Sequence record: PQ850614.1
Source: Escherichia phage LorandFenyves_Bas91
Direction: 5' to 3' (one strand)
Length of the DNA stretch: 64,000 nucleotides
Part shown: positions 1 to 64,000 of the stretch, piece by piece
Layout of the letters: each line of letters opens with the position of its first letter
Position numbering within the stretch: the stretch's first letter is position 1
The notes under the pieces: model-generated
Told to the model about the DNA's origin: nothing
The model's database searches: none
Seen by the model: only the letters and a program-made list of their open reading frames with translations
Made by a program: the position numbers and the translations under genes

Positions 1-75
1 CTTGACACTATGCAGGTTGTTCAGAATTTGCTGAAGCGTGTAGAAGAGTTAGAAGCTCAACTGGCTGCTAAGTAA
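1..75 (+). CDS. 3' end of an upstream late-strand CDS (partial), heptad-like C-terminus
   Basis: Frame 1 is open from the window edge to TAA at 73-75 (...VVQNLLKRVEELEAQLAAK*). A hairpin terminator follows. Confidence 0.5.
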   Translation, partial: LDTMQVVQNLLKRVEELEAQLAAK

Positions 76-81
76 AGGATT

Positions 82-99
82 GCCCCTTCGGGGGCTTTT
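82..99 (+). terminator. intrinsic terminator
   Basis: GCCCC-ttcg-GGGGC stem-loop followed by TTTT. Confidence 0.6.
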
Positions 100-169
100 A
101 GAAGTTAAACTAGTGAATAGGTAATGAAACTAATATATCCCAAGAGGTTAATATATAGGAGACACTCAA

Positions 170-388
170 ATGAAAATGATGAAACAAGCTGCATATGGTT
201 TAATCTGTTTAGGTGCAGGTGTTGTGGTGTCAACCGCAGTTCCTGTAAGCGCAGTTCATCCACTAGTAACTGTCCCTGCTCCAGTAGAGAAGCTTAGCTC
301 TCAATGCAAGCAGAGAACAATTCAAAATAACCTAGTTGTTATTTGTCCTGATGCTGAATCTAACGCTCTAAGAAAGATACTACCTTAA
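170..388 (+). CDS. small membrane/secreted protein upstream of the endolysin (possible holin or signal-peptide protein)
   Basis: 72-aa ORF with AGGAGA RBS. N-terminal hydrophobic run AAYGLICLGAGVVVSTAVPVSA. Sits directly 5' of the lysozyme gene. Confidence 0.55.
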   Translation: MKMMKQAAYGLICLGAGVVVSTAVPVSAVHPLVTVPAPVEKLSSQCKQRTIQNNLVVICPDAESNALRKILP

Positions 389-417
389 TTTAAAGGGACC
401 ACAAAAGGAGGTTAGAA

Positions 418-909
418 ATGGATAACGTCGCATTGCCACCTGTACAATTAAACTTAAGCCCAGCTGGAATGGAATTCATCATGAAGCATGAGGGTATGAG
501 AACAAAGGCTTATAAAGATTCCGCAGGTATCTGGACTATATGTGTAGGGGCTACGCGCGATATGAATGGTTATCCGGTTAGACAAGGATTAACGTATTCT
601 ATAGAGGATTGTCTAGCTCTGCTAGATAGAGACACACAAGACTCTGTTCGTGCTACTCAGAAGAACATAAAGGTTCCTTTACTAGTTCATGAGTTTGATG
701 CACTCACTTCTTTCAACTTCAACGTTGGCAGTGGTGCTTTGAGCACATCTAAGTTAAGGAAAGTAATCAATGGAGATGTTAAGGGAGACGTTTATTCCGA
801 ATTTCTTCGTTGGGATAAAATAACGGTCAAGGGAGAGAAGCAGAGAAGTCAGGGTCTTCATAATAGAAGAGTTGCAGAAGCTAATCTTTACACCGAAGGT
901 AAATATTAA
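418..909 (+). CDS. endolysin, GH24 (T4/P22-type) lysozyme
   Basis: Core motif HEGMRTKAYKDSAGIWTICVG (catalytic Glu, Asp and Thr in the spacing typical of phage lysozymes). AAAGGAGG RBS. Confidence 0.9.
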   Translation: MDNVALPPVQLNLSPAGMEFIMKHEGMRTKAYKDSAGIWTICVGATRDMNGYPVRQGLTYSIEDCLALLDRDTQDSVRATQKNIKVPLLVHEFDALTSFNFNVGSGALSTSKLRKVINGDVKGDVYSEFLRWDKITVKGEKQRSQGLHNRRVAEANLYTEGKY

Positions 910-921
910 TGGAGGTGCCTT

Positions 922-1725
922 TTGGCTATCGAAACTAATGCGGTAGTTATTACCGATTTAAACCCACTCTATCCTAGAGACAGGGATTACATCTACGAGG
1001 GGGCGGCTCAAATCCGCCTCATTAAACAAACATTACAGAATACATTCCCCAATGTTACAGAACCAGTTGATATTGATTCTGACACCTTTAAGATTATGTC
1101 AGAGAAGCTCAAGTTTACTGGTGATGCAATGGATGTTGGTGGTCTTATGATCAAGAACGTTACTCCTGGAACTGGCGACAAGGACGTTGTTACTAAAGGC
1201 CAGATGGAAGCGTTCATGAAGAACTGGATGGAGAATAAGCTCTATCGAATTGGTTCTTACTACATCACTGAAGAAGATATTAACCCCGGTGATTCTATCT
1301 CCTTAGGGTTTGGTTCTTGGGCTAAAGTGACTGGTGTCATTATGGGTACTGGTGTAGTAAACCCTGATGGTTCTGTCCCTAATGCTCAGAGAGTTGAGTT
1401 CCAAGCAGGTGGTACTGGTGGTCGTGTCTTCAACACCATTCGAACAGAGAACGTACCTTTGATGACAGTTAATGGCTCCAGCTTCTCCTTATCCAGTAAC
1501 ACCCACAGCCACAATATGGTATTTGGTCGTGGAGATGCTAGTGGTCATAACAGCTCGCCAAACTGGTATAGCCCGGGTGGTGGTTACAGCCAGAGAACTG
1601 ATAATGACACACATACTCATACAATCTCTGGTAGTGTAAGTCTTGGTCGTGATGATATCTCTCGTCAACCTATTAACACTTTGCCACCATTCAGAGCAGC
1701 TCACATTTGGAGACGTATTAGCTAA
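922..1725 (+). CDS. tail fibre-like structural protein (TTG start)
   Basis: GGAGGTG Shine-Dalgarno 5 nt before TTG. Fibre-like N-terminus (AIETNAVVITDLNPLYP...AAQIRLIKQTLQNTFPNV). His-x-His clusters (SNTHSHN, DTHTHT) like metal-binding fibre tips. Confidence 0.7.
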   Translation: MAIETNAVVITDLNPLYPRDRDYIYEGAAQIRLIKQTLQNTFPNVTEPVDIDSDTFKIMSEKLKFTGDAMDVGGLMIKNVTPGTGDKDVVTKGQMEAFMKNWMENKLYRIGSYYITEEDINPGDSISLGFGSWAKVTGVIMGTGVVNPDGSVPNAQRVEFQAGGTGGRVFNTIRTENVPLMTVNGSSFSLSSNTHSHNMVFGRGDASGHNSSPNWYSPGGGYSQRTDNDTHTHTISGSVSLGRDDISRQPINTLPPFRAAHIWRRIS

Positions 1726-1734
1726 GGAGGAATT

Positions 1735-4700
1735 ATGGCGCTGTATCCAATAAAGTCGCTAGGTGCTGTAGGCGTTATCGCTGATCAGGCTCCGACAGAC
1801 TTAGCTCCTAATGCTTTCACTAATGCTATAAATGCTCGATTTGTTGAGCAGAGAGTATTTAAGACGGGGGGCAATGCCCCTCTTTCTTATGTAGACGAAG
1901 ATAAGGATTTAACCCCTCTGTCTTTCGTTTCTATGCCTTTCGATTATTATAGCGCAGGTAATAGCTTTCTTGTTGTAGGTACAGATAAGAAGTTATATAA
2001 ACTGACAGATGAAAGCTTGACTGATATTAGCCGTAAGGTTGCTACAGTCACCAAGAAGGCTTCTGCCTCAATTAAGATTTATCCAGTTGTTTCTCAGATC
2101 GTTCCTAAAGAATCAACTATCTCAATGAACTTCAATCAGACCAAGAATCTAGAGGTTTCTCTTCTCCCTGCCGATGCTAACAATACTGATCTTATTTGGG
2201 AGGTTAGTAATTCATCCTATGGAAGTGTTACGGTAGACCCTAGTGACTCCAAACTTGCTACTCTAACATCTTTTGAGAAAGAGGGTAATCTTGTAGTAAC
2301 TATCTCTACTGCCAATGAATCCGTAGTGGCTCAGATTGCTGTTAATATCATCGATGGTGATTCAGGCATCTTCTTGAGTCAAGATACTGTTACAATTCGT
2401 AAAGGAGGGACTACTACTCTCACGGCTGTTACTGGCAAAACCCCTGTAACTTGGTCCAGCAATAACGCTTCTATTGTATCTGTAACCCCTAACGCCAACT
2501 CTTTAACTGCTGTCATTACAGCGAATGGAGAAGGTAATGTAACAATCACTGCTGATAACGGGACTAAGACTGCTTCTTGTGAGATTGTTTCTATCCCTCA
2601 GATTGATAGTATCTCTTTAAGCCAGTCAGATGTTACTGTGAGTAGAGGTTCTCAGTATATTTTAACTGCCACCCTTTCTCCTGCTAACGCCCCTAATCAA
2701 AACATTACTTGGACCTCTTCTAACCCAAATATTGCAACAGTATCAGGGACTAGCACACAAGGGACAGTAAATGCTTTACTTGCTGGCTTTACTGAGATTA
2801 CAGCTACCACTGAAGAAGGTAATAGAGTTGCTGTCTGTACTGTACGTGTAGATTTAGCTGGAAGGACAATGAGAACAAGTGCTATGGCATTTGCTGCTCC
2901 TGTATCAGAGTCGGTAGAAACTCAAGATGAGGAAGTAGTAACTCCTCCTGAAAGTGAGGAAGTTGTTTATTTTGCTGAGCCTACATCTGGTATAGATACG
3001 TCAGGGATGTATGAAGGTAATAACTTCTATGACTACTCTAACGTGAATGATATTGAAGGTTTTGCAAGAGCTTCTTTACTGGCAACCCCTTTGTCATCTG
3101 TAACCTTAGATATTGTCAGCGCTTCTCTTGATGTTGGTGAAGAGATTGTCATTACAGCCACAGCTTCTCCAGAAGGTGAGTACTCTTATCAGTGGTCTGT
3201 TGATAAAACTGGTTATGTTTCTACAACTTCAGTTACTGGTAAATCTATCAAACTGGTTGCTCTTCGTAAAGGAGATATTAACGTAACATGTACTGTCAGT
3301 CAGATGACTCAGAAAGATTACGATGCTTTTGATGACTATCCTTGGTATCACGCTGTTATCTCTAACTGTGCAGTTGCTACAACTCACTATGAAACTCCTC
3401 AGGTAAAAGAATTCGAATCAGAATACTTTGTAGACCTTCCGGGGTGGGGTGAGCAAACAGTTGTTGATAATGATGGAAACCCTTCAGTCAAGAAGTTTAA
3501 CTGGAAATGTGAGAGAGTGAGATCTTTTAACAACCGTCTTTTTGCCCTGAATATGAGAGAGGCTAATGCTTCTGGTGTTACCACTAACTACCCGCTTCGT
3601 CTTCGTTGGTCTAACTTTGCCAATGAGAACAAGGCTCCTACACTGTGGGATGATTTTGCTTACGATCGTGTTGTGTCTTCGGACTTAGCTTCTAACATCG
3701 TAGGGCAGACTCAGGCTCTAGAGAATGGATATGCTGGTTACATTGATTTAGCTGACTCTAACGGCAGCTTGATTGATATCCTACCTCTTAAAGATTACTT
3801 GTTCGTTTATACAGAGTTTGAAACGTATATAGGTTCTCCGACTAATAACACGTACCAACCTCTAATGTTCAAGAAGCTCTTTAATGACTCTGGTATCCTT
3901 GCTCCTGAGTGTGTGGTTGAAGTAGAAGGTAGTCACTTCGTAGTTACTCAGAACGATGTAATCTTACACAATGGTGCAACCAAGAAGTCAATTGCATCTA
4001 ACCGTGTCAAGAACATGTTGATTAACGAGGTGTGTCTGGTTAACCCTCTAGCAACTCGAGTACACTTGCATCAGGATAAGAAAGAAGTTTGGGTTCTGTA
4101 CGTAGGTCCGGGAGAACCAAAAGAAAGCTTCGCTTGTACTAAAGCTGCTGTATGGAATTATGAGTTTGATACTTGGTCTTTCCGTACTATTCCATATGCT
4201 CAGTGTATCGGTCTTGTTGATCCTCCTGTTTTAGAAAGAGGTCCAATCTGGTCTGACTTCCAAGAAATCACTTGGGATGACCCATCTATTAAAGAACTTG
4301 TTTGGAGAAAGGATGCAACAAACTTCAGACAGAGGGTTACGATAGTAGGTTCGTTCTTGAGGGGATTCTATCAGGTGGATGTAGGTGCTCTTGACTATTT
4401 CTATGACAGGCTAAACGATGTTGTTATAGAGAAGCCTCTGGAAATGAGGTTGGAGAGGACTGGTATAGATTTTGATAATGTGACTAATGAGTGGAATCAG
4501 AAGCATATTAACAGGTTCCGGCCTCAGACAACCGGTTCAGGTATTTACATATTTGAAGCTGGTGGTAGTCAATTCTCAAATGAATATGGACACCCACACA
4601 CATCGAAGACTTATACAATTGGTGTTGACAGGCATGTCTCGGTGAGACTGAACCATCCATACCTTTTCTATAATGTTATAGATAATGATGTTAACAGTAA

Positions 4701-4752
4701 TGCTGCTATCAATGGTTTAACGATAGAGTTTGCTGTTGGCGGGCGGAGATAA
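1735..4752 (+). CDS. large tail protein with tandem bacterial Ig-like (Big_2-type) domains
   Basis: 1005 aa with AAGGAGG RBS. Several ~80-aa repeats of the pattern 'L..T..P.nA.n..ltW.SSN..iAtV...G.vtA...G...ItAt', typical of Big_2. The C-terminal ~500 aa is non-repetitive. Confidence 0.8.
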   Translation: MALYPIKSLGAVGVIADQAPTDLAPNAFTNAINARFVEQRVFKTGGNAPLSYVDEDKDLTPLSFVSMPFDYYSAGNSFLVVGTDKKLYKLTDESLTDISRKVATVTKKASASIKIYPVVSQIVPKESTISMNFNQTKNLEVSLLPADANNTDLIWEVSNSSYGSVTVDPSDSKLATLTSFEKEGNLVVTISTANESVVAQIAVNIIDGDSGIFLSQDTVTIRKGGTTTLTAVTGKTPVTWSSNNASIVSVTPNANSLTAVITANGEGNVTITADNGTKTASCEIVSIPQIDSISLSQSDVTVSRGSQYILTATLSPANAPNQNITWTSSNPNIATVSGTSTQGTVNALLAGFTEITATTEEGNRVAVCTVRVDLAGRTMRTSAMAFAAPVSESVETQDEEVVTPPESEEVVYFAEPTSGIDTSGMYEGNNFYDYSNVNDIEGFARASLLATPLSSVTLDIVSASLDVGEEIVITATASPEGEYSYQWSVDKTGYVSTTSVTGKSIKLVALRKGDINVTCTVSQMTQKDYDAFDDYPWYHAVISNCAVATTHYETPQVKEFESEYFVDLPGWGEQTVVDNDGNPSVKKFNWKCERVRSFNNRLFALNMREANASGVTTNYPLRLRWSNFANENKAPTLWDDFAYDRVVSSDLASNIVGQTQALENGYAGYIDLADSNGSLIDILPLKDYLFVYTEFETYIGSPTNNTYQPLMFKKLFNDSGILAPECVVEVEGSHFVVTQNDVILHNGATKKSIASNRVKNMLINEVCLVNPLATRVHLHQDKKEVWVLYVGPGEPKESFACTKAAVWNYEFDTWSFRTIPYAQCIGLVDPPVLERGPIWSDFQEITWDDPSIKELVWRKDATNFRQRVTIVGSFLRGFYQVDVGALDYFYDRLNDVVIEKPLEMRLERTGIDFDNVTNEWNQKHINRFRPQTTGSGIYIFEAGGSQFSNEYGHPHTSKTYTIGVDRHVSVRLNHPYLFYNVIDNDVNSNAAINGLTIEFAVGGRR

Positions 4753-4757
4753 CAACA

Positions 4758-4785
4758 AGGGGCTTCGTGCCCCTTTTATTGTTTT
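4758..4785 (+). terminator. hairpin plus T-run inside the late operon
   Basis: GGGGC-ttcgt-GCCCC followed by TTTT ATT GTTTT, between the 1005-aa gene stop and the next RBS. Confidence 0.5.
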
Positions 4786-4795
4786 GGAGGAACTT

Positions 4796-5764
4796 ATGGG
4801 TGCAGGTGGTTTTCGTAAGAATACTGGTCGCAACAACACCACACTCCCGTACAACGTTGGGTTTCTCAATAATGTACAGGACACAGAAACATATAACGTA
4901 GCCGTGTATGATGAATTACAAAAAGTTAGCACAGCTACTAACCAAATGTTCCAAGCTATAGATGAAATTCACGAAGAGATTGATGTTCGTATTAAAGCTC
5001 TTAATGCAATGAATCTACAATTTGATGAGCTTGAGAATAGAATTACTACAGAGATAGAAACAGCTATTGCAGATATCCAAACACAGATGGGGAATCTCTC
5101 CACTGAAGATATTTGGGATAATTCTGTTCAACCTCCTGTAAAATTAGAAAGCACTGTATCTGGCTTTAAAACAAGTATTGAGGGTAACACAACTAAGATT
5201 CAAACGGTAGAAGGTATTGTCAATGACCAAGGTCAAGAGATTGCTTTAGTTCAGACAGAGATTCAAAATATTAATGGAAGCCTATCTCAGTATATGAAGC
5301 TCTCTGAGTATGAAGCTACGTGGGGTGTTAACTCTACAGTAAACGGAAGATATGCTGGGGTCAAGTTAACTAACAACGGAACAAACAGTCAATTCCAAGT
5401 AACAGCTAACAAGTTTATTGTTGGTGATGGCAGCTCTGGTAACACACCTTTTGTGTTTGAGGGTGGTAGGGCTAGAATGGAATTCGCTGACATAAAGAAC
5501 GTCAATATCACAACAGCTCAGATTGCTAACGCTAGAATCCAATGGGCACAGATCGATAACGTATCCATCTCCAATGCTCAGATTCAGAACTTGTCAGCGG
5601 ATAAGATTACTGCTGGCTCTATGTGGGGTTCTAACTGGAGACTTACTGTTGGTGGGGACTTTGTTATGGGTGGCACAGGTGGGGCACAATTGTGGATGAA
5701 TGGTAACAGAATAGACTTCTACGATGGAAGTGGTGCTCTGAGAATCAGGATAGGGAGTTGGTAA
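4796..5764 (+). CDS. tail fibre / host-specificity protein (lambda J C-terminal-like segment)
   Basis: Start moved from the track's 4730 to ATG 4796 (GGAGGA RBS, downstream of the terminator hairpin). N-terminal coiled coil. Segment 'FQVTANKFIVGD...PFVFEGGRARMEFADIKNVNITTAQIANARIQWAQIDNVSISNAQI' resembles host-specificity fibre tips. Confidence 0.75.
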   Translation: MGAGGFRKNTGRNNTTLPYNVGFLNNVQDTETYNVAVYDELQKVSTATNQMFQAIDEIHEEIDVRIKALNAMNLQFDELENRITTEIETAIADIQTQMGNLSTEDIWDNSVQPPVKLESTVSGFKTSIEGNTTKIQTVEGIVNDQGQEIALVQTEIQNINGSLSQYMKLSEYEATWGVNSTVNGRYAGVKLTNNGTNSQFQVTANKFIVGDGSSGNTPFVFEGGRARMEFADIKNVNITTAQIANARIQWAQIDNVSISNAQIQNLSADKITAGSMWGSNWRLTVGGDFVMGGTGGAQLWMNGNRIDFYDGSGALRIRIGSW

Positions 5765-5765
5765 T

Positions 5766-6797
5766 ATGGCATACGGAATATGGACACAACCAGTAGGGCC
5801 GGGGCCAGCAACCCCCGCTCCCTTATTTATTGATAGCGGAAGCACTTTCCCTCAGTTCAAGAATAGTATAAGAGGGAGTTTTAACTTTAATGGGGCTGGG
5901 AGATCTTTCCCTATTAGTGGATGGGATGGCAGTGGTCAGATAGTTATTGTTCCTACCGGTTCTTTATGCTGGCAATGGGAAGTCCCTCCTAACCTAGTTC
6001 CTGATGTTTATTGTGTGAATAATATCTACGTAGAAAACAGTTCCTCTTTTAGAGTTACTCTGAATCAGAACCCCGGCAGTAACCCCTTATTTGACTGTGG
6101 GTTCAACGTATATCAAATATGGCCTAGAGCGGATAGGAATTACGGAATTACCTTTTCTAACACAGCAGACTACTTCTCGATATCTGATAGTGGGGTCGTC
6201 GGTCAATGTATTTGGGCTTGGCAGGGGACCATAAACAATGCCCTTCAGATACCAAATATCGGTGGGTTCAATATGACCAATGCTGTTGTGTTTGCTAATT
6301 GGTCTGATGGAGGGATAGGACTATCTTATACCTCTGATGACAGGGTTATTCGTGTTTATCAGAACAGACCTTACATAAACGGCAACACTAACGAGGGTGG
6401 TTCTGTGTTTGCTAGAGTTGCAGTATTCTGCAATGGAGCAGGAGTTCCGGAACATAATGGAGGTTTGAATATTTATTCTCCGGGTACCACGCAATGTGTC
6501 TTCTCTACTAACAGAACACCTTTCACTGTGGATACTTTTATAGGCTCAGGAGGCGGTAACACTGGAATGGCATACCCTATGATACCTCTTACCTCTGGAA
6601 TAGGTGCGATAAAAGGCCAAGGCAGTGGATGGAGATATCAGCAAATGAGATCTCACACCATGAGTGGTTCTACGATAGGAACGGGCTATGGAAGGTATTT
6701 ATTTCAGTGGGATCAGAATTACGACCTAGGAGCTGATACTGTAGTTAATTTATCAGTTCCTGTAATAAATGCAGCTAAGGTTTTTGCTGGACTATAA
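5766..6797 (+). CDS. structural protein, possibly distal fibre/receptor-binding; function unknown
   Basis: 343-aa ORF abutting the fibre gene with GGGAG RBS. Gly/Asn/Ser-rich, beta-type composition. Confidence 0.6.
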   Translation: MAYGIWTQPVGPGPATPAPLFIDSGSTFPQFKNSIRGSFNFNGAGRSFPISGWDGSGQIVIVPTGSLCWQWEVPPNLVPDVYCVNNIYVENSSSFRVTLNQNPGSNPLFDCGFNVYQIWPRADRNYGITFSNTADYFSISDSGVVGQCIWAWQGTINNALQIPNIGGFNMTNAVVFANWSDGGIGLSYTSDDRVIRVYQNRPYINGNTNEGGSVFARVAVFCNGAGVPEHNGGLNIYSPGTTQCVFSTNRTPFTVDTFIGSGGGNTGMAYPMIPLTSGIGAIKGQGSGWRYQQMRSHTMSGSTIGTGYGRYLFQWDQNYDLGADTVVNLSVPVINAAKVFAGL

Positions 6798-6809
6798 CAA
6801 GGAGATATT

Positions 6810-7592
6810 ATGGCAATTAAGATGGGTATTGAAGAACTAGACCCAATGGTTCAACAGGCTTCAAAGAAGTATGGGATTCCTGCTGCTTTGATTCATGCTG
6901 TAATCCAAAGAGAGTCTAGTGGTCGTCCTACAGTAGCCTCTGGAACTGGTCCTGTAGGCTTAATGCAGATCAGTAAAGGGTTGGCTAAAGACTACGGTTA
7001 CAAACTAGAAGACAGACTTGACCCAGCAAAGAATATTGATATGGGTGCTCGTTATATTCGAGATAACTTAAAGGCTTTTAATGGTGATGTTAAGAAAGCA
7101 ATGGTTGGTTATTCAGAAGGTATTGGTGGAGCTAAGCAAATGTTCGCTGGTAAAAAGGGATTTACACCTCAAGCCCTTGACTCAATGAACAACAAACACT
7201 TTCTTCCTTTCTATGGTGATGCAGCTTCTCAGATTGCTAACCCTATCGGAGCTTTGCAAGCTGTTCAACCAGTTAACCAATTTAGTCCGGATATTCTTGA
7301 TAGAGAGAAGGCTTCTCAAGCTCCAACTCAGGCAGAAATTGCTGCTTCTAAGACTGGTGCTTTAGGTGGTAATCCAGTAGAGTTTTACTCTGATGGGGCA
7401 CAAGAAGGGGAAGATCAGAAGCCTCAGCAGAACTTTGGTAATGCAGTATTAGGGGTAGCTGCTATGCTTGCTGGTAAACCTCCCACCTCTCAAACAGTTC
7501 AGAGGGCAAGTGCACCACATGCAGCAGGTTCTCAGTACAGCCCACAAACACAAGCAGTGCTCCGACGTCTGGCTAGCATTGGTATAAAGTAA
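6810..7592 (+). CDS. virion-associated lytic transglycosylase (SLT domain)
   Basis: SLT motifs IQRESSGRP ... GLMQIS ... Y in the N-terminal half. Confidence 0.85.
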   Translation: MAIKMGIEELDPMVQQASKKYGIPAALIHAVIQRESSGRPTVASGTGPVGLMQISKGLAKDYGYKLEDRLDPAKNIDMGARYIRDNLKAFNGDVKKAMVGYSEGIGGAKQMFAGKKGFTPQALDSMNNKHFLPFYGDAASQIANPIGALQAVQPVNQFSPDILDREKASQAPTQAEIAASKTGALGGNPVEFYSDGAQEGEDQKPQQNFGNAVLGVAAMLAGKPPTSQTVQRASAPHAAGSQYSPQTQAVLRRLASIGIK

Positions 7593-7611
7593 TAATCTTT
7601 AAGGAGGACTT

Positions 7612-8664
7612 ATGTCTTTATTTGGAAAATCAGCTTCTAGCAAAACCACAGTGGCCCCTTCCTCTCAGGTTGATGCCCTGCTGAAGCAGATTGTTGCTAA
7701 TGCTCAGAATATGCAGAACAACGATCCGGGATTCATCTCCCAACAGCTGGCTGGGTTTAATGGCAATCAACAAGGCGCTCTGAACAACTTAGCAGCTTCT
7801 ACTACTCAGAAGCAATTGGCTGATATGTACACGCCTCGTACACAGCAAGGGTTGGACCAATTAAACTCTCTTGCACAGCAGTATCAGAATATTGTCAACG
7901 GTGGTGGTCTAACTGCTGATGGTGTTAATAACTTCAGTAAAGGATTGAATAACTCAGCTCTTGCTCAAGCGACTAGTAAGGCAGCTTCCAATGTATCTCT
8001 AGGAAATGGTTCTGATTCAGGCTCTCTCCGTAGAGCTGCTGCTCAAGGTGCTGCTCTGAACAGTGCTAACACTAACCTAGCTCGTACTATTAGTGGCAAG
8101 AATATGGGAATCAGTGCTCTTCAACAAGACCAAAACTTCCAGAGGGGATTGCTTGGTGCTCAGTCAGGATTGGCTGGACAGAATCTCAACCTTGGTGCTC
8201 AAGGTGTTCAGGCAACCCAACAAGCTATCCAGAATCAACTCATGGCTGGTAATCTACAACAGCAACAAGCCCAAGCTCAAGCTGATATTAATTGGCAGAA
8301 TGCTATTGGCTCTCAACAGTATGGGTGGAATCAGCTTAACAACCAACTTAATGTATTAAATAGTGTAAGCCCAATGGCTGGGTACACGATTAAGAATGCT
8401 GCTCCGGGGGTTAATACTGGACAACAGCTCCTAGGTGCTGGTATCACTGGATTAGGTATTGCAGGGCGTATGGGTGCTTTCTCTCCTAATCAACAGACTC
8501 AGAATGCTTGGAGTTCCTATAACAACTCAGGTGGGCAATCTGGAATGGCTGGCCCTATGATTGGAGGTTCTAATCTTTCTCAACAGAGAGGTCAGTCTAA
8601 CTGGTTATCCACAGCAGGTAGTAATATCTTAGGTGGTGTTTTAGGGGCATTTGGAGCAAACTAA
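7612..8664 (+). CDS. Q/N/G-rich internal virion protein (paralog A)
   Basis: 350 aa with AAGGAGG RBS. N-terminus MSLFGKSASSKTT...GFNGNQQGALNNLA is homologous to the next gene. Low-complexity Q/N/G body. Confidence 0.7.
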   Translation: MSLFGKSASSKTTVAPSSQVDALLKQIVANAQNMQNNDPGFISQQLAGFNGNQQGALNNLAASTTQKQLADMYTPRTQQGLDQLNSLAQQYQNIVNGGGLTADGVNNFSKGLNNSALAQATSKAASNVSLGNGSDSGSLRRAAAQGAALNSANTNLARTISGKNMGISALQQDQNFQRGLLGAQSGLAGQNLNLGAQGVQATQQAIQNQLMAGNLQQQQAQAQADINWQNAIGSQQYGWNQLNNQLNVLNSVSPMAGYTIKNAAPGVNTGQQLLGAGITGLGIAGRMGAFSPNQQTQNAWSSYNNSGGQSGMAGPMIGGSNLSQQRGQSNWLSTAGSNILGGVLGAFGAN

Positions 8665-8676
8665 AGGAGATTTGAT

Positions 8677-9645
8677 ATGGGACTTTTCGGAGGAGGGGGT
8701 AGTAAAACTACTTCCCAAATGATTCGCCCTGAATACATTCAACAGTATATTGACCAGCTTAACCAGCAGATCGGTAATACTAGTTCAGGAGATTATGTTT
8801 ATCGAGATAATGTAGGGTTTAATAATAATCAGACAGAGGCACTTAATAACCTAGCACAATCTGGCGCTTTGGGCACGCTCTCACAGCAATATATGGATGC
8901 AGCAGGTCAAGGCTTGGGCTATCTAGATAATGCCTATAAAGGCTATCAGAGCCTCTCTGGACAAGGTGGGATTACTGGAGAACAGATTGGTGCTCTCGCT
9001 GGTCAACTGTATGATGATGACGCTGTGCAAGCAGCCATTACAGCTAATAATGAACAGGTTCAACAAAACTTGGCACGTAATGCTCTTCCTCAGTTAGCTC
9101 AACAGTTTGCTGGTCAACAAGGTTCAGGTGCTCGTATGGCTAAGTCTTTTGCCCAAGGCGATGCTCTGAATCAGATGCAGGGCCAAGCAACAGATATCAC
9201 CAATAGTGCCTATAACTCGGCTATTAGCCAAGCTGAAAGCATCCTCTCTGGTAATAGACAGAATCAGGCAGCTGCTCTCTCTGGTCTTTCTAATATTGGT
9301 TCTAACCTTTCTAACCTAGGTCAGCAGGGTGCTAATTTGTCTCAACAGCAAATAATGAATCAATGGAATGCAGGGTTGCAGCAACAACAGCAACAACAGA
9401 ATGAATATGATAATGCCTACCAGAATGCTCAGAACGCAGCTAATTGGGGATGGCAAGATATCAATAACCAACTCGGTGCAGCAGGTGTACTTAACGGTGC
9501 TCTCGGACAAACTACAACTACTAAAACATCTGGTGGCAAAGGTGGTTTCCTTGGTGGAGCTATGAGTGGTGCAGCAGCTGGCTCTTCCTTTGGACCTTGG
9601 GGTGCATTAGCTGGGGGTGTAATCGGTGGGTTGGCTAGTACTTAA
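8677..9645 (+). CDS. Q/N/G-rich internal virion protein (paralog B)
   Basis: 322 aa with AAGGAG RBS. N-terminus MGLFGGGGSKTT...GFNNNQTEALNNLA parallels 7612..8664. Contains a QQQQQQQ run and a Gly-rich hydrophobic C-terminus. Confidence 0.7.
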   Translation: MGLFGGGGSKTTSQMIRPEYIQQYIDQLNQQIGNTSSGDYVYRDNVGFNNNQTEALNNLAQSGALGTLSQQYMDAAGQGLGYLDNAYKGYQSLSGQGGITGEQIGALAGQLYDDDAVQAAITANNEQVQQNLARNALPQLAQQFAGQQGSGARMAKSFAQGDALNQMQGQATDITNSAYNSAISQAESILSGNRQNQAAALSGLSNIGSNLSNLGQQGANLSQQQIMNQWNAGLQQQQQQQNEYDNAYQNAQNAANWGWQDINNQLGAAGVLNGALGQTTTTKTSGGKGGFLGGAMSGAAAGSSFGPWGALAGGVIGGLAST

Positions 9646-9658
9646 TTAGGAGATAAAT

Positions 9659-11308
9659 ATGCAACAGACAACTTACGCTCAGGTCAGAAGTCGTGACCCG
9701 AGAAATACTTTCTATGGTGTTAATCCGGGAGCGGCTTCGGCCTCTCCTTATATGGCTAGACCAACTCAGACAGCAGATATTTCTATGTATCAACGTCCTG
9801 CTGTACCTGCTGGGATTTCCTCTCTTGTAGGTCAAACTTCAGTAGATTATCAGAATATGTTGAATCCCGTTCAGAGTAATGGTCTTCCTTCTGATATCCC
9901 AAATGATGTACAACCTCAAGCACAACAGGCTGTAACTCTTCCTGAGTTTGAGAATCAAGAAACCATGCAAGCTGCTGGACTTTCTCCTTCTTCTATTCCT
10001 CCAGAATCAGAACCTCTTCCGGTAACACCTCCTACTAAACCGTTAGAAGCTGGTCCTATGGAGTTTACTCCTTCTCAGGTGGAACAGGCACAAGGTGTGA
10101 TTAATACTCTTGCTCAAGGACAAGACGCTGGTGATGGAATGACTGCTGCTACTCGTGCTAAAGATCAGGAACGCGTCAACAACGATATCTTGCAAGTTGC
10201 GAAAGCTAAAGACCCTTCGGAAGCTTGGAACAAACTACAGAAAGAACCATTCTATCAGAACTCTAGTTTCTACACAGGTTTGATGGGTGTAGGTCTTTCC
10301 ATTATGTCAGGTAAGTCTCCTATTGAAGCTTTCCAGATTGGTCAGGGAATGGCTAATCAAGATGAGACTAAGAAGCAACTGGAAGCTAACCGTGATGCTC
10401 TGATTGAACAAGGCTTCTCTCAAGACTCGATCGCAGCTGCTATTGCTAACGGAGACCCATCTCTACTGAAGATGAGAGCTGTAGACCCTGCTCAGAAAGA
10501 AGCGCTGTATGCTGCTCGTGAAGAACGACAAAATGCTGAATGGGATAGACGTCAACAGATTCAAGAGCAAACTATGCGTGAGCGTGCTGATGAAACTCGT
10601 CGTGCCGCTGAAGAAAGAGCTAACATGAACTTTGAACGTCAGAAAGAGTTGATTGGTTATCGTGATAAGGTTAAGGCTGAACGTGCTGAACAAGCTGCTC
10701 AGAGTTTTAACTTTAACCCGAAAGAAGTTCGTCTTGCTCAGAATACAGCTGAAGGTACGGTTGCTAAGCAGTGGGCAGAGAAAGGTGGCCTGTTTAACCA
10801 GTCTAACAAAGACTTGGATTTGGCTGACAAGGCTGTTAAGGATAAAGACTATCAGACAGCTCGTTCTGCTTACATGCAGGCTATCATGAACTCCGCAAGG
10901 GCTGAAATCGGTGCTACTCGTTCTCTTACCGAAGAAGACTTGGGGCACTTTGCAGAAGACCCATCAATCTTCGTTCGTGTTGGCAACAAGTTTGCACTGA
11001 AATCTGGATGGCGTCCTACTGATTCTGCTCTTGCTTATGCTCGTAAGCAAGCTAACGTTGGTCACACCTCTGCAATGAAAGGTGTTGCTGATGCTAAGAG
11101 AGCTACGATTGAAGCTTACATCGGTTCTGGTATGGATAAGAAGAGAGCTACTGCATTGGTTAACCGTGCAATCCCTTCTGGTGGTTTCTATGACCCTCTA
11201 GGTGTTTTCTCTGAACAAGCAGAAGAAGCAGTTGGTGGTGCAGCAACCAATCCTAAGCTTAATGGTGCTTTATCAGCTGTCGAAGACACTAGCTGGTTTA
11301 CTCAATAA
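9659..11308 (+). CDS. internal virion / ejection protein (function inferred from position only)
   Basis: 549-aa ORF with AGGAGA RBS. Pro/Gln-rich N-terminus and a charged helical middle. Lies in the run of presumed ejection proteins. Confidence 0.65.
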   Translation: MQQTTYAQVRSRDPRNTFYGVNPGAASASPYMARPTQTADISMYQRPAVPAGISSLVGQTSVDYQNMLNPVQSNGLPSDIPNDVQPQAQQAVTLPEFENQETMQAAGLSPSSIPPESEPLPVTPPTKPLEAGPMEFTPSQVEQAQGVINTLAQGQDAGDGMTAATRAKDQERVNNDILQVAKAKDPSEAWNKLQKEPFYQNSSFYTGLMGVGLSIMSGKSPIEAFQIGQGMANQDETKKQLEANRDALIEQGFSQDSIAAAIANGDPSLLKMRAVDPAQKEALYAAREERQNAEWDRRQQIQEQTMRERADETRRAAEERANMNFERQKELIGYRDKVKAERAEQAAQSFNFNPKEVRLAQNTAEGTVAKQWAEKGGLFNQSNKDLDLADKAVKDKDYQTARSAYMQAIMNSARAEIGATRSLTEEDLGHFAEDPSIFVRVGNKFALKSGWRPTDSALAYARKQANVGHTSAMKGVADAKRATIEAYIGSGMDKKRATALVNRAIPSGGFYDPLGVFSEQAEEAVGGAATNPKLNGALSAVEDTSWFTQ

Positions 11309-11328
11309 GACCTAAGTCCTGCCTTCTA

Positions 11329-11337
11329 TAATGTATA
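11329..11337 (+). promoter_or_regulatory. TAATGTATA box (candidate phage-sigma middle/late promoter element)
   Basis: Exact 9-mer in the 67-bp gap upstream of the 1470-aa gene, 39 nt before its ATG. The same 9-mer recurs in other intergenic gaps. Confidence 0.5.
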
Positions 11338-11375
11338 TAGGGGGTAGGACATTTTTATTTATAAAAGGAGACGTT

Positions 11376-14300
11376 ATGGCTAACATTAAACCGTGGGAAG
11401 AAGCTTCCAAAGCTCCTGCGTATCTGAATGCCTCTCCGGAGCAACAAGCTCAAATGAGAGAACAATATAAGGCAGCAGGTGGCTCTATTCCTGAGGAACA
11501 ACCAGTAGCACAACCACAACAAGAAGAACGTGGTGCTATAGGTGAGTTTGCTCAAGGTGTGTCAAATGCTCTTCAATCTGGTGGTGCAAATATTGCAGCT
11601 AGTGCTGCTAAAGGTATTGGTGGTTTAGTTGAGATTGGTGAGAATCTAGCTGGAGCACAAACTAGTTATGGTAAGCGTATCCAAGAGAACTCTCAGAATC
11701 TTCTGAAAGAACGTATGGATAAGATTGAGGATGGGATTGGTAAAACTGTAGGTCAGTATGCTGGCGTTGCTGGTGATATTGGTATGACTGTTGCTAACCC
11801 ATTGGCTGCTGCTGCTATCATCGCAGGTCGTGAGACAGGTCGTGCATATGCAGACCAAACCCCTGAAGAGGGAGAAGATAAGTCTATTCTAGATGCAGCC
11901 TTAGTTGGTGGTGCTAACTATGCGGCTCAGAGAATCCTTCCGGGTGCTGTCGGTACAGCTGAGTCCACACTTGGACGTATTGTTCAGAACGTTGCTAGTA
12001 ACGCAGTGGCTGGTGCTAAAGGTGGTGCTCTTGTGGGTGCTGCTGAAGCTCAGAATAAGCACGGAGATGACACAACCTTTGCTAATGTATTAGAAGGTGC
12101 TATCGAAGAAGGTGCTATGGGTGCTGCATTCGGTGGTGCAGTTGGTGGGGTTCATGGTTTGATTAGCCGTCCGGATTCTGCTGTCTTCAAGAATACTCCA
12201 GAGTATGCGAAGACTGATATTGCTGCTGATGATGAACTAATTCGTAGTGCTAAGAATATTGATGAACTGAAAGAAGCTTACTCTAAAGCTGAAACTGCTA
12301 ACGCTGCTTCTGCTCTTAACCTTCTGGATGAGAATGGATTCCGTATTACAGATGCTGTTGCTGTAGATTCTCCTGCTGCTCAGCGTATTCTTAATACTGA
12401 CCAAGCTCGTGCTGAGAAAGCTGCTTCTGTTCAGAAAGAACATTCCAACATTCCGGGCCTTAATCCTTTAGCTTCTCCTGCTAAGACTCGTGGTAAAGCA
12501 TTTGCTGATAATGAGCACAACCAGAAGCAGGCTGTTGCTATGAAGGATGCAATGGCTGACTACACCAAAGACAACACGAAAGCTCTTACAGATGTTCTAG
12601 ATAACCTAGACCGTGAATTAACTTCTCTCCGAGCTTCTGGTGATTTTACTGGTAGTCCGATTGATATTAAGAATCGTACACAAGCTGACCGTGATTTCAT
12701 TGATGCTTACAAGACTTTCTACAATGAAGCAAATCGATTCAAAGCTCGTGATGGTGAAGACTTTAATAACTTTGTAGAGAAAGCTGCTGAACTACAGAAG
12801 ATGGCTGATAATGTTTCTCCAGAGATGAAGAAAGCTATTGGTGGGTTGAAGAAACTGAAAGGTATGCCTGAAGGTTTTAATCCTATTCAAGATGCTTATA
12901 CTCTGAACAATACAGCTAAATTCATGAGCAACCAAGATCGTGGTTGGACTTCCTTGACTGATGATGGATTCCGTGAAGCTTCTTCACCTAGTCTGGTAAT
13001 GAACACTCTTGGTGCTGCTAAGTATGCTCTGAATCGCTTCTCTTCTCAGCGTGCTCGTTCTCAACGTGTTAAGCAACAAGAATCTAACAGTGAAACTATC
13101 CGCTCTCTTGCTCGTGGTGATTTGGAAGTTGCTCGTGCTAAATCTACTGCTGATGAAGCTCGTGCTAAGATGGAAGAAGAACCAGTTGTTGATGACATTA
13201 AATTTAAGACGCAAAATGACGTGGAAACCGAACCGGTTCGGGAGCCTTCTTCTAGTACTGTGACGGAAGAAAATCTTCCTTCTTCTACTCCTCAAGAAAC
13301 CCCTCTCACAGCTCGTGATTTAGTTGCGCAAAGACGCGCTATCCGTCAGGCTGAACAGCGTCGCGCTGAAGAAGAGGCATTGGCTGCTCAAGAAGCTCCG
13401 GTCGAACAAGCTCCACAGGCTGAACCTCTCCCTGCTCGTAATCCTCTAGAGGAGCGTCGTGCAATGGAACAGCAACGTGCTCAAGAAGAGGCCGCACAGG
13501 CTCCAGAACCAACCGTAGAGGAACCAACAGTCAAAGCTGAGCCATTACCTGCTCGTGCTCCTAAAGCTCCTAAGGAAGCTGTACAGGACGTTAAACCGGC
13601 AAGTGGTGTAGAACGTTTAGCTGCTATGTCTAGTGCTGCTCGTCAGGCTACTAAAGATCGTGCAGAACGCTTTGCTCGTTCTCTGTACTCTAAGGCTGCT
13701 AAAGCTAAAGCTACTGCTGAAAACTTCTTGGCTTATAAAGGCGATCCTAAGGAACTGATGCGTCGTATTCGTCAGGAAGATAATGCTATCAACACTGAAC
13801 GTCATGAAGAAATGGCTCGTAACCAGCTGGCCTCTCAGCAAGGTATTGCTACTGCTAAGAACAACACTGTACGAACTAATTTTGCTGAATGGGTTAAAGA
13901 ACGTGGTCTGCCAGAAGACATTGCTACTAAGGCATTACGTGCTGAAGAGAAAGGTTTAGGTGGGAACGTAACTAACTTGGATAGTCTGAAACGTCGTGCT
14001 GAAAGGTTGTATCAGAAGCAGCGTGAGGATGAGTTTGATAGACTGTACCAACAAGCTCTAGAAGAGAACAAAGCTTTCGATAAGAAAGATGCTCCTAAAC
14101 TGGTTGATCAGAAGAAAGAGCTTCAGTCTGAGATTGATGCTTTGATTGATTCAGAACCTTTACGTCCTGCTCAGAAAGATGCTATGCGTAAGCTGATGAA
14201 TGACTTTGTAGATGGGAAGTTTAAATCTTCAGAGAAGGCTGGTAGGGAAGAGGCTTTGGAAGTTGGTCAGATGAAGGATATTTGGGATGGGTTTATTAAC

Positions 14301-15797
14301 ACCTACAACAGAGAAGTGAATGCCTTCAACAAAGCTAACAAGAACTCTCAGTACGAAGCTGCTGCTAAGCACTTACAGGCTCGTGAAGAACGTCTTGCTA
14401 CCCTCAGGAAAAAGGCTCAGGCTCGTTCAGATGCTAAGGCTGCTGTTGAGAATGAACGTAAAACTTTAGAGGCTATTGCAGCTCAGAAGAGTGAGATTGA
14501 GAAGATGATGGAAGGTTTACCTAAACCTGTTCGTGAGGCTCAGGAATCTCGTACATTGAAACAGTTGGCTGCTCACCATGATAAGAACTCTCCAGTTCCT
14601 CCAGAGAAGTTCCGTAGTTACATTGAACGTATCCACAACGCCGAGTCAGATTACCTTGATCGTCAGCGTCGTTTAACTGACGCAGAGGAAGATGCTCGTC
14701 AGGCCAAGTGGAACAAGATGTACGAGCAAGCGGAAGAGATGAACCGTAAGTTTGATGTGGACAAGAGAGTTAAGCGCAGTGAAGAGCTTAAAGCGGCCCA
14801 AGAGCGTGAGAATGACCTTATGGCAGTACAACGTCAACGTGATGACATTCATCGCCGCCTGATGCGTACTATGGAAGATAAGGGCATATCTAGAGAGGAT
14901 GCTGAAGCATTTGCTGGTTCCTATATGGACAACCGTTATGCACTTCTTGAGAAGCCTATGACTCCCACTGAACATCAGAATGCTCGTTCTCGTATCGAAG
15001 CTGATGTTGAGAAGTTTGCTAAGAAGTACGAATCAATGACTCCTATCGAGAAAGAGATTGTTAAGGTTACTGGAGATACTGAAGGTAAGCTTGATAACTT
15101 GGATGCGGATACTAGGAAGGCTATTGAGGAGGCTCAGAAGGTTGACTCTGATATTAAGAAACTGCAAGAGGAGGAGTTGGAGATGGAGAAGATTCGTTCT
15201 GCTCTGCCTGATGATGAAAGATCTCAAGCAAATTCTGATATCTTGGAAAGCATTAAACAACAGGAAGAGGTCTTTGCTGATAAAGTAGAGAAAGCTTTCT
15301 TGAGTGGGAAGAGCTTGGATGAGTTGGCTAGTGTGGCTGAAGTTTTAGACAGGGTTCATGGTGCAGATAAGGCTGGTAACAACCGTCGCTTTGTACGTGC
15401 ATTGCAGACTGCTGCTGAAAACAAGAAGAAGTATGGTGATAATCCAGTAGCTTGGTTTAGTGCTGATGATTACTCTGCCATTGCTAAACTTGGTGCTTCT
15501 TCCGCAGGTGGTAACAAATCCAGAGCACTGGAGAAGATCTTTGGTTCTACAGCTGAACAGGCTAAGAGTAAGTTGCTTGGTAGGGATGATGTAGCGAAGA
15601 TGAGACGTGTAATTGAAGAGAACCCTGATATTAAGATTCCTTCTTACAAGACAACGAATCGTACTGAGTACTTGCAGTTCTTGGAGAAGTTTAATGACGA
15701 AGGGAAGCCTAAGATTAAACGTGGCTCATTGTCAGAGAAGCTTGAACGCAGTAAGCGTCAATCGAGACTCCGTGTAAGAGTTCGACCTAAGGAGTGA
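11376..15797 (+). CDS. very large charged virion protein (ejection/internal protein candidate)
   Basis: Start moved to ATG 11376 (AAAGGAG RBS). The track's 11331 start lies inside the promoter box. ~1470 aa with a Gly/Ala-rich N-terminal region, then long E/K/R/A helical low-complexity. AEPLPAR is duplicated. Confidence 0.75.
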   Translation: MANIKPWEEASKAPAYLNASPEQQAQMREQYKAAGGSIPEEQPVAQPQQEERGAIGEFAQGVSNALQSGGANIAASAAKGIGGLVEIGENLAGAQTSYGKRIQENSQNLLKERMDKIEDGIGKTVGQYAGVAGDIGMTVANPLAAAAIIAGRETGRAYADQTPEEGEDKSILDAALVGGANYAAQRILPGAVGTAESTLGRIVQNVASNAVAGAKGGALVGAAEAQNKHGDDTTFANVLEGAIEEGAMGAAFGGAVGGVHGLISRPDSAVFKNTPEYAKTDIAADDELIRSAKNIDELKEAYSKAETANAASALNLLDENGFRITDAVAVDSPAAQRILNTDQARAEKAASVQKEHSNIPGLNPLASPAKTRGKAFADNEHNQKQAVAMKDAMADYTKDNTKALTDVLDNLDRELTSLRASGDFTGSPIDIKNRTQADRDFIDAYKTFYNEANRFKARDGEDFNNFVEKAAELQKMADNVSPEMKKAIGGLKKLKGMPEGFNPIQDAYTLNNTAKFMSNQDRGWTSLTDDGFREASSPSLVMNTLGAAKYALNRFSSQRARSQRVKQQESNSETIRSLARGDLEVARAKSTADEARAKMEEEPVVDDIKFKTQNDVETEPVREPSSSTVTEENLPSSTPQETPLTARDLVAQRRAIRQAEQRRAEEEALAAQEAPVEQAPQAEPLPARNPLEERRAMEQQRAQEEAAQAPEPTVEEPTVKAEPLPARAPKAPKEAVQDVKPASGVERLAAMSSAARQATKDRAERFARSLYSKAAKAKATAENFLAYKGDPKELMRRIRQEDNAINTERHEEMARNQLASQQGIATAKNNTVRTNFAEWVKERGLPEDIATKALRAEEKGLGGNVTNLDSLKRRAERLYQKQREDEFDRLYQQALEENKAFDKKDAPKLVDQKKELQSEIDALIDSEPLRPAQKDAMRKLMNDFVDGKFKSSEKAGREEALEVGQMKDIWDGFINTYNREVNAFNKANKNSQYEAAAKHLQAREERLATLRKKAQARSDAKAAVENERKTLEAIAAQKSEIEKMMEGLPKPVREAQESRTLKQLAAHHDKNSPVPPEKFRSYIERIHNAESDYLDRQRRLTDAEEDARQAKWNKMYEQAEEMNRKFDVDKRVKRSEELKAAQERENDLMAVQRQRDDIHRRLMRTMEDKGISREDAEAFAGSYMDNRYALLEKPMTPTEHQNARSRIEADVEKFAKKYESMTPIEKEIVKVTGDTEGKLDNLDADTRKAIEEAQKVDSDIKKLQEEELEMEKIRSALPDDERSQANSDILESIKQQEEVFADKVEKAFLSGKSLDELASVAEVLDRVHGADKAGNNRRFVRALQTAAENKKKYGDNPVAWFSADDYSAIAKLGASSAGGNKSRALEKIFGSTAEQAKSKLLGRDDVAKMRRVIEENPDIKIPSYKTTNRTEYLQFLEKFNDEGKPKIKRGSLSEKLERSKRQSRLRVRVRPKE

Positions 15798-15805
15798 TAA
15801 AAGAA

Positions 15806-15840
15806 AAGCCCCAACCGAAAGGAAGGGGCTTTATTTGTTT
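15806..15840 (+). terminator. intrinsic terminator at the convergence of + and - strand transcription
   Basis: AGCCCC...GGGGCT stem followed by TTATTTGTTT, immediately after the 1470-aa gene stop. Confidence 0.65.
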
Positions 15841-15885
15841 CTAAGTTTTAAAAACCATCAAATTCGTCATACATCCCAATTCTCT

Positions 15886-15978
15886 TCAGAAGTCTGGATG
15901 TTCATCTTTAAAGCATCCTGAGATACCCCCATAGAACCAATCTGATTTACTTCCAAGGATAACAACTTCTTCATTCAT
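15886..15978 (-). CDS. small ORF (30 aa), hypothetical
   Basis: Below the track threshold. AGGAGG RBS 4 nt before ATG (MNEEVVILGSKSDWFYGG...). Confidence 0.3.
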   Translation of the reverse strand: MNEEVVILGSKSDWFYGGISGCFKDEHPDF

Positions 15979-15986
15979 ATACCCTC

Positions 15987-16148
15987 CTAGATTGTGTTTA
16001 TAAAATTAGTAAGTTTCTCTTCACTTTCATCAAAAGCTTTTCCAGCTGCTTCCATCTCCCAAGTATCGGCATTGTCAATAAAGCTCTGAGCTTCTAATAG
16101 GTCGTGGATTAAGTCGAAGAGTTTATTTTTATCTGCTTGTGTGATCAT
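15987..16148 (-). CDS. small acidic protein (53 aa), hypothetical
   Basis: Below the track threshold. AGGAA RBS. MITQADKNKLFDLIHDLLEAQSF... Its stop overlaps the RBS of the next small ORF. Confidence 0.4.
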   Translation of the reverse strand: MITQADKNKLFDLIHDLLEAQSFIDNADTWEMEAAGKAFDESEEKLTNFINTI

Positions 16149-16156
16149 GTCAGTTC

Positions 16157-16384
16157 CTAGATTAAATCGTAATACTGAATAATGTCAGAGAGTTTGAACT
16201 CTCGAATCTCATCTTTCTCTACATCTATCGCTGTCATAATCCAACAAGGTTTACCACCATTATGAAAACGGGAGCTAGCAACGGAGGTTCGGAGTGGAAT
16301 AACGGACCGGTCAGCAACCTCGCCTCTCCAATTGCGATAGCGAAAGCGAAGCACTTGTTGCGTAGATTTTTGATCATCACTCAT
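16157..16384 (-). CDS. small protein with WYL-like pattern (weak call)
   Basis: Start moved to ATG 16384, which overlaps the HNH gene stop by 8 nt. Pattern RFRYRNWRGEVADRSVIPL...WIMTAID...EIREFKLSDI resembles a WYL-type beta domain, by eye only. Confidence 0.45.
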   Translation of the reverse strand: MSDDQKSTQQVLRFRYRNWRGEVADRSVIPLRTSVASSRFHNGGKPCWIMTAIDVEKDEIREFKLSDIIQYYDLI

Positions 16385-16778
16385 TTCCTTTTTTGAATTG
16401 TTTTCTTGCATCATTCTCTTCTTTTGTTTTAATCTTATGACAAGGGTCTTTACACAGAACCTGAAAACCTTCTTTCTCACACAGAGCACGAGAGATGATT
16501 TCATCCCAAGTTGCTTCATGATCTAAGGGAACTATAGGCTCTATGTGGTCAATAGCCATATCCTTTACAGGGTGGTCAGAACCACACATGGCACACTTAA
16601 AGTGCATTGCCAGTCTGCCTGTCTTTGGATTAATCTTCTGCTCTGTCTTGGCGTCTGCTAGTGCATCGAACATGGGCTTCCACTTTCTAGTCAGAGAACG
16701 AATCCCTGACTTGATGAAAGAGTTGTAACGAGCTTCAGTCCACATTCCACTACAGCGAGTCTTCTCAGACTTCGCCAT
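16377..16778 (-). CDS. HNH endonuclease
   Basis: CAMCGSDHPVKDMAIDHIEPIVPLD plus a downstream His/Cys pair. 133 aa. Confidence 0.8.
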   Translation of the reverse strand: MAKSEKTRCSGMWTEARYNSFIKSGIRSLTRKWKPMFDALADAKTEQKINPKTGRLAMHFKCAMCGSDHPVKDMAIDHIEPIVPLDHEATWDEIISRALCEKEGFQVLCKDPCHKIKTKEENDARKQFKKGNE

Positions 16779-16944
16779 AATCAGCTTCTTCCCAAACTCG
16801 TTTGTTTACACGATGGCTTACTTTACCCTCACGAGGAATACGACCAGTCCGCTGATCAAACAGTTGATGTTTAATCTTTTGGTCTTTACGAGATTCACGA
16901 TTGGAGGAGTTTTCATCATATGAACGATAATCAAATTTACCCAT
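16765..16944 (-). CDS. small basic protein (59 aa), hypothetical
   Basis: Just below the track threshold. AAGGA RBS. Fills the 16779-16957 gap and overlaps the HNH start by 14 nt. Confidence 0.5.
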   Translation of the reverse strand: MGKFDYRSYDENSSNRESRKDQKIKHQLFDQRTGRIPREGKVSHRVNKRVWEEADYGEV

Positions 16945-16957
16945 TATAATATCCTTA

Positions 16958-17776
16958 TTACCAAGATTTATCTAACCATGTCCAGTCGAACAGGTCTTCC
17001 GGAGTCTGACCAACAAAGAGAAGCCGAGCATTCTCGAGCATCTTCTCTTCATCTTCAGTATCGAACTTCTTATAATATTCCATTCGTACTATATGATACA
17101 TGGTCCACTTATCTGTAACACCAGCCAACAGTTTAGCTGCTGCTTTCTTCCCTATTCCTTGACGTCGAAGCTGGAGCTTACCACCCCACATAACTTCTTT
17201 ACGTTCTCCGCATCCGGGGATATTATCTGTACCGTCTCCAACCAGCATCTGATAGAAGAAATTTTGCCATGAAACTAAATCAGACACGTAGTGAGGGGGA
17301 ACCTCTTTCTGTCTTTCTCCACAAGCCCAACGATAATGCCATCCGGGAGTTATCAACAAATCTTTGTCTCTAGTACAGATGATAGTGTTCTTATCTCTGC
17401 GTTGCCTTTCAGCTAGTGCATCATCAGCCTCTCTCCCAAATACGTCTATGTATTCATATTTACCTTTAATGTAATCACCAACGTTTTGCCAGTGAAAAGG
17501 TCTTTCTCCGGGAGGTCTATTTGCTTTGTAGTCTTGCTGCTTAGCAACATCAAAACGGAAGTTACCACCTTCGCTGAAGTAGAACACAACCTTACTACAA
17601 CCTGAGCGAGCTATGATTGTATCAATCTTGTACTGAAGTCGTTCAATCATGAAATTGTAGTCAACTGGAACACGTCCTGTGTCAAGGAAGGGATGCTCCT
17701 GAGTAAGAGCACCCACTTCATATCGAAGAACGTCAGCATCCACTATAGCTACTTCAGGGAGCTTAACGTCTTCCAT
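16958..17776 (-). CDS. 5'-3' exonuclease / flap endonuclease (FEN, RNase H-like)
   Basis: PIN-like acidic clusters (IVDADVL, GREADDALA, TRDKDL) and H3TH motif LVGDGTDNIPGCG. Confidence 0.85.
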   Translation of the reverse strand: MEDVKLPEVAIVDADVLRYEVGALTQEHPFLDTGRVPVDYNFMIERLQYKIDTIIARSGCSKVVFYFSEGGNFRFDVAKQQDYKANRPPGERPFHWQNVGDYIKGKYEYIDVFGREADDALAERQRRDKNTIICTRDKDLLITPGWHYRWACGERQKEVPPHYVSDLVSWQNFFYQMLVGDGTDNIPGCGERKEVMWGGKLQLRRQGIGKKAAAKLLAGVTDKWTMYHIVRMEYYKKFDTEDEEKMLENARLLFVGQTPEDLFDWTWLDKSW

Positions 17777-17777
17777 A

Positions 17778-18304
17778 TTATTCTCCTAACAGCTTACGGA
17801 TTTCATTACGGAAGTTATCATACTCTTCAGGGTATTCAAACCCACATTCGAGAAGAGCGTAGTGAACAACCTTCAACAAATCCTGAGCCTTATTCTTATC
17901 CTTGTGTCGATAAGCATATTTGATCATGTTGGTTTGTTGGAAGTTCAACTGAGGGTTTGCATGGTAAAACTCAACAGGTTGAATGATTTTAGATTCAGGG
18001 TTATAATGTGCACCACCAACCATAGTGTCTAAAGCTGGACTCCTTTTGCTGGTTTGTTCAGTTGTAGCTTTAAAGCTGACTACAGGAACAGAGGAATAAA
18101 TTGGATACGCTTCACCTACTGGTGGTTTTACTATCAATCTTTTCATTGCAAATCGAATTTCTGTATCAGCGGAACATGAAGAGATTTCTTCAACAGATTT
18201 ACGATAACTGTCAATAACTGCACGTAGCATAGAGACTGTCTTAGTCTTCTCTTTTAATTTCTCTGTTAGTACAATAACTTCTGCTTTTTTGGATTCAAAC
18301 TCGT

Positions 18305-18314
<10 letters not shown>
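17778..18314 (-). CDS. DUF3310 (SaV-like) domain protein
   Basis: C-terminal pattern GGAHYNP...IQPVEF...IKYAYRHKDKNKAQDLLKVVHYAL matches my memory of DUF3310. The N-terminus is coiled coil. Confidence 0.6.
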
Positions 18315-19800
<1,486 letters not shown>

Positions 19801-19801
<1 letters not shown>

Positions 19802-20061
19802 TATTTTATTCCACGTTCTTTCAGAGCTTCTAACAATCCATTGTGATTGGCAGCACATTCTGTGTACTGGTCCTGATACCACTCCAACGTAGTGGCTAGT
19901 GCTTTTCCTTGAGCACTTTCTAAAAGAGGTAGGTCAACCCTACATTCAGCTTTTAGGTTTGTTGGTAAGGGCATTGATTGCCTGCTGTTGTCGCTCATTG
20001 AACAAGCTGACAAACTCATCGCTAGCGCAGACATTATAAAAAACTGGTTTAGTTTTCTCAT
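19801..20061 (-). CDS. outer-membrane lipoprotein, o-spanin (Rz1-like) candidate
   Basis: Start at ATG 20061 (MRKLNQFFIMSALAMSLSAC) with lipobox L-S-A-C. Overlaps the 3' part of the i-spanin candidate in another frame. Confidence 0.6.
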
Positions 20062-20296
20062 AATGCATCTCTTTATAAATAGTTTCCGTGTTCTTCTTCC
20101 AGTTAGATAAACCGGTAAGAACCCTCTGAGCAACTTCATCAGCTGCCCTACTTCTTTCAATCTCTAACTCTTGCTGGTGCTTCTCTTTGTCCAGATTACT
20201 GCTGTCTGTTTGGTACTCGTTAAACTTCATACCACCAAAGAATACAAGAGCTGAGAAAACGATAAACCCTAAGTTATCACTTAATGTGTTTTGCAT
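19946..20296 (-). CDS. i-spanin (Rz-like) candidate
   Basis: Start at ATG 20296 (GGAGA RBS, just after the SSB terminator). N-terminal TMD LGFIVFSALVFFGG followed by a charged coiled coil. Confidence 0.6.
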   Translation of the reverse strand: MQNTLSDNLGFIVFSALVFFGGMKFNEYQTDSSNLDKEKHQQELEIERSRAADEVAQRVLTGLSNWKKNTETIYKEMHYEKTKPVFYNVCASDEFVSLFNERQQQAINALTNKPKS

Positions 20297-20308
20297 GTTG
20301 TCTCCAAC

Positions 20309-20334
20309 GAAAAAAGCCACCCGGAGGTGGCTAA
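20309..20334 (-). terminator. intrinsic terminator after the SSB gene
   Basis: Minus strand AGCCACC-tccg-GGTGGCT followed by TTTTTT. Confidence 0.65.
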
Positions 20335-20353
20335 GCTATAACAAGGAGAGTTA

Positions 20354-21100
20354 TTAGAACGGGCTAGAGTCGTCATCTTCATAAGTAGAAGCTGGTTCTT
20401 TGTCAATCGTAGGGATTGAAGGAGTAGCTTCTTTCTGCTCTGTTTCAGAAGCACGAGTAATTTCACGACCAGCCAGAGGCATGTTCTTAGCGTCATTAGC
20501 TTGAGTAAGCAGGTTGCGCTGGAACGGGAACATCAGTTGATAGGATGCTACGTTCTCATCGGTTTCAGCATACGGTTCGAAAAATACCAGAGGGCTACGA
20601 GCTTCACCAACTGCTGCACGATATTTGGTTGGGATTGGAGAAATGGTTTTGATGGAGTTTTTAACTTCACCAGCTTTGTTAGTGTAAGAGTTAACCAGAA
20701 TGTTAACAGGCTGACCTAACAGCACATCCTTGAACCAAGACAGATCACCTTTCAGTGCTTGAATACTTGGGTCAATCATCTTGCAAAGATCAAGAATACC
20801 AGAGTTCTTAGCTCGTGGGTTTACATCATAACTCTTGAACTGGCAAGCCGGACGTGGTTCTAATGCCTTACCATCGGAATCTTTACCAGTAGCATCAACA
20901 CCAATCAGCTCGAAAGCCAAATCCATACGGAAAGCCGGATTCTTAGGAGTTACTGCTTTGGTCTTCGGGTCAATCCAAGGGTCACGATTGTGAACACCCA
21001 AACCTACTACACGAACGATACGTGCTTCGTATTCACCATCAGGGATTACATCGTAGTTGGATTTACGGGAAGCAGTTGCGATAGTTGGAATCATAGACAT
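20354..21100 (-). CDS. ssb: single-stranded DNA-binding protein (T7 gp2.5-like)
   Basis: 248 aa. The acidic C-terminal tail ending in an aromatic residue (...YEDDDSSPF) is typical of phage SSBs. Located in the replication region. Confidence 0.65.
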   Translation of the reverse strand: MSMIPTIATASRKSNYDVIPDGEYEARIVRVVGLGVHNRDPWIDPKTKAVTPKNPAFRMDLAFELIGVDATGKDSDGKALEPRPACQFKSYDVNPRAKNSGILDLCKMIDPSIQALKGDLSWFKDVLLGQPVNILVNSYTNKAGEVKNSIKTISPIPTKYRAAVGEARSPLVFFEPYAETDENVASYQLMFPFQRNLLTQANDAKNMPLAGREITRASETEQKEATPSIPTIDKEPASTYEDDDSSPF

Positions 21101-21159
21101 ATTTTAATTTCCTTATTTAATTTGAAAGATTGTTGCTCTCTTTGAGCGGTTATGTATAG

Positions 21160-21168
21160 TATACATTA
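21160..21168 (-). promoter_or_regulatory. TAATGTATA box upstream of ssb
   Basis: Exact 9-mer on the minus strand, 60 nt before the ssb ATG. Confidence 0.45.
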
Positions 21169-21231
21169 CGCTTATACCGATAAGAGTACTATATAATATA
21201 AGTATCTTTGGTAGTAGATATAACACACTAG

Positions 21232-21240
21232 TAATGTATA
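21232..21240 (+). promoter_or_regulatory. TAATGTATA box in + orientation (no + strand ORF downstream)
   Basis: Exact 9-mer, divergent from the 21160 copy. It points into an ORF-free, hairpin-rich 275-bp tract. Confidence 0.35.
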
Positions 21241-21336
21241 TATTGTATAGCTGATAAAGTTATTGCAGGCTTGTATATTGGGCAATTCACAGAATCCCTT
21301 GCAAGTACCGAAGGGCAGGAGCCACCTGCGAGATAA

Positions 21337-21402
21337 AAATAGAGAATTAAGGAATCCTTGATTTAGGTTGTAGGGACTCCTAGGGACTTTGATTCTCTAT
21401 TT
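21337..21402. other. nested stem-loop with internal TAGGGACT direct repeat
   Basis: AAATAGAGAAT (21337-47) pairs with ATTCTCTATTT (21392-402). Inside are AAGGA/TCCTT and TAGGGACTCC-TAGGGACTTT. On the minus strand it is followed by TTTTTAT (terminator-like). Confidence 0.5.
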
Positions 21403-21516
21403 AAAAGAATATTAATTACTTATTACCTAAATAATTAACTAACTTACTTAAACCAAATTCAAGAATAATAGATAAAAAGATTATTCCTAAGAAAGCTAAA
21501 AAGTAAAGGATATAAG

Positions 21517-21699
21517 TTACCATTCAAGTAAACCTTTAAAGTTAGTTTGTTCTACTATCCTCTGATAATGAAGATTAGAATCAGCTTGTTTCTTTAACAT
21601 CTCATTATATTGATCTCTGATAGAGTCTTTATAAACTACAGGTTCTTTAAATACTGAGATCTTCTTTTTCTCAGAGTTCAGAGGTATATTTTCTTTCAT
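21517..21699 (-). CDS. hypothetical protein (60 aa)
   Basis: Track ORF that overlaps the upstream HNH gene end by 29 nt. No motif recognised. Confidence 0.4.
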   Translation of the reverse strand: MKENIPLNSEKKKISVFKEPVVYKDSIRDQYNEMLKKQADSNLHYQRIVEQTNFKGLLEW

Positions 21700-22153
21700 A
21701 TTCCACTCTATTTTTAGTTGCTTCTTCTAAAGTATCAAAAGACCCTAAGTACTTAGTTCTACCCTTAATTGAGATGTTTGATATGTATTTACCCTTTCTG
21801 TTTAGATAAACACCTTTTACACCAGAGGTGTTATTAATGTTCAACCCTTTATTCCAAGAGTTTACTTCATTATTAACTTCCCTTAGATTAGAGATAGAGT
21901 CATTTGAAGGGTTTCTATCAATATGGTCTATCTGATCTTCAGGTAAATAACCCTTAGCAGAGTACCAAATCACATGATACCTGTACACTTGATGGCCTTT
22001 AATCCTTATCAGGCATCTTCCGTCTTTTCTGATAGACCCTACTTCCATTCCTTTCCTACATTTTGTCCCGTTATGAACCTTCCAGAAAACTTTCCCAGAA
22101 GATAAATCACAATCAAAATATTTGTCAAGGAGTTCCTCTATCATATCAAACAT
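21671..22153 (-). CDS. HNH homing endonuclease with AP2-type DNA-binding domain
   Basis: HVIWY...DQIDHIDRNPSNDSISNLREV (HNH_3-like), then SGVKGVYLNRKGKYISNISIKGRTKYLGSFDTLEEA (AP2-like). Confidence 0.8.
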   Translation of the reverse strand: MFDMIEELLDKYFDCDLSSGKVFWKVHNGTKCRKGMEVGSIRKDGRCLIRIKGHQVYRYHVIWYSAKGYLPEDQIDHIDRNPSNDSISNLREVNNEVNSWNKGLNINNTSGVKGVYLNRKGKYISNISIKGRTKYLGSFDTLEEATKNRVEYERKYTSEL

Positions 22154-22356
22154 CCATCACAGGTAAGATCTCCGAGAAGGGACAGTGATAACAAACGAGA
22201 CTGCTCATCGCTATACAGTTGATCAATCTCTTCTTTAAGTTTTGCCAACTCAATGAAATTGATAAGTTGACCATGTTCAAGACAGTCTGTTTTTAGTATA
22301 AATAAAACTTCAGCGTCTGTTGAATCTTCACTTGAATATTTATCAATGTATTCCAT
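22141..22356 (-). CDS. hypothetical protein (71 aa)
   Basis: Track ORF packed against same-strand neighbours. Confidence 0.55.
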   Translation of the reverse strand: MEYIDKYSSEDSTDAEVLFILKTDCLEHGQLINFIELAKLKEEIDQLYSDEQSRLLSLSLLGDLTCDGCLI

Positions 22357-22358
22357 TT

Positions 22359-22580
22359 TTATGCCACATCTCCTTGTTTGTTGTTAATAACATCCAGTGC
22401 TGTATACGCTTTACCTGTTCCTAAGTATTCTAGAACTGGAGGACTCTTCTTTTCTTCAGCGACTACATAAGGTGTGATCTTCCCTTTCAGTACAGCCTGA
22501 GATGCTTTAGCACTGTCTTCAGATATGTGAATAGTAGTAAGCCCTTTCTTTCCAATTCTATAAGTGTGAACCCAAATCAT
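22359..22580 (-). CDS. hypothetical protein (73 aa)
   Basis: Track ORF with a 4-nt overlap with the next gene. Confidence 0.55.
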   Translation of the reverse strand: MIWVHTYRIGKKGLTTIHISEDSAKASQAVLKGKITPYVVAEEKKSPPVLEYLGTGKAYTALDVINNKQGDVA

Positions 22581-22744
22581 ACTTCTTCCTTATATTCCCA
22601 ATTTCTTTCATAATACCCAGAGTTGTAGTTTAGGGCGCACCTCTCGGCCTCTTCTATGTCGTCAGTGTTTAGGATATTTACCCATCCTCCAACTTCATCA
22701 AAACCTTCTTCTACTTCGTTAACCCATACACTATACTTTTTCAT
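22577..22744 (-). CDS. hypothetical protein (55 aa)
   Basis: Start moved to ATG 22744 (MKKYSVWV...), forming an ATGA overlap with the upstream small ORF. Confidence 0.5.
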   Translation of the reverse strand: MKKYSVWVNEVEEGFDEVGGWVNILNTDDIEEAERCALNYNSGYYERNWEYKEEV

Positions 22745-22917
22745 CGAGAAGTTCTTCCCCAATCTTTTACATAGCATCGACCGTTAACCCACTTTGTCTC
22801 TGACTTAAATTCTTGAGACAATCTCACTTCACAGTCTTCTCTACTGGCATCTCCTCCGATATCAATCAGATACAGGAATAGAGCTATACCTAAAGCCCAA
22901 AGAATTATCTTCTTCAT
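22741..22917 (-). CDS. small membrane protein (58 aa)
   Basis: Below the track threshold. MKKIILWALGIALFLYLIDIGG (TMD/signal). ATGA overlaps at both ends. Confidence 0.5.
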   Translation of the reverse strand: MKKIILWALGIALFLYLIDIGGDASREDCEVRLSQEFKSETKWVNGRCYVKDWGRTSR

Positions 22918-23306
22918 CGAATCACCAAAGGCTCTTCAGAGTACACAGGAGCGGCTATTTCTACAGGAGGTGCTGCCCTAAGGTCATTAAGTCTTACGCC
23001 CTTCAGCATACCGTCTAGGTGGTCCTTTTTGGGGATTCCAACAGGGAAGTCGTCAATCCAGATATCTACAAAGAAACCTAGCTGTCGGCATACCTCATCC
23101 TTCTGGACACCATTACAAAAGATGATAGGAATCTGCAAACACTCTGCATCAATCTTGATGTCATGATTATCGTACCCATTAGGCTCTGCAAAGCGATAAG
23201 TTACAAAGCGTACATCATAGCCCTTTTCTTGCATTAATGCCACCACAGAGCGCCACAGCTTTTTATCTGAGGTGTAAGTGTCATCGTAATCTAAACCAAT
23301 ATTCAT
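22914..23306 (-). CDS. HAD-superfamily phosphatase-like protein
   Basis: Start moved to ATG 23306 (AAGGA RBS after the terminator). N-terminal DxDxT motif (GLDYDDTYT). Confidence 0.55.
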   Translation of the reverse strand: MNIGLDYDDTYTSDKKLWRSVVALMQEKGYDVRFVTYRFAEPNGYDNHDIKIDAECLQIPIIFCNGVQKDEVCRQLGFFVDIWIDDFPVGIPKKDHLDGMLKGVRLNDLRAAPPVEIAAPVYSEEPLVIR

Positions 23307-23323
23307 GTCAAATCCTTTAGACA

Positions 23324-23348
23324 AGAAAAGCCGCCCGAAGGCAGCTTC
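23324..23348 (-). terminator. intrinsic terminator
   Basis: Minus strand GCTGCC-ttcg-GGCGGC followed by TTTTCTT. Confidence 0.55.
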
Positions 23349-23352
23349 TTAT

Positions 23353-23529
23353 TTAACTGTTCACTTTAGCTTCAAGTGTTTCGTTTTCAATACTCAAGTC
23401 AATCACTACACCAGTAAGCTCAACGACTGCTTGGCGAAGGGCATCTTTACCCATAGAGTGTACTTGAGATAAGAAGAAAGCTTTACCTTCTTCAGTGGAT
23501 AGGGTTTCTTTTAATTCAGAAGCAGTCAT
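23353..23529 (-). CDS. small helical protein (58 aa), hypothetical
   Basis: Below the track threshold. AAGGA RBS. MTASELKETLSTEEGKAFFLSQVH... Confidence 0.5.
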   Translation of the reverse strand: MTASELKETLSTEEGKAFFLSQVHSMGKDALRQAVVELTGVVIDLSIENETLEAKVNS

Positions 23530-23538
23530 TGATATTCC

Positions 23539-23706
23539 TTATGTTATGTTATAAATTCGCATGATTGTACCACCATTGGCTTCAATAGCAGCAACCATTT
23601 GGTTTCGTTCTTCATCCGTGTAAACTAACACACTTCTAAACTCACCTGTTGCATCAGTATAAAGGATGTTATATTTCGGAGGTGGCTTACGGTAAATACC
23701 TTCCAT
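23539..23706 (-). CDS. hypothetical protein (55 aa)
   Basis: Start moved to ATG 23706 (GGAGAAAGAG RBS). Confidence 0.5.
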   Translation of the reverse strand: MEGIYRKPPPKYNILYTDATGEFRSVLVYTDEERNQMVAAIEANGGTIMRIYNIT

Positions 23707-23834
23707 CACTCTTTCTCCTCTCGCTCTTTCCACAGTTCGGCTAGCTCTAGATAGAACTCAGCCTCATCAGGACGACCTTGTTCATTACAGATGGCGCTCT
23801 GACGATAACACCAATCCGATGGCATCTCTTCCAC
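23706..23834 (-). CDS. small ORF (42 aa, GTG start), hypothetical
   Basis: AAGGAG RBS 6 nt before GTG. Its stop overlaps the next ATG (TGATG). Confidence 0.35.
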   Translation of the reverse strand: MEEMPSDWCYRQSAICNEQGRPDEAEFYLELAELWKEREEKE

Positions 23835-23889
23835 TTCAATCTCCTTGTTACGAACCAATCAATAAGAATAGTTCATTCGTCTTATTTAT

Positions 23890-24084
23890 TCACTCTACCA
23901 ATGCAGGTACTTCTATCCTTTTAACTGTGAATGTCTTGTTTGGAAACTTTCGAACTAGCTCTGCTGCTTTGGTTATTGCTAAGTTCTCTGTCTCAAAGAT
24001 ACACAGTTGACCATTTAATGCTACGAGAGTGGAGCCACCGCTGAAGACGGCCCAAGATTCATAATAACCACGAACACTCATCAC
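23890..24084 (-). CDS. hypothetical protein (64 aa)
   Basis: Track ORF with a 4-nt overlap with its upstream neighbour. Confidence 0.55.
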   Translation of the reverse strand: MMSVRGYYESWAVFSGGSTLVALNGQLCIFETENLAITKAAELVRKFPNKTFTVKRIEVPALVE

Positions 24085-24449
24085 TCAACCTCGATACTAT
24101 ATAGAGTTTTCAGTGTATCTTTAATCCAAGCCCGTCGTTTTGGATTCTTATGATGTGCCCCGTTTTCCCTATCTCTAAAATACTGATCACATCCGAATGG
24201 GTATGTTGGGTCCAAAAACTTTTCTTGATTAAACATATTCTTCATGTCGTCAATATCTAAATGCTTTGTGAAATAGTAATACCTCTTATAACAGCGAAAG
24301 TTGAAGCATAATCCGTGATCTTCACTAAACCATTTTGGATAAATTCCAGTCTTAGTTATTTCATAATATTGGAGGAGGAAATCCTCCATCCCCCTCTCTT
24401 TAGCTAAACATCTCAATGTTCTGTAGATGATATTGGTTTCTTTCATCAC
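24081..24449 (-). CDS. hypothetical protein (122 aa)
   Basis: Track ORF immediately downstream of the polymerase gene. Confidence 0.6.
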   Translation of the reverse strand: MMKETNIIYRTLRCLAKERGMEDFLLQYYEITKTGIYPKWFSEDHGLCFNFRCYKRYYYFTKHLDIDDMKNMFNQEKFLDPTYPFGCDQYFRDRENGAHHKNPKRRAWIKDTLKTLYSIEVE

Positions 24450-24454
24450 TCACC

Positions 24455-26299
24455 TTAGTGTGTATGCATCCAGTTAAGTCCAATCTGACAATCAGATGCC
24501 AGAGGACATTCCATATTCAGATACTCGCCAGCTTTCTTAACACAAAGCTCGGTGTGCTCTTTGAGTTTCTGTACATCATTACGGTTTACTGAGAATTGAC
24601 CTTCATCGTGCATATCAATTACCTTAGCACAACGAACCTTATCTTTCTCAATCCACTTGTTAAGGAACATCATAGCATATTTCATAACAACAGCACCAGC
24701 ACATTGCAGGAGTGTGTTAAGGGCTTTATGAACCATAACCTTACCAGTGGCATCCCGTCTCATTGTAATCTTACGACCATCAACTCCAATCAAGTATCCT
24801 TGAGCAGCTTTCTCTGTCATACGATCAATGAGGATTGCAATACATGGATTCTCTGCCAAGAAACGTGCTCGCATCACTGAACCTTCGTCAGCCCCACCAC
24901 CTACAATTGAACCAAGCTTAGCGTCGCCAGCACCATAGTTAAATGCATAGATAAACGTCTTAGCGTTGTCACGAGTAGGAAGACCAGCAAGTTTCTGGTT
25001 GTGGGAGTGGATATCACCTTCAAGGAGAATATCACGATACATAATAGCAGAAGCTAAACCACGTTCTGCCAGAGCTTTCTTAGCTGGGTTGTTCTCTTCG
25101 ATTGCCTCAGCAAGCATATCCCTACACTCTTTAATGAGGTAGTGAGCGAGCATACGAAGTTCAAGTCCAGAACCATCATACCCTAAGAATACTTCTTTAC
25201 CAGCGGGTATGTAATATTTGTAAGCGCCTACAGGTTTGTCTTTCTTCCCCGGCTTACCTTTCTCGTAAATTACGTTAGTACCTTTTCGTATATAACAACC
25301 ATCAGGAACAACGTTAGTAATAACGAAAGGACGAGAGTGATCACTGTCTGAGTTATAGTCAGACTCAAACAAACTGCGACACTCGTGACCAAACAGACCA
25401 CGGGAGGGAATATTAACCACGATACGATGTTTGAATCGAAAAGTCGGCGTAGCGCAGCTGTTAGCTTCTGCCGAAAGTTTACCATCTTCGCGTTCCTTTG
25501 CTATGAGTCCACTGATAAGACCTAGCCTGTGAGCCGCTACAACGCGTCTCTTAAGCAAACTTCCGACACTCCCTAGCTCACCCCCTAACCCTTCTTCAAG
25601 AGTCTCCTCGAGGTTTGTAGGAGCTGTAGGCCACTTGTTTGATGTGGCTAGTGCTTTCTTAATCTCATCAAACGTTACAGGATTACGGCGATTAGGGTTC
25701 AACCCCAAACCAAATACGTAAGCCTTCATGTAATTCTTAGTCTTAAACCTGAAATGCTTTTCTAAGAACTTCTTAATATCAGCGTCAACCATCTCGGCTG
25801 TCTGCTTCTGCTTAGCATTGCCTCGCATCCAAGCAGTATACCATGCTTGGTATGTTCCATACTTTCTCATATCTTTCTTAATTTCGAAAGTATTCCAAGG
25901 CTTCTTAGATACGTTAAACTCTGGAGGAAGAAAGCCCTCATCCATAAGAGCTTCTTTAACTCGTGCATCTTTCGATGGGTCAAAGTCTACGTATTCGACA
26001 CAGGTGAAAGCTCCACCAATATCTTCTCTCTTCAGCCCAACCCTATCACAATAGGCTTGAGGCCACTTCTGTAAAGCTCCAGACTTCTTAAATGGCTTCA
26101 TGTAAGTAGAGCCATCTAATCTCATCTTAGGTAAGAGAGGAATCAACTCTCTGTCAATATTAACAATAATCTCTTTAAGGAGGTGAACATACCACCGAGC
26201 ATTTCTTCGGTTGAAACTCACTCCGTGCTTTGCTTGCTTAGAGATTATATCAGCGACAGTCATCTCTGTCAAAAATGGAAGAGCGTCCGGGTTGCTCAC
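24455..26299 (-). CDS. family A DNA polymerase, polymerase (thumb/palm/fingers) portion only
   Basis: Motif A LGYDGSGLELRMLAHY, motif B RDNAKTFIYAFNYGAG, motif C VIDMHDEGQF. No exonuclease motifs in this ORF. Confidence 0.9.
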   Translation of the reverse strand: MSNPDALPFLTEMTVADIISKQAKHGVSFNRRNARWYVHLLKEIIVNIDRELIPLLPKMRLDGSTYMKPFKKSGALQKWPQAYCDRVGLKREDIGGAFTCVEYVDFDPSKDARVKEALMDEGFLPPEFNVSKKPWNTFEIKKDMRKYGTYQAWYTAWMRGNAKQKQTAEMVDADIKKFLEKHFRFKTKNYMKAYVFGLGLNPNRRNPVTFDEIKKALATSNKWPTAPTNLEETLEEGLGGELGSVGSLLKRRVVAAHRLGLISGLIAKEREDGKLSAEANSCATPTFRFKHRIVVNIPSRGLFGHECRSLFESDYNSDSDHSRPFVITNVVPDGCYIRKGTNVIYEKGKPGKKDKPVGAYKYYIPAGKEVFLGYDGSGLELRMLAHYLIKECRDMLAEAIEENNPAKKALAERGLASAIMYRDILLEGDIHSHNQKLAGLPTRDNAKTFIYAFNYGAGDAKLGSIVGGGADEGSVMRARFLAENPCIAILIDRMTEKAAQGYLIGVDGRKITMRRDATGKVMVHKALNTLLQCAGAVVMKYAMMFLNKWIEKDKVRCAKVIDMHDEGQFSVNRNDVQKLKEHTELCVKKAGEYLNMECPLASDCQIGLNWMHTH

Positions 26300-26315
26300 T
26301 TTATACTCCTTTAAA

Positions 26316-26738
26316 TTATTGGTAAAGTAAATCTGTAAATGCTTGGTTATCTTCTACTACATTCAACATGGTAGCTTCATCACTATAAGCCCTAACCGTC
26401 CCGTTGACAACTGTCCAAGGAGGAGGTGGAGGTGGTGTATGGTTAGCCCTAGCTTCACGAGGTTGCTCTCGTACTAAATGAGCCACAACCCTTTGGTTAG
26501 CGACTTCTTCTCTTTCTCTAATAGCTCTCTGGATATAGGCCAGCTTCATGCCCCAAGCTTCTTCAAACTCTTGAGGATGCTTATCACTGATAACCACATA
26601 CTGACGTTCAGAAATACCAGAGCGAATCTCTGATAATAATTCATGGAACAAATCTAGTTCGTGCTCAGTGAGATTCATTTCAATATCATCCCACTTTAGA
26701 ACTAGGAAACGGTTTTGGTGTCTAGCTGGTAATGGCAT
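26316..26738 (-). CDS. hypothetical protein (140 aa)
   Basis: Track ORF containing a PPPPPP run. No recognisable domain. Confidence 0.6.
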   Translation of the reverse strand: MPLPARHQNRFLVLKWDDIEMNLTEHELDLFHELLSEIRSGISERQYVVISDKHPQEFEEAWGMKLAYIQRAIREREEVANQRVVAHLVREQPREARANHTPPPPPPWTVVNGTVRAYSDEATMLNVVEDNQAFTDLLYQ

Positions 26739-26741
26739 AAC

Positions 26742-27026
26742 TCAACCTCTTGGGAATGGCATCAAAAATTCCACAGCAGATTTAATTTCACTATTGATTC
26801 TTGAATCACGATAAGAGATAAACTTACCTTTGCTATCACGTAACATCACATGAGTTCTGGCTGTTTTGTGAGGGAGTAGTGTGACACTAGTTGGGATAGT
26901 ATCAATCCCTACAGCGTATTTGTCAATAGTCTTACTTTCAGCCAACAGATAAGACCAAGTACGCGGTTTCTTCTCCGGGCGGTTGGGGTATGTGTCTCGA
27001 ATCTGTACCATAGCTAACTTATTCAT
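26742..27026 (-). CDS. hypothetical protein, tandem paralog 1
   Basis: C-terminus KTARTHVMLRDSKGKFISYRDS...SAVEFLMPFPRG matches the next gene. Confidence 0.6.
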   Translation of the reverse strand: MNKLAMVQIRDTYPNRPEKKPRTWSYLLAESKTIDKYAVGIDTIPTSVTLLPHKTARTHVMLRDSKGKFISYRDSRINSEIKSAVEFLMPFPRG

Positions 27027-27027
27027 A

Positions 27028-27282
27028 TTAAACTCCTTTAGGGAATGGAATGAGATTTTCTACTGCAACACGGAAAGATTTTTCTACGTTCTTATTCTTA
27101 TAAGAGATAAATTTTCCATCAGCTCCGCGAAGGAGTACGTTAGTGCGAGCTGTTTTTGGGTTAATCTCAATCATCCGTTCGATGATCTTGTTTGATTTGT
27201 TGTGGTGGTTAGTGAAAGTCCACTTAACAACCTTGCCATCTCTGGTTACATCAAAAATATTTACGATTTTTACAATAGACAT
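27028..27282 (-). CDS. hypothetical protein, tandem paralog 2
   Basis: C-terminus KTARTNVLLRGADGKFISYKNK...VAVENLIPFPKGV. Confidence 0.6.
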   Translation of the reverse strand: MSIVKIVNIFDVTRDGKVVKWTFTNHHNKSNKIIERMIEINPKTARTNVLLRGADGKFISYKNKNVEKSFRVAVENLIPFPKGV

Positions 27283-27314
27283 ACTTATTACCTAGGAAGT
27301 TTAGTTTGGTTTAT

Positions 27315-27347
27315 ATAAAAGAAAAGGCCACCCATTTGGGTAGCCTT
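27315..27347 (-). terminator. intrinsic terminator
   Basis: Minus strand AAGGCTACCC-aaat-GGGTGGCCTT followed by TTCTTTT. Confidence 0.6.
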
Positions 27348-27350
27348 ATA

Positions 27351-27668
27351 TTACGATGAGCTTAAAGCTCCTTTGCGTGCTCCAGCTGCTTTTCCAGCTC
27401 GATCACCACTTTTGCCGCCGTTTGAACGGTTTGAGCTGACTGATTCAACACGTAAGTTGCTTGACGCATTAGAGCCTCCAGACTTGACAGCTCGTTTGTG
27501 TCCAACGTCTTTACCTCTGACAGCAGCTTTTCCATCGCGCTTTTCAACGATGCGACGTGCACGGTGGCGCTGAGCATCTCCGCTCTTGCTCCCAACGCCT
27601 GTCTCACCACGGGCAATTGCGGTACGTCTTTCTTGTGCATAATCTCTCTTTCCTACATGGTCTGCCAT
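27351..27668 (-). CDS. highly basic G/K/R/S/A-rich small protein
   Basis: AAGGAG RBS 6 nt before ATG, preceded by a TAATGTATA box and followed by a terminator. 105 aa, low complexity. Confidence 0.65.
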   Translation of the reverse strand: MADHVGKRDYAQERRTAIARGETGVGSKSGDAQRHRARRIVEKRDGKAAVRGKDVGHKRAVKSGGSNASSNLRVESVSSNRSNGGKSGDRAGKAAGARKGALSSS

Positions 27669-27704
27669 TTAGAACTCCTTAATATATCAGTGTACACTAA
27701 GGAG

Positions 27705-27713
27705 TATACATTA
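27705..27713 (-). promoter_or_regulatory. TAATGTATA box
   Basis: Exact 9-mer on the minus strand, 37 nt before ATG 27668, in the gap after phoH. Confidence 0.5.
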
Positions 27714-27724
27714 TAAGTTACTGT

Positions 27725-28462
27725 TTAAGCTTTCTTTTCCATTGCTTTAACAATCGCCTTACAGAAACCAGAACGAACAATATCATCCGATTCACCGTCT
27801 ACAATCTCAGCAAACTCATACAGATCATGTTCATCAATAAAGTTGGTAGCCCAAGTAAGACCACTCTCACGACCACGCATATCATGCTGGTTAGTATCAC
27901 CCATGCAGAACAGCTGAGAGGTTTCTCCCAATCGAGTCATGATTGAGAAGGCTTCATCTTTAGTGGTGTTCTGGAACTCATCAACAATAACAATAGCATC
28001 ATTGAAAGAACGACCACGGAGATATTCCAGAGGTACGAACTCAATGTTGCTATTACCAAGTTGGCATTCATAGAACCCCTTACCATATCGCTGAGTGATA
28101 ACATCAATGATAGGCATCAGGTATGGTTCAAACTTCTCACGCATTCCTCCCGGAAGTAACCCAAGAGAGTTGCCCATGCCAACCGAAGGGCGACTCAGAA
28201 TGATCTTCTGAATCTTACCACTCTTCAGTGCATCAATAACCGTGGAAGTGATTACAAAGGTCTTACCACAGCCCGCAGGAGCGTCTGTGAACACAACTTG
28301 TTTAGTCTTAATAGCATTGAGTAGCTCAGACTGAAACTGGTTCTGAGGGACTACAGGCTTTGCTAAAAGCACCTCTTCATACTCTCGCTTACCTTTACGA
28401 GTAACAAGTGCTTCCCGACGAAGGTCTTTCCGTGATTCTTTCCGTGATTGACGACGACTCAT
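27725..28462 (-). CDS. phoH: PhoH-like ATPase
   Basis: Walker A APAGCGKTF, Walker B IVIVDEFQN, and the PhoH-typical LGLLPG...EK motif. Confidence 0.85.
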   Translation of the reverse strand: MSRRQSRKESRKDLRREALVTRKGKREYEEVLLAKPVVPQNQFQSELLNAIKTKQVVFTDAPAGCGKTFVITSTVIDALKSGKIQKIILSRPSVGMGNSLGLLPGGMREKFEPYLMPIIDVITQRYGKGFYECQLGNSNIEFVPLEYLRGRSFNDAIVIVDEFQNTTKDEAFSIMTRLGETSQLFCMGDTNQHDMRGRESGLTWATNFIDEHDLYEFAEIVDGESDDIVRSGFCKAIVKAMEKKA

Positions 28463-28644
28463 TTACGCTCTCCAATTTCTTCGTAATGACACTCAGTAGT
28501 TAAGCAGTCTTTACAGATTGCTGTATAAACCCTGACGTTAGTAAATCGTTTATTCTTCCCTTTGGTTGGAGAGCCTTTGGCAAGCTCTCTGATAACCTTG
28601 TTACTTAAATGAAGGTTTGTTCCTTCACATCTAGAGCACTTCAT
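28459..28644 (-). CDS. zinc-ribbon protein (61 aa)
   Basis: CSRC...CKDC cysteine pairs. Confidence 0.55.
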   Translation of the reverse strand: MKCSRCEGTNLHLSNKVIRELAKGSPTKGKNKRFTNVRVYTAICKDCLTTECHYEEIGERK

Positions 28645-28960
28645 GGTTCATATCTTTATGAATCCTGTAAACAGCTGTCGCCATACAAGCAACAGCCTCA
28701 TTATGTGGGAGGTGCATTCCTGTAGAACCATCCCAATCTTTGAACTCAGCGTCAAAGACTCCGGTAGGCTCTGGATACAGAGCTTGCAGCTCCACTAGAT
28801 CATTAGCAACTTGTTGCCATTTATCATCAGACCAGATAGGGTCATCCAACCAGTAATACAAATAGGAATGGATGATCAATTGCCTTCTATACCGATTGAT
28901 TACTTCAGCTGGACTTATCTCACTTCCATTTGAAGTCCTAAATGTATTACCGTCGATCAT
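28631..28960 (-). CDS. hypothetical protein with a segment resembling the N-terminal Ia domain of NAD-dependent DNA ligase
   Basis: LIIHSYLYYWLDDPIWSDDKWQQVANDLVELQALYPE resembles the LigA pattern YY..D.P.isD.eYD.L...L..lE..yPe, by eye only. Confidence 0.55.
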   Translation of the reverse strand: MIDGNTFRTSNGSEISPAEVINRYRRQLIIHSYLYYWLDDPIWSDDKWQQVANDLVELQALYPEPTGVFDAEFKDWDGSTGMHLPHNEAVACMATAVYRIHKDMNHEVL

Positions 28961-29163
28961 TATGAAAATTTCCGTTCTGTTAAAAAGTATATAACTTCAC
29001 CATCCGGAGACCGAACTTTCTCTCCGTTTACCAACTTCTTGGCGTCTTCATATGAAGAACAATCTAAAGCAGGGTTATCAGGTGTTGGTTTCCTTAGGAA
29101 ATATTTCCAAGTCCAACGCTCTCCGTCATCGTCTTGGCAGTCAAGAGTCCACAAAGTTTTCAT
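28960..29163 (-). CDS. hypothetical protein (67 aa)
   Basis: Track ORF packed against its neighbours. Confidence 0.55.
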   Translation of the reverse strand: MKTLWTLDCQDDDGERWTWKYFLRKPTPDNPALDCSSYEDAKKLVNGEKVRSPDGEVIYFLTERKFS

Positions 29164-29345
29164 TTCACAACCTTAAATTTGAATGTTGTTGGGTGATAAT
29201 AGTGCAACCTGTTAATGGTGTGCTTTGTTTCAAGATATATCCTACAAGAGTGACACATGACATGAGACAGACCAGTCACAGAGTTGGGTTTGAAGTTGGC
29301 GATAGGCTTCTCTTTCTTACAGAAGCTACAGACTTTCTTTTCCAT
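29160..29345 (-). CDS. zinc-finger protein (61 aa)
   Basis: Start moved to ATG 29345 (GGAGAAAAG RBS). CSFC...CHSC. Confidence 0.5.
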   Translation of the reverse strand: MEKKVCSFCKKEKPIANFKPNSVTGLSHVMCHSCRIYLETKHTINRLHYYHPTTFKFKVVK

Positions 29346-38066: not shown

Positions 38067-39269
38067 TTAGTAGTTTACAACAGTGCCGTCATTCAAGGTA
38101 AGGCTATTAATCTGCAACACACGACCAAGCTGACGATCACTAATTGGTGCGTTCCAGCCAGATCGGTAGAAGTTACGACCGCAGAAGAAAACGATTACAT
38201 TACTTGCTACAGTTGAACCGTTTTCAGGGTGCTTGATGTTAGCGATGTAATAACCACGACGCAGATTACGACGGGTGATCGGGGTGATCTCTAACCCTTG
38301 TTCTTCAACTTGCATTGTTTCAGGAACAGGTTCCGATGATTCTTCAACAACCGGCTCAGAGCTTTCCGCTGATAGTGCGAAATTCTCATCATCTGCTGAT
38401 TCAGCAAACTCTTCCACTTCTTCAATAGGCAGTTCGTAAGCAACGCGGTAGTCAGGATCAACACCAGAGAAACTCTTAACAAACTCAACGATGTTGTGAG
38501 TGTAAGTTTCCAGAGTTGTTCCAGTCAGGCCCGGAGCTGTATTAACTTCCAGAACCCAAGCGTTAGTACCTTTGCTAATCAGGTCAACAGCACCGAAGTT
38601 CAAACCCAGAGCAGATACAGCTTTGTGAGCTTGAATCAGAACCTGATCAGGCGGCGCATCTTGGAAGTTTGAAGAATAAACCCAACCAGTATGATGGTTT
38701 CGAACGTCTTCACGATAGGAAGGATCTTCACGATAACCATTACGGCGAATCTTTTTCTGAACATAGGTGATAACACCTTCAAACACATGAACACGCCATT
38801 CACGACGTGGGCCTAGAATGCCACGGGTATAGAGAGGGGCGGGAGCTACACCTTCACCCTGAAGACGAACAGTGATACCTTCTCCAGAATGACCATTCAG
38901 AATAGCACGTTCATAAACAACACTATCCAGAGTCCACTCTGAAGCCTGAGCAGCACTGTCTGTGTATTCTACAGTATGTACCCCAGCAGCTTCCAAAGTT
39001 TGAAATGCTGTCATTTTGTTAGCGGCTCGGTTCAAGGCAACCACAGAGTTCAATACAGTTGCACCGCCAAAGAAAGCATCATTATATCGACGGTTTCCAT
39101 AGTTGACAACAATATCACCAACTCGAGAACGATAACGAGAGCCTTCTGATACCAGAGACATTACGTTAGCATTTAAGCGAAGTTCCTGAATCTTAGTGTT
39201 AATTGCAGAAGTAAGTTCACGAACTGAATCAGAAGGGCCATAAGGAAGAACACGGATACGAGTAGTCAT
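38067..39269 (-). CDS. ATP-grasp ligase (RimK-like) with acidic linker and extra C-terminal domain
   Basis: REWRVHVFEGVITYVQKK ... GAVDLISKGTNAWVLEVNTAPGL (ATP-grasp core). An acidic E/S-rich linker precedes a ~70-aa C-terminal module. Confidence 0.8.
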   Translation of the reverse strand: MTTRIRVLPYGPSDSVRELTSAINTKIQELRLNANVMSLVSEGSRYRSRVGDIVVNYGNRRYNDAFFGGATVLNSVVALNRAANKMTAFQTLEAAGVHTVEYTDSAAQASEWTLDSVVYERAILNGHSGEGITVRLQGEGVAPAPLYTRGILGPRREWRVHVFEGVITYVQKKIRRNGYREDPSYREDVRNHHTGWVYSSNFQDAPPDQVLIQAHKAVSALGLNFGAVDLISKGTNAWVLEVNTAPGLTGTTLETYTHNIVEFVKSFSGVDPDYRVAYELPIEEVEEFAESADDENFALSAESSEPVVEESSEPVPETMQVEEQGLEITPITRRNLRRGYYIANIKHPENGSTVASNVIVFFCGRNFYRSGWNAPISDRQLGRVLQINSLTLNDGTVVNY

Positions 39270-39271
39270 TG

Positions 39272-39496
39272 TTAGATACCTTTAAGTTTAAGAATTTCGT
39301 TACGAGTTTTTTGAATCTGAGCTTCAATTTCGAAGTAGTCATTGAACGCATCGTTCTCTACTTCATCGGATGGTGCATCAATCAGACCGAAAGCGAACGG
39401 ATACAGCTTTCGCTGCTCCGTTACTAGTTCGATATGAACTCCTATGTAATACTGTAGGAGAGTAATCTTCGGTTTCTTAGGAACCAGATTTGACAT
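39272..39496 (-). CDS. hypothetical protein (74 aa)
   Basis: Track ORF between the amidotransferase and ATP-grasp genes. Confidence 0.55.
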   Translation of the reverse strand: MSNLVPKKPKITLLQYYIGVHIELVTEQRKLYPFAFGLIDAPSDEVENDAFNDYFEIEAQIQKTRNEILKLKGI

Positions 39497-39710
39497 GAGG
39501 TTCTACCTTAATGCCTTTGATTTTTACATAATCAGCAAGTACGTTGTTGATCACCGTTGGGAAAGGAACCTCAACCTGTGTTTCAAGTACTTGACCAATA
39601 CCAGCTTGCATCCACTTTTGGATTGCACGAAGGTTATCACATCCTGTGCTCGTCATCGGGATACGTCGAGTAGTTACAACGTTATCCAGCATCATCTTAC
39701 GAATTTCCAT
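39477..39710 (-). CDS. hypothetical protein (77 aa)
   Basis: Track ORF immediately downstream of the amidotransferase gene. Confidence 0.55.
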   Translation of the reverse strand: MEIRKMMLDNVVTTRRIPMTSTGCDNLRAIQKWMQAGIGQVLETQVEVPFPTVINNVLADYVKIKGIKVEPHVKSGS

Positions 39711-39712
39711 AC

Positions 39713-41743
39713 TTAACCTCTATTCAATGAACATTTAGGGGAATTACAATAAACTTGATTCATAGAACCAAGCGTACAACTTTCAGCATCGCGCCACGGA
39801 ATCTGCTTAAAACACTCTGAGCAGTATCCGAGGGTTGACCACATGGCTTTGGTGAAGTCAGTGCTTCGGTTTCCGTCGAAGCTGACAACAGTTTTGCGGA
39901 GAGCTGTTCGTGATTCAGGAAACACACCTGCTTTCTCAGCAGGTTCCTCCTTTTTTGGCTTAGTTGAGATTGCAAAAATACTGTTGCTACGTTTCTCAAC
40001 ATAAGCATCAACAACATCCTCCAGAGTGATGCCTGTCTGTTTCGCTGAGGAAGGTAATACAGTCATACGACCAATCATTTCTTCAGTTACACGTAAAGCA
40101 AATTCAGGACGACGGGCGTTTGTTGTATCTGTTGCTTTAATCCATACATAACCATCTTTGATCGTAGCATTAGATACTTTCTTCTTTACTTCTACAGCGC
40201 AGACTTTACAGATATCTTCTCCACGAAGACGACTAAGCTCATCATCGAACTCATTCTCTGTTTTAACTTCACCACAGATTTCACAAACACCAATAGGAGT
40301 CTCCTCCTCTTCTTCCTCTTTAGGTTTAGTCAAACCTTCCAGACATTCAGGATGCCAGTAGCACTGATATGCGAAGACTGCTTTAGGTGCATCCTTCCAG
40401 TCAATGTGCTTGTCACAACCACCACAATCACCATGAGAGTGTGCTTCCCAGAATTTACGAGTGATAGTAACGCCATTCTTGTTGACGAAACTATCATTCA
40501 TATCAAAAGGGATATCATCATCGAAGTCAGCAGTAGTTGACTCAGGCTCCTTTTTCTCCAGAGACGGGTCAACAAAACGACCTGCTGTGATCACTAAACG
40601 AACCATAGCATTAACTTCGGAGATGCAGGATACTGTCCCACGGTAAACAATTTTAGGGTCTTTCAGTGCGTCCTGATAAGCCTTAATGTCTACGTTATGA
40701 ACATCACCTTCGATGTATTCTTGAGATTTCTCATCGTAGATATAGCCAATCATCTTACCACGAGAAGGAACAGCACCAGCAGTCGCATAAGGAACAAACT
40801 CATGTGGTGTGATTTCCACAGTCATATCGCGGCGGATATCAATGTTTCGATCGCTTGCGATTTTGTTTTGACTTACCACTGCGTTTCTTCGACGAACGTC
40901 TGCCGCTGTCACACCCGGCTTCGTGTCGTAAGGATTGCTTGTATTGCTTTTTGAGGAACTTTGATAGTTGCTTTGGCTGTAGTTGTTCGAGTAATAACTG
41001 CCCCAACGATTGGCTACCGTAAAAACCGGAAGCTCGTGGGCGACCTCTTCAACCAGAGTCATGCTGTTGTTTGACATATCAAAGATATATTCTGTACCAA
41101 CTTTACATTCAAAATGCTCGTCAATACGGTTCTTATGGGACTTAGAACGCTTCAGAATCCACATCAACATATCTTCTTCAGAAGCACCAAACCAATCTCT
41201 GTTACAACGTGCGAGATGGAAAGGACGCTCTTCGTTACGAATGATATGAAGGCGGTTATCAGAAGCATCATGCCAGATTAAGGTGAAAGCACCATCCAGC
41301 TTTTGAATAGTCTCTGCTGCACCAATAGTGTTAATAGAGTGGCAGATGTTCTCACTGTCTACCTCGAAGTTTTTGCTGTCAGGTAACAGATCTTGGTCCA
41401 TCAAGGTTCCATTATGAACCAGAGTGATGTTACCATGTTGGAAAGGATGGGCGTTCTTGGCGTTAACTGCACCTTTCGTTGCATGACGACTGTGACCAAC
41501 AATCCATGAAGGTGCTACAGTGTAAGCTGTTTCACCAGTGGTGTGCTTCTTGTACTCATCTTGTAGGATGAATGCGAAAGAAGGAAGAGCTTCTTTATAA
41601 GTGAAGACTTCCTTAGTACTTTTACGCTGACCAAAGATACCGGAGGAATGTTGTCCTCGGAATACTCCAGCATAAAAGAGTTGGTTAAATACGTCTAAAT
41701 CAGTGCTTGACAGATTACCGCCAGCTAATACGATGCCACAAAT
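39713..41743 (-). CDS. class II (Ntn) glutamine amidotransferase fused to three Zn-ribbon modules; proposed ATT start
   Basis: The frame stays open 339 nt upstream of the track's TTG 41404, up to a TAG at 41749-41747, and encodes CGIVLAGG...GHSRHATKG...NAHPF...HNGTL. No in-frame ATG, GTG or TTG exists there. AGGTGG lies 8 nt before ATT 41743, and the next codon is the nucleophile Cys. C-terminal part: CGGC...CYWHPEC, CEIC...CKVC, CSEC...CNSPKC. Confidence 0.7.
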   Translation of the reverse strand: MCGIVLAGGNLSSTDLDVFNQLFYAGVFRGQHSSGIFGQRKSTKEVFTYKEALPSFAFILQDEYKKHTTGETAYTVAPSWIVGHSRHATKGAVNAKNAHPFQHGNITLVHNGTLMDQDLLPDSKNFEVDSENICHSINTIGAAETIQKLDGAFTLIWHDASDNRLHIIRNEERPFHLARCNRDWFGASEEDMLMWILKRSKSHKNRIDEHFECKVGTEYIFDMSNNSMTLVEEVAHELPVFTVANRWGSYYSNNYSQSNYQSSSKSNTSNPYDTKPGVTAADVRRRNAVVSQNKIASDRNIDIRRDMTVEITPHEFVPYATAGAVPSRGKMIGYIYDEKSQEYIEGDVHNVDIKAYQDALKDPKIVYRGTVSCISEVNAMVRLVITAGRFVDPSLEKKEPESTTADFDDDIPFDMNDSFVNKNGVTITRKFWEAHSHGDCGGCDKHIDWKDAPKAVFAYQCYWHPECLEGLTKPKEEEEEETPIGVCEICGEVKTENEFDDELSRLRGEDICKVCAVEVKKKVSNATIKDGYVWIKATDTTNARRPEFALRVTEEMIGRMTVLPSSAKQTGITLEDVVDAYVEKRSNSIFAISTKPKKEEPAEKAGVFPESRTALRKTVVSFDGNRSTDFTKAMWSTLGYCSECFKQIPWRDAESCTLGSMNQVYCNSPKCSLNRG

Positions 41744-41822
41744 TTTCTAATCCACCTGAAGGGTAAACCCTTTCATCTAATTAACCTTTAAATTGTGCCC
41801 CTTTATCAGAGGCACCCATTGA

Positions 41823-42926
41823 TTACAGCGCTTGCTCTAACTGATTTTCCAGATGGTCTGGAATGTACCCTGTGATATTGCTATCACTGTGACCAGACTC
41901 ACGTAGTAAGTCAAAAATAGCACGAATACGTTGTTCTGGAGCGTGTCTTACTTGAGATAGGTCTGCTGTACGAAGCATAACCAAAATCTCTTGATACAAG
42001 TTGTTAGCGTTCCCTCGAACATATCCAAGGAATCCATAGAAGTCTGACATAAGACGTAAGTCAACAAGAACCTCTCCGTTGGAGTTGGTTCGACGTAAAC
42101 GAATACGACCAGACTGTTCTACTTCATGAGAACGGCAATACAAAACATCACGGGCCATACAATACCCTGAATGCAAATCAGATTCATCCAGATTGTAATC
42201 CAGAGGAAGGTAAGGAAGCATTGGGGCAAATCGTACAGTATTTAAGTGCTCAATAAACTGATCATTGCTCATATCTGCGTTATCTAAAGCCAGCTTCTTC
42301 AACATCAAGAAGCGGTTAACCAGATTGAGAAGTTGACCACGTTTCCACTTAGGCTCACTGATACGGAACTCAATTGAACCGTATTGGGCAAGTGGCAGAA
42401 GGTTCAGAGATGTATATTTATCCCATGAACGAACCAGACGGTTGAAGAATTCTTCACCATCGTAGTTAAATGCGTCAGAGGCATTCATTACCTGTGCTTG
42501 TACCACTGCAAACGCAGGGCAGAAATTGCTACGGTAACGATGGTAGCCTGAACACTTGAACAGCATCTTTTCATAGAAGGTCCAAGCAAGGATGGTCTTC
42601 TTGAGGATATTACTATCAGCATCCCTCATATCCATATGAACGTGAGTAGAGCAACGCCAAGTCCCCTCGGCGTGCGATTCAGCTACTGCTTCACTCAGGT
42701 TGTTGATAGCGTCTAACAACTCCTGTCCGTTGTAAGGTCGTGAACATACCATTTCACAACCGTTACGCAGGGAACCATCCTCTGTGCAATCCCACATATC
42801 TGCTTCGATATGTTCAGAACCTTCGAGTTCAAGCTCAATACCGACACCGCACTGAAGTGCAATTGAACTATGCGCCTCAGTTAAACGACCTTCTCGATAT
42901 CCAAAAGTTTGCGCTACAGTTGTCAT
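41823..42926 (-). CDS. amidoligase (glutamine-synthetase/GCS2-like 'Amidoligase_2' type)
   Basis: N-terminal GVGIELELEG strand motif plus downstream His/Glu/Arg positions resembling the putative amidoligase family, by eye. Confidence 0.6.
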   Translation of the reverse strand: MTTVAQTFGYREGRLTEAHSSIALQCGVGIELELEGSEHIEADMWDCTEDGSLRNGCEMVCSRPYNGQELLDAINNLSEAVAESHAEGTWRCSTHVHMDMRDADSNILKKTILAWTFYEKMLFKCSGYHRYRSNFCPAFAVVQAQVMNASDAFNYDGEEFFNRLVRSWDKYTSLNLLPLAQYGSIEFRISEPKWKRGQLLNLVNRFLMLKKLALDNADMSNDQFIEHLNTVRFAPMLPYLPLDYNLDESDLHSGYCMARDVLYCRSHEVEQSGRIRLRRTNSNGEVLVDLRLMSDFYGFLGYVRGNANNLYQEILVMLRTADLSQVRHAPEQRIRAIFDLLRESGHSDSNITGYIPDHLENQLEQAL

Positions 42927-43540
42927 AACGAATCCACCAACGTAATATTATAATTGCTAAGGTTTTCAGAAATGTGATGAAAGTGTTCCAGAAGTCGCAT
43001 CGGTTGCTGACCGTAAGAGTCACGAGGTGCTTCCAGATCTACTTGTCCTACCAGTGCACCTTTATAATGCACTTTACCATCTGTAGGATTGATGTAAATA
43101 TAACGAGTAACCAATCCATCAAATTCAGGATTGAACAGACTGTAAACCATTTCACCAGAGATCGAACGACCAATCCCCGGAGCGTTTCGAATCTTGTTAC
43201 CCATCAAACCCTTCGCTCTCTGACGAACAGGATTGATATGAGTCCAGCTTACAGTGTTACCGTTATGGAACAGATAACCAACATCAGGTGATTCAAGAAT
43301 CAAGGTTGGGTCGAACACTGGAATATTCATCGTAGTGTTTCGGAGATTCCCATGCTCGTTCTTGTACCACTGCTCTACAACAAAATACAGAGCCTGTTCT
43401 GCTTCATGCGAGAAGTCATCGCTGCGGAAGTTACCGCTCTGCTCAACACCAATCACAAAACACGGAAGGTTGATATTGCCTGCTCGTTTAGCAATCCATG
43501 TACCATTATAGTAATGAGAAAAATCAGCTACTAAGCTCAC
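42923..43540 (-). CDS. hypothetical protein of the ligase cluster (205 aa)
   Basis: Track ORF with a 4-nt overlap with the amidoligase gene. Confidence 0.6.
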   Translation of the reverse strand: MSLVADFSHYYNGTWIAKRAGNINLPCFVIGVEQSGNFRSDDFSHEAEQALYFVVEQWYKNEHGNLRNTTMNIPVFDPTLILESPDVGYLFHNGNTVSWTHINPVRQRAKGLMGNKIRNAPGIGRSISGEMVYSLFNPEFDGLVTRYIYINPTDGKVHYKGALVGQVDLEAPRDSYGQQPMRLLEHFHHISENLSNYNITLVDSL

Positions 43541-43549
43541 GATAACCTC

Positions 43550-44356
43550 TTATGCTACCTGAAGGAGTTTGATCTGCTGGTCAGCTTCTTTAACGTTGTT
43601 CCCGTTAATGATTTCATGAAGCTTCTCAATCGGAAGGCGAGAGTGCAATGCCATCAGAGTGGACATATCACACTGCTGAACAACCTTGTCAACCTGATCG
43701 TAAACAAACTTACGGTTTTCACGATCACTAATCCAGAAGTTAGACAGAGAACGGTATTCAATACCATAGTCTTTATAACGGATTGCAGATGCTTTACCGT
43801 AGAGTTCTTTACGGCGAGTATCTTTGTCCATAATTACTGCTGGGAGAGACAGGAAGTAGTCACACAGCACACCCAGCATCATCTGAGTTTGCAGAGTGAT
43901 ATCCAAAGCACCAACTACGCCAAGATGTACGTGACCACCGGCAGTACGAAGTCCCTTATTCTGAGAAGTCGGGGATGGGTTTTTCTGACCAGTGAAGGCG
44001 TTGAAATCAGGAGTGCACCCGAAGATGAACGCTGATTCATTAAAGGTCTTCATCTCTTCTTCAGTGAAGATGTGAGAGCTAACACCCGGAGCTGTTTCCA
44101 TGTCCAGTTTGTTCAGGACATTATTGGTGAGATCAATACCACGTTGCATGTTATCGTTAAACGCTTCAAAACCGCTCTGTGGGTCAATATCAAACTCAGC
44201 CAGTACGTTGTCCTCTTGGAGACGAACATCCTTAGCCAGAGCGATCTTATCGTCCTTAGAGCAGCCTAATAAACCGGCTACAGAAGTGATGATACCATTG
44301 CTAGTACGAACAAACATTTCAGGGTCAGAGCCGATAAGGAATTTGCGCTTAGTCAT
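43550..44356 (-). CDS. COOH-NH2 ligase (phiEco32-like type 2, GCS2 superfamily)
   Basis: N-terminus FLIGSDPEMFV and ...GGHVHLG... match my memory of the phage COOH-NH2 ligase family. Confidence 0.6.
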   Translation of the reverse strand: MTKRKFLIGSDPEMFVRTSNGIITSVAGLLGCSKDDKIALAKDVRLQEDNVLAEFDIDPQSGFEAFNDNMQRGIDLTNNVLNKLDMETAPGVSSHIFTEEEMKTFNESAFIFGCTPDFNAFTGQKNPSPTSQNKGLRTAGGHVHLGVVGALDITLQTQMMLGVLCDYFLSLPAVIMDKDTRRKELYGKASAIRYKDYGIEYRSLSNFWISDRENRKFVYDQVDKVVQQCDMSTLMALHSRLPIEKLHEIINGNNVKEADQQIKLLQVA

Positions 44357-45320
44357 TATAATACTCCACTAGTTCAGAAAAGAGAGATGAGATTGTGTTA
44401 CCAACTTCTTCAAGAGTAAGACCGGAATCTGCTCCAGTTCTTTGAATCAGTCGGGCTGTAAAGTTTTGTACTGTAATGTTTCCCAACTTGTCGTCTATTG
44501 CTTCACGTTTGTGACCATAACAGTTGGACCAGAGTCTTAACCACTCTGACATTGTTTCATACTCGTCCGGGTCTTGATCTTTAGCACGAGCAAATCTTCG
44601 TAAGGCATCTTGGTTATGGTTACGAACATAACCATTCTCGTTGTCGCCAACACCGAAGGGGTTTTGAACCCATACTTGCTTCGTGTATTCATCAGAGTCT
44701 ACAACCAAAGGAAGGAATGCTGCTGCTGACATATTGTTGTTAATAACAATAGAGGTGCTCTCGCTACTCCCATTGGCTCTTCCTCGTTGAGACCATCCAC
44801 CGAAGAAGTCACGACCCAACCCAGCTAACACTAGAGCGATGCCGATGCGTTTACGCTTCAGCCACTCTTCCCTGTCTTCAATTCCTTCTGCTAGGAAATC
44901 CATTCCACGATATTGCCCTTCCAGAATACTACGAAAGAGCATAAGTCCTGTGAAGATCTGATCTGCTGGATGCTCACGAAGGTTGACAGCAACACTATTC
45001 GCTGAAGTGATCGTAAATACGTCACGATAGCAAGACATGGAGTTCATAATGTCTGCTGTTTCAACCAAGTTCTTTTCAATATCAGATGCAACATGACCGT
45101 GAAAAGAGTGAGTCCAGTAATTCAACATCTCCAGTTGCAAGTTGATATCACGGTTGAAGCGACGATAACGCCCTTCTTCCGAGATAACTTCACCATTAAT
45201 GTCATTTACACACTGGCCTTGCATGTAGTTGTGGATACCGAAGCACCCACGACCTAAGAACTTCTGTTCCCCTAAATCCTGTTGAAGATTAAGAGGTACG
45301 ATCGTTGTGGAGATTGACAT
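44349..45320 (-). CDS. hypothetical protein of the ligase cluster (323 aa)
   Basis: Track ORF with an 8-nt overlap with the downstream ligase gene. Confidence 0.6.
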   Translation of the reverse strand: MSISTTIVPLNLQQDLGEQKFLGRGCFGIHNYMQGQCVNDINGEVISEEGRYRRFNRDINLQLEMLNYWTHSFHGHVASDIEKNLVETADIMNSMSCYRDVFTITSANSVAVNLREHPADQIFTGLMLFRSILEGQYRGMDFLAEGIEDREEWLKRKRIGIALVLAGLGRDFFGGWSQRGRANGSSESTSIVINNNMSAAAFLPLVVDSDEYTKQVWVQNPFGVGDNENGYVRNHNQDALRRFARAKDQDPDEYETMSEWLRLWSNCYGHKREAIDDKLGNITVQNFTARLIQRTGADSGLTLEEVGNTISSLFSELVEYYND

Positions 45321-45330
45321 AACTAACCTT

Positions 45331-46527
45331 TTATTTTCCTAAAAATAATCCGCTCATAATACCATCCCACTCAGAGGACGGAATCACTGAATACTCCGAA
45401 CTTTGGTCCAGAGTTCCGCTACTGAATCGCTGAACAATATTATAAATATTGAACATATCTTTAGTCTCAGCGCGATAAGCGTAGACTAATCTGTCAGCTG
45501 TTCTTTCATCTTTAGATACCCGACGAGCAAAGGTAACCAGAAGGTTGTCACCTTTGAGTATTTCTGACTCATCTTTTACTAGATCAGGGTGCATAACCGG
45601 CAAGAACATTGAGTTGTTCACTCGTAACTCTGCTGTTTCATCATTCTCATAATGAATCCATTTAAAATCTTCATCACGAAAGTGACCGCATCCATCTCTG
45701 TATGACTGTTGACGCCAAGGCACTTGAAATGCTTCAGCGTATTTATCAGCCATGCCAACCGTAAATAGTGACGCTGGGAAAATACAAGCATCCCAATCGT
45801 TACCAACCAGAGTTGCTTTCTTTTCGCTCAAGAGGTTAGTGTAAGTGCTAACCATTCGTGAGTAAACATAAGCCTGAAGGATTGTCCAGCCTTCAACCAA
45901 CCATTTATGGAGGAAGGTTTCAACTTGACTCTCTTCATCTTCACAATAGAAGGTTCGGTCTAACATCAAATAGAACAGACAACGATCAGCAGGGATATTC
46001 TCAGTTGCTACCCCCATAAAACCTTTATCGTGCCAGCGTAAACAGGAGGGACGATCTTTGTCCACAAATGCTTCCATAGCTTCCAGTACAGCACGAGGTG
46101 TGGTTCGGTGTTCAGGGTTTTTGTCGTTCCAACGTTCGATGTTATTTTTAGGAGGTGTGTCTTCATCTTCATATGAACACCAACTCAAAGCTTCAGCTAC
46201 GTGCTTTTCATCACGCCAACGTCTAAAGCCTAACATCTTCATATGAGTTCCAGAGTTCCAGATATGCTTAATACTGCTCATATCCATCTCTCGACTTAAT
46301 AAGAACTCTTCCCCATCAGCACTACGAACGTTAGCATCTTCATGCCACACTCGAACGTGCATGTTCCATCCATGAGTTGCCTCATACATGTTAGGGTCGA
46401 AGTAGTCATCATCTTCGTCGTCTTCATCAACGCCACCATTATAGTTGCGAAGCTGAAGGAACCCATAACAAGGAGGGTTGACCGTTAAAACATTACCTTC
46501 AGTATCTTCTAATGTTACTGGAAACAT
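45331..46527 (-). CDS. hypothetical protein of the ligase cluster (398 aa)
   Basis: Track ORF. Trp/acidic-rich, with no recognised motif. Confidence 0.6.
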   Translation of the reverse strand: MFPVTLEDTEGNVLTVNPPCYGFLQLRNYNGGVDEDDEDDDYFDPNMYEATHGWNMHVRVWHEDANVRSADGEEFLLSREMDMSSIKHIWNSGTHMKMLGFRRWRDEKHVAEALSWCSYEDEDTPPKNNIERWNDKNPEHRTTPRAVLEAMEAFVDKDRPSCLRWHDKGFMGVATENIPADRCLFYLMLDRTFYCEDEESQVETFLHKWLVEGWTILQAYVYSRMVSTYTNLLSEKKATLVGNDWDACIFPASLFTVGMADKYAEAFQVPWRQQSYRDGCGHFRDEDFKWIHYENDETAELRVNNSMFLPVMHPDLVKDESEILKGDNLLVTFARRVSKDERTADRLVYAYRAETKDMFNIYNIVQRFSSGTLDQSSEYSVIPSSEWDGIMSGLFLGK

Positions 46528-46538
46528 TATACCAACCT

Positions 46539-46901
46539 CTATTGGTTTTTAATCAACTCAATCGACTTACGGATATAAAGAATATCTCGGAAGTTTCGAT
46601 AGTTGTTCATAAATTGGTGCTTCTGGAAAGTAGCTTCTTCCAGCGCTTTCTTTGCTTCTGCGTAGCTTTTACGGGCAAGATGTACAACCCGTTCTGGTAA
46701 CATGTTTGCATGACGGATGACATACTTGTGAGCTTTCATGTTGCTTTGCTCACGAGCAATCTTACCTTTAGCAACTTTGATACCATTTGCAATCCAAGCA
46801 AGTTCTTGCTCAAGCTCATCGTTGGACATTCCACCGAGGTTTGATGCAACCTTGTTCAGAGTTTCAATATTAACGTTGCCCTTGATGGGACGTGTATTCA
46901 T
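46539..46901 (-). CDS. hypothetical protein (120 aa)
   Basis: Track ORF. Helical and basic. Confidence 0.6.
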   Translation of the reverse strand: MNTRPIKGNVNIETLNKVASNLGGMSNDELEQELAWIANGIKVAKGKIAREQSNMKAHKYVIRHANMLPERVVHLARKSYAEAKKALEEATFQKHQFMNNYRNFRDILYIRKSIELIKNQ

Positions 46902-46903
46902 AC

Positions 46904-47056
46904 TTACTCCTGTTGTTTACACTCGTCAATAACCCACTGATAAGTGGATTGCCCAGAAAAGAAACACTGAATAAATCCAGATGTTCTCTGCGTTACCAGT
47001 GCTAGTGCACAAATCACTATCGCTGCTGCTAGCAGTTTTAAATCTAATTTAGACAT
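46904..47056 (-). CDS. small membrane/secreted Cys-containing protein (50 aa)
   Basis: Below the track threshold. GAGAGGGAAT RBS after a terminator. LLAAAIVICALALV hydrophobic segment. Confidence 0.45.
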   Translation of the reverse strand: MSKLDLKLLAAAIVICALALVTQRTSGFIQCFFSGQSTYQWVIDECKQQE

Positions 47057-47074
47057 ATTCCCTCTCGTTGAATT

Positions 47075-47100
47075 TAAAAAAGGACTCTCCGAAAAGAGTC
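47075..47100 (-). terminator. intrinsic terminator
   Basis: Minus strand GACTCT-tttcgg-AGAGTC followed by CTTTTTT. Confidence 0.6.
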
Positions 47101-47163
47101 AAGCTTTAAATACAAAAAGATATTACCCAATATCTGTGGATAACCTGCTCTTAAAATATCTAT

Positions 47164-47203
47164 CCGACGGATGTTCGAGGGATGTTCCTCTCCCTAGCAT
47201 CGG
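47164..47203 (-). other. conserved stem-loop element, copy 1
   Basis: Minus strand CCGATG-CTAGGGAGAG-gaacatcc-CTCGAACATC-CGTCGG. The outer 6-bp helix encloses blocks shared with the copy at 53184. Confidence 0.5.
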
Positions 47204-47254
47204 CCCCATACGGGAAATATATTAAGATTAGGTTAGTTGAGTCAGAATAACTCA

Positions 47255-47278
47255 TATAGCCCTCCGAAGAAGGCTATA
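47255..47278 (-). other. TATAGCC/GGCTATA hairpin after the gene stop (module copy 1)
   Basis: 7-bp stem 5 nt after the stop of 47283..47750. The counterpart is at 53262-53289. Confidence 0.5.
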
Positions 47279-47282
47279 GATG

Positions 47283-47750
47283 TTACTCTATCTTAACTGA
47301 AGGACAATACTTCTCTTTCTTGCTGCGATACATAACAACAATCCAGTTTGAATCACGACGCTCTTTCTTACGTCGTTTCTTTTCAGCACGAGTTTCATAT
47401 GTGCTAGTTCGGTGGTCACGGTATATTCCACGAAGTTCATAAAATGCCCAACCACCACCAAACACTACACCAGCCAAAGCAGCCAAAGATGAGGCACCAA
47501 GAGCAGGGGCAGCGAACCATGTCCACCAGTCAAAGGTTGACACGTCGTTGTGCCCGAGGAGTGTCCCACCTACTCCAGTAAGTGCCGCACATATAACAGA
47601 TAAGAATCCAGACAGTATAACAAAACGCAAAACTGTTCGCCAGAAGTATTCACAAAAGTTAGTCATGTTGTCCCAATAGGAATCAGAGAGACTTGACGTA
47701 GCTTTGTTGAATCTGTGCAACCATCCGTTCTTATTAACCTTAATCATCAT
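47283..47750 (-). CDS. membrane protein (155 aa) with basic C-terminal tail
   Basis: Two or three hydrophobic helices (FVILSGFLSVICAALTGVGG, AAPALGASSLAALAGVVFGGGWAF), then KKRRKKERR. Confidence 0.65.
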   Translation of the reverse strand: MMIKVNKNGWLHRFNKATSSLSDSYWDNMTNFCEYFWRTVLRFVILSGFLSVICAALTGVGGTLLGHNDVSTFDWWTWFAAPALGASSLAALAGVVFGGGWAFYELRGIYRDHRTSTYETRAEKKRRKKERRDSNWIVVMYRSKKEKYCPSVKIE

Positions 47751-47980
47751 TCGCCTTTCTTAGCACGATCTTTGGCAGTTTTACCGGTGCGAATGCGATG
47801 GGAAACGTTAACCAGAGTGCCACCATCAACTACGGTAACGCTCTTGTTTTTAGCCAGATCGAACACAGTTTTCTCCGTGCCACCCAAGCGAATTTGCTTA
47901 GGCTCACTGAAGGTTTGGGTTGATTTGGATTGGAACTGGAACGGTTGACGGATTGCATCAATTGCACTTACTTTAGACAT
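47747..47980 (-). CDS. hypothetical protein (77 aa)
   Basis: Track ORF with a 4-nt overlap downstream. Confidence 0.55.
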   Translation of the reverse strand: MSKVSAIDAIRQPFQFQSKSTQTFSEPKQIRLGGTEKTVFDLAKNKSVTVVDGGTLVNVSHRIRTGKTAKDRAKKGE

Positions 47981-48052
47981 AGGGGAAATTCCTTAAAAAG
48001 TCATGGCTGCGTAGAGGGAATTCCCTACGCAAATTGGGCCGCCCACAGAGAG

Positions 48053-48070
48053 GCGTCATAGTACTAAAAG
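48053..48070. repeat. 18-mer GCGTCATAGTACTAAAAG, copy 1 of 2
   Basis: An identical 18-mer occurs at 55307-55324. Both lie just 3' of a minus-strand stop codon. Confidence 0.6.
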
Positions 48071-48086
48071 GAGGAGAGAAGAGGGC

Positions 48087-48203
48087 TTATTTAGCTACCT
48101 TTTTCTGTCCGTTTACGAACCAGATAATTGAACCGTCAGGCTGTCGTTGACCGAAGCCTTTCTGGTTAATCATATCGTCATAAGAATATGCTTTACGTCT
48201 CAT
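48087..48203 (-). CDS. small ORF (38 aa), hypothetical
   Basis: ATGA overlap with the stop of 48200..48460. Confidence 0.35.
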   Translation of the reverse strand: MRRKAYSYDDMINQKGFGQRQPDGSIIWFVNGQKKVAK

Positions 48204-48460
48204 TTGTTTTCCTGTGGAGTTAAGATAATTTCAGCTTTACTAAACTTCTCACCAACAACCATATCACCAGAGATGACACGCAGTTCTCCAGTGCCTAAGT
48301 TAACAGCTCCAGCAGGTTGACAGCCCCTGCTCTTAGCTGTAAGCATATAAATCTTTTGATCCTTACATTCTTGGAGTGTGAATACGTCAGCCATGCTTAG
48401 GTCTTTAACATGGAGGATTATTTCCTCCTTGCTTTTAACTTTAATGTGAATAGTGCTCAT
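48200..48460 (-). CDS. small beta-rich protein, 8-member paralog family
   Basis: Family pattern L..(G/A)D.F ... hydrophobic strand ... (V/C).NL..G. Here: LSMADVFTL...GAVNLGTGEL. Confidence 0.65.
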   Translation of the reverse strand: MSTIHIKVKSKEEIILHVKDLSMADVFTLQECKDQKIYMLTAKSRGCQPAGAVNLGTGELRVISGDMVVGEKFSKAEIILTPQENK

Positions 48461-48462
48461 GA

Positions 48463-48708
48463 TTACTCCTGAACCACTGACATACGAATCACTTCAACTG
48501 GGGCATCACTTTTCATAACACCTAATACACCAGTAAGAAGATTAACTGTCGTAATCCAACCATCTTCTACAGAGATTTTGTTGGACACATTATTGACACG
48601 GATGTAATACTGAGGGGATGCCGTTCCTCTCTGAACTACGAAAGGGTTTCCGGGAATAATTGTAGCCAGTGAAACCGTGTTATCTTTAATCTTTGGGATG
48701 ATCTTCAT
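48463..48708 (-). CDS. small beta-rich protein, 8-member paralog family
   Basis: IIPGNPFVV...ITTVNLLTGVL. Confidence 0.65.
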   Translation of the reverse strand: MKIIPKIKDNTVSLATIIPGNPFVVQRGTASPQYYIRVNNVSNKISVEDGWITTVNLLTGVLGVMKSDAPVEVIRMSVVQE

Positions 48709-48959
48709 TTAGAGTCCTTAATAACGTTAGCTTCAACCTTAACAGGAATAACAGAGATACCCTCTACCGGAGCACTTAGGAATCCATCTTCTAGATTGAC
48801 ACACACAACTCGATCTCGTGCAACTTCTACCCAATCAGTGCATTCCGCAGTACAAACCATATGCACTACACCGTCTTCTTTCAATCTAAAGGTATCACCC
48901 TTCTTCAGAGTGCGGAGCTTTGCCGTCTTGATGGTTTTGTTCAACTCGTTAACTTTCAT
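48705..48959 (-). CDS. small beta-rich protein, 8-member paralog family
   Basis: LKKGDTFRL...VVCVNLEDGFL. Confidence 0.65.
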   Translation of the reverse strand: MKVNELNKTIKTAKLRTLKKGDTFRLKEDGVVHMVCTAECTDWVEVARDRVVCVNLEDGFLSAPVEGISVIPVKVEANVIKDSK

Positions 48960-48967
48960 ATTGATTC

Positions 48968-49279
48968 CTATTTAAGTTTGAGGCTAATATTAAGGTGCAT
49001 ACATGCCCTGTTCTGTACAGCAGCATAACTTCTACCGAGCATGTCAGCCATTCTCTGAATAGACATGAACCCAGCATTACGGATAAGGAACTGGTCTTCT
49101 TCTTCAGACCACTTAACTCGGATTGAAGCTCTTGATATTCCGAACTTAGTGCAAGCTGTGTTAACAGCATTCTCCGTTACATTCATAATCTGAGCAACTT
49201 CTTGAACCGAGTACTCTTTGATCAATCTCCGAAGATTTTCAATCTGCATCGGAGTCCATATAGTTCTTCGTGCTTTCAT
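48968..49279 (-). CDS. DNA-binding protein with two Myb/SANT-like HTH repeats
   Basis: Start moved to ATG 49279 (GGAGGA RBS). Repeats WTPMQIENLRRLIKEYSVQEVAQIMNVTENAV and WSEEEDQFLIRNAGFMSIQRMADMLGRSYAAV. Confidence 0.6.
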   Translation of the reverse strand: MKARRTIWTPMQIENLRRLIKEYSVQEVAQIMNVTENAVNTACTKFGISRASIRVKWSEEEDQFLIRNAGFMSIQRMADMLGRSYAAVQNRACMHLNISLKLK

Positions 49280-49330
49280 ACATCCTCCAATTAAACATTT
49301 ATATAAGACTTGCTTAGATAAAGATTCAAT

Positions 49331-49358
49331 AAAATAGGGGGAGGGGACGAATCCTCCC
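49331..49358 (-). terminator. intrinsic terminator closing the structured ORF-free tract
   Basis: Minus strand GGGAGG-attcgtcc-CCTCCC followed by CCTATTTTATT. Confidence 0.5.
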
Positions 49359-49378
49359 ATATCCTATTAATTAAGTTT

Positions 49379-49503
49379 GCATGTAAGATCTAACAATCGG
49401 TTGCCTTTGTAGGAATAGGTGTAAAGCCAATCCAGCACTAAACTCCCGCCCCCTTAGTGGGCTGGGTTATTAAAGGGTAACGCCCTTATGGGCTAGTTAC
49501 ATG
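49379..49503 (-). ncRNA. candidate structured RNA (unclassified)
   Basis: A long-range 7-bp helix CATGTAA/TTACATG encloses ~110 nt. Inside is a 10-bp bulged hairpin (49431-49465) and short GC hairpins. No ORF. A terminator lies downstream. Confidence 0.35.
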
Positions 49504-49569
49504 AATGTTAGTTTGATAGGAGATCTGAAGTCCTATCTCAAAGGACTCTCGTAAGAATCCTTCACGATA

Positions 49570-49701
49570 TTACTTATTCATTTTTCGTCGGCTATCTCTC
49601 CAAGCCAACCAAGTGTAGGTTTTCAACTCTTCTAAACTTTCTGGAGTGAATAGGTATTCTTTGAAGGTGTCACTAAACCACTCTAAAAATTCTTCAGTCA
49701 T
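49570..49701 (-). CDS. small ORF (43 aa), hypothetical
   Basis: Below the track threshold. MTEEFLEWFSDTFKEYLF... Weak RBS. Confidence 0.35.
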   Translation of the reverse strand: MTEEFLEWFSDTFKEYLFTPESLEELKTYTWLAWRDSRRKMNK

Positions 49702-49710
49702 AATAACATC

Positions 49711-49956
49711 TCATTTCTTAGGTAGAATAATATCCCACAGCCATGCCCACAAAATAAGTGATATAAAAATCACAGCAATGATGGGCCATAGAAAAACTAT
49801 AATTGCTATCTTTGATAAGTTTGGTTCGTTATCCCACCCTCTGAACTCGATACTGCCCTTTACATCAAGATATCTTACCAGAGCTGAAACTATCACAATA
49901 CCTATCAGGTAAACAATCAAGACACTAACAGGACTGATCACAAGGTTGATCTCCAC
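49711..49956 (-). CDS. two-TMD membrane protein (start uncertain)
   Basis: ISPVSVLIVYLIGIVIVSALV and IAIIVFLWPIIAVIFISLILWAWLW. The GTG start lies inside the upstream Cys-rich ORF, and later GTG/TTG starts are possible. Confidence 0.55.
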   Translation of the reverse strand: MEINLVISPVSVLIVYLIGIVIVSALVRYLDVKGSIEFRGWDNEPNLSKIAIIVFLWPIIAVIFISLILWAWLWDIILPKK

Positions 49957-50098
49957 ATGTTTTACAAATCACTGGTGAATAACTACAGGCAGGATATACT
50001 GACACACCATCAAACGTTTCACACCTACAATCAGGGCACTCACCATTGGATTCCATGTCATCATCATCATACACTTCTCCACCACCATAACAGCTCAT
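49925..50098 (-). CDS. Cys-rich small protein (57 aa, 12 Cys)
   Basis: Below the track threshold. TAAGGAG RBS 5 nt before ATG. ...ECPDCRCE...ICKTCGDQPCDQSC. Confidence 0.55.
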   Translation of the reverse strand: MSCYGGGEVYDDDDMESNGECPDCRCETFDGVSVYPACSYSPVICKTCGDQPCDQSC

Positions 50099-50107
50099 AT
50101 GAACTCC

Positions 50108-50329
50108 TTAGTAAACTAAACCTATAGCCTTTGCATCAGGCTGAGGGACTACTTTTGCACTAGGGCGATAGCCATCCACTGAGCCATTCCAAAGATTGAC
50201 ACAGGTGATATACCCATCGTTCAAGTAGTCTGTTTTAATCCAGAAGTGTTTATCATGACCAAAAATACTTCCGTTTGGCAGAGTGGACAGCTCAACGGTT
50301 TTAAGCGACTGCTTAGAGTCTAGTTTCAT
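50108..50329 (-). CDS. small beta-rich protein, 8-member paralog family
   Basis: LPNGSIFGHDKHFWIKTD...ITCVNLWNGSV. Confidence 0.65.
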   Translation of the reverse strand: MKLDSKQSLKTVELSTLPNGSIFGHDKHFWIKTDYLNDGYITCVNLWNGSVDGYRPSAKVVPQPDAKAIGLVY

Positions 50330-50336
50330 AATAACC

Positions 50337-50585
50337 TCAATTATCGTAGCATGTATTCCAATACATGTAGTTAACGTACGTTCTCGGTTTGATTCCGTAC
50401 ATGATGAAGTGAGTCTTCTTAATCCTTTCCTTCAGCGTGTAATAAAGGCCATCACTGAAGTTACCAATCTTTACTTGGAAGCGTAAGGAGCGAGCATCCA
50501 TTCGAAGCATAGAGATTAGCTGTACCCTACTACCTCCAGCCATCTCTTCAAGAAGCTTCTTTGTATTCCAATAATGAGCTGTCAT
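50337..50585 (-). CDS. hypothetical protein (82 aa)
   Basis: Track ORF. Confidence 0.55.
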   Translation of the reverse strand: MTAHYWNTKKLLEEMAGGSRVQLISMLRMDARSLRFQVKIGNFSDGLYYTLKERIKKTHFIMYGIKPRTYVNYMYWNTCYDN

Positions 50586-50586
50586 A

Positions 50587-50868
50587 TTACCACTCCTTAC
50601 CGGTTGTTGTTACAGAACCACCACACCACTGCGCATCGGATAAGGTTTTAGTCTCCTCATCTACTGCTGCACCATTCAGGCATGAGATACCACTGTAACG
50701 CATATCAATTTCACCAGAAGGAACCTTCTCGCCCTTATGCCAGCGAGAAACACAAACACCTTCCACTGCTACTGCACACCATCCATCAGGACGGCTCTGT
50801 ACGCAGCCTGTAAGGGCCACACAGACAAGGAAGATACAGATTAAGGATATTACACCACCCCAACTCAT
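50587..50868 (-). CDS. lipoprotein (93 aa)
   Basis: Signal peptide with lipobox: ICIFLVCVALTGC. Confidence 0.65.
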   Translation of the reverse strand: MSWGGVISLICIFLVCVALTGCVQSRPDGWCAVAVEGVCVSRWHKGEKVPSGEIDMRYSGISCLNGAAVDEETKTLSDAQWCGGSVTTTGKEW

Positions 50869-50887
50869 AACTACCTCCTATTTGATT

Positions 50888-51002
50888 TGGTGGACTATCT
50901 GGAATCGAACCAGAAGCTCACTAAGAAAGTAATTCCCACTGTTATAAAAGCACTTGCCTCAACAGGGATACACTAACTCTGGTGCCGTACCCATACTAGC
51001 CC
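50888..51002 (-). other. 115-nt tRNA-like element (acceptor, D-arm-like and T-arm present; no canonical anticodon arm found by eye)
   Basis: 3' end TCTGG-TTCGATT-CCAGA + TAGTCCACCA. The 5' GGGCTA pairs with TAGTCC. It lies 11 nt downstream of tRNA-Arg on the same strand. The central ~64 nt does not fit a cloverleaf. Confidence 0.3.
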
Positions 51003-51013
51003 TTGTTTAAAAT

Positions 51014-51089
51014 TGGTCGGGACGGAAGGATTCGAACCCTCGTAAGGCGAGTTAGAAGCTCGCTGCCTGTTCCACTAGACTACGCCCCG
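51014..51089 (-). tRNA. tRNA-Arg(UCU): tRNA-Arg (anticodon UCU), CCA encoded
   Basis: Hand-folded 76-nt cloverleaf. Acceptor CGGGGCG/CGTCCCG. Anticodon arm GCGAG-CTTCTAA-CTCGC. T-arm GAGGG-TTCGAAT-CCTTC. Discriminator A + CCA. Confidence 0.85.
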
Positions 51090-51502
51090 ATAGATTTGAA
51101 ACCGTTATACTTACCTGCACATGATCTGTTACAAAAAGAATTTGCATATTTAACATTTCGCTTTTCTTTTTCAAAAGATCTTCCACAATAAGAGCAAACA
51201 ACTGAAATCATTGTTCTTCCAGTAGTTGCTTCTAATGTTGACTTCTTTCTGTGATTTTCTATGGAAAGTATCTGAAGATTAGATATGTCATCATTAGTTT
51301 TATTTCTGTCAATATGATCAACCTCCTCGTCTTCAGTTAGGTACCTGCCTATGTGACAAGACATTAAATATCTTGCGTAAGAAATGGTTGTCCTCTCCGT
51401 GTCGGTATTATACAAATCAACACGCTTCCTACCATCTCTGCTTGTTCTTAAGTAGCCCAATCGCCAGTCATTAACGAAGGGGTATTCTAACTCTATCTTC
51501 AA
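51080..51502 (-). CDS. HNH homing endonuclease
   Basis: EEVDHIDRNKTNDDISNLQILSIENHRKK plus a C-terminal CSYCG...CNRSC zinc motif. The last 10 nt overlap the tRNA 5' end. Confidence 0.8.
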   Translation of the reverse strand: MKIELEYPFVNDWRLGYLRTSRDGRKRVDLYNTDTERTTISYARYLMSCHIGRYLTEDEEVDHIDRNKTNDDISNLQILSIENHRKKSTLEATTGRTMISVVCSYCGRSFEKEKRNVKYANSFCNRSCAGKYNGFKSIGA

Positions 51503-51536
51503 AACCCCTCCATTGAGCTAAGGGTGCTGAGTTTGT

Positions 51537-51746
51537 TTAACTAAAGATACGCAAGGCCACATCGTGACCGATATGACCGGGAACTTTATGCTGTTCTATT
51601 TTCAAACAGCGCTTACAGACACGAGATACACGAGACTCTTTTCTCTCGACTGGAGTGTCTTTAGCGTGAGTGATTTGAAGGTTTTCAGTGATCACCCACT
51701 CGTGTTTACATCCAGAATCTTCGGGCTTTTTCTTACGAAAGAACAT
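51537..51746 (-). CDS. small Zn-ribbon protein (H-x-W...CxxC family)
   Basis: Start moved to ATG 51746 (AAGGGG RBS). CKHEW...CKRC. Confidence 0.55.
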   Translation of the reverse strand: MFFRKKKPEDSGCKHEWVITENLQITHAKDTPVERKESRVSRVCKRCLKIEQHKVPGHIGHDVALRIFS

Positions 51747-51754
51747 AACACCCC

Positions 51755-51919
51755 TTAGATCAGATCTGTTTTCTTGTGCAGACCACAAACTTTACAGCGA
51801 GAGTAGATACGCAACCCTTGTCGCTCTCTGTCAGTAAGTTTATTTGTGATCGTCAGTTCATAAGTAGAAAGATCTTCCCACTCATGGAAATGAAAGAAGC
51901 GTTTGAACCATTTGATCAT
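51755..51919 (-). CDS. small Zn-ribbon protein (H-x-W...CxxCG family, 54 aa)
   Basis: Below the track threshold. MIKWFKRFFHFHEW...CKVCG is a clear paralog of 51929..52090. Confidence 0.55.
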   Translation of the reverse strand: MIKWFKRFFHFHEWEDLSTYELTITNKLTDRERQGLRIYSRCKVCGLHKKTDLI

Positions 51920-51928
51920 AATGATTCC

Positions 51929-52090
51929 TTAGATTACATCACGATGACTAACATCACCACACACCTTACACTGAATAACGTAACGTGTGCCCTTGTCATT
52001 ATTCCCATCTGAATCTGTATAGACCAGAGGGCGAGTATCAATAATCTTCCAATCATGACAATGAAAGACACGCTTTAGCCACTTGAACAT
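51929..52090 (-). CDS. small Zn-ribbon protein (H-x-W...CxxCG family, 53 aa)
   Basis: Start moved to ATG 52090 (GAGGT RBS). MFKWLKRVFHCHDW...CKVCG. Confidence 0.55.
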   Translation of the reverse strand: MFKWLKRVFHCHDWKIIDTRPLVYTDSDGNNDKGTRYVIQCKVCGDVSHRDVI

Positions 52091-52097
52091 ATTAACC

Positions 52098-52349
52098 TCA
52101 AGCACAAGCAGGGAGTGTGATGATCTTATACTTACCATCAAACTCTCCAAATAAACCTAAGAATGTAGGACTGTAAGTACCAGTACAAACAAACTCATCA
52201 AACAATGCGTTATAGCTAGGCTTAATCTTCCAAGCCCATACATAACCCATCTTGTCAATTGCAATGTAACGAGTGTTCAGAGGAACAGTCATTATTACAC
52301 CATCAACTTCGATCACTTTAGTTATTGGTGCAGCTTGAAAGTTTTTCAT
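52098..52349 (-). CDS. hypothetical protein (83 aa)
   Basis: Track ORF with an ATGA overlap with the upstream small ORF. Confidence 0.55.
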   Translation of the reverse strand: MKNFQAAPITKVIEVDGVIMTVPLNTRYIAIDKMGYVWAWKIKPSYNALFDEFVCTGTYSPTFLGLFGEFDGKYKIITLPACA

Positions 52350-52522
52350 ACTTTACCTTTAATGAAAATGTCATTACCACATACACAGCATGAACGAACA
52401 ACAGTAGCGCCGCGCTGAACGATACGAACCTCTTCTTTAACCAGATTGACACGAGCACTACAACAAGGAGAGTTAACATAAGAGTAACCAGCTTGTGTAT
52501 TCTTGATTGTTTGCTTAGACAT
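52346..52522 (-). CDS. small Zn-ribbon protein (58 aa)
   Basis: Below the track threshold. AAGAGGAA RBS after a terminator. SPCCSA...SCCVCG. Confidence 0.5.
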   Translation of the reverse strand: MSKQTIKNTQAGYSYVNSPCCSARVNLVKEEVRIVQRGATVVRSCCVCGNDIFIKGKV

Positions 52523-52565
52523 TTGAGCTTCCTCTTGTTAGTTTAAGTAAGAGCTGACCCTTAAT

Positions 52566-52597
52566 TAAAACAACAAAGGCCGCCCGAAGGCAGCCTC
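52566..52597 (-). terminator. intrinsic terminator
   Basis: Minus strand AGGCTGCC-ttcg-GGCGGCCT followed by TTGTTGTTTT. Confidence 0.6.
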
Positions 52598-52600
52598 TCT

Positions 52601-52810
52601 TTATTGACTAACACCACGAATCAGATGATTCTGTAGCATTTCATCTTCTGCATTATACAGGAATGCAAACATCAACTCCTTAGCCACATCTCTTGAGCAA
52701 TTAAGACACTTAGAGATTTGCGTTAGTTGCATGTTGCGTTCTGTGTGTTCCATCAAGGCAATGCGAATGATCTCTCGCATACCTATCACATGGGTTGTCT
52801 TAACCGGCAT
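52601..52810 (-). CDS. small HTH-like protein (69 aa)
   Basis: Start moved to ATG 52810. MQLTQISKCLNCSRDVAKELMFAF resembles an HTH. The track start 52852 would overlap the upstream small ORF. Confidence 0.5.
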   Translation of the reverse strand: MPVKTTHVIGMREIIRIALMEHTERNMQLTQISKCLNCSRDVAKELMFAFLYNAEDEMLQNHLIRGVSQ

Positions 52811-52940
52811 AGGTCCAATTGCCTTGTTTGTTACGGATGGCTGACATTGCATGAATCCAGAAGCCTTCCAGTTTCAGAGCACCATTAGCTACTGCATCCA
52901 TACGTTCAGGGCGGTTCATACGTTTGGTTGATACTTTCAT
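52800..52940 (-). CDS. small ORF (46 aa), hypothetical
   Basis: Below the track threshold. GAGAGATAGG RBS. MKVSTKRMNRPERMDAVANGALKLEGFW... Confidence 0.4.
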   Translation of the reverse strand: MKVSTKRMNRPERMDAVANGALKLEGFWIHAMSAIRNKQGNWTYAG

Positions 52941-53183
52941 ACCTATCTCTCTTTGTTAGTGGAGGCATTATTGCCAGTTGATATAAGGGATAGCCCTAGT
53001 CAGTAGACTAATCCTGACCGCGTACTCATTGCCGACCTTCTCTGCCTAAGAGTTCAGGTTCTAGAGCTATCTCTTATTCCAACTGGTGAAGACTCCCTAC
53101 CCCTAGGAAGTCTCCTGAATCCCAAACCAATACGTACCCCTACATATCGGAAAGTCTTTCGAAAATTAACAGGTTTTAGTCTA

Positions 53184-53219
53184 ACACCGGATGTTCGAGC
53201 AAGCTCTCCCTAGCGGTGT
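53184..53219 (-). other. conserved stem-loop element, copy 2
   Basis: Minus strand ACACCG-CTAGGGAGAG-cttg-CTCGAACATC-CGGTGT. The outer helix sequence differs from copy 1, but pairing is kept. Confidence 0.5.
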
Positions 53220-53261
53220 GGCATATGCCTGAATTAATAAGTTAATGAGGAACACCCTCAC

Positions 53262-53289
53262 ATAGCCCTCTGATAAACACAAGGGCTAT
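53262..53289 (-). other. ATAGCCCT/AGGGCTAT hairpin after the gene stop (module copy 2)
   Basis: 8-bp stem 10 nt after the stop of 53299..53517. Confidence 0.5.
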
Positions 53290-53298
53290 AAGTCGGTG

Positions 53299-53517
53299 TT
53301 ACTTTTGGGATAAACACAGATCAGGGCGTGGCATAACAGTGGTTGATAGACCGAAAACTTCAACAGAACCACTATTCAGATTAGCGGCCTTGCACAAACC
53401 ATCAGGAGTTTTATCTTCTAACATTAGCCAGAAACGTCTATCGTAGGAGAAAACATCACCACTTTTAACATCTTCTGCATTTGCATATTTAGGATAATCA
53501 ACTACTTTAATTTCCAT
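53299..53517 (-). CDS. small beta-rich protein, 8-member paralog family
   Basis: VKSGDVFSYDRRFWLMLE...LCKAANLNSGSV. Confidence 0.65.
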   Translation of the reverse strand: MEIKVVDYPKYANAEDVKSGDVFSYDRRFWLMLEDKTPDGLCKAANLNSGSVEVFGLSTTVMPRPDLCLSQK

Positions 53518-53527
53518 CTACTTACCC

Positions 53528-53746
53528 TTATTGGTTGATGGTTAGGTGAACTAGCTTATTCACATGAGCGAAGTTAGGTAGGATTTGCATTTCATTATTG
53601 AAGATATTAAAACAACGAACCCCGCCCTCTACAGCATAAGCAGATTTCTGAAACAGACTACCTCCCCACACAAATACATCATGTGTTTCAAGAGATCGTA
53701 ACTGAACAGCCTCGTCAACAACCTTCTTTTCAATGTTCATAATCAC
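53528..53746 (-). CDS. small beta-rich protein, 8-member paralog family
   Basis: LETHDVFVWGGSLFQKS...VRCFNIFNNEM. Confidence 0.6.
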   Translation of the reverse strand: MIMNIEKKVVDEAVQLRSLETHDVFVWGGSLFQKSAYAVEGGVRCFNIFNNEMQILPNFAHVNKLVHLTINQ

Positions 53747-53997
53747 TTCCGATTAGTAATAACAACGTCATGAAGAAGAACAACCTTGCTTTTCGAGCTG
53801 AGCTTAAGGACTTGCTTGTTTGTTAGACTAAGGACGACACAACCACCATCAGAAGGCTTAGTCTCCTCGACCTGCGATCTAAACAGGTGAACAACCATGT
53901 AGAAATCTGCTCGTGTTTCCCTGATTTGGAATACATCTCCAAGTTTGAGATCACCAACACACAAAGACGGTTCATTTACTTCAAGATTAATCTTCAT
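53743..53997 (-). CDS. small beta-rich protein, 8-member paralog family
   Basis: LKLGDVFQIRETRADFYMVV...GGCVVLSLTNKQV. Confidence 0.65.
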   Translation of the reverse strand: MKINLEVNEPSLCVGDLKLGDVFQIRETRADFYMVVHLFRSQVEETKPSDGGCVVLSLTNKQVLKLSSKSKVVLLHDVVITNRK

Positions 53998-54250
53998 CTT
54001 TAACCTCTACCTCTACGTTGGTTATGTGGAGATCGTTACGAACTTGGCAGACCTCATTTCGGTTAATAGGGACAAGCTTTCCATAGACCACATCAACGCA
54101 TTTAACATGATAATCAGATGTTGAGTCTGTTCTGATATAGAGTTTTTCTCGGAAAGAAAACAAAACTCCCGGCCTCATGTTATTTAAACGAAGGTGATGG
54201 CCTGTTTCTTGGATATTAACTTTCACTGTTGATCTCCTGCTGTTTAGCAA
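53987..54250 (-). CDS. small beta-rich protein, 8-member paralog family
   Basis: MRPGVLFSFREKLYIRTD...VKCVDVVYGKL. Confidence 0.65.
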   Translation of the reverse strand: MLNSRRSTVKVNIQETGHHLRLNNMRPGVLFSFREKLYIRTDSTSDYHVKCVDVVYGKLVPINRNEVCQVRNDLHITNVEVEVKDED

Positions 54251-54512
54251 TAGCTACTCGCAAGTCTTCATTAGCACGAGCAAGGCGTTTAACTTCATGA
54301 TCAAGGCTGATAAGGCGCTTGTTTCTGTCTTCAACTTGCATAATAAGATCGTTGAGTGTTACTTTAACTTTCTCATTATACATCTCATCTACTCGGACAA
54401 GAGATTTATACATTCTCTCCCAGCTTGCTGCTTTGTTTCTTAGGATAATAAATCCTAGAACGCTGATAGTTAAACAGATTACAAAAAGGAATTTATATAC
54501 TTCTAAAGTCAT
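54216..54512 (-). CDS. N-terminally anchored coiled-coil membrane protein (98 aa)
   Basis: TMD FLFVICLTISVLGFIIL followed by a heptad-rich charged region. Confidence 0.6.
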   Translation of the reverse strand: MTLEVYKFLFVICLTISVLGFIILRNKAASWERMYKSLVRVDEMYNEKVKVTLNDLIMQVEDRNKRLISLDHEVKRLARANEDLRVAIAKQQEINSES

Positions 54513-54711
54513 ATTATTTACCCTTTATCAGAGATTAAAAGTAATATTATTTAAGTAAGTTATATTTAGTAAATTTATTTTCTAAGAAATTTTCAAAGGG
54601 TCTATATACAGAGCATTACCCATAGTCCCAGAATACTGCCATCTTTTTCAATAAATTTACTAAGTGGTTGGTTTATAAAGGAATTTAGTTTGTTAAATCT
54701 GGCACTAGAGA

Positions 54712-55101
54712 TTATTCCCTAGAGCTATTATCGAACACTAAATCACCACAATACATAGGATTGGCATACCATTTTGGCACCCCTTCGCTCTTACTCTGAA
54801 AGTAAGTCCCACTATAAAGCGGAACATAATTCTTCGTAAGGGCACGTTTAGCTAGCCGCTCGCTTTCTCCAATGGCTTGCTTAGTCATCGGATTTTTATC
54901 ACGAATCAGCTTTACATAACGTTTATAAGGTTTCTCCTGTTTTAATAGTACCGAAATCCACTCAAACTGGTTCTTTTGTCTTATCACCTGTTCAGCGGTC
55001 AGTTTTCGTTGGGCCATTCTATTTATCACGGTATCCGCAACTAAAGCCTTACATGCGGTTGGCTGATTCCCTGCCTCATAATAAATAGTCAATGTCAACA
55101 T
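54712..55101 (-). CDS. cell-wall hydrolase, SleB/Hydrolase_2-like
   Basis: IYYEAGNQP...ALVADTVINRM...VIRQKNQFEW pattern. The start is uncertain because the only strong SD (AGGAGG) lies 30 nt upstream of the ATG. Confidence 0.65.
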   Translation of the reverse strand: MLTLTIYYEAGNQPTACKALVADTVINRMAQRKLTAEQVIRQKNQFEWISVLLKQEKPYKRYVKLIRDKNPMTKQAIGESERLAKRALTKNYVPLYSGTYFQSKSEGVPKWYANPMYCGDLVFDNSSRE

Positions 55102-55149
55102 TAGCTGTGCCGTTGTTATCAGAACTTGATACCTCCTGTTTTACGGGCA

Positions 55150-55176
55150 TAAAAAAGCCCCAGCCGTAGCCGGGGC
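55150..55176 (-). terminator. intrinsic terminator
   Basis: Minus strand GCCCCGGC-tacg-GCTGGGGC followed by TTTTTT. Confidence 0.65.
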
Positions 55177-55237
55177 AAACCTGAAAGCAACACATGACCG
55201 TTGCTATAAATACACTCGCAAATGCACTTATAGCAAC

Positions 55238-55262
55238 GCAAAAAGCCGCTCAAAGGCGGCTA
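55238..55262 (-). terminator. intrinsic terminator
   Basis: Minus strand AGCCGC-ctttga-GCGGCT followed by TTTTT. Confidence 0.65.
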
Positions 55263-55306
55263 TGCGGAAGCTTCAAATGGGGAGAGGGCACGACGCTACA
55301 GAAAGA

Positions 55307-55324
55307 GCGTCATAGTACTAAAAG
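55307..55324. repeat. 18-mer GCGTCATAGTACTAAAAG, copy 2 of 2
   Basis: Identical to 48053-48070. It lies 18 nt 3' of the stop of 55342..55785. Confidence 0.6.
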
Positions 55325-55341
55325 AGGGGGCTATATTCCTA

Positions 55342-55785
55342 CTACTTAACCCTTGCCTCTTTGATGGGGTCAATGTATTTTTCAACGCCCCACTTGTGTT
55401 TACTATCTGCGTAGAAAACATCAGGTGCACACTGGCTTGTCTTAGGGAAAGCCTGCGGGTCTTTCGTGCTACCCTTAAACTTCTGTTTACCACGGGTGCG
55501 ACCATTACAGAAGATTTCTAACTTCTTCTCTTCTTCTGTTTTAGCGCCCCCGCTCTGTAACAAAGAACGTTTATGATCAGCTAATAACAACGCATCAGCA
55601 CGATGGACACGATGGCCTACACGTTTTGCCACACTGGAAGGAACATGGGATTCAGCCTCAGCCTTTGCAGCACGACGTTTTAAACTACGCTTACTAACGT
55701 GATTAGCTGCCTTCGGTTTCTCTTTCTCTAGTTCAGAGATAGCAAAACAACGCCCGCCCTTCATGCTGATTTTAGATTTAGCCAC
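55342..55785 (-). CDS. basic hypothetical protein (147 aa, GTG start)
   Basis: AGGAA RBS before the GTG. Lys/Arg-rich. Confidence 0.6.
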   Translation of the reverse strand: MAKSKISMKGGRCFAISELEKEKPKAANHVSKRSLKRRAAKAEAESHVPSSVAKRVGHRVHRADALLLADHKRSLLQSGGAKTEEEKKLEIFCNGRTRGKQKFKGSTKDPQAFPKTSQCAPDVFYADSKHKWGVEKYIDPIKEARVK

Positions 55786-55808
55786 AATCTTATTCCTTTT
55801 AGTGATAA

Positions 55809-55838
55809 ATTATATCGGGCAAGCCCATCAAGGTGACA
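55809..55838 (-). promoter_or_regulatory. sigma70-type promoter candidate (perfect -10)
   Basis: Minus strand TGTCAC-N18-TATAAT, about 25 nt before the GTG of 55342..55785. The -35 is weak. Confidence 0.35.
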
Positions 55839-55854
55839 GGCTTGAACAAATAAC

Positions 55855-56064
55855 TTAATCGAGTAAACTAAATGACTTCCAACTGCGTAGCAGGATTGTA
55901 CCATCATCCATAGCCACGCATAACTTTAACAGCTTCTTGTTAGCACTACTCACCGTTGTAATTCGTCCGGTTGTACATTTACCTTTATTGCTATAAAGAT
56001 ACACTACACGACGACCTAACAGACGAGAGGGAGCTTTCTTAAACTCTGAAATATTAGTGATCAT
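55855..56064 (-). CDS. hypothetical protein (69 aa)
   Basis: Track ORF. Confidence 0.55.
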   Translation of the reverse strand: MITNISEFKKAPSRLLGRRVVYLYSNKGKCTTGRITTVSSANKKLLKLCVAMDDGTILLRSWKSFSLLD

Positions 56065-56285
56065 AATGCTTGATACCTTTGAATATGTTCAATACGGGTG
56101 GATTGAGCAAATGACGCTTTAACAGCCATTTTCCTAACTTCTTCTTTACGCTGGTTAGTGTGTACAGTATCCCAATGATTGTTATCACGTTGGCGCTGTA
56201 ATATCTTACTACATTTGCGATGGTTTCCCGTGCTGCGATGTTTCTCGCAAATAGGACACTTGCCAAAATTATTACTGAATATCAT
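56061..56285 (-). CDS. small zinc-binding basic protein (74 aa)
   Basis: CPICEKHRSTGNHRKC. Chosen over the overlapping 56054..56266 frame. Confidence 0.5.
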   Translation of the reverse strand: MIFSNNFGKCPICEKHRSTGNHRKCSKILQRQRDNNHWDTVHTNQRKEEVRKMAVKASFAQSTRIEHIQRYQAL

Positions 56286-56509
56286 TTTCTCAATCCCAAC
56301 TTTCTTAAGATACGGCCTAACGTTGTTTCTTGCGTGATAATATAGCTGATCGCTTCACGTTCCAATGTTTCAATCTTCATTGGTGACGGATACCATTCAC
56401 CGGTAATAACACATTTACATTCAACGCCATACTTTTTAGATAGGCGGTAATGTTGACCGTTGACAAGATTCCGATAAATCGTGGTATGCGTAATTAACAT
56501 GATCATCAC
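56282..56509 (-). CDS. hypothetical protein (75 aa)
   Basis: Track ORF with a 4-nt overlap downstream. Confidence 0.55.
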   Translation of the reverse strand: MMIMLITHTTIYRNLVNGQHYRLSKKYGVECKCVITGEWYPSPMKIETLEREAISYIITQETTLGRILRKLGLRK

Positions 56510-56552
56510 CTTTGATTAGATTCTTTGATTAATGCACTGAATCAATGCACTG

Positions 56553-56590
56553 ATAAAAGAAAAGGCGCTACCCGTTAAGATAGCGCCTTA
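56553..56590 (-). terminator. intrinsic terminator
   Basis: Minus strand AAGGCGCTA-tcttaacgg-TAGCGCCTT followed by TTCTTTT. Confidence 0.65.
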
Positions 56591-56611
56591 TGTTTATTCA
56601 AATTGTCTTAC

Positions 56612-57511
56612 TTATGCCGCCTGACGTGCCGCCATAATTTCAGCCGCTTTACGCAATACTTCTTCCTCTTCTGCTTTCGCCGCTTGTTCGGTACGGGTAG
56701 CAACCGTTGAAGAGATACGACCGCGCAGACTTTCTAACTTCTCCTGCATAGCTGCAACAGTCTTTTCCATTTCATCAGCATATGAATCGAGTGATTCTAA
56801 TTCCTTGCTTGATGCGTTCATCAGGTAGTTATCAGAGATCGCTACCGTTGAGGCCGTGACTTTCTTGATGAGTGAATCAAAGGACTTTTTAACCTTGCCT
56901 ACTTCTTCACTTAAGGCAATGGTGTTATCACTAGTTGCGCCGTTGCGCTCATCAGCCAGTAATTTGGCTTCAATACGGATTGCATTCAAGCGTTCAACCA
57001 AAGCGTAAATATCTTGGTTAAAATCTTCCTTGTTTTTCGCCGGAATTTGCAGGTGTGCCGCCACGTTGTCATTACAACCCTTGTAAAAGTTAGGATTATC
57101 GACTTCAATTTCACGGCCTAAAGCAAAGTTTTCGAAAGCGTTTGACCAGCGAGCGCGGTTTTGTTCCATTTTGGTTTTAATTTGCGCTTCTTTCGCGTCT
57201 TCTTTAGCTTTCGCCTCACCTTCCAGATTAATCCACTTTTTACGACCATTTGCCGCATCGGTGTTAAACTTGATAGGAGTTAAGAAAGTAATTGCGGTAG
57301 CGATAACATCCATATCACGGAAACGTTCGGTTAACAGGAAGTCAACCGCCGCCTGCAATACATCTAACTTCTTACCATTACTGCGGAAGTGCTGTAAGTG
57401 CCCTAACAGGAAGTTAGAAACATCTTGTTTGATCGCCGCGTTATTGCTACGAATGTTGTTAGCCAGTGCATTAAAACCGGATTCGTTAACCAGAGTAAAG
57501 ATTTTAGCCAT
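56612..57511 (-). CDS. early protein, helical/coiled-coil (299 aa), function unknown
   Basis: Start taken as ATG 57511 (AAAGGTG RBS). First gene downstream of the promoter-rich ORF-free tract. Confidence 0.65.
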   Translation of the reverse strand: MAKIFTLVNESGFNALANNIRSNNAAIKQDVSNFLLGHLQHFRSNGKKLDVLQAAVDFLLTERFRDMDVIATAITFLTPIKFNTDAANGRKKWINLEGEAKAKEDAKEAQIKTKMEQNRARWSNAFENFALGREIEVDNPNFYKGCNDNVAAHLQIPAKNKEDFNQDIYALVERLNAIRIEAKLLADERNGATSDNTIALSEEVGKVKKSFDSLIKKVTASTVAISDNYLMNASSKELESLDSYADEMEKTVAAMQEKLESLRGRISSTVATRTEQAAKAEEEEVLRKAAEIMAARQAA

Positions 57512-58336
57512 AATATTCACCTTTCAATTGTAAGGGCGCTATTGCCCCGCTCTCTATGAGCTTGTTTAAGTCACTATTAACTTATCTCTAACCACTCACT
57601 TTTTAAGTAGTTACAGGTAAGCGAGGCGGTCTTATCAGGAGTTAACCTTGCCGCCTCCTTATCCGTGATGTTTCATCTGGTATCTTTAATTAGTCGCTAT
57701 AAACGAAGCCGACCTGATAGCGATGATCAATCATCACAATAAGGCAGTGCGTCCGACTCTAATTAGTTACGTTATTGTAACCGTCGGCAATATCGTTTAC
57801 TTTGCTTTCGCTCTCGCCTATCCTTTTGTATCAACTCTCAATCGCTAGTCATCGCCCACTACGGGATACTATTGCGAAAGAGTCATTGACCGTCTAATGT
57901 TCCGACGTTTTATATCTTTCGGCAAGTTTACTACATAAACCGACTATGTACTTTCATCATAAGATGAATCTCAAGCCGTTCACATCGTAAACGTTCACAC
58001 TAAACCTTATTGTTAAATAGCAATTTGCCACTTTTTAACCACTCCCCGCCGCTCTCAATTGAGCGTTAATTCGTCGGGATTGCCTACCCTGATTAACTTC
58101 TTTCACCGTAGCACCGTTTTAGCGATGACCGCCGCTACCCTTAACCGTGGGCGATTAGCTTAAGTCTTTGCGTGTACTCGATGAATCCGTTTTATCAGTG
58201 GTGACGTTTCCAGTAAGGGAATGTAAGATTGTTTTCTCTGATAGTTTAGAGAATCTTACACCGTTTTATCTGGTATGTTATCTGATGGTTATTATCATCT
58301 AACATATTCAACCGATATAGGAGAATGTTTAAATTA

Positions 58337-58347
58337 TTAAAGAGCGG
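58337..58347. repeat. TTAAAGAGCGG 11-mer, copy 1
   Basis: Same 11-mer at 58568-58578 and 58987-58997. The variant TTAAAGAGCTGG is at 58879-58890. Confidence 0.6.
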
Positions 58348-58433
58348 TAAATCTGTCAGTGTGCTTTCTCACACTACGCAACTGTTAGCCGTTGTTACGC
58401 TTTCCTTAAGCGGTGATTTGCTTAAGTGTGCTC

Positions 58434-58462
58434 ATTATGAATCATGTTGTTTTCGCTGTCAA
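58434..58462 (-). promoter_or_regulatory. strong sigma70-type promoter (early)
   Basis: Minus strand TTGACA-N17-CATAAT followed by GAGCA. Near-identical core to 58920-58948. Confidence 0.65.
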
Positions 58463-58567
58463 CCACTTTTTTAATCTTTTTCGTCGTTCCCGCTATTGGG
58501 AGGATATATCAATCAGCTTTATTTGATTGAAGACTAAGCGGTGATGCTTATCTTATGATTCATATTG

Positions 58568-58578
58568 TTAAAGAGCGG
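58568..58578. repeat. TTAAAGAGCGG 11-mer, copy 2
   Basis: Exact repeat. Confidence 0.6.
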
Positions 58579-58591
58579 TTACTACATTTAC

Positions 58592-58619
58592 AGCTTAACA
58601 CATCGTGTTAGCTTGTCAA
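58592..58619 (-). promoter_or_regulatory. sigma70-type promoter candidate
   Basis: Minus strand TTGACA-N16-TAAGCT, with TG two nt upstream of the -10. Confidence 0.4.
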
Positions 58620-58878
58620 CTCTTTTTATCATCTTCTTTTAATTCCTTTCCCTTGTCTCGCGTGAATCTATGCGAAAGGGCAAGATGATAAGTCTGATTT
58701 GTCTTTTAGGAATCTAGTGCGCTTTCAAGCATTGACCATTTGAAAGTATCGAACAAATGAGGCTTATTTTGTTGCTCATCGTCCGCCTGTTCACGTATGA
58801 ATCAGGAATCAATTCTAGTGGTCAACTAAGCGCCTTATAGTAATGACGTTCCCGCCACCTGTAAGACAAATCATATTT

Positions 58879-58890
58879 TTAAAGAGCTGG
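58879..58890. repeat. TTAAAGAGCTGG variant of the 11-mer, copy 3
   Basis: One-nt insertion variant. Confidence 0.5.
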
Positions 58891-58919
58891 ATGTTTCACG
58901 TCATCGCTGACTTATGCTC

Positions 58920-58948
58920 ATTATGTATCAGGCTTTTTCTAGTGTCAA
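58920..58948 (-). promoter_or_regulatory. strong sigma70-type promoter (early)
   Basis: Minus strand TTGACA-N17-CATAAT followed by GAGCA. Confidence 0.65.
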
Positions 58949-58986
58949 TACTCTTTTTCAAGTATTTTCACTTTCTAGCCTGATTT

Positions 58987-58997
58987 TTAAAGAGCGG
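58987..58997. repeat. TTAAAGAGCGG 11-mer, copy 4
   Basis: Exact repeat, about 40 nt upstream (minus sense) of the 58943 -35 box. Confidence 0.6.
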
Positions 58998-59045
58998 GGC
59001 AATTTCTTGCCTTGTATGTTTTACATCGTACCCGATGAAATGAAG

Positions 59046-59054
59046 TATACATTA
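59046..59054 (-). promoter_or_regulatory. TAATGTATA box at the head of the ORF-free tract
   Basis: Exact 9-mer on the minus strand, between the 59230 terminator and the sigma70-type promoters. Confidence 0.4.
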
Positions 59055-59229
59055 ATCAGATGAGGTTGCAATAGGGTAAAGCAAATTATTTTAAACTTTT
59101 TTTGAAAGGTGGGAAGTATAAGAGAATGCGCGCGGGATAACATACGCAAAACAGGCTGTAAATCACTTTCTAACGTCCTGTAAGCCATTCTAACGAGCTA
59201 AAAGGGAGTAAGGTATACAATCACCTTAG

Positions 59230-59258
59230 AAAAGAAAAAAGCCTCATAGTGAGGCTTA
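59230..59258 (-). terminator. intrinsic terminator
   Basis: Minus strand AAGCCTCA-cta-TGAGGCTT followed by TTTTTCTTTT. Confidence 0.65.
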
Positions 59259-59333
59259 TAGGAAGGATTTAAAGCATCAGATAAATTATGACCATAGGCA
59301 TGACTACGGCACAATAAAGAAGAAAGATTAAGC

Positions 59334-59699
59334 CTATGGATTTACACATTGACCGTTACCGGATGCCATTTCATTCATGGACTCATCAAAGAGCGTCAAC
59401 GATGAGCGCATCAAGTGATCCACCGTAATTTGTTTACCGGTAGTTTCATTTACCAGTTGAATAGTTTTAGCGTATGATTGTACATGTTCAAAATCATCAA
59501 CATGCAAAATAATAACTTTAGGTGACTGTTTACCAGTTTCATAGTTTTCTATCAAATAGGTGCACTGTAAACCGTCAACCATATCAGGGGAGAATGTTGC
59601 AGCCTTTACACTACCCATAGCCGATAGCAGGACACCTAACAGGAGAACAACCAGAAAGAAGCCTACAACCGTTTTAACGACGAATTTAATAAACCACAT
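59334..59699 (-). CDS. membrane-anchored/exported early protein (121 aa)
   Basis: N-terminal hydrophobic anchor VVGFFLVVLLLGVLLSAMG. Confidence 0.6.
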   Translation of the reverse strand: MWFIKFVVKTVVGFFLVVLLLGVLLSAMGSVKAATFSPDMVDGLQCTYLIENYETGKQSPKVIILHVDDFEHVQSYAKTIQLVNETTGKQITVDHLMRSSLTLFDESMNEMASGNGQCVNP

Positions 59700-59794
59700 A
59701 GCAATAAACCTTTAGTTAGAAAACGTAAGAATACATCATATCAGTAATGAACAGCAGGAAGGTCGCACCAAACAAGCAACGCCAAAAATAATCA

Positions 59795-60073
59795 CTATTC
59801 ATCGTTGCTATTCTCGCCAAAAAATGCTACGCTAATCTGTTCCACTTCTTCCAGCGACAGGAGAATCCCGCGTTGGGCTAAATACTTCCCAACAGTTAGA
59901 TAATCTTGCACTAAGCAGACAATAGGAAAGCGGATAGTTTGTATCTCACCTTTGGAAAGAAAAGACAAATAACCAACGTCGGTTGATTCATCAAAGGATA
60001 GTGTAACGCCACCGTAATTATGCGTAGCAATTAACGCAATAGTTTCATTTCCCATAACGTTTCCAATCCTCAT
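59795..60073 (-). CDS. hypothetical early protein (start uncertain; alternative ATG 60055)
   Basis: Track ORF that overlaps the upstream gene end. Confidence 0.5.
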   Translation of the reverse strand: MRIGNVMGNETIALIATHNYGGVTLSFDESTDVGYLSFLSKGEIQTIRFPIVCLVQDYLTVGKYLAQRGILLSLEEVEQISVAFFGENSNDE

Positions 60074-60266
60074 AATGATTAACTAGTGCCTGATAATCGT
60101 CAGATGATAACTCACCGCCTAAATAGGCAACGGTTATGCGTGCTTTGTATTCTGACAAACTGCATAGCGCGGGAGCGGATAACCTGCTTTCGCCATAACA
60201 TCCTAGCACTTCAACGATACAACCGTTTAAAGATACTGATTTATTAATCACGATATGGTTAGCCAT
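60045..60266 (-). CDS. hypothetical early protein (73 aa)
   Basis: Start moved to ATG 60266 (AAGGA RBS), which overlaps the upstream stop. Confidence 0.55.
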   Translation of the reverse strand: MANHIVINKSVSLNGCIVEVLGCYGESRLSAPALCSLSEYKARITVAYLGGELSSDDYQALVNHYEDWKRYGK

Positions 60267-60522
60267 TAATATCATCCTTAATTAGCCCATGATTGAGCAG
60301 GTTAGCCAGTGATAAGCCACCGTCAAAATAAACAGAACGAAAATCAGCGCGGGTAATTTCAAGGCCAGCAAACTTCAACCAGTTTTTAGCTGATTGAAAA
60401 TCCATTTTGCAAAAAGTAATAATAGGAACAGTAAGCTGACCATCGAGCGTATTAAACATAATAGCGGTATCGCCAATAAAACAAGAAAAGCCACTAGATA
60501 ATCTAATTTCTTTAATAGCCAT
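60259..60522 (-). CDS. hypothetical early protein (87 aa)
   Basis: GGGAG RBS. Confidence 0.55.
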   Translation of the reverse strand: MAIKEIRLSSGFSCFIGDTAIMFNTLDGQLTVPIITFCKMDFQSAKNWLKFAGLEITRADFRSVYFDGGLSLANLLNHGLIKDDING

Positions 60523-60558
60523 TATTTATACTCCCAAAAGATTGGCAAATTAATTTAT

Positions 60559-61431
60559 TCACTTACTAGCCTTAATACAGTTGGCTAAATTAACGTGAAC
60601 GGTATAAACAGCGTTATCAGCGTTATTGTAAACAGTCGTGGCGATCATCGACTCATTGATCGGGCCATAGCTAACAAGGTTAGTAACGGCTTTAACGTCT
60701 TCATAACGTTGTACAGTGCCGAAAGTCACCATATCCGCATCGTTATCAGTACGCTTAAGCACTAAATCACTGTTAGGCTGATTATCTAACGTTTTAGATT
60801 GAAAGAGAACGCCATCATTAGTAACGTTGCTAAATTTCATCTTTAGCACGATATTATTGCCGTCACTATCCGCACCGTTGCAAATCATCCAACCCTTATT
60901 GATGGAACTAGAGAAGACACTAGCGGCATCAGTTGCAGGAGCAGGACTAGCGATAGCCTTATCAGAAAGAGATGTGACCAGTGCACTAACACCAATAGCT
61001 GCAACCAGTGCATAACTTGCCAGATTAACAGACTTCATAATCTTACTTGCAACAGTAGGCTTGATTGGCTGTTTCTTGTTTTTCTTATTCCATGCTTCAA
61101 CCATGACAGACAAGCGGGATAATTCAGCTTTCACATCGCGGCATGACTCAGGCCAATCCTTCTGATTCCAGCTATCTAAATTTGCTTGAATGTAGCAATT
61201 AATAGCGTCCTGCATATCGGTAAAACCGTTCTCTTTGAACGTGCTTTCATCTTCACACTGTAAAGCGTTCGCAGTAGAGTTAATGATCAAGCAAGCCAGC
61301 ATTACAGAGTTTTTGAATCCTTTACGTGCACTTTCGTTTTCCATCCACGCATCAGGACTACCAACGGTTAAGCCTAAAGAGGAAAGGCTTTCGTTTGCTT
61401 TGTTCAAGTGGTTAATTGCTACTTTAGACAT
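60559..61431 (-). CDS. bitopic membrane early protein (290 aa)
   Basis: GAAGGAA RBS. Helical N-terminal domain, central TMD LASYALVAAIGVSALVTSL, and a beta-type C-terminal domain. First gene after the 61476-61503 promoter. Confidence 0.65.
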   Translation of the reverse strand: MSKVAINHLNKANESLSSLGLTVGSPDAWMENESARKGFKNSVMLACLIINSTANALQCEDESTFKENGFTDMQDAINCYIQANLDSWNQKDWPESCRDVKAELSRLSVMVEAWNKKNKKQPIKPTVASKIMKSVNLASYALVAAIGVSALVTSLSDKAIASPAPATDAASVFSSSINKGWMICNGADSDGNNIVLKMKFSNVTNDGVLFQSKTLDNQPNSDLVLKRTDNDADMVTFGTVQRYEDVKAVTNLVSYGPINESMIATTVYNNADNAVYTVHVNLANCIKASK

Positions 61432-61475
61432 TTGATATTCCTTCTGGTTGATGAAAACTACAAACTACACTCGCA

Positions 61476-61503
61476 ACTATATATTAAAGGAAAAGGCTGT
61501 CAA
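61476..61503 (-). promoter_or_regulatory. strong sigma70-type promoter (leftmost early promoter in transcription order)
   Basis: Minus strand TTGACA-N16-TATAGT, 45 nt before ATG 61431. Confidence 0.65.
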
Positions 61504-61646
61504 CCATTTATTTTCTAACTTTCTTGCATCCTACTGAAAACTAAAGGAATTTAATTTACTAAACTTTCTATACTCAGGGTATCAGCTTACTAGCTATTGT
61601 TACTTTATAACACCAATTCTACGGGCAGCAGACCAACAGACCAGGA

Positions 61647-61683
61647 CACGGGGAGCATACAACCGCAGGACAGACCACGGGGA
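61647..61683. repeat. two CACGGGGA repeats (iteron-like)
   Basis: ACGGGGA at 61648-61654 and 61677-61683, with the same orientation as the 62037-62070 copies. Confidence 0.6.
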
Positions 61684-62035
61684 AATATAGCAAGATAGTG
61701 CGGTAATAATATACCACTTAAATAATTGTATAACTCAAACATCAAAGACGTTCGTACTTCGTACTCACAAAGGCACGCTGAAAAAGAAAGTAATAAAAGA
61801 AACAATTAAAAGAAATACAATCATCCACTTAATTAATACATATATCATTATTGCACTCATAATCATTACTATTGAAACTATTATCAACGTAACTATGGGG
61901 AGCTGAACGGTAACAATACGGTATTATTAGACCTGTTATTATCACGCCTTAACAGACCGTTATCAGAGTATAGCCTTTCTCTCACTCTTTAAAGGGGAAC
62001 TAAATAAACGGGTAGCTAATGTATTGGGTAGTATA

Positions 62036-62070
62036 CACGGGGAAATAATTACGGGGAGTAGGCACGGGGA
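62036..62070. repeat. three (C/T)ACGGGGA repeats spaced 13-14 nt (iteron-like)
   Basis: ACGGGGA at 62037, 62051 and 62064. An AT-rich ~300-bp tract separates them from the 61648/61677 pair. Confidence 0.6.
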
Positions 62071-62223
62071 ACGCTGGAACGTTGAAAGGGAAGGTAAAGG
62101 CATTGCCAATAACCCTTTTTTAAATGAGGACTCCCCCTTTTTAGGAAACGCGCGGCGAGCGGCTAGCCCCATTAGGTCAAATCAGAATTTTAAACTCTTA
62201 TATATAAGGTTGAAAGAGAACTT

Positions 62224-62388
62224 ATGTGGAAAATTAAGTTAATCATTAAGCAATTCAAATGTGATCATGAGTACTATCGGATACGCAAAGCTTACGGGGA
62301 TGAAAGAGTTCACACCCTTTATAAGTCCACTTGGAGATGTAGTAAATGTGGTAAGCTTAAACACAGCACATGGATGGATAGGCCTTAA
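62224..62388 (+). CDS. small Zn-ribbon protein (54 aa), + strand member of the H-x-(W/Y)...CxxCG family
   Basis: Below the track threshold. MWKIKLIIKQFKCDHEYY...CSKCG parallels the 51755/51929 proteins. Preferred over the out-of-frame track ORF 62261..62479. Confidence 0.45.
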   Translation: MWKIKLIIKQFKCDHEYYRIRKAYGDERVHTLYKSTWRCSKCGKLKHSTWMDRP

Positions 62389-62397
62389 CGTGACATG

Positions 62398-62497
62398 GCC
62401 TTTATGGGGGTGCCTTTATGACAAGCCCTTTACTTCAGCGTACACGGGTTGTTGGTATGGGGTGGCCTTTACGGGTTAGATATGCCTAGCCCTTTAT
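62398..62497. repeat. five GCC(C)TTTA(T/C) repeats
   Basis: Copies at 62398, 62412, 62425, 62465 and 62489. Several are followed by (T/C)GGGG/GGGTT, echoing the ACGGGGA motif. Confidence 0.5.
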
Positions 62498-62521
62498 ACT
62501 CTTATTCAGAGGAGAAGAATT

Positions 62522-62776
62522 ATGAATTTAGTATTAGACTTTCTATCAGAGATGGTGCCTCGGTTTAGAACGGAGACATACGCTTTCGTGGTCAATAGTG
62601 ACTCTGAAGAAGGGATGGAAGCTACATGCTTAGGTCGTCTTGTTGATTTAGATGATGAAACAGATTTCGATATTACAATTGATGTAAGTAGTTTTGGTTG
62701 GCTCTTCTTCAGAGCATTCCGCACTTACAGAAAAGAAACATACAAAGATTACAGCAAGGGAGATACAAATGAATAA
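62522..62776 (+). CDS. acidic hypothetical protein (84 aa)
   Basis: GAGGAGAAG RBS. Confidence 0.6.
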   Translation: MNLVLDFLSEMVPRFRTETYAFVVNSDSEEGMEATCLGRLVDLDDETDFDITIDVSSFGWLFFRAFRTYRKETYKDYSKGDTNE

Positions 62777-63401
62777 TTTAATCCAAGCGATGGACCTTAA
62801 CGAGTACAATTCACAGCTATGTCGTTCTGGTTGTAGCTTACAGCATTTAGAAACTATGGGAAATGTTTCAGGATTGGCTGTACAAGATTTATATAGTGGA
62901 AGTATTCTTAAACCAACTATTACGGAGAAGAAAGATATGATGAGTTTAGTAGAACAATACCGTGGACTTCAAGTCGGTACTATTGGTGATAAATATGAGA
63001 ACTACTACAAAGATCGCTCAAAAGTACTTGAAGAAGTTGCACGGGCTAAGCCTTCTACTCTGGAGGTAGTTGAATATGAATCTACTAAACATGATCACCT
63101 CCCTGATTATGCTCGCGCAATGATTGAGATGATTGAAGAAGCTGAATATGAAATGCTCCATGATTACATTACCTCCAAAGATGAATGGCATCGTGATGTT
63201 CGAATCGAAGAAGATGGTACAGAAACAATTACGTGGATTCACAAGAGTGAGTTAGTAGACGACGCACTGCGAGACTACGAAAAATTTTTGGTCGACGGCT
63301 CTATTCTTTTAGAGGAAGAGAAGGGTGCAGAACTTCCGTGGGAAGGTGAGACGATTGCTCTAGGTAAGATGTTTAACCTGTCCGTTGGTGATTGTAAGTA
63401 A
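62769..63401 (+). CDS. hypothetical protein (210 aa)
   Basis: Start moved to ATG 62769 (AAGGGAGA RBS), which overlaps the upstream stop. Confidence 0.6.
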   Translation: MNNLIQAMDLNEYNSQLCRSGCSLQHLETMGNVSGLAVQDLYSGSILKPTITEKKDMMSLVEQYRGLQVGTIGDKYENYYKDRSKVLEEVARAKPSTLEVVEYESTKHDHLPDYARAMIEMIEEAEYEMLHDYITSKDEWHRDVRIEEDGTETITWIHKSELVDDALRDYEKFLVDGSILLEEEKGAELPWEGETIALGKMFNLSVGDCK

Positions 63402-63406
63402 TATTT

Positions 63407-63427
63407 GCCTCCGTTGGGAGGCTTTTT
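63407..63427 (+). terminator. intrinsic terminator
   Basis: GCCTCC-gttg-GGAGGC followed by TTTTT. Confidence 0.65.
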
Positions 63428-63457
63428 GTGTTGTTGATAATGTAGAAGGAGTATAAA

Positions 63458-63931
63458 ATGTTTGGAGAAAACGGAGAACTCACGCCTGCACAGGTAGCTG
63501 AGATTACAGGAAGATTACCCGGAGTAACGGAAGAACTCGAAAGCCGTGGTATGAACCCAAGCAATGGGAAGTTTCAAAAGGGAAATAAATTCGGACGACC
63601 CAGAGGTAGTAGAGGTAAACTGACACAATTAATGTTGGACCGTGTTGCTGCAAGTCATTTGTCTCCTGATGAAGTGTTAATTCAAATTTACGAAGATCCT
63701 AATATTCCACCTGATCTTAGATTCAAGGCTGCATCAAAAGTTGCAGATCTGGTATATCCTAAGGCGGCCTCTGTTGAAGTTAAGATTGAGGAAGAGAATG
63801 TAATCAACGAAGAATCATTGAATGCACAAATCAAGGACTTCTTGACTGGAGCACTTGGTATCGACGTTATGCCTCCAGAAGAAGACAACTCTGAGGACGC
63901 TGAAAAGGGGGAGGAAGCGGACGAGAGTTAA
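63458..63931 (+). CDS. hypothetical protein; small terminase subunit is a positional guess only
   Basis: AAGGAG RBS. Basic HTH-like N-terminal region (TPAQVAEITGRLPG...KFGRPRGSRGK) and acidic C-terminus. It opens the rightward block. Confidence 0.55.
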   Translation: MFGENGELTPAQVAEITGRLPGVTEELESRGMNPSNGKFQKGNKFGRPRGSRGKLTQLMLDRVAASHLSPDEVLIQIYEDPNIPPDLRFKAASKVADLVYPKAASVEVKIEEENVINEESLNAQIKDFLTGALGIDVMPPEEDNSEDAEKGEEADES

Positions 63932-64000
63932 GTAAAGGAAAGAAGGGGAGGTTCTTTGACGAAGGGACTTTCCCTTTTCTATTTTTAAACTGGAGGAAGC

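Follow-up and report, generated by a model that had tools for sequence, protein, structure and literature searches.

Genomic context and gene content

The window (the whole 64,000-nt stretch analysed; LorandFenyves_Bas91, PQ850614.1) is the genome of a Kuravirus, a phiEco32-like podophage of E. coli, with 98.9% identity to vB_EcoP-CHD5UKE1 and 93% to phiEco32. The block described here (54513–61503) is its right-end early region, and the evidence supports placing it as the early end of a phiEco32-like phage, read leftward by host sigma70 RNA polymerase. In phage SU10, the first operon is flanked by one promoter and one terminator, one promoter lies upstream of the equivalent of phiEco32 gene 128, and three sigma70 promoters lie in a 'spacer' between phiEco32 genes 124 and 125 (SU10 genes 120 and 121; PMC4281155). 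The promoter at 61503–61476 is the equivalent of that upstream of phiEco32 gene 128 and stands about 450–660 bp from the physical right genome end; the ORF-free gap of the window matches the gap between phiEco32 genes 124 and 125. Features are listed in Table 1.

Table 1. Features of the early region, in order of leftward transcription.
Feature	Position	Strand	Details
Immediate-early sigma70 promoter	61476..61503	-	TTGACA-16-TATAGT, 11/12
First early operon, five ORFs	59334..61431	-	Very variable among relatives
290-aa ORF	60559-61431	-	Central hydrophobic segment
Three ORFs of first operon	60259-60522, 60045-60275, 59795-60073	-	
121-aa ORF	59334-59699	-	N-terminal hydrophobic segment
Intrinsic terminator T1	59230..59257	-	8-bp stem 59257-59239, then TTTTTTCTTTTC; closes first operon
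Weak sigma70-like site	59044..59071	-	TTGCAA-16-TATACT; overlaps TAATGTATA (59046-59054)
BoxA1	58984..58995	-	GCTCTTTAAAAA; 14 nt identical to E. coli rrnH 16S-23S spacer BoxA
Promoter Pa	58920..58948	-	TTGACA-17-CATAAT, 11/12; A-rich upstream tract
BoxA2	58876..58887	-	GCTCTTTAAAAA; ~+26 from inferred Pa start
Optional ~180-nt element	58694..58875	-	Missing from several Kuraviruses
Promoter Pb	58592..58619	-	TTGACA-16-(TGt)TAAGCT, extended -10 TG
BoxA3	58565..58576	-	GCTCTTTAACAA; same as E. coli rrn leader BoxA and T7 813-824
Promoter Pc	58434..58462	-	TTGACA-17-CATAAT, 11/12; in 18/18 aligned relatives
Hairpin at rrn boxB position	58356..58376	-	Just upstream of BoxA4; coordinates read from the sequence by the authors
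BoxA4	58334..58345	-	GCTCTTTAATAA; ~+82 from Pc start
Untranslated leader RNA, ~0.92 kb	57512..58428	-	Domains 58327-58040, 58011-57738, 57737-57665, then 3' hairpins
phiEco32 gp124 homologue, 299 aa	56612..57511	-	First protein gene after leader; in 97 phage records
Intrinsic terminator T2	56553..56589	-	12-bp stem 56589-56562, then T-tract; -18.4 kcal/mol
Three small overlapping ORFs	55855..56509	-	75, 74 and 69 aa
Candidate weak internal promoter	55809..55837	-	Perfect TATAAT 55814-55809; poor -35 GTCACC, 3/6
gp120 homologue, 147 aa	55342..55785	-	Lysine/arginine-rich
Twin intrinsic terminators T3 and T4	55147..55261	-	Stems 55261-55244 and 55176-55157, T-tracts after
SleB-like cell-wall hydrolase	54712..55101	-	Hydrolase_2, PF07486, 32.8 bits (cut-off 27)

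The hydrolase was the one protein of the block with a recognisable domain, as a first-pass annotation of the sequence had noted; Hydrolase_2 was the only Pfam result, and none of the other proteins had a relative of solved structure. First-operon products gave no Pfam domains and lineage-specific PHROGs matches only. Of the three small overlapping ORFs, the 74-aa one encodes a basic protein with the pattern CPIC...H...C.

Terminators and promoters

The four intrinsic terminators of that annotation were all recovered on the minus strand, with a T-tract after every stem. The folding energies predicted for them include -10.4 kcal/mol for T1, -15.0 kcal/mol for T3 and -19.0 kcal/mol for T4 (local fold at T3/T4, z = -7.5). 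T1 had a column identity to the window of 0.82–0.90 in the aligned phages and is also an annotated terminator in SU10; the T3/T4 site is an insertion hot spot among relatives. Between 50 and 64 kb, 19 terminator-like sites were counted (10.1 ± 3.5 in shuffles). By our reading of the scans, four clean canonical terminators fall in this 7 kb, and about as many in the whole 38.5 kb that follows downstream on that strand; for 11/12 promoters the counts, read in the same way, were three and three. Promoter-like sites as a whole were not enriched (26 vs 34.6 expected).

Of the promoters proposed earlier, those at 61503, 58948 and 58462 scored 11/12 and that at 58619 has an extended -10 TG; the site at 55809 has a poor -35. 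The latter is absent from the promoter scan list. The short gene cassettes said to be restarted at 58920, 58592 and 58434 were not found: these promoters (58948, 58619, 58462) form one tandem array without genes between them, inside a 1.8-kb ORF-free region, ahead of one non-coding leader. The only minus-strand ORFs between 59333 and 57521 were of 32 aa (out of frame in phage PJNS034) and 55 aa (lacking a Shine-Dalgarno sequence, in a poorly conserved stretch). Upstream of the array, the weak site at 59044–59071 overlaps the gp36 (phage-sigma) promoter motif as quoted in PMC4281155; this motif occurs five times in the window (0.69 expected). The surroundings of the weak site are poorly conserved (0.58 over 13 aligned phages), and it may feed BoxA1, which in most relatives has no strong sigma70 promoter upstream.

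BoxA copies

Perfect matches to GYTCTTTAANA, the experimentally derived host BoxA (NusB/NusE) consensus (PMC5725501), occurred four times in the window, all on the transcribed strand of the ORF-free region (0.66 expected in the whole window); GCTCTTTAANAA was likewise present four times, all on the minus strand between 58334 and 58995 (0.15 expected). The four copies match the leader and spacer BoxA of E. coli rrnH, read from the E. coli genome. Three to five perfect sense-orientation copies were present in 18/18 relatives despite differing flanks and promoter modules, and BoxA4 varied over 18 phages at the consensus 'N' only (T or C). In a set of 21 sequences (the window, 17 relatives, PJNS034, TacPo2 and T7), a strong promoter lay no more than 160 nt upstream of 50 of the 78 copies.

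The hairpin 5' of BoxA4 has three covarying base pairs (GUGUG/CACAC, GCGUG/CACGC, AAGUG/CACUU and others). No rrn-like boxC was seen. The optional element shares 73–76% identity with part of the 65-kb phage PJNS034, which is unrelated. No consensus BoxA was found in the right end of the distant relative Salmonella phage 7-11; a paper on that phage states that an antitermination strategy 'remains to be defined'.

Structured leader RNA

The leader was present in 97/97 relatives found and was more conserved than the neighbouring genes. Against phage SU7, identity was 88–97% along most of the leader, with a single 100-nt bin at 75%, and 61–82% in adjacent coding sequence; part of the high leader identity could reflect recent recombination and not selection.

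The predicted minimum free energy (MFE) was -281.8 kcal/mol, compared with -221.7 ± 9.0 kcal/mol in shuffles (z = -6.7). The antisense strand also exceeded its shuffles (z = -5.3), the sense fold being about 40 kcal/mol more stable. RNAalifold returned 253 pairs, 79 of them with compensatory double changes. When the structure described here, about 40 helices over 0.9 kb, was evaluated over 18 phages, 98.1% of cells could pair and 81 pairs showed double changes; slid controls gave 35–45% pairing with 6–12 double-change pairs, and shuffle controls gave 36.5 ± 3.5, the observed value being reached in 0/500. The window's single-sequence MFE structure, obtained free of comparison, gave 95.5% pairing and 71 double-change pairs, so that compensatory pairs across the 18 phages numbered 71–81 against 6–13 in slid controls. 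The secondary structure of the RNA is thereby shown by covariation. Because 10.1% of cells were G-U (78 of 282 pairs use G-U), the structure belongs to the transcribed strand. A covariance-model search of the leader against Rfam 15, rRNA included, gave no match, and no similarity to it was found in 5,426 E. coli genomes.

The promoters and terminators of the block have largely been described already; we could not find the large conserved folded RNA reported. In the text available, the phiEco32 and SU10 papers treat the gene 124–125 region as spacer (PMC4281155; Pavlova et al. 2012 as cited). A literature search linking phiEco32 with boxA, beyond whose reach Savalia 2008 and Pavlova 2012 lay, found no paper.

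Composition and variation among relatives

The CpG richness remarked on by eye in the first-pass annotation was confirmed: observed/expected CpG was 1.10 in the block and 0.66 in the rest, and GpC 1.35 and 0.95 (block vs rest, 1-kb windows, Mann-Whitney p = 4e-7). By Karlin dinucleotide distance (x1000) the block stands nearer to E. coli (80) than to the remainder of the window (149). Relatives differed by cassette-sized insertions, deletions and replacements, several adjoining terminators and some exactly at them: phiEco32 gp118-119 is an insertion directly after T4, and gp117.1 is an indel or replacement at or near a terminator in LAMP, IMEP8 and MN05. The operon at 61.4–59.3 kb showed near-total turnover. 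The core at 58691–55343 was present in every relative and was the best-conserved part of the block. A modular layout was thus borne out by the replacements, some of them at terminators, but not for the centre, which is a promoter/BoxA array with a structured leader; uniform composition and strict conservation had been named as contrary evidence, and composition differs and the flanks vary, while the centre is no variable accessory.

Interpretation

We consider it moderately probable that the region holds an early unit resembling an rrn operon, in which BoxA and the Nus factors protect a large structured RNA, help it to fold and carry host polymerase into the early genes. Three layers can be distinguished. 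A short, highly variable immediate-early operon runs from the promoter at 61503 to T1 (59257–59239); the rRNA-operon-like unit proper comprises Pa, Pb and Pc with their A-rich tracts, the four BoxA copies, the ~0.92-kb RNA and the gp124-like gene; and small-gene cassettes set apart by T2–T4 are swapped among relatives. Nascent BoxA RNA would load NusB-NusE(S10), together with NusA, NusG and SuhB, on RNA polymerase during elongation, in the way known from rrn operons. The complex would presumably shield the long untranslated RNA from Rho, tether it and assist its co-transcriptional folding, and would make transcription into the early genes beyond it fast and processive. On this view the intrinsic terminators would attenuate only in part, setting graded levels of expression through read-through, and would not insulate independent units. 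Antitermination of the rrn type is effective at Rho-dependent terminators and weak at intrinsic ones; BoxA alone therefore leaves read-through of T2–T4 unexplained. Precedents are that BoxA guards long untranslated CRISPR-array transcripts against Rho (PMC7665894) and that in the Nus complex the RNA is looped between BoxA and the polymerase, the folding of rRNA also being promoted (PMC5725501). In another context, at suhB, BoxA can have the opposite effect, translational repression and then Rho termination (PMC5725501). We would guess that the leader acts as an RNA with a function of its own, probably produced in large amounts soon after infection, within the first minutes; gating of gp124 translation may be a further role.

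The first-pass annotation, working from the sequence, had proposed a string of independently acquired, promoter- and terminator-bounded cassettes for host-takeover or exclusion proteins. Its terminators and most of its promoters are real, the dinucleotide signature is unlike the rest of the genome and nearer E. coli and other coliphages, and the changes at gp118-119, gp117.1 and the first operon fall at or near terminators. We nevertheless regard it as rather doubtful, since no gene separates three of the four 'restart' promoters, all of which lead into a single non-coding leader, the core is universal and best conserved, BoxA favours linked, processive transcription over insulated units, and no product could be assigned to takeover or exclusion from Pfam, PHROGs or solved relatives. 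Less probable again is a leader that is solely a cis-acting 5' UTR, with BoxA-bound Nus factors and the fold controlling gp124 translation in the manner of lambda nutL-N or suhB. The leader does run into the gp124 ribosome-binding site without an intervening terminator, 30–45 nt before the gp124 ATG lies AGAGAGCGG, which never varies and is complementary to the core of BoxA, and loop-mediated translational repression over a structured spacer of ~200 nt is known (PMC5725501). Against this, some 40 helices far exceed the size of known cis regulators, the leader is more conserved than the gene that it would control, and the pairings predicted between BoxA4 and the ribosome-binding site, or for the anti-BoxA, never covary and are lost in TH34, StefiGeyer and TH43.

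That the ORF-free region acts as DNA, for instance by providing an origin of replication or a signal for packaging or entry, with the 12-mers as iteron-like protein-binding sites, seems very unlikely. It would suit this reading that the stretch is AT-rich and non-coding, lies close to a genome end and repeats a single 12-mer directly four to five times, as would the folding of the antisense strand, and phage origins are often accompanied by promoter clusters. The repeats, however, fit the host BoxA consensus exactly and vary only at its N, are always in sense orientation and mostly close behind a strong promoter, and the G-U pairs of the more stable sense fold would be A-C on the other strand. 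Least credible of all is that the 'spacer' encodes unannotated small proteins, even though CHD5UKE1 and 101114BS3 annotate 6–10 tiny ORFs in it and a 41-aa hydrophobic antisense ORF (57723–57848) occurs in 11/18 relatives: no ORF of at least 40 aa in the leader is common to all relatives (in NC-B and TH34 neither strand has one), the alignment shows single-base indels at scattered places, and substitutions follow base-pairing and not codon structure.

Comparison with known systems

GOLLD and ROOL are large 'ornate' non-coding RNAs, often phage-linked. The leader resembles them in its several hundred nucleotides, many covarying helices and phage association, but has no Rfam 15 match, occurs in enterobacterial lytic podophages and is embedded as a 5' leader with BoxA. 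At CRISPR arrays, too, a consensus BoxA precedes a long transcript that is not translated (Stringer et al. 2020, PMC7665894); there a repeat array is processed into crRNAs, whereas here a single large folded RNA is joined to mRNA. By analogy with lambda N/nut, nascent-RNA BoxA after early promoters would carry host polymerase through a terminator-containing early region, but the phage BoxA is of the full rrn type, which is N-independent (PMC5725501), and Pfam and PHROGs recognised no N-like protein in the phage.

T7 likewise has three tandem inward host-type promoters (A1, A2 and A3) near one genome end and an exact GCTCTTTAACAA ~64 nt after the A3 start, and early genes come next, of host-takeover type in T7 and possibly so here. 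T7 has a single BoxA, ~100 nt from gene 0.3, and a single early terminator; in the present phage ~830 nt of structured RNA fill the corresponding interval, and an extra operon and terminator precede the array. With E. coli rrn operons the unit shares strong sigma70 promoters arranged in tandem and preceded by A-rich tracts, the BoxA sequences found there in the leader (GCTCTTTAACAA) and in the spacer (GCTCTTTAAAAATC), a hairpin just 5' of BoxA and a long structured untranslated RNA right after it. Unlike rrn, it has no visible boxC and its RNA matches neither rRNA nor another Rfam family; its four BoxA copies are spread along the promoter array, three of them closely 3' of a promoter, and it resides in a lytic phage with protein genes following on the same transcript.

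Genomic context and prior description

The gene-free centre of the leftward early block (54513-61503) is an rrn-like BoxA unit that drives a ~0.9-kb structured RNA supported by covariation; by analogy with rRNA operons, this unit would bind Nus factors and resist Rho. The region was compared with other phages by megablast (54000-62000) and matched 99 phage records, the best being vB_EcoP-CHD5UKE1 (98.9%), SU10 (96.5%) and phiEco32 (93%). Because these best matches are all Kuravirus (Gordonclarkvirinae), the finding concerns the right-end, leftward-transcribed early region of such phages, and the block is homologous to phiEco32 genes 117-128 and SU10 genes 116-125. The linear genomes in the GenBank records of relatives stop at ~61960-62164 in window coordinates, so the window reads as a copy that is circularly permuted or derives from a concatemer and extends into left-end early genes.

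The general outline of this early block is already known. phiEco32 is a model for phage redirection of host RNA polymerase, its early promoters, sigma factor gp36 and inhibitor gp79 having been studied, and the ~2-kb region with its strongest early transcription has hitherto been treated as spacer. No paper combining phiEco32 and boxA was found in a literature search whose reach ended short of the two primary phiEco32 papers. Three papers combine phiEco32 and antitermination; their subjects are the structure of gp79, applications of phage proteins (a review) and the regulator P7, and to judge by titles and abstracts this region is treated in none of them. To our knowledge, the BoxA unit and the large leader RNA are undescribed so far, and a prior mention in the primary phiEco32 papers is possible.

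Coordinates of features in the window and of matching elements in other phages
Feature	Coordinates	Strand	Remarks
First block promoter	61503-61476	-	11/12
First operon	61431-59334	-	five ORFs
87-aa ORF	60259-60522	-	PHROGs label 'polymerase'
121-aa ORF	59334-59699	-	PHROGs label 'terminase'
Terminator T1	59257-59239	-	-10.4 kcal/mol
Phage-sigma (gp36) motif TAATGTATA	59046-59054	-	between T1 and BoxA1
BoxA1	58984-58995	-	putative NusB/NusE site
Promoter Pa	58948-58920	-	11/12
BoxA2	58876-58887	-	putative NusB/NusE site
Promoter Pb	58619-58592	-	sigma70; TTGACA-16-TAAGCT, extended -10 TG
BoxA3	58565-58576	-	putative NusB/NusE site
Promoter Pc	58462-58434	-	11/12
Leader RNA	58428-57512	-	no conserved ORF
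Hairpin 5' of BoxA4	58376-58356		3 covarying pairs
BoxA4	58334-58345	-	putative NusB/NusE site
TAAAACG cluster	57906-58268	-	4 of the 8 window copies, within 363 nt of leader
Complement of BoxA core, AGAGAGCGG	57533-57561	-	invariant; 30-45 nt 5' of gp124 ATG
gp124 homologue gene	56612-57511	-
Terminator T2	56589-56562	-	-18.4 kcal/mol
Weak promoter	55809	-	perfect TATAAT, poor -35; missing from the promoter scan's list
Twin-terminator intergenic region	55101-55400	-	strongest local fold of block, z = -7.5; insertion hot spot in relatives
Terminator T3	55261-55244	-	-15.0 kcal/mol
Terminator T4	55176-55157	-	-19.0 kcal/mol
Second strong local fold	54651-54950	-	z = -4.9; within hydrolase gene
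98-aa ORF	54216-54512	-	PHROGs label 'DNA helicase'
Four tandem small ORFs	53299-54250	-	72-87 aa, common ...GDVF... motif
tRNA-Arg(TCT) gene	51014-51089	-	anticodon UCU
sigma70 site	39109-39081		11/12
sigma70 promoter	26244-26272	-	perfect 12/12, extended -10 TG; deep in long minus-strand gene run
sigma70 site	19389-19360		11/12
ORF-free design region, PJNS034	3780-4820		TTGACA-type promoters, consensus BoxA, leader, then first early gene
ORF-free design region, TacPo2	1500-2366		TTGACA-type promoters, consensus BoxA, leader, then first early gene
T7 BoxA, GCTCTTTAACAA	813-824		exact rrn-type 12-mer; without annotation in NC_001604

Terminators, promoters and products of the block

All four intrinsic terminators proposed in the first-pass annotation (T1-T4) were present on the minus strand, each followed by a proper T-tract. 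They combine GC-rich hairpins with direct U-tracts at intergenic positions on the transcribed strand, and are predicted to terminate intrinsically. Terminator-like sites numbered 19 in 50-64 kb versus 10.1 +/- 3.5 in shuffles. Four of the five promoters named with them held up, but the one at 55809 proved weak. Clean terminators and 11/12 promoters were ~5x denser in the block than in the next 38.5 kb of the same strand; promoter-like sites in total were not enriched.

The products were, as claimed, without recognisable domains apart from a SleB-like hydrolase. This was the sole Pfam match (Hydrolase_2, PF07486; 32.8 bits vs cut-off 27, E = 1.1e-7) and had a weak PHROG endolysin match; PHROGs otherwise gave lineage-specific families only. 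Neither the 299-aa nor the 290-aa protein had a relative of solved structure at E <= 1. The PHROGs-derived labels on the 121-, 98- and 87-aa ORFs are also carried by several GenBank records and look like propagated errors; N-terminal hydrophobic segments were found in two of these ORFs and a Pfam match in none. The four tandem small ORFs at 53299-54250 are weakly similar to one another (14-26% identity) and may be paralogues, and their stretch varies, SU10 having an insertion of extra small ORFs and LAMP lacking most of it.

Cassette turnover and the conserved centre

Cassette turnover was followed by mapping 13 relatives with BLAST. In most lineages the first operon (61.4-59.3 kb) has been exchanged piece by piece; relatives either carry or lack the ~180 nt at 58875-58694, and 54.4-53.3 kb was variable. 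phiEco32 carries a 774-bp insertion (gp118 and gp119) directly past the T-tract of T4, and LAMP, IMEP8 and MN05 have an extra small gene 3' of the gp120 homologue. Strict conservation of the whole block was thus not found, but 58691-55343 was kept in every relative. The suggestion of independently acquired cassettes suits the flanks, with their mosaic turnover, but not this universal centre.

Nor do Pa, Pb and Pc restart gene cassettes, as had been supposed, because 1.8 kb there is without a credible minus-strand ORF. The gap runs from the 121-aa ORF to the ATG of the gp124 homologue at 57511 and is the same in phiEco32.

BoxA elements

Four copies of GCTCTTTAANAA were found at 58334-58995, all on the transcribed strand amid the three tandem promoters (0.15 expected). 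All are perfect matches (0.66 expected in the 64-kb window) to GYTCTTTAANA, which Baniulyte et al. (PMC5725501) established as the functional BoxA consensus of gamma-proteobacteria. The only other match in the window lies in the plus-strand gene block (1-16 kb), in antisense orientation. The BoxA of E. coli rrnH, read from the genome, is TGCTCTTTAACAATTTA in the leader and GCTCTTTAAAAATC in the 16S-23S spacer; the former is matched by BoxA3 and BoxA4, the latter by BoxA1. BoxA2, BoxA3 and BoxA4 lie at ~+26, +9 and +82 from the predicted starts of Pa, Pb and Pc.

Between 3 and 5 perfect sense-orientation copies were present in each of 18 Gordonclarkvirinae (the window and 17 relatives), retained despite unrelated flanks and clade-specific, swapped promoter modules. 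The Pc-BoxA4 pair was universal in these 18 phages, with variation within BoxA4 confined to the N position of the consensus; predicted pairings that include BoxA4 (helices 4-5) had almost no covariation. When PJNS034, TacPo2 and T7 were added (21 sequences), a strong promoter lay <=160 nt upstream of 50 of the 78 BoxA copies.

A fifth BoxA-like copy, GCTATTTAACAA (58021-58010), was rejected, being off consensus at the C of GCTC and part of both a hairpin and a long-range helix in the predicted fold. Inspection by eye 3' of each BoxA turned up no boxC-like UGUGUGGG. The AGAGAGCGG element lies near the ribosome-binding site of gp124. A long-range stem joining 59003-58988 (BoxA1 region) to 57556-57541, ~1.4 kb apart and 15/16 complementary in the window, was discarded as a conserved helix, since the BoxA1 5' flank is unrelated in phiEco32 and SU10 and the 3' element is unchanged. 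TAATGTATA, the published gp36 promoter motif (5 copies in the window vs 0.69 expected), overlaps a weak sigma70-like site 5' of BoxA1, in a poorly conserved stretch (0.58 among 13 aligned phages).

Conservation and structure of the leader RNA

The leader (~920 nt from the predicted Pc start at ~58428 to the gp124 ATG) was present in 97 of 97 relatives found, and column identity to the window was 0.80-0.98 along nearly its entire length (13-genome alignment). Compared with SU7, of a different genus, it was mostly 88-97% identical, with one 100-nt bin at 75%, versus 61-82% for the adjacent gp124 coding sequence and 50-78% for later genes.

The minimum free energy (MFE) of the sense leader was -281.8 kcal/mol vs -221.7 +/- 9.0 for dinucleotide shuffles (z = -6.7), and that of the antisense leader -241.4 kcal/mol (z = -5.3). 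An RNAalifold consensus (MAFFT alignment, 18 phages) had 253 pairs, and double compensatory changes were present at 79 of these. For the stated structure of 282 pairs, 98.1% of cells pair and both sides change in 81 pairs; slid controls, with 3' partners moved 1-3 columns, gave 35-45% pairing and 6-12 double-change pairs, and column shuffles gave 36.5 +/- 3.5, reaching the observed value in 0 of 500. As the stated structure was derived from the same alignment, the count was repeated on the single-sequence MFE structure of the window, which has no comparative input: 95.5% were paired, with 71 double-change pairs vs 8-13 in slid controls. G-U pairs made up 10.1% of cells (over 78 pairs), so the selected structure is that of the transcribed strand. 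The leader is a large structured RNA whose pairs are kept by compensatory changes beyond controls.

Protein genes hidden in the spacer were considered and rejected, as no ORF of >= 40 aa was conserved there, and two phages had none on either strand. Membership of a known RNA family was tried against the covariance models of Rfam 15 (including GOLLD, ROOL, rRNA and 6S; matches considered to E <= 5), where tRNA-Arg was the sole match in the window at gathering score; 57300-59400 gave two weak, chance-level matches only (snoRNA and Bacillus sRNA, E = 2-4), and ARAGORN found only tRNA-Arg in the window. An origin from the host was likewise rejected, since blastn of the spacer against 5,426 complete E. 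coli genomes gave no match. A 24-nt pattern conserved in the leader occurred in 0 of 185,579 bacterial and archaeal genomes and in 8 metagenome contigs, 4 of which are 68-78 kb, as phage genomes are; a 17-mer retrieved from IMG/VR the same few genomes and four other contigs. Matches to gp124 (tblastn) came only from phiEco32-like E. coli and Shigella phages (97 records). A function of the region as DNA, for instance as a replication origin, is disfavoured as the explanation, since the strand-specific G-U pairs count against it, though such a role might be an additional one.

At least two TAAAACG copies of the leader lie, by eye, directly 3' of a helix strand (CCAG-AUAAAACGG and CACUG-AUAAAACGG); the cluster may represent a recurring module for structure or protein binding.

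Base composition

The impression that the block is rich in CpG, recorded before any computation, proved correct: observed/expected (o/e) was 1.10 vs 0.66 elsewhere, and composition is not uniform across the genome. The difference was clear in 1-kb windows (7 in the block vs 54 outside; Mann-Whitney p = 4e-7; peak 1.3-1.45 at 56.5-58.5 kb), and GpC o/e was 1.35 in the block vs 0.95 elsewhere. The block lay at a symmetrised dinucleotide distance (x1000) of 149 from the rest of the window and of 80 from E. coli K-12 (50 kb); for the rest of the phage, the distance to E. coli was 174. Coding CpG o/e was 0.93 inside the block vs 0.36-0.41 outside at codon positions 2-3, and 1.01 vs 0.51-0.61 at positions 3-1, so that the coding contrast sits at silent sites; the non-coding leader was high like the block (1.19). 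Since CpG o/e was 0.94-1.0 in the right ends of SU7, NC-B and 7-11, the T7 early region and PJNS034, the CpG-depleted core genome is the unusual part, and the early block resembles the ordinary DNA of enterobacterial phages. In the plus-strand gene block at 5000-11000, which probably holds late structural genes, CpG o/e falls in part to 0.26-0.5, far under the rest of the genome, with GpC normal or raised.

AGA accounts for 10% of the Arg codons of the early block and 19-27% of those elsewhere, which fits reliance of later genes on the phage tRNA-Arg. As a source of the CpG contrast this tRNA is a minor part of the explanation at most, because codon positions 2-3 and 3-1 carry most of the contrast and the non-coding leader shows it too. 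The composition fits an acquisition or exchange, undated, of the early module, and different selection regimes could also produce it. The split between an E. coli-like early block and a remainder depleted of CpG at silent sites bears on how these phages were assembled.

Proposed role of the BoxA unit and leader RNA

Rho terminates untranslated RNA, and BoxA-bound NusB/NusE with NusA, NusG and SuhB counteract it at artificial reporters and CRISPR arrays (PMC7665894); at rRNA, the Nus complex forms a BoxA-to-polymerase loop and promotes correct folding (PMC5725501). By analogy, the phage would use the host Nus machinery to make and fold its leader RNA. The machinery would also prevent polymerase from stopping on 0.9 kb of untranslated transcript, and would take it on into gp124 and the following genes. 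Since rrn-type complexes have only a weak effect on intrinsic terminators, T2-T4 would go on attenuating, and expression would be graded and not insulated. T1 would set the variable first operon apart, and BoxA1, just 3' of it, could capture transcripts that read through T1 or that start at the TAATGTATA site overlapping the weak sigma70-like one. Functional BoxA elements would account for the crossing by host polymerase of a long untranslated stretch and tens of kb of early genes with no dedicated phage antiterminator.

The leader RNA itself may act early in trans, as a decoy, scaffold or anti-defence molecule, or in cis on the translation of gp124, in the manner of lambda nutL-N or suhB, or in both ways. 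An rRNA-operon imitation borne by the phage is the boldest reading and a rather improbable one: a new, ornate ~0.9-kb RNA, universal in the sampled Gordonclarkvirinae coliphages, would act in trans in the first minutes of infection, the PJNS034-type unit being analogous. Possible targets of such an RNA are Nus factors, ribosomal proteins or RNases, which it would titrate, or a host defence, which it would block. At 0.9 kb, with 70-80 covarying pairs and with conservation in ~100 coliphages that are therapeutic candidates, the leader RNA would join the few very large structured RNAs of bacteria and phages; it sits in a genetically tractable system and is worth experimental follow-up.

Comparison with known systems

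The lambda N-nut system has an N-like arginine-rich antiterminator protein and a boxB hairpin 3' of BoxA; no block product matched any antiterminator family (Pfam, PHROGs). For the distant relative 7-11, whose right end holds no consensus BoxA, the antitermination strategy "remains to be defined" according to the paper on that phage.

PJNS034 (an unclassified 65-kb coliphage) and Pantoea phage TacPo2 (likewise unclassified, ~65 kb) have an ORF-free region between divergent gene blocks; that of PJNS034 is ~1.8 kb, with several TTGACA-type promoters. PJNS034 has two BoxA copies and TacPo2 one, and the leader is ~480 nt in both. The ~190 nt from BoxA2 on (58702-58887) are 73-76% identical to PJNS034, in which a promoter -10 and discriminator, TATAATGAGCGCC, is close to that of rrnH P1, TATAATGCGCC. 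Homology of gp124 to the first gene after the PJNS034 leader was rejected (BLASTP E = 0.44, non-significant). The PJNS034 and TacPo2 leaders are 66% identical, and a joint fold, chosen from just these two sequences and hence no more than suggestive, has 20 double-change pairs vs 0-3 in slid controls. On the boldest reading, phages of the PJNS034 type seem to have gained an analogous unit by evolution or exchange.

As in T7, whose tandem promoters A1, A2 and A3 lie near a genome end, three host-type promoters stand in tandem near an end here: Pa, Pb and Pc are 3.0-3.5 kb from the right one, and the first block promoter is ~0.45 kb from it. BoxA follows in both, that of T7 ~64 nt past the A3 start and 5' of gene 0.3. 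The layout of the phage centre, in which strong tandem promoters are followed by BoxA and then by a long untranslated RNA that folds, is the one found in rRNA operons.

Follow-up and report, generated by a model that had tools for sequence, protein, structure and literature searches.

Tandem promoters, boxA repeats and a large conserved structured RNA in the spacer between genes 125 and 124 of phiEco32-like phages

The window analysed here, a stretch of 64,000 nucleotides of Escherichia phage LorandFenyves_Bas91 (record PQ850614.1), comes from a phiEco32-like Kuravirus. Between the end of gene 125 at 59334 and the ATG of gene 124 at 57511, it holds the already known spacer of about 1.9 kb that separates these two genes in phiEco32. 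The phage phiEco32, with a sigma factor of its own (gp36) and an inhibitor of sigma70 (gp79), is a model of phage transcription control, and this spacer is its longest intergenic region, left unannotated by most depositors and given tiny ORFs by a few. Three sigma70 promoters have been reported in the spacer of SU10 and phiEco32 (PMC4281155). The structured RNA downstream of these promoters, in contrast, is undescribed. The tract is 99.3% identical to that of Kuravirus CHD5UKE1 and is conserved across 98 phage records, a group of mosaic genomes. It lies about 3–4.6 kb from the inferred right genome end and is slightly AT-rich (GC 0.36–0.39 in 58200–59400).

The first-pass annotation, made from the sequence alone, described 57534–59333 as free of ORFs, and the longest ORFs in this interval are indeed only 55 aa (59021–59188, minus strand) and 49 aa. 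Some depositors have nevertheless annotated small proteins here, namely 10–11 tiny ORFs in CHD5UKE1 and single ORFs elsewhere (SU7_114, Paul_130 and MN05_00120), which would suit a tract encoding small proteins overlooked by gene callers. However, these annotated ORFs vary by record and lie on both strands, and the transcribed strand has no ORF of at least 25 aa in 58430–57512. Those in the rest of the tract are intact in only a minority of the 20 relatives compared, and a convincing Shine-Dalgarno sequence precedes none of them. No conserved small ORF, sought as evidence against a non-coding role, was found in the tract, and the substitutions fall into base-pair covariation, as described below. 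We regard overlooked small proteins as scarcely credible.

The upstream part of the tract contains a terminator, four promoters and four boxA copies in the following order of transcription.

59239–59257, minus strand: intrinsic terminator that ends the gene 128–125 operon and forms the upstream border of the tract
59044–59071, minus strand: P0, weaker sigma70-like promoter, TTGCAA-16-TATACT; its -10 overlaps the exact TAATGTATA at 59046–59054
58984–58996, minus strand: boxA copy 0, CGCTCTTTAAAAA, at about +41 from the predicted P0 start
58920–58948, minus strand: P1, TTGACA-17-CATAAT, with an A-rich upstream element
58876–58888, minus strand: boxA copy 1, AGCTCTTTAAAAA, at about +25 from the predicted P1 start
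58592–58619, minus strand: P2, TTGACA-16-TAAGCT, with a TGn extended -10
58565–58577, minus strand: boxA copy 2, CGCTCTTTAACAA, only about 8 nt (+8) from the predicted P2 start
58434–58462, minus strand: P3, TTGACA-17-CATAAT
58334–58346, minus strand: boxA copy 3, CGCTCTTTAATAA followed by TTTA, at about +81 from P3

The terminator reads AAGCCTCACTATGAGGCTT followed by a T-run, and a terminator is annotated at the equivalent position in the SU10 record. P1 and P3, called as almost identical promoters in the first pass, each match the consensus at 11 of 12 positions, and the third promoter called there, P2, additionally carries the extended -10. P1 shares a 15-nt stretch, aaaaagagtattgac, with the T7 promoter A1, covering the upstream element and the -35 region. 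P3, the promoter closest to the structured RNA, is present in 22/22 relatives. Three to four promoters corresponding to P0–P3 recur in each of these relatives, with an upstream TTGACA-16-TAATAT or TATAAT in place of P0 in some. Loose promoter matches are not in excess in the tract (19 found vs 19.1 expected from shuffles), and the start points used here were placed from consensus spacing. From P0 to gene 124, no minus-strand terminator was found. Degenerate copies of the promoter unit had also been proposed, and partial repeats do exist within the tract as families D8 and D14.

The TAATGTATA box that overlaps P0 corresponds to the motif of the phage sigma factor gp36, for which the criterion is a single element tAATGTAtA, 6–8 bp upstream of the start and conserved before middle and late genes. 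The 9-mer is exact and lies on the minus strand, but it is conserved in only 4 of the 22 relatives. The six mapped gp36 promoters of phiEco32 are upstream of genes 6, 13, 26, 40, 58 and 68 (PMC4331800), and the site at 59046–59054 is absent from this list.

The four copies of TTAAAGAGC(T)GG noted in the first pass are all present, but their identity is apparent only on the opposite, transcribed strand, where they read as boxA elements CGCUCUUUAACAA. The 13-mer recurs unchanged as the boxA of the T7 early leader and matches the E. coli rrn boxA. The tract has four exact copies of GCUCUUUAA, among which CGCUCUUUAACAA matches at 13/13 positions; this is copy 2, identical throughout to the T7 sequence after promoter A3. 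Exact matches to GCTCTTTAA number 5 in 64 kb against 0.76 expected; four of them lie within 58337–58995, all on the minus strand, and the fifth is inside a 1005-aa gene. One boxA follows each promoter of the window, and boxA-like copies on the transcribed strand alternate with the 3–4 promoters in 22/22 relatives, with 4–6 exact GCTCTTTAA per phage, or 5–8 when near-matches are included. An exact copy lies at most 160 nt downstream of 74 of the 80 promoters predicted in the 22 phages.

For comparison, the published sequences are UGCUCUUUA for rrn boxA, ugcucuuuaacaauuua for the rrn boxA-spacer and CGCUCUUA for lambda boxA (PMC2724277). For the spacer, we looked for an A-rich sequence after boxA with the AUU that NusA recognises. 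The spacers of the copies are AAAAUCAGG, AAAAUAUGA, ACAAUAUGA and AUAAUUUAA. The copy 3 spacer has AAUUUA as in rrn, while the others have AAU without AUU. In about half of the relatives copy 3 is GCUCUUUAACAAUUUA, with 16 nt identical to the E. coli rrn boxA-spacer. Judged by sequence and position, the repeats would belong with boxA elements of the rrn and lambda nut type, and the succession of promoter, boxA and the same downstream RNA and operon fits productive transcription. For the promoter array titrating RNA polymerase that the first pass offered as one possible role, no result here speaks.

This arrangement resembles the E. coli rrn leader in its tandem strong sigma70 promoters (P1 and P2 in rrn) with A-rich upstream elements, its boxA core and spacer, with 16 consecutive nt shared by several relatives, and the long, untranslated and highly folded RNA that follows boxA. 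The same logic may apply, since Nus factors guard the untranslated rrn transcript from Rho and may aid its folding (PMC7665894). Unlike rrn, the tract has one boxA per promoter instead of one shared copy, its RNA has no sequence or model similarity to rRNA, and protein-coding genes follow this RNA. We also considered an rrn-like processing stem in which 59003–58988 pairs with 57556–57541 (16 nt, boxA/anti-boxA). This stem fails in the relatives: phiEco32, SU10 and Paul have another 5' context with the same 3' site, and in other relatives the 3' site has become GCGAGCGG with no compensating change. A similar use of boxA occurs in the CRISPR arrays of Salmonella and many other bacteria, where boxA opens a long non-coding transcript and, as with rRNA, shields it from Rho (PMC7665894). 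In contrast to those arrays, the product here would be one large folded RNA with a downstream operon, not a repeat-spacer array.

The T7 early region (A1, A2, A3, boxA, the RNase III site R0.3 and gene 0.3) likewise has three strong host-type promoters near a genome end, from which the early genes are driven, with the identical 13-mer downstream of promoters. T7 differs in its single boxA and its leader of about 175–430 nt, which has no 0.9-kb conserved multi-domain RNA, and it has no overall homology to the phage studied here. Furthermore, the cluster in the tract is set back about 3 kb from the genome end, with a short first operon and the terminator of that operon in front of it. In architecture, though not by homology of the whole region, the tract matches a T7-type early promoter cluster.

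Downstream of P3, the tract and its border with gene 124 comprise the following features.

58404–58425, minus strand: 5'-end hairpin of the P3 transcript, UUAAGC-loop-GCUUAA, from alignment and folding
58034–58333, minus strand: RNA domain A, model helices 3–10 and 12
58147–58155, minus strand: pseudoknot 5' arm, AUCGCCCAC, located in the domain A end loop
58010–58033, minus strand: invariant hairpin with the boxA-like UGCUAUUUAACAA, model helix 13
57736–58013, minus strand: multi-branched RNA domain B, model helices 14–23
57851–57859, minus strand: pseudoknot 3' arm, GUGGGCGAU, located in the domain B end loop
57533–57735, minus strand: RNA domain C and four to five 3' hairpins, model helices 24–31
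57511–57523, minus strand: ribosome-binding site AAAGGTGA and ATG of gene 124; the ribosome-binding site is annotated here in Paul and SU7
56612–57511, minus strand: gene 124, encoding a helical protein of 299 aa
56562–56589, minus strand: conserved intrinsic terminator just after gene 124

The approximately 0.9 kb between the last promoter and gene 124 is a large conserved structured RNA. Our model has 31 helices with 237 pairs, including one long-range pseudoknot, with 98.7% of cells paired, against 36–47% once the partners are slid. In the covariation analysis on related phages that the first-pass annotation had proposed, 84 pairs show compensatory changes against 9–13 in slid controls; the helix set was built and counted on the same alignment, which inflates this contrast, though not by a factor of eight, and because mosaic phages inherit some compensatory changes in blocks, there are fewer independent events than cells. 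Shuffles gave a mean of 38 pairs changed on both sides and reached 84 in 0/500, and the covariation score is 0.234 against 0.04–0.07 in slid controls. The single-sequence minimum free energy is -281.8 kcal/mol (z = -9.5). Divergence is 0.10 at paired and 0.09 at unpaired positions, compared with 0.25 at four-fold sites of gene 124, so that the RNA evolves 2.5 times more slowly than these sites. RNAalifold alone gave the same fold for the 122-nt subdomain 57930–57809; at full length it included some unsupported long-range pairs, which were taken out helix by helix. Covariation, strand specificity, stability, lack of coding and selection all mark a conserved structured non-coding RNA, whose covariation support is as great as that of accepted large ncRNA classes. 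Strong support for the long non-coding RNA suggested in the first pass thus comes from covariation, folding stability and the lack of conserved ORFs.

Pairing is specific to the transcribed strand. In an unbiased helix scan, 8 helices showed 3 or more covarying pairs when the G-U rules of the transcript were applied, whereas opposite-strand pairing rules gave 1 helix and a parallel-stem null gave 0. This result bears on the proposal that the tract acts at the DNA level, as an origin of replication, as a signal for packaging or entry, or as an array of promoters titrating RNA polymerase or a regulator, with its repeats as protein-binding sites on DNA. Such a role would suit a long, ORF-free, repeat-rich and slightly AT-rich tract a few kilobases from the inferred right genome end. 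The T7 promoters A1–A3 serve transcription-driven genome entry, and the promoters of the tract may, by analogy, have a similar entry role. In addition to the strand-specific pairing, however, the boxA repeats are all in one orientation, each downstream of a promoter, while an origin would be expected to show orientation-independent DNA repeats, DnaA boxes or iterons, and a turn of the GC skew. There are no DnaA boxes in the tract, and the cumulative GC skew turns near 61,900, not at the tract. A DNA-level element, including the replication or packaging cis-element named in the first pass, thus appears very unlikely.

The P3 transcript begins with the hairpin at 58425–58404, which is replaced in NC-B, TH34 and EcoN5 by another hairpin, CACUAG-GCAA-CUAGUG. 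Domain A is closed by a 12-bp long-range helix (58333–58320 with 58047–58034) and contains the hairpins 58306–58274 and 58259–58223 and the stacked helices 58205–58189/58097–58082, 58185–58172/58115–58102 and 58166–58163/58130–58127. The interrupted hairpin 58259–58223 had been recognised in the first pass and covaries at 6 pairs (helices 6–7). The copies of CCGTTTTAT noted at 58187 and 58261 are present, but only the latter and a variant at 57906 are well conserved. We rejected AUAAAACGG as a repeated protein-binding motif, with only 2 of its 4 copies conserved and these in differing structural settings. Helix 13 follows domain A; its UGCUAUUUAACAA shows the C-to-A change known from the defective lambda mutant boxA16 and is therefore probably no working boxA.

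Domain B is closed by the helices 58013–58004/57745–57736, 58000–57996/57751–57747 and 57993–57982/57805–57794. Its branches are 57978–57941, 57926–57921/57818–57813, in which 6/6 pairs covary, 57907–57891, 57890–57830 and 57787–57753. The pseudoknot between domains A and B (helix 11) has 9 bp, is 100% paired and shows 2 independent compensatory changes (NC-B and TH34). In phage LAMP, its 3' arm is retained while the surrounding helices are replaced. Domain C (57735–57667) includes the hairpin 57714–57692, and among the 3' hairpins is the GAGGCGG/CCGCCTC hairpin 57661–57618. The GAGGCGG/CCGCCTC pairing (57657–57623, helix 26) covaries at 3 pairs, but the AGGAG/CTCCT alternative proposed for it has no covariation support. 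The two helices at 57623–57661, taken in the first pass for mutually exclusive hairpins, are nested in one covariation-supported hairpin (helices 26–27).

GOLLD, ROOL, OLE, HEARO and raiA are large "ornate" bacterial and phage ncRNAs, of which GOLLD and ROOL are phage-associated. The RNA described here resembles this group in size (about 0.6–0.9 kb), many helices, long-range tertiary pairing and phage association. In contrast to them, it has no match to an Rfam model: in the whole window only a tRNA-Arg passes, and a scan of 57300–59500 with E-values up to 10 gave only chance-level matches far below gathering scores. No model, those of GOLLD, ROOL, OLE, HEARO, raiA, group I/II introns, RNase P, 6S and tmRNA included, thus matches at or near its gathering score. 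It also differs in not lying beside tRNA genes, the only tRNA being 6.4 kb away, in forming an operon 5' leader behind boxA, and in being confined to Kuravirus-like phages of E. coli and Shigella. An 18-mer scan of viral contigs returned known phages and chance matches that apparently lie inside reading frames of unrelated contigs, while a 24-mer scan of metagenomes added 8 Kuravirus-like contigs. A covariance model of subdomain 57930–57809 found nothing in PJNS034, and 5,426 E. coli genomes gave no match to the RNA. The paper on the prophage sRNA svsR, examined for a link to Kuraviruses, describes no target with which svsR would base-pair.

No 3' end of its own can be recognised for the RNA, which continues directly into the ribosome-binding site of gene 124; this continuity also fits a purely cis-acting leader. 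Such a leader, laid out as in lambda pL-nutL-N-tL1, would act only on its own polymerase or message: as a docking platform for an antiterminator (perhaps gp124), a put-like RNA as in HK022, a message stabiliser or a means of translation control, and it could permit read-through of the terminator after gene 124 into about 55 downstream early genes. At every locus examined, the RNA is directly upstream of gene 124 with no terminator between, and gene 124 homologues are limited to the same approximately 97 phage records that hold the tract. Conserved intrinsic terminators frame the unit of promoters, RNA and gene 124. Since no promoter-like site was found between genes 124 and 123, the downstream genes seem to depend on read-through. 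Rrn-type boxA complexes target Rho-dependent terminators and not intrinsic ones (PMC2724277), so boxA alone does not explain read-through past the terminator after gene 124. An undefined antitermination strategy is considered likely in the related phage 7-11 by the authors who studied it (PMC8948821).

The tract and lambda nutL/nutR share the order of promoter, boxA, first gene and terminator, and they agree in the boxA core, including the additional U found in the consensus form. Unlike in lambda, no boxB or N homologue was identified, and the stretch of RNA from boxA to the gene exceeds a nut site in size about 50-fold. Hairpins do occur near boxA copies at 58425–58404 and at 58546–58531 (repeat D14). 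The search for an N-like protein came up empty: neither gp124 nor its neighbours have an informative match in Pfam or PHROG, gp124 has no arginine-rich motif and no match to any RNA-binding family, and its single-sequence AlphaFold model is of unusable quality (pLDDT 51). The gene 124 ribosome-binding site is sequestered by no covarying helix. Known RNAs that mediate antitermination in cis are about 15–70 nt long (lambda boxB about 15 nt, put about 70 nt), and 31 helices over 0.9 kb with a conserved inter-domain pseudoknot and constrained loops are far beyond the needs of this role. A purely cis-acting leader therefore seems to us rather unlikely.

We favour, with a probability of about 0.6, the reading that the tract is the main early control region and also contains an RNA gene of its own, embedded as the operon leader. 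In its first layer (58430–59071), three strong sigma70 promoters and one weaker promoter would drive leftward transcription, each with a boxA within about 8–80 nt. Host NusB/S10 would bind boxA on the nascent RNA and, with NusA, NusG and SuhB, may turn RNA polymerase into an elongation complex that resists Rho, as happens in rrn operons. Such resistance would be needed because the next 0.9–1.5 kb is untranslated; the polymerase would cross this RNA and then enter the early operon. In the second layer (about 58427 to 57533), the leader would be the conserved RNA with its three domains and A–B pseudoknot, probably the first and most abundant product of infection. It would be co-transcribed with gene 124 up to the terminator at 56589–56562, and would then be freed by processing or else function as an RNA–protein particle during host takeover. 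What is shown here is the set of sequence elements, with its conservation and order, and the structure of the RNA, while start points, Nus loading, Rho resistance, and the abundance and role of the RNA are predictions from sequence. A further step, which we offer only tentatively, is that the RNA represents a new class of large multi-domain pseudoknotted RNA, a trans-acting RNP scaffold, decoy or ribozyme for host takeover made via host rRNA-type machinery.

For annotation pipelines, spurious ORF calls in the tract should stop, and in phage engineering the tract should not be regarded as disposable. Such phages are used in therapy cocktails (e.g. ES17, SU10 and the Bas collection). These lytic coliphages can be grown on laboratory as well as clinical E. 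coli, which makes deletion, compensatory mutagenesis, pull-downs and cryo-EM straightforward, in contrast to the situation for most large ncRNAs known from metagenomes. If the tentative reading as a new class of RNA is correct, these phages would borrow the host's rRNA-type machinery, combining tandem strong promoters with boxA/Nus antitermination and chaperoning, and theirs would be the first "ornate" large RNA from an E. coli phage amenable to genetics. The boxA array gives a concrete, testable lead on how early transcription escapes termination in this phage group.

The tract between genes 125 and 124 (57534-59333), together with its flanks, shares 99.3% identity with Escherichia phage vB_EcoP-CHD5UKE1 (Kuravirus SU10) and about 93% with phiEco32, and a similar tract was found in 98 phage records, whose hosts are all E. 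coli or Shigella. Most depositors left it blank in their annotations, while a few give tiny ORFs on either strand. The first-pass annotation had claimed that it lacks ORFs of at least 60 aa, which is correct (the largest has 55 aa). The leader RNA, which runs from promoter P3 to gene 124, has no ORF of at least 25 aa on the transcribed strand, and the small ORFs in the remainder of the tract lack conservation.

The terminator bordering the tract was confirmed at 59257-59239, and no terminator-like site was detected on the transcribed strand from promoter P0 to gene 124. Directly 3' of gene 124 lies a strong intrinsic terminator with a 12-bp stem and a U-run (56589-56562, minus strand). All relatives with sufficient flanking sequence have kept it, among them one of 78% identity, and the annotation of the retrieved phiEco32, SU10 and CHD5UKE1 regions omits it. 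Since terminators lie on both sides and none inside, the unit consists of terminator, promoters with boxA (the Nus-factor antitermination RNA element), RNA, gene 124 and terminator. No promoter-like site was found 3' of the gene 124 terminator, and genes 123 onward thus appear to need read-through. Gene 124 encodes a helical protein without assigned function; its homologues occur in 97 phage records of the same group of E. coli and Shigella phages as the tract, the extra tract record being a partial match in phage PJNS034. On the other side of the tract, RefSeq and PHROGs name the 121-aa product of 59334-59699 'terminase' and the 87-aa product of 60259-60522 'polymerase'. Since these labels lack Pfam support and the products are far too small for such enzymes, the labels probably represent annotation artefacts propagated between records.

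All the elements listed in the first-pass annotation were recovered at their positions. The two TTGACA-17-CATAAT promoters (P1 and P3) each have 11/12 matches, the TTGACA-16-TAAGCT promoter (P2) has an extended -10 as well, and the TAATGTATA box is present as an exact copy at 59046-59054. The promoters and the boxA copies that follow them are:

59071-59044, minus strand: P0, weaker sigma70-like promoter; boxA at about +41 from the inferred start
58948-58920, minus strand: P1, sigma70 promoter; boxA at about +25 from the inferred start
58619-58592, minus strand: P2, sigma70 promoter; boxA at about +8 from the inferred start
58462-58434, minus strand: P3, sigma70 promoter; boxA at about +81 from the inferred start

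Loose promoter-like matches are not enriched (19 versus 19.1 expected from shuffled sequence). The strong sites are credible because they are conserved, not because of match frequency: the 22 relatives have three or four apiece, and none lacks P3. These promoters are not new, sigma70 promoters having been described for SU10 and phiEco32 (PMC4281155). In the 22-phage alignment, the tract is a mosaic in its upstream half (59230-58700), with insertions and deletions of module size, and the array evidently gains and loses whole modules. Between the positions of P2 and P3, about 120-150 nt are inserted in ECBP2, KBNP1711, MN05, XT32 and TH34, whose tracts have varying numbers of promoter-boxA modules. 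Within mosaic surroundings, the sequence right after the gene 125 terminator (59181-59240, TTTTTTCTTTTCTAAGGTGATTGTATACC...) is 94% conserved across the 22 phages and includes ATTGTATA, with one mismatch to the phage-sigma motif AATGTATA. Transcripts from P1 would also include a conserved sequence resembling a hairpin, CCCTTTCGC...GCGAGACAAGGG, immediately 5' of P2 (58620-58700, minus strand).

The four TTAAAGAGC copies noted earlier are also present. On the transcribed (minus) strand, TTAAAGAGC(T)GG reads CC(A)GCUCUUUAA, and its sequence identifies this repeated 9-11-mer as boxA. Published sequences are UGCUCUUUA for boxA in E. coli rrn operons, ugcucuuuaacaauuua for the boxA-spacer there and CGCUCUUA for boxA in lambda (PMC2724277). 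The closest known counterparts of the array are T7 and rrn. The copy at 58577-58565 (CGCTCTTTAACAA) matches the searched pattern at 13/13 positions and is identical to the sequence 3' of promoter A3 in the T7 early leader. The copy after P3 is CCGCUCUUUAAUAAUUUA in the window and GCUCUUUAACAAUUUA in about half of the relatives, the latter form agreeing with rrn over 16 nt in a row. The 64-kb window holds five occurrences of GCTCTTTAA where 0.76 would be expected; four of them cluster in a 660-bp part of the tract and share the transcribed orientation, and the fifth lies within a 1005-aa gene. This distribution is far from chance. Of 80 promoters predicted in 22 phages, 74 are followed by an exact boxA copy at most 160 nt downstream.

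A further boxA-like copy (58022-58010, UGCUAUUUAACAA) is invariant. It probably does not function as boxA, because its sequence shows the C-to-A change known from lambda boxA16, a defective mutant, and a hairpin (helix 13) sequesters half of it. Neither of two boxA searches found a copy after the gene 128 promoter (61503-61476), which leads straight into a coding gene. Such a promoter without boxA fits a role of boxA on long untranslated transcripts, as boxA shields rRNA and CRISPR arrays from Rho (PMC7665894).

The same promoter-boxA modules occur at 2873-4694 of Escherichia phage PJNS034 (PP391266.1), an unrelated 65.7-kb coliphage, in a 1.8-kb divergent intergenic region with three boxA copies, one of them inside a 23-nt stretch identical to window 58577-58555. 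There the leader is different and shorter (about 480 nt), the first gene is different, and a search for the modelled RNA subdomain found it absent. The promoter-boxA cassette and the RNA are therefore separable modules, and the cassette appears to be exchangeable as a unit of early control.

From P3 to gene 124, roughly 920 nt, the alignment shows only small indels, except for insertions of 21 and 11 nt in phage LAMP, and compensatory substitutions can be seen by eye. In an unbiased scan of a non-redundant 28-sequence alignment for antiparallel runs of compatible columns, the pairing rules of the transcript gave eight helices with at least three covarying pairs. The rules of the opposite strand gave one such helix, and a parallel-stem null gave none.

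These counts indicate a constraint on the minus-strand transcript and not on the DNA. A DNA-level role for the tract, raised earlier as a replication or packaging cis-element, is accordingly not supported: pairing is strand-specific, and the tract has neither a GC skew turn nor DnaA boxes. The cumulative GC skew turns and gene direction flips at about 61,900-62,200, which by phiEco32 coordinates is the junction of the right and left genome ends, terminal repeat included; since these ends are joined inside the window, the assembly is permuted or circularised.

The supported helices were joined, gaps were filled by constrained RNAalifold and unsupported helices were dropped, giving a leader model of 31 helices and 237 pairs. 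Counts on alignment A1 were as follows; since the model was derived from the same alignment, its contrast with the controls is somewhat inflated.

Cells with a standard pair: model 98.7%; partners slid by 1-3 columns 36-47%; shuffled partners 93.4%
Pairs changed on both sides: model 84/237; slid 9-13; shuffled mean 38 (0/500 reach 84)
Covariation score: model 0.234; slid 0.04-0.07; shuffled 0.127

Three results are independent of helix selection: the parallel-stem null, the same fold of the 122-nt subdomain 57930-57809 from RNAalifold alone, and the single-sequence minimum-energy fold, which recovers most helices (z = -9.5). The leader is a large structured RNA, with the following parts from 5' to 3':

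58425-58404, minus strand: 5'-terminal hairpin of the model
3' of the 58425-58404 hairpin, minus strand: two small hairpins, then boxA copy 3
58333-58034, minus strand: domain A, closed by a 12-bp long-range helix
Between domains A and B, minus strand: invariant boxA-like hairpin
58013-57736, minus strand: domain B, a multi-way junction
Ending at 57533, minus strand: domain C and four to five 3' hairpins, just 5' of the gene 124 ribosome-binding site

Three divergent phages replace the 5'-terminal hairpin with another that has a GCAA loop. The previously proposed 58223-58259 hairpin and GAGGCGG/CCGCCTC helix are both real and belong to the covariation-counted model. In domain B, 6/6 pairs of helix 57926-57921/57818-57813 covary. 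A 9-bp pseudoknot (58155-58147/57859-57851) links the end loops of domains A and B and is 100% kept, with two independent double changes. In LAMP (locus 996-1148), much of subdomain 57930-57809 is swapped for unrelated sequence, including the 21- and 11-nt insertions, while the outer helix and the pseudoknot loop UCCCGUAGUGGGCGAU are kept. This variant points to the pseudoknot as the essential part.

Divergence is 0.10 at paired and 0.09 at unpaired positions versus 0.25 at four-fold degenerate sites of gene 124, so that both classes evolve about 2.5 times more slowly than these sites. No Rfam family matched the tract, even at permissive thresholds, and no relative of the leader RNA was found in the E. 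coli genomes searched. The sole tRNA in the window, tRNA-Arg(TCT) (51014-51089, minus strand), is also the sole match at Rfam gathering scores. The 18-mer AGATTTACCGCTCTTTAA occurs in unrelated IMG/VR viral contigs (nine loci), which were rejected as RNA relatives and considered chance matches; to judge from their flanks, these copies appear to sit within coding sequence. By sequence comparison, the leader RNA represents a new family without detectable relative. In the searchable literature, outside which two primary phiEco32 papers lie, we found no paper on boxA or antitermination elements and no description of a structured RNA in phiEco32-like phages, nor any Kuravirus infection transcriptome.

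The order, orientation and conservation of these elements and the RNA fold are shown by the sequence data; the most likely scheme is as follows. Host sigma70 polymerase would start at P0-P3 in the first minutes of infection, and boxA, as it emerges, would be bound by NusB/S10, which together with NusA, NusG and SuhB would confer Rho-resistant elongation over 0.9-1.5 kb of RNA without ribosome cover. The tethered boxA may also assist folding of the leader RNA, as proposed for rRNA (PMC7665894), and transcription would continue into gene 124. The main rival is an arrangement like lambda pL-nutL-N-tL1, in which the RNA, perhaps with gp124, only drives polymerase through the gene 124 terminator into roughly 55 downstream early genes. 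Since rrn-type boxA complexes alone fail to overcome intrinsic terminators (PMC2724277), read-through there would need an extra factor under either reading. Known cis-acting leaders need far less than this RNA offers in size, tertiary contact between domains, constraint on loops and number of promoters driving it. We therefore favor a leader RNA with a function of its own, which may be processed out or form an RNA-protein particle.

Follow-up and report, generated by a model that had tools for sequence, protein, structure and literature searches.

A one-strand heptamer array spanning the genome ends of phiEco32-like phages, a candidate recognition site for DNA packaging

Several phages have terminase sites built from short repeats: R1-R3 of lambda cosB, the pac hexamers of P1 (four plus three around the cut) and the pacL and pacR boxes of SPP1. 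In phage T7, two promoters annotated beside the genome ends are secondary origins, and there is an RNA-polymerase pause at the T7 concatemer junction. T7 also carries heptamer arrays whose role, to our knowledge, has never been settled, so that any analogy with them carries architecture and not mechanism. In these arrays CCTAAAG occurs three times inside the 160-bp terminal repeat and eight times just to its right with a 13-nt period, all on one strand, together with a pair spaced by 29 nt immediately to the left of the right repeat, and no exact copy is found on the minus strand. The flanking arrays are presumably the SRL and SRR of Dunn and Studier 1983. The phiEco32-like group has no RNA polymerase of its own, and the replication genes described for it are a T7-like polymerase, a primase/helicase and a ligase. 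Savalia et al. 2008 are said to have found a 193-bp direct terminal repeat (DTR) in phiEco32. The DTR has been determined experimentally in phiEco32 and from nanopore reads in YF01 (PMC9965538).

How does a newly sequenced relative compare with these systems? The window analysed here is a stretch of 64,000 nt from Escherichia phage LorandFenyves_Bas91 (PQ850614.1), and the tract under study runs from 61432 to 62223. It is bordered by a leftward gene at 60559-61431, with its ATG at 61431, and by a rightward ORF that begins at 62224, as the first-pass annotation had placed them. That annotation had proposed that the tract might hold the physical ends of the genome in a circularised assembly, and this is supported: positions 61972-62164 align end to end (1-193) with the exact DTRs of phiEco32 (94.3% identity) and YF01 (92.3%). 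The 94% identity to the phiEco32 DTR indicates that the assembly was circularised and that one DTR copy was collapsed; the left physical end would start at 61972 and the right one stop at 62164, on the plus strand. The database records of phiEco32, SU10 and YF01 terminate exactly at the homologue of 62164, the DTR is annotated in the YF01 and 4E8 records, and the SU7 record, its ends set with PhageTerm, terminates 53 nt past the same left DTR boundary. Compared with the Kuravirus DTRs of phiEco32, SU10, Paul and YF01, the repeat in the window is homologous, has the same 193 bp length and the same boundaries, and does not differ in itself; the window simply has one copy in mid-assembly. With the cut marked by an arrow, the left boundary reads ..CT↓RGCCTYTC and the right ..SCT↓AGSY in 18 genomes, giving CT↓RG(C/G)(C/T) at both, and the right cut GGCT↓AGCC is a palindrome.

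The most deeply conserved non-coding element of the locus is found at 62113-62164 on the plus strand and ends at the right DTR boundary. It consists of CCCTTTTTTA, 10 nt, CCCCCTTTTTA and then GGAAACGCGCGGCGAGCGGCT, is conserved in all lineages aligned, and keeps its core AATGAGGACTCCCCCTTTT in metagenomic relatives whose putative small terminase (TerS) is only 62-78% identical. The SU10 authors noted the internal repeat CCCTTTTTTA, 10 nt, CCCCCTTTTTA of the DTR, and the conserved nucleotides 130-170 are remarked on in PMC9965538. Directly to the right follows a leader, 62165-62209 on the plus strand (GGTCAAATCAGAATTTTAAACTCTTATATATAAGG), that is near-invariant across all lineages. It was not called by the promoter consensus scan, and the SU10 authors label it a 'potential sigma-70 promoter'; it is a candidate gene 1 promoter and/or part of the cleavage signal. 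A possible hairpin between GGGGAGT (62053) and ACTCCCC (62133) was rejected, since the complementarity is lost in the lineages with ATGGGTA-type heptamers. At its junction, Salmonella phage 7-11 has one-directional repeats of a different kind, along with a related element, GAGGAC..CCCCCTTTT; 7-11 was left out of the evidence for want of determined ends.

The ORFs at 61605..61805, 61963..62172 and 62024..62242, suspected of being noise in the first-pass annotation, have no family matches and overlie indel-rich or DTR sequence, and a Pfam scan of the three gave nothing informative. Pfam and PHROG scans of the flanking genes were equally uninformative, and an Rfam scan of 61200-62800 returned no match at E<=1, so that no known RNA family is present there.

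What distinguishes the tract is a heptamer. The five ACGGGGA copies reported earlier, at 61648, 61677, 62037, 62051 and 62064 with spacings of 29, 14 and 13 nt, are all at those positions, and a sixth, at 62294, had been overlooked. Neither strand of the 64-kb window has any copy beyond these six, which all lie on the plus strand. The whole-window count is not unusual (six against 2.6 expected, with at least six in 3 of 100 shuffles); the clustering is striking, the chance that six sites fall within one 653-nt span on one strand being about 2e-11, calculated as 6 x (653/64000)^5 x (1/2)^5. The broader pattern A[CT]GGG[GTC][AT] has 12 sites, again all on the plus strand (61621, 61648, 61677, 61895, 62008, 62037, 62051, 62064, 62294, 62444, 62457 and 62471), 11 of which were counted as a family A(C/T)GGG(G/T)N, with 61895 left out. 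The 11 extend over about 850 bp with none on the minus strand. Four are inside the DTR, another four follow on its right, and the remaining three precede it by about 300 bp on the left. The left cluster (61621..61683, plus strand) comprises ACGGGCA at 61621, which is ACGGGTA in relatives, and the ACGGGGA pair at 61648 and 61677 with its 29-nt spacing. The DTR-internal cluster (62008..62070, plus strand) has ACGGGTA at 62008 followed by ACGGGGA at 62037, 62051 and 62064. To the right of the DTR (62294..62477, plus strand) are ACGGGGA at 62294, inside gene 1, ACGGGTT at 62444, ATGGGGT at 62457 and ACGGGTT at 62471, interspersed with GCCTTTA repeats. The junction has about 11 heptamers per kb, compared with 0.4-0.5 per kb on each strand of the rest of the window, and the core ACGGG occurs ten times on the plus strand and never on the minus strand of 61600-62500, versus 34 and 14 times, respectively, in the whole window.

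The first-pass annotation had also listed ATGGGGA at 61895 as a degenerate copy of the repeat. The heptamer is indeed there on the plus strand; it is probably no member of the family, since MLP3 and ManiMatter, which have a different family motif, keep it as ATGGGGG, and on this comparison it probably belongs to a separate conserved block. The DTR was already known, and the heptamer array appears to be undescribed: the ACGGGGA family has no mention in the searched literature on phiEco32-group ends, a coverage that did not extend to Savalia 2008 and Pavlova 2012, and literature searches on the heptamer and on T7 CCTAAAG returned nothing relevant.

Could the heptamers be functionless leftovers of local duplications in a conserved DTR? 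Slippage can create short G-rich repeats, and the entire DTR is 91% conserved. Within the DTR, however, 27 of 28 heptamer columns are invariant, compared with 75 of 118 others (Fisher p=4e-4), so the heptamers are significantly more conserved than the remainder of the repeat. Copies outside the DTR also outlive their flanks, the left heptamer pair being retained in MN03 and NJ01 although the sequence immediately leftward is unrelated. Conservation of the ACGGGGA copies in related genomes, which the first-pass annotation had made part of its own test, is borne out by left-cluster sites at matching positions in 10 close relatives. No 7-mer of the complete phiEco32 genome is as clustered for its copy number as ACGGGGA: all six distinct plus-strand copies are no more than 700 bp from the end junction, and a single minus-strand copy is at 74322. 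Over 18 related junctions, family heptamers number 174 on the plus strand and one on the minus strand, a bias that speaks against leftover duplications. Arrays with 13-14 and about 30-nt spacings persist in metagenomic relatives at about 50-78% TerS identity, and heptamer pairs at about 30-nt spacing are present in the metagenomic relatives L031-L033; survival of the arrays down to about 50% TerS identity likewise speaks against an absence of function.

The sub-arrays also change together. Left-cluster sites are A[CT]GGGTA with 28-30-nt spacing in StefiGeyer, MLP3 and SU7; the DTR heptamers are CACGGG(G), four times, in 4E8, KarlSchell, EP335 and KBNP1711, and ATGGGTA, three to four times, in StefiGeyer and MLP3; the sites to the right of the DTR are ATGGGT[GT] in StefiGeyer and MLP3. 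In the SU7-like lineage (StefiGeyer, MLP3, SU7) all three sub-arrays have switched to the ATGGGTA type, and the concerted C/T change at position 2 is significant (Fisher p=0.008). Such coordination between separate sub-arrays speaks against duplication debris, and we regard the absence of any function as highly improbable.

The sequence between the left cluster and the DTR is a mosaic of conserved and variable parts. The AT-rich segment noted earlier is real, with GC of 0.24-0.40 in 100-nt windows over 61700-61999 and a minimum of 0.24 at 61800-61899. A block at 61640-61727, comprising the heptamer pair and GCAAGATAGTGCGGTAATAATATACCACTTAAATAATT, has 73% of its columns invariant in 11 genomes. 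It is followed by a variable AT-rich spacer (61728-61821; 30% of columns invariant, a gap in 57% of alignment columns), by a conserved AT-rich block of 28% GC (61822-61900; 82% of columns invariant, with AACTATGGGG at its right edge), and by a variable segment directly left of the DTR (61901-61971; 15% of columns invariant, a gap in 52% of alignment columns). Packaging offers no explanation for the conserved blocks 61640-61727 and 61822-61900.

Leftward early transcription does begin in the tract, as had been proposed: on the minus strand, 61503-61476 contains TTGACA, 16 nt and TATAGT, a sigma-70 promoter with 11 of 12 consensus positions, ahead of the first leftward gene, which is homologous to gene 128 of phiEco32. 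It matches what was published for SU10 as the 'early promoter upstream of CDS125' (PMC4281155 Table S2), the published string differing by one additional T behind the -10. Among Kuravirus, Nieuwekanaalvirus and Suseptimavirus-like relatives, conservation of the promoter is 90-97%. Inspection suggests a candidate leftward extended -10 (TGGTATATT) at 61716-61708 on the minus strand, within the block 61640-61727, and a weak leftward promoter-like site lies inside 61822-61900 (TTGATA at 61887-61882, 17 nt, GATTAT at 61864-61859, minus strand; nine of 12 positions), partly conserved in EP335, 4E8, KBNP1711 and ManiMatter. The TAATGTATT box at 62017-62025 on the plus strand is present as first reported, matching eight of nine positions of the gp36 promoter consensus tAATGTAtA. 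The reading of it as a gp36-type promoter was dropped: the same position is TAATGAATA in phiEco32 itself and in YF01, phiEc_1, SR02, MN03 and NJ01, so the box is not a conserved promoter of that type and was rejected as a phage promoter. The phiEco32 genes listed downstream of gp36-dependent promoters are only 6, 13, 26, 40, 58 and 68 (PMC8948821), and the box is upstream of none of these; judged by this comparison, it is probably no promoter.

These promoters raise the question of whether the heptamers could serve transcription. They might be targets of a phage regulator, or polar sites at which transcription pauses or meets a roadblock, shutting off or pacing early leftward transcription and read-through of the junction in the manner of the T7 junction pause. 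The left cluster is placed between the candidate leftward promoters (61716-61708 and 61887-61859) and the strong promoter at 61503-61476, the strict one-strand orientation would suit a polar signal, and the phage uses a sigma factor of its own, together with gp79, to reprogram the RNA polymerase of the host. Most heptamers, however, have no mapped promoter nearby, four of them in the DTR and four downstream of the gene 1 start; the TAATGTATT box is not conserved, and a single promoter is reported upstream of the first leftward gene in phiEco32 and SU10. A role in transcriptional control is, in our estimate, quite unlikely.

The first-pass annotation had read the heptamers as iterons and the AT-rich core as an unwinding element, the layout of a replication origin, in which a phage initiator would bind ACGGGGA on both sides and melt the core at 61690-61990. 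Direct repeats do flank a segment of 24-35% GC on both sides, as in lambda ori and plasmid oriV, where direct repeats likewise stand beside an AT-rich segment and vary with the lineage. The repeats here are conserved and co-evolve with the lineage, like iterons with their initiators; part of the core (61822-61900) is strongly conserved; no mapped origin was found for this phage group in the literature searched; and T7 has annotated promoters adjoining its ends, those with the secondary-origin role. The resemblance does not extend to repeat length, spacing, number or spread. The cores are 7 bp long, share one orientation and are scattered across about 850 bp, unlike phased 17-22-bp iterons in a compact array, and their spacings of 13, 14 and 29 nt are joined by gaps of hundreds of nucleotides. 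The right-hand cluster is inside the DTR, at the extreme ends of the linear infecting genome, with four heptamers within the repeat and four beyond, inside or after gene 1, and two stretches that make up roughly half of the AT-rich core (61728-61821 and 61901-61971) are indel-rich and poorly conserved. Elsewhere, the window has a 1.8-kb region without ORFs at 57520-59334. Neither an IHF consensus nor a DnaA box was found in the tract, and DnaA boxes are not enriched in the window; the nearest match, at 62225-62233 on the minus strand, falls just outside the tract at the gene 1 start. No initiator-like family was recognized in the six flanking ORFs scanned or among the product names of the phiEco32 record. 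The origin claim was therefore not upheld by the 7-bp cores, their spacings and the lack of recognized host-factor sites or a neighbouring initiator. An iteron origin is unlikely, and the iteron-like layout comes mostly from the junction being read in collapsed form.

With moderate confidence, we take this circularised assembly of a phiEco32-like (Kuravirus) phage to show its concatemer junction in the tract, the heptamers being recognition repeats, probably for the small terminase. On its left the junction has the right arm's non-coding leader, where the strong early sigma-70 promoter points leftward and drives the early genes; in the middle is the single collapsed 193-bp DTR copy; and on the right is a short left-arm leader, followed by gene 1 and, 1.3 kb further, by the terminase genes. 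This is reminiscent of T7. Both phages have a short DTR (160 bp in T7, 193 bp here), one heptamer repeated three to four times inside the DTR and present on both flanks, copies on one strand with 13-14-nt spacing, a 29-nt pair left of the right repeat, and a long non-coding leader that precedes the first early promoter of host type. The heptamer sequences are unrelated and the phage families different, and the left cluster is about 70-100 bp from the repeat in T7 and about 300 bp from it here. The annotated end-adjacent phage promoters and the polymerase pause of T7 have no counterpart here, as the Kuravirus group lacks an RNA polymerase of its own.

The heptamers could also have an end-associated function other than terminase recognition, in which a virion or early protein on the heptamers would protect, anchor or help eject the leading end. 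The copies concentrate near both ends, up to about 520 bp from the right one and about 510 bp from the left one, and the 660-bp non-coding leader before the early promoter resembles the leading end of T7, with promoter A1 at 498. There is, however, no known candidate protein, and the arrays reach into coding sequence. We know of no short-DTR podophage in which sequence-specific end binding has been established, and we consider such a function very unlikely.

For recognition by the small terminase there is a candidate reader nearby. A putative TerS of 157 aa, the phiEco32 gp6 homologue, is encoded at 63458..63931 on the plus strand, and in phiEco32 the gp6 gene is directly upstream of the large terminase gene. 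A profile of 42 sequences matches the solved small terminases 7joq (E=0.0028) and 6w7t (E=0.048), and the authors of the YF01 study made the same small-terminase assignment with HHpred. A Foldseek search of the PDB with the AlphaFold model of the putative TerS (mean pLDDT 68.6) gave no significant match, and from the profile matches the assignment is borderline. Counting against this reader, the protein is 91-93% identical between ACGGGGA-type and ATGGGTA-type phages. Its N33E/N36T substitutions track the ATGGGTA-type heptamers (bases 2/6) in six lineages, a correlation that is broken in L036, with a T at residue 36 yet ACGGGGA heptamers. Heptamers flanking both DTR boundaries, with the putative terS and then terL downstream, fit the layout of a pac/cos-type site. 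Lambda, P1 and SPP1 likewise have a short motif repeated around the cleavage position, in a site that adjoins the terminase genes. In those phages the ends are cohesive or made by headful cuts, in contrast to the duplicated short DTR here, and small-terminase binding has been shown there, whereas for the phiEco32-like array we infer it.

What might such an array do? The heptamers would be recognition repeats for one sequence-specific protein that co-evolves with the lineage, marking the junction and giving it polarity, and the small terminase would be the most likely reader. The large terminase may then cut at the two similar CT↓AGCC boundary sequences, the DTR would be duplicated, and packaging would proceed rightward from the left end. 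The DTR is homologous to those of its relatives, and the heptamers are conserved, change in concert, keep one orientation and have a parallel in T7; it is more likely that the array guides DNA packaging than that it marks a replication start. In a more speculative extension, which we hold to be possible and rather doubtful, the array and the duplicated CT↓AGCC would form a complete cis code for short DTRs in a phage without its own RNA polymerase: the small terminase would polymerise along the heptamers, measure 193 bp between identical cuts and set the direction of packaging.

For the assembly, the finding fixes the opening point, with the left end at 61972, the right end at 62164 and the DTR to be restored at both ends, and it cautions against annotating three spurious ORFs or an origin in the tract. 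For the biology, the ends of an entire group of phages are spanned by a conserved heptamer array that is polar in strand, shifts in concert from lineage to lineage and mirrors the long-known, still unexplained heptamer arrays of T7. The natural variants ACGGGGA, ACGGGTA and ATGGGTA, together with the cut motif at both boundaries, are a ready-made swap system, useful for finding the protein that recognizes the ends and for studying how short DTRs are generated. If the cis-code reading is true, the phiEco32-like phages would offer a simple setting in which to study the cutting and duplication of short DTRs.

What is the non-coding tract (61432-62223) between the gene starts at 61431 and 62224, both of which were confirmed? 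The first-pass annotation read it as a candidate origin and/or genome end in a circularised assembly, and homology bears out the genome-end half. The phage belongs to the phiEco32-like group Kuravirus, and 95 phage records match the region. An exact 193-bp repeat is found at both record ends in phiEco32 and likewise in YF01, and positions 1-193 of these repeats align to 61972-62164 with 94% and 92% identity, respectively. In phiEco32, homology of the right arm extends as far as 62164 and that of the left arm begins at 61972, so that the arms meet across a single copy of the direct terminal repeat (DTR), which indicates that the window is indeed a circularised or permuted assembly with the DTR collapsed to one copy. 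The DTR of Paul was determined with PhageTerm, that of YF01 comes from full-length nanopore reads (PMC9965538), SU10 has sharp, blunt ends in reads, and the SU7 record, its ends assigned by PhageTerm, stops 53 nt past the same left DTR boundary. Taken with the alignment, these data place the physical ends at 61972 (left) and 62164 (right). In 18 genomes CT|RG(C/G)(C/T) is found at both DTR boundaries (61969-61975 and 62161-62168; CT|AGCC-like), GGCT|AGCC at the right boundary being a palindrome, and this recurrence suggests that one nuclease specificity would account for both cuts.

The five ACGGGGA copies first noticed (61648, 61677, 62037, 62051 and 62064) were recovered by sequence search, together with an overlooked sixth at 62294, and neither strand of the 64-kb window has any other. 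A total of six against 2.6 expected is unremarkable; that all lie within 653 nt on one strand has a chance of ~2e-11 by our own rough estimate. The wider pattern A(C/T)GGG(G/T)N matches the window at 12 sites, all on the plus strand. Eleven of them are taken as family members: three precede the DTR (61621, 61648, 61677), four lie within it (62008, 62037, 62051, 62064) and four follow it (62294, 62444, 62457, 62471). ATGGGGA is present at 61895, where a degenerate copy had been proposed, but it is probably not a family member, as it stays ATGGGGG in lineages with a different family motif. In complete phiEco32, plus-strand ACGGGGA is confined to the two ends, and over 18 related junctions, each of 1.1 kb, 174 heptamers are on the plus strand and 1 on the minus. 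Density is ~11 per kb in the junction; the rest of the window has 0.4-0.5 per kb on each strand.

Would such repeats beside an AT-rich core make the tract an iteron replication origin? The AT-rich stretch is real, GC falling to 0.24 at its lowest (61800-61899), but half of this core is spacer, and the heptamers do not have the repeat length, phasing or compactness of iterons. The tract has no host DnaA or IHF sites, no neighbouring initiator gene was recognised among the six flanking ORFs tested or in the described gene content of the group, and on the linear infecting molecule the right-hand heptamer cluster would sit at the very ends. The origin half of the first interpretation is thus not supported, and an origin here is the less likely reading.

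The heptamers themselves are under strong constraint. Within the DTR, 27/28 heptamer columns are invariant versus 75/118 other columns (p=4e-4), and the copies are kept in relatives, the left pair surviving in MN03 and NJ01 despite unrelated sequence immediately to its left. Where the motif changes, it changes in concert: in StefiGeyer, MLP3 and SU7 all three sub-arrays have switched to ATGGGTA or ATGGGT[GT] (C to T shift at position 2, p=0.008), and 4E8, KarlSchell, EP335 and KBNP1711 have four CACGGG(G) copies in the DTR. Two metagenomic relatives (L032 and L033) retain ACGGGT[AG] arrays, and a third (L036), in which the putative small terminase (TerS) is only ~50% identical, retains ACGGGGA itself; in all three the arrays are on the plus strand only, upstream of terS, and spacings of 13-14 and ~30 nt recur. 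The L036 array (2457-3082 of SRR24115948_61188) has five ACGGGGA and eight ACGGGG upstream of terS and none on the other strand, with spacings of 13-14 nt and three successive 47-nt steps; its gene context includes a split terL and an HNH gene adjoining terS. Sites recognised by one sequence-specific protein would be expected to show just this combination of strong constraint, concerted change and strict polarity.

Conservation across the junction, measured as invariant columns in an 11-genome alignment, is uneven. Conserved blocks at 61640-61727 (73%) and 61822-61900 (82%, 28% GC) are each followed by an indel-rich segment (61728-61821, 30%; 61901-61971, 15%), and the DTR itself has 69%. Conservation is highest in the 3' part of the DTR, CCCTTTTTTA, 10 nt, CCCCCTTTTTAGGAAACGCGCGG..GCT, and across the right boundary into GGTCAAATCAGAATTTTAAACTCTTATATA; its core, AATGAGGACTCCCCCTTTT, is kept in metagenomic relatives with TerS only 62-78% identical. 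The non-coding junction formed by the record ends of Salmonella phage 7-11 (~2.8 kb) carries different one-directional repeats (TGTGGATA-like x4, ATGTTATA x4, ATCAGTG x4-6) and also GAGGACGACCCACTTCCCCCTTTT, resembling the Kuravirus DTR 3' block. Close relatives carry one of two haplotypes at 62017-62031, TAATGTATTGGGTAG or TAATGAATAGGATGG, and the lack of intermediates suggests that recombination has made the terminal repeat a mosaic. To the right, 62395-62500 is mosaic, with indels between close relatives; five GCCTTTA/CCCTTTA repeats alternate there with the heptamers beyond the DTR, in units like GGCCTTTACGGGTT, and 62473-62492 holds a terminator-like hairpin.

The leftward early promoter TTGACA-16-TATAGT (61503-61476, minus strand, 11/12 consensus match) lies ~660 bp inside the right end. 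It matches the published SU10 promoter upstream of the homologous gene, bar one extra T that the published string has after the -10 (PMC4281155), and is 90-97% conserved across three genera. The conserved AT-rich block 61822-61900 may hold additional leftward promoters, such as the 9/12 site at 61887-61859, and an extended -10-like TGGTATATT (61716-61708), found by inspection, may be another. The TAATGTATT box is present at 62017-62025 as reported, but as a phage-sigma promoter it was rejected: it is not conserved, phiEco32 and five other close relatives having TAATGAATA. The three ORFs in the tract, dismissed earlier as noise, have no support in a family scan, and an Rfam scan matched no family in the region. 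Gene 1 (62224-62479) is framed differently between records, 296-496 in phiEco32 versus a homologue of 62224-62388 in phiEc_1 and others; the latter, the only frame tested, has PHROG support (phrog_7696, E=6e-17). Small early genes at 59334-59699, 60259-60522 and 62694-63401 bear the implausible public names 'terminase', 'polymerase' and 'ABC transporter', which seem to have spread from PHROG labels and are not trustworthy. The 1.8 kb at 57520-59334, counterpart of the SU10 spacer with three early sigma-70 promoters, has a single ORF of at least 50 aa (55 aa) and repeats ATTnTTAAAGAGC(G/T)G at five spaced positions (58005, 58333, 58564, 58875, 58983); it may be a source of non-coding early RNAs or, alternatively, a candidate origin.

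The heptamer-array design is the same as that of T7. By direct check, T7 has three CCTAAAG copies inside its 160-bp terminal repeat, eight exact copies with a 13-nt period immediately to the right of it, and, just before the right repeat, a pair with 29-nt spacing, every copy being on the same strand; its leading end likewise has ~500 non-coding bp ahead of the first host promoter. The two heptamers are unrelated in sequence, and nothing here corresponds to the promoters that T7 carries for its polymerase. The terminase genes follow directly downstream of the arrays in this phage, among them a plausible small-terminase gene at 63458-63931. A 42-sequence profile of its 157-aa product picks up solved structures of small terminases (7joq, E=0.0028; 6w7t, E=0.048), which agrees with what the YF01 authors assigned by HHpred; the AlphaFold model of the product is too weak for a fold match. 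On the T7 parallel, the gene order and the terminase match, we favour the heptamers as candidate recognition repeats for the packaging and end-forming machinery. TerS residues 31-61 (63548-63640) form a basic segment, FxKGNKFGRPKGSRxKxTQ, largely conserved in 42 homologues and weakly matching Pfam DUF5681 (E=0.059); it could contact DNA, given its AT-hook-like GRP core and the usually AT-rich heptamer flanks. Two observations weaken the packaging reading: TerS differs little between heptamer motif types, and a residue-to-base correlation (N33/N36 with C2/G6; E33/T36 with T2/T6) breaks in L036.

Both the DTR and the early promoter have been published before. The literature consulted on the group, the primary phiEco32 papers aside, makes no mention of the heptamer family, and so none of its extent beyond the DTR, its polarity or its concerted evolution, or of the repeated cut-site motif. 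We class the feature among the terminal heptamer arrays found at concatemer junctions with a short DTR.

Follow-up and report, generated by a model that had tools for sequence, protein, structure and literature searches.

A conserved, one-strand array of a bipartite 14-base motif between the terminal repeat and a terminase-like gene of a Kuravirus: a possible docking site for the small terminase

Bacteriophage T7 carries eight copies of the short motif CTAAAG at positions 176-338, just past its 160-bp terminal repeat and with a 13-nt period, and three more copies lie inside the repeat itself. This array is said to have been named 'SRL' by Dunn and Studier in 1983, and T7 carries a matching array at the other end of its genome. 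To our knowledge, no function has been established for the T7 short repeats, and a comparison with T7 therefore yields no mechanism; a literature search for descriptions of SRL and SRR, and for Kuravirus transcriptomes, returned nothing usable. Arrays that are recognized by small terminase subunits (TerS) include the R1-R3 sites of lambda cosB, which are bound by gpNu1, and the pac-site repeats of P1, SPP1, and P22. The classical pac sites of P22 and SPP1 are located inside genes, and site and TerS specificity change together between lambda and phage 21. Repeats can also be read as RNA, as in the TRAP-type attenuator of the Bacillus trp leader, which contains 11 G/UAG repeats. Two further sequences are relevant here, namely the BoxA element, with the consensus GYTCTTTAANA (PMC5725501), and the 20-bp cos DNA of phage PaP3, GCCGGCCCCTTTCCGCGTTA, which is specifically bound by the PaP3 TerS (PMC7672466).

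In the current work, we describe a short-motif array in Escherichia phage LorandFenyves_Bas91 (PQ850614.1), a Kuravirus (phiEco32/SU10-like); "the window" below denotes the whole 64,000-nt stretch that was analyzed, to which all coordinates refer. Kuraviruses are frequent candidates for therapy against E. coli, and we know of no account of how their terminase locates the concatemer junction or how their left-end operon is controlled. No published description of the array was found in the literature searched. As a defined 14-nt site that is present, absent, or altered in a lineage-specific pattern, it offers a directly testable handle. The features of the locus are as follows.

61972..62164, no strand assigned: direct terminal repeat, 193 bp, present as one collapsed copy in the circularly permuted window
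62095..62108, minus strand: the only inverted 14-mer, TGGCAATGCCTTTA, within the terminal repeat
62113..62143, plus strand: C-run/T-run repeats inside the terminal repeat, seen in the sequence, CCCTTTTTTA ... TGAGGACTCCCCCTTTTTA
62224..62388, plus strand: gene 1, encoding a 54-aa CxH...CxxC protein (PHROG 7696), with its stop codon within unit 0
62375..62388, plus strand: unit 0, TGGATAGGCCTTAA, an exact 14-mer
62391..62432, plus strand: units 1-3, abutting 14-mers TGACATGGCCTTTA, TGGGGGTGCCTTTA, and TGACAAGCCCTTTA (copies 1-3 of the preliminary description)
62434..62457, plus strand: conserved spacer between two sub-arrays, TTCAGCGTACACGGGTTGTTGGTA
62458..62471, plus strand: unit 4, TGGGGTGGCCTTTA (copy 4 of the preliminary description)
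62473..62500, plus strand: weak terminator-like hairpin GGGTTAG/CTAGCCC with a T-rich tail, formed by the tail of unit 4 and the head of unit 5
62483..62496, plus strand: unit 5, TGCCTAGCCCTTTA, with C instead of R (copy 5 of the preliminary description)
62522..62776, plus strand: gene 2, 84 aa (PHROG 12698)
62769..63401, plus strand: gene 3, 210 aa, with the database label 'ABC transporter' but without domain support for it
63407..63422, plus strand: terminator-like (intrinsic) hairpin that closes the left-end early operon
63438..63444, plus strand: TAATGTA, a gp36-type late promoter element before TerS (SU10 table S2)
63458..63931, plus strand: small-terminase candidate (TerS-like), 157 aa, from a profile search, followed by the large terminase gene

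A preliminary description of this DNA had reported five copies of GCC(C)TTTAY between the 54-aa ORF and the gene starting at 62522, and all five are present there on the plus strand, as GCCTTTAY at 62398, 62412, and 62465 and as GCCCTTTAY at 62425 and 62489. The high density that it had pointed out is equally real, with five copies within 100 bp against 11 in the 64-kb window on both strands: at the window background rate, the Poisson probability of at least five copies in 133 bp is 7.8e-14, and Markov simulations (150 of the whole window and 3000 local) never placed more than two copies in a 133-bp span. A G-run follows two copies (62398, TTTATGGGGG; 62465, TTTACGGGTT) rather than the three that had been counted. 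The suggested likeness of these runs to an upstream ACGGGGA motif holds in part; ACGGGK is indeed clustered, with nine of its 21 window copies at 61648-62476 and all on the plus strand, but the two ACGGGK copies of the array are replaced by ACATGGG or missing in Suseptimavirus-type relatives.

The conserved unit proved to be longer than the motif first described, namely a bipartite 14-mer, TGR-N4-S-CCTTWA, with T at -8 in 73 and G at -7 in 72 of 77 distinct copies from 18 genomes. Exact 14-mers start at 62375, 62391, 62405, 62419, and 62458 on the plus strand, and another occupies 62095-62108 on the minus strand; these six, five of which belong to the array, are all that the window contains and fall inside 62095-62471, against an expectation of 1.24, and 0 of 100 shuffles reached six. 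The unit at 62375-62388 (GGCCTTAA), which covers the stop codon that ends the 54-aa ORF, had gone unnoticed, and the fifth copy originally listed, at 62483-62496, fails the R position of the 14-mer. The array as a whole comprises five to six units at 62375-62496, with spacings of 14, 16, 25, and 39 nt, and lies 211-333 bp past position 62164, where the terminal repeat ends, and approximately 960 bp upstream of the TerS-like gene. Tandem Repeats Finder did not call it because the units are too diverged. The array is a real, strongly conserved, one-strand row of a bipartite 14-base motif.

The physical left end of the genome lies at 61972, which aligns with position 1 of the phiEco32 record, and position 194 in many records corresponds to 62165 of the window. 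The terminal repeat is annotated in the records of phages Paul and 4E8, and terminal repeats of 193 bp have been reported (PMC4281155; PMC9965538). Its best-conserved part is formed by the C-run/T-run repeats, which were described for SU10 (PMC4281155) and whose approximate positions within the repeat, 130-170, were noted as conserved (PMC9965538); the GAGGACTCCCCCTTTT element is retained even by distant lineages (found in L025-L039). The inverted 14-mer occupies the same place in 12 of 12 Kuravirus-type genomes and is missing from the terminal repeat of Suseptimavirus-type genomes. Immediately to the right of the repeat lies a conserved promoter-like element, TTTAAACTCTTATATATAAGG. A promoter scan of 62165-62521 returned no sigma-70-like site, and the array contains no gp36-type TAATGTA or AATGTA (consensus in PMC12276001), with AATGTG variants only sporadic in the array region of relatives; an array of sigma-70 or gp36 promoters was rejected because neither element was found in it.

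Conservation in relatives, which the preliminary description had named as a check to apply, was assessed by scanning 27 genomes (110.6 kb) for the 14-mer, and the motif was found to be conserved, locked in orientation, and confined to one interval. Every plus-strand copy (145 of 145) falls in the stretch bounded by the conserved repeat-end element on one side and the start codon of TerS on the other, and these 110.6 kb contain no plus-strand copy beyond it; on the minus strand, a single copy occurs inside this stretch, and 12 inverted copies share one fixed position within the terminal repeat. The copy number in relatives ranges from four to eight and changes by gain or loss of whole units of 14-16 nt. 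The 77 distinct copies preserve the CCTTWA core and TG at -8/-7 and vary in the four to five spacer bases; judged by this pattern, the array is conserved as a site, not as a sequence. The first unit lies 76 to about 260 nt from the terminal repeat, and in phiEco32 and ES17 the array is split by small ORF cassettes of up to about 180 bp, inserted at the place of the spacer 62434..62457; strict geometry is therefore not needed.

The array is also independent of the neighboring small genes. It is retained in seven genomes without homologues of the 54-aa and 84-aa genes, and a tie to the 54-aa Zn-ribbon protein or to the 84-aa protein was rejected on this ground. Copies are found in the 5' coding part of gene 3 homologues in some lineages, in different frames (A-F-I, P-L, and P-F), and five lineages carry further copies 68-110 nt upstream of TerS. 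The canonical motif and gene 3 co-occur in every genome sampled. In a gene-3-less lineage of four genomes, with a TerS of 62-67% identity, the canonical motif is gone, and a same-strand array with the shifted core CC(C/A)TTCA(Y) lies 100-240 nt upstream of TerS; an exclusive tie of the array to gene 3, perfect for the canonical motif, is weakened by this diverged array. Expressed in terms of the terminase, the canonical motif is present in all genomes with a TerS of at least 69% identity and the shifted core in the four at 62-67%, with no array in L032, although the numbers are small and linkage is uncontrolled. The basic N-terminal segment of TerS occurs in two forms, GSRG(K/Q)LTQ and G(K/R)RN(K/V)LTQ. 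No CCTTWA array was found in the Grimontviridae relatives GAP52, A24, SeKF_80, Privateer, and L033. The location of the array is tied to the genome end and the terminase, not to a particular gene.

Our preferred reading, to which we assign a probability of roughly 0.4, is that an oligomeric phage protein, of which the small terminase is the most probable candidate, may dock on the array, with a role in packaging or end processing. The array would act as a multi-site docking platform on double-stranded DNA, the candidate binder being the small terminase subunit encoded at 63458..63931, and would mark the concatemer junction on its left side for the initiation of packaging or the processing of ends, in a mode of action likened to that of the lambda cosB R-sites or of pac-site repeats. 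A more specific and slightly more tentative form of this proposal casts the array as a sequence-specific packaging signal, a row of 14-nt sites that might be wrapped by a ring-shaped TerS, would co-evolve with it, and would be tolerated within genes. The protein-binding array envisaged in the preliminary description is partly supported, in that the array is dense and conserved and is more probably a set of binding sites than a gene or a product of chance. Among the three functions offered there, a packaging recognition site fits best: the array adjoins the 193-bp repeat, lies upstream of the TerS-like gene, and shifts its consensus in the lineage with the more divergent TerS.

The identity of the candidate binder is suggested by profile comparison. 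The two best PDB matches of the 157-aa family profile are the TerS proteins of NV1 (7joq, E=0.002) and PaP3 (6w7t, E=0.055), both weak and limited to the oligomerization core; the AlphaFold model of the 157-aa protein is poor (pLDDT 66), with Foldseek matches at E>1. The same product was assigned as the small terminase elsewhere (PMC9965538). The position of the array at the left end would also suit a packaging signal, since a near-consensus sigma-70 promoter at the right end (61503..61476, 11/12 matches) is directed inward and suggests that the right end enters the cell first; the left end, where a recognition site is expected, would then be packaged first. Several observations count against the small-terminase reading. 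L032 has no array, despite a conserved repeat-end element and a homologous TerS, and with a 14-nt period neighboring sites do not share a face of the helix. Moreover, all copies are also on the sense strand within one putative transcription unit, and the strand lock is accounted for just as well by a role in RNA or as an operator. If the array is a packaging signal, it would be the first TerS recognition code defined for phages of the phiEco32/SU10 group, could be used for packaging-specific vectors or transducing plasmids for these phages, and would by analogy suggest a function for the unexplained T7-type repeats and serve as their model; if regulatory, it would add a new cis element to the early left-end operon.

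The alternative that survives best, although we consider it unlikely, is an operator or roadblock array, in which a phage or host DNA-binding regulator would occupy sites downstream of the left-end early promoter and control genes 2-3; in one variant, the gene 3 product might autoregulate through the array. The arrangement is compatible with this, as the array always lies downstream of the promoter-like element and upstream of the terminator that precedes TerS, and genes 1-3 were placed in the early class in SU10 (PMC4281155). The canonical motif not only accompanies gene 3 but also flanks it in L025, L026, L029, L030, and L036; however, this co-occurrence is confounded because the two are physically interleaved, and the gene-3-less lineage still has its diverged array upstream of TerS. 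The sites themselves are non-palindromic and occur up to 400 nt from the promoter, in coding sequence, and 3' of gene 3, which is unfavorable for operators. No DNA-binding domain was found in the products of genes 1, 2, or 3, the structure prediction for gene 3 being unusable (pLDDT 43), and in this phage group early sigma-70 transcription is already shut off by gp79 (PMC12276001).

A role in RNA, which we regard as somewhat less likely still, would explain the strict sense-strand lock (145 to 1) and the presence of all copies in one putative transcription unit. Here, repeats in the early left-end transcript would bind a multimeric RNA-binding protein and thereby govern, in TRAP-like attenuation, whether the neighboring weak terminator hairpin forms, or how the downstream gene is translated. 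The irregular spacing of 14-39 nt suits single-stranded recognition, and gene 2 and every inserted cassette begin 25-35 nt after a copy. In addition, units 4 and 5 supply the arms and U-tract of the hairpin at 62473-62500, and in L036 one unit adjoins a terminator-like hairpin. The hairpin of the window is nevertheless weak, with seven pairs including one G-U and an interrupted T-tract; every Kuravirus-type relative could form its GGG...CCC pairing, with one U-A/U-G change, whereas Suseptimavirus-type relatives lack it, and no hairpin was called in L026 or L029. The region folds no better than shuffled sequences (z = -0.31), an Rfam search of it gave nothing at E<=1, and no candidate RNA-binding protein was found. 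The inverted copy in the terminal repeat is left unexplained by an RNA role.

Another function of DNA at the genome end, such as initiation or priming of replication, a pause in DNA entry, or an end-bound nucleoprotein complex, appears improbable. This reading includes the earlier suggestion that the array is the extended half of an iteron field, which is poorly supported: its motif differs from ACGGGGA, its 14-nt units and non-helical period are unlike classical iterons (17-22 bp, helically phased), no DnaA boxes or AT-rich partner adjoin it, and copies lie within coding sequence in relatives. The same-strand ACGGGK cluster does overlap the array, the equivalent region of the distant relative L033 is rich in CACGGGG repeats, and T7 has its short repeats on the inner side of its own terminal repeat. 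An origin near the junction is suggested by related Cronobacter phages, whose corresponding non-coding region has four perfect DnaA boxes. In and near the array of the window, however, the sole DnaA-box match, TTTTCCACA, is on the minus strand at 62225-62233, approximately 140 bp upstream, and this match at the start of the 54-aa ORF is probably due to chance. No AT-rich stretch was found in or beside the array, the ACGGG of the array is not conserved in Suseptimavirus types, and the right-end side of the repeat has no CCTTWA array.

Slightly less probable again is the absence of any dedicated function, with the array a slippage-prone remnant or a recombination junction for cassette shuffling, possibly decayed from an ancestral, longer gene 3. 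Whole-unit variation in copy number, the small ORF cassettes and an 18-bp palindromic insert between or inside units, and the coding status of the array-homologous DNA in L026, L029, and L036 would all be accommodated. Retention of TG and CCTTWA over about 150 copies with variable spacers would not be, nor would the maintenance of the array across lineages whose neighboring proteins are only 25-55% identical or the lack of the motif in the rest of the genome, and a decayed coding sequence would not give a tandem 14-nt register.

That the interval encodes a protein is very improbable: the RefSeq record of CHD5UKE1 has a 29-aa CDS (gp002) equivalent to 62390..62479, in the frame of ORF 62261..62479, which is open in both phages, but this frame, whose conservation the preliminary description had named as evidence against its proposal, stays open for only 11 to 72 codons with nine end positions in 18 genomes (20 nt past gene 1 in SU10), the five motif copies fall in three different reading frames, unit indels of 14 or 16 nt shift the frame, and no PHROG match was found, so that the CDS is probably spurious.

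Set against the described systems, the array resembles TRAP attenuators in having many short sense-strand repeats in a leader that overlap a terminator hairpin; it differs in its much longer repeat unit and in its hairpin, which is weak and lacks conservation between genera, and no ring-shaped protein that binds RNA was identified. The array core GCCTTTA approximates the BoxA sequence GCTCTTTA minus one base, and, like BoxA, the array is on the sense strand downstream of a promoter-like element. However, its units are tandem and inside genes, no match to GYTCTTTAANA occurs in 62165-62521, and identity with BoxA was rejected because no array unit fits the published consensus. Four perfect BoxA matches lie elsewhere in the genome (58335-58995, minus strand, after early promoters), and the phage therefore uses the canonical sequence for BoxA-type elements. 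The PaP3 cos site and CCCCTTTA have a C-run/T-run core in common, a resemblance over five or six bases that may be chance; no comparable repeat array was seen at the inspected PaP3 left end.

In T7, as here, a short direct terminal repeat is flanked on its inner side by same-strand copies of a short motif with a similar period (13 nt in T7, 14 nt here), and packaging of concatemers with short direct repeats is assumed for both phages (PMC9965538). The motifs differ (CTAAAG in T7, TGR-N4-S-CCTTWA here), and the T7 array abuts its repeat, whereas here a gene stands between repeat and array. The right-end side of our phage (61432-61971) has no 14-mer and a single loose SCCTTWAY match (61946), and it carries other repeats, CACGGGGA and CAGACC. 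Unlike lambda and the pac phages, the present phage makes neither cohesive ends nor headful cuts but exact direct terminal repeats of 193 bp, its array lies 211-333 bp from the nearest cut at a variable distance, and no IHF-type bend site was identified. The array nevertheless resembles cosB and the pac sites in that a short site recurs several times close to the cut, beside or inside terminase genes, and may be inside coding sequence. Finally, the change of the core from CCTTWA to CC(C/A)TTCA in the TerS clade of 62-67% identity may parallel the joint change of site and TerS specificity between lambda and 21.

The repeat array at 62375..62496 is real and highly conserved. The five copies of GCCYTTTAY that the preliminary description had placed within 62389-62521, as a candidate protein-binding array, are all found exactly as located and on the + strand, while its remark that three of them run into a G-run was overstated, only two doing so. 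The whole window holds 11 GCC(C)TTTAY-type motifs on both strands, five of which fall within 100 bp (Poisson probability for five such copies, ~8e-14), and Markov simulations never produced more than two copies per 133-bp span.

Approximately 120 phage records match the 2.6 kb around the array, the best being Kuravirus (phiEco32/SU10-like) coliphages of the Gordonclarkvirinae. Window position 61972 aligns with position 1 of the phiEco32 record, 62165 corresponds to position 194 in at least eight records, and a direct terminal repeat is annotated at the corresponding place in phages Paul and 4E8; blunt-ended direct terminal repeats of 193 bp have been described for phiEco32, SU10, YF01, and ~30 relatives (PMC4281155, PMC9965538). 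Because alignments, annotations, and published repeats agree, the terminal repeat is placed at 61972..62164. The window is a circularly permuted form of the linear genome, and the DNA rightward of 62164 forms the left end of the virion genome, with the following features:

62224..62388, rightward, gene 1 (54 aa)
62375..62496, + strand, the array
62522..62776, rightward, gene 2 (84 aa)
62769..63401, rightward, gene 3 (210 aa)
63407..63422, terminator-like hairpin
63438, gp36-type late promoter TAATGTA
63458..63931, rightward, 157-aa gene, small terminase (TerS)-like
after the 157-aa gene, large terminase

No informative domain was found in genes 1-3. The "ABC transporter" label of gene 3 (window 62769-63401) derives from a PHROG name that also appears in RefSeq; neither a Pfam ABC domain nor a PDB relative was found for the protein, its structure model was unusable, and the label looks unfounded. 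A rightward TAATGTA, the gp36 middle/late promoter core, also lies inside the terminal repeat (62017-62023); since phiEco32 and an NJ01-like genome have TAATGAA at that position, it is probably no conserved promoter.

The repeat unit was derived by aligning the flanks of every CCTT(T/A)A in the interval of the window and 17 relatives. T occupies position -8 in 73 of the 77 distinct copies and G position -7 in 72 of 77; A or G fills position -6 and G or C position -1, with free variation across the four bases in between. Given the near-invariant TG and core around a variable middle, the unit is read as a bipartite 14-mer, TGR-N4-S-CCTTWA, of which the 64-kb window contains six exact copies versus 1.24 expected (a number attained in none of 100 shuffles):

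62375, 62391, 62405, 62419, and 62458, + strand, exact 14-mers
62095-62108, - strand, exact 14-mer inside the terminal repeat

The fifth copy of the preliminary description (62483-62496) deviates from the 14-mer at one position, and the stop codon of gene 1 falls within an additional unit 0 (GGCCTTAA). Units 1-3 are contiguous with a period of exactly 14 nt, and the spacing across units 0-5 is 16, 14, 14, 39, and 25 nt. Classical iterons were rejected as an identity, the units being dissimilar and their spacing showing no helical phasing.

Each of the 18 Kuravirus and Suseptimavirus genomes inspected has four to seven + strand units in the same interval and none elsewhere in its fetched loci. 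Across ten aligned collinear relatives, the differences consist of whole 14-16-nt units gained or lost. Small ORF cassettes, every one with its own copy of the TTATTCAGAGGA ribosome-binding region, lie between two sub-arrays in phiEco32 and ES17 and after the last unit in NJ01-type phages. Two findings could have told against an array: a motif scrambled in relatives, or a conserved overlapping ORF (62261..62479). The motif is kept in 18/18 genomes, and the ORF is open for 11-72 codons with nine differing end points among them; thus, the array reading stands. In SU10, this frame stops 20 nt past gene 1, and the five motif copies are spread over three reading frames. The RefSeq 29-aa CDS PQC55_gp002 (CHD5UKE1; window 62390-62479), a piece of the same ORF lying wholly within the array, is probably spurious because its frame is not conserved in relatives. 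No description of the array was found in the Kuravirus papers covered, among them PMC4281155 and PMC9965538.

Other small elements accompany the array in these phages. Six genomes from both genera (SGF2, TH38, 4E8, ECBP2, L015, and L016) carry, directly after gene 1 and before the array, a strongly hydrophobic ORF of 25-26 aa (e.g., MEIIFWLVIVFCLFICFSIARCIKYD in SGF2) whose ATG shares bases with the stop codon of gene 1 (TAATG). A palindromic mini-insert of 18-20 bp (GTAGTCATCAAAGATGAC) sits in the variable spacer of differing units in ES17, SGF2, PE006 (L015), and Bas92, and a TGAC...CCTTTA unit is recreated at every insert. The cassette leader within the phiEco32 array (463-471) has TTAACTTTA, the same sequence as the "epsilon" enhancer of translation in the leader of T7 gene 10.

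Equivalent regions of intermediate divergence were fetched via homologues of the 157-aa protein in metagenomic assemblies. Seven genomes (L025-L030 and L036; TerS 69-82% identical) lack homologues of genes 1 and 2, yet each has the canonical 14-mer, exclusively on the + strand and within the stretch that runs from a conserved repeat-end element (GAGGACTCCCCCTTTT...CT|AG) to the start of TerS. The array is non-coding and immediately upstream of the gene 3 homologue in L027 and L028; in the other five, some copies lie within the 5' part of gene 3, read in differing frames (A-F-I, P-L, P-F), and the remainder lie past gene 3, 68-110 nt upstream of the TerS start. Over 27 genomes (110.6 kb), all 145 + strand copies fall between the repeat-end element and TerS, with none outside that interval; one - strand copy lies within it, and the other 12 represent the inverted copy that Kuravirus-type genomes have at a fixed place within the terminal repeat. 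Four genomes (L031 and L037-L039; TerS 62-67% identical) have neither gene 3 nor the canonical motif, and carry instead a same-strand row of two to four related units with a shifted core (CCTGCCCTTCAC, GCATTCATA, CCTGCCATTCATA, CATGCCATTTATA, CCTCCCCTTCAC), 100-240 nt upstream of TerS. Between this diverged array and the TerS start, they share a GC-rich conserved segment of ~60-65 nt (GCGTAAGCGACACGCCGA.GACCCCGCGTAGCTGGGGGCGGAGGTGGAACCGGCGCG; L031 3900-3965, L037-L039 ~2900-2970), which may be a structured element. No such array was found in L032, nor in the family-level relatives Grimontviridae and L033.

No sigma-70-like promoter was called in the interval, and the array has no gp36 AATGTA element. 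The core of the unit resembles BoxA minus one base, yet no unit fits GYTCTTTAANA (consensus PMC5725501), and this identity was rejected. The four perfect BoxA matches lie elsewhere, at 58335-58995 on the - strand (GCTCTTTAATA, GCTCTTTAACA, and GCTCTTTAAAA twice; 0.66 expected, with no shuffle out of 100 giving as many), one of them being the rrn-type sequence CGCTCTTTAACAAT. Each follows an early promoter-like site (three TTGACA/sigma-70-type, one TAATGTA gp36-type) at a distance of ~15-100 nt, on the sense strand of leftward early genes, and the reverse complement TTAAAGAGC is found three times in the corresponding region of L025-L028. These matches suggest Nus-factor antitermination of Kuravirus early transcription; a literature search found nothing pairing phiEco32 with boxA.

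Further repeats surround the genome junction. ACGGGK is not enriched genome-wide (21 copies versus 20.6 expected); nine of the 21 lie in the 830-bp junction region 61648-62476, all of them + strand copies that flank the terminal repeat on either side or fall inside it, and CACGGGGA occurs four times. Since the distant L033 (TerS 49% identical) has 5-8 CACGGGG/ACGGGGA copies in the equivalent non-coding region (2456-3082), conservation of this family reaches further than that of the CCTTWA array. CAGACC/GACCA repeats (CAGACCAACAGACCAGGACACGGGGA ... CAGGACAGACCACGGGGA) occur at 61629-61683, on the right-end side of the terminal repeat, and GACCAGACC is also found in the T7 short-repeat region (286-330). 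The sole DnaA-box match near the array is TTTTCCACA (- strand, 62225-62233), at the gene 1 start ~140 bp upstream. In Grimontviridae, four perfect DnaA boxes (TTATCCACA) within ~190 bp of the long non-coding stretch that precedes the TerS-like gene (Cronobacter phage GAP52 443-632, A24 41-230) suggest a DnaA-dependent origin near the genome end.

The mechanism that we infer for the array is DNA-level recognition by terminase or genome-end machinery, which would fit better than a gene-specific operator; the predicted role as a recognition site for this machinery is held tentatively (probability about 0.4). It is favored by a constrained bipartite site in many copies and one orientation with whole-unit turnover, by confinement between terminal repeat and TerS irrespective of the genes present, and by tolerance of coding context and a consensus shifted in the most TerS-divergent clade. 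A candidate binder is the 157-aa protein, whose family profile has small terminases as its two best PDB matches (NV1, 7joq, E=0.002; PaP3, 6w7t, E=0.055), the same assignment being made in the YF01 paper (PMC9965538); its structure model was poor, and a fold search gave no clear match. At the right end, a near-consensus inward sigma-70 promoter (61503..61476, - strand, TTGACA-16-TATAGT, 11/12 matches) lies ~470 bp left of the terminal repeat, is followed by further early promoters, and is the counterpart of the early promoter that precedes CDS125 in SU10. T7 has the same early-promoter arrangement at the end entering the cell first. By this promoter, the right end would enter first and the left end would be packaged first, so that a terminase docking site would be expected just inside the left cut, as in lambda cosB.

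Against packaging stand the variable distances and the splitting of the array by cassettes, its absence from the related L032, the sense orientation of every copy within one putative transcription unit, and a weak terminator-like hairpin (62473-62500) built from the last two units in the window, all of which make an operator or RNA leader a serious rival. Regulation at the DNA level, through an operator, is considered unlikely. Regulation at the RNA level, through a leader or attenuator, is judged distinctly unlikely; Rfam gave no match for the region, whose RNA fold was not better than that of shuffled sequence. Other genome-end functions are improbable, and a complete lack of function is very improbable.

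The array is of a familiar general kind, cis-acting repeats next to the end of a phage genome. In anatomy, its nearest described counterpart is the series of short repeats that T7 carries directly inward of its terminal repetition. The T7 record has CTAAAG eight times on one strand between 176 and 338, at a 13-nt period, and three more times inside the 160-bp repeat. The T7 repeats are not known to have a function; in contrast to T7, the other side of the terminal repeat has no matching array here. In function, lambda cosB and the repeated pac sites of P1, SPP1, and P22 are the nearest models, and the array may be of their type. It offers a concrete, testable candidate packaging signal for this phage group.
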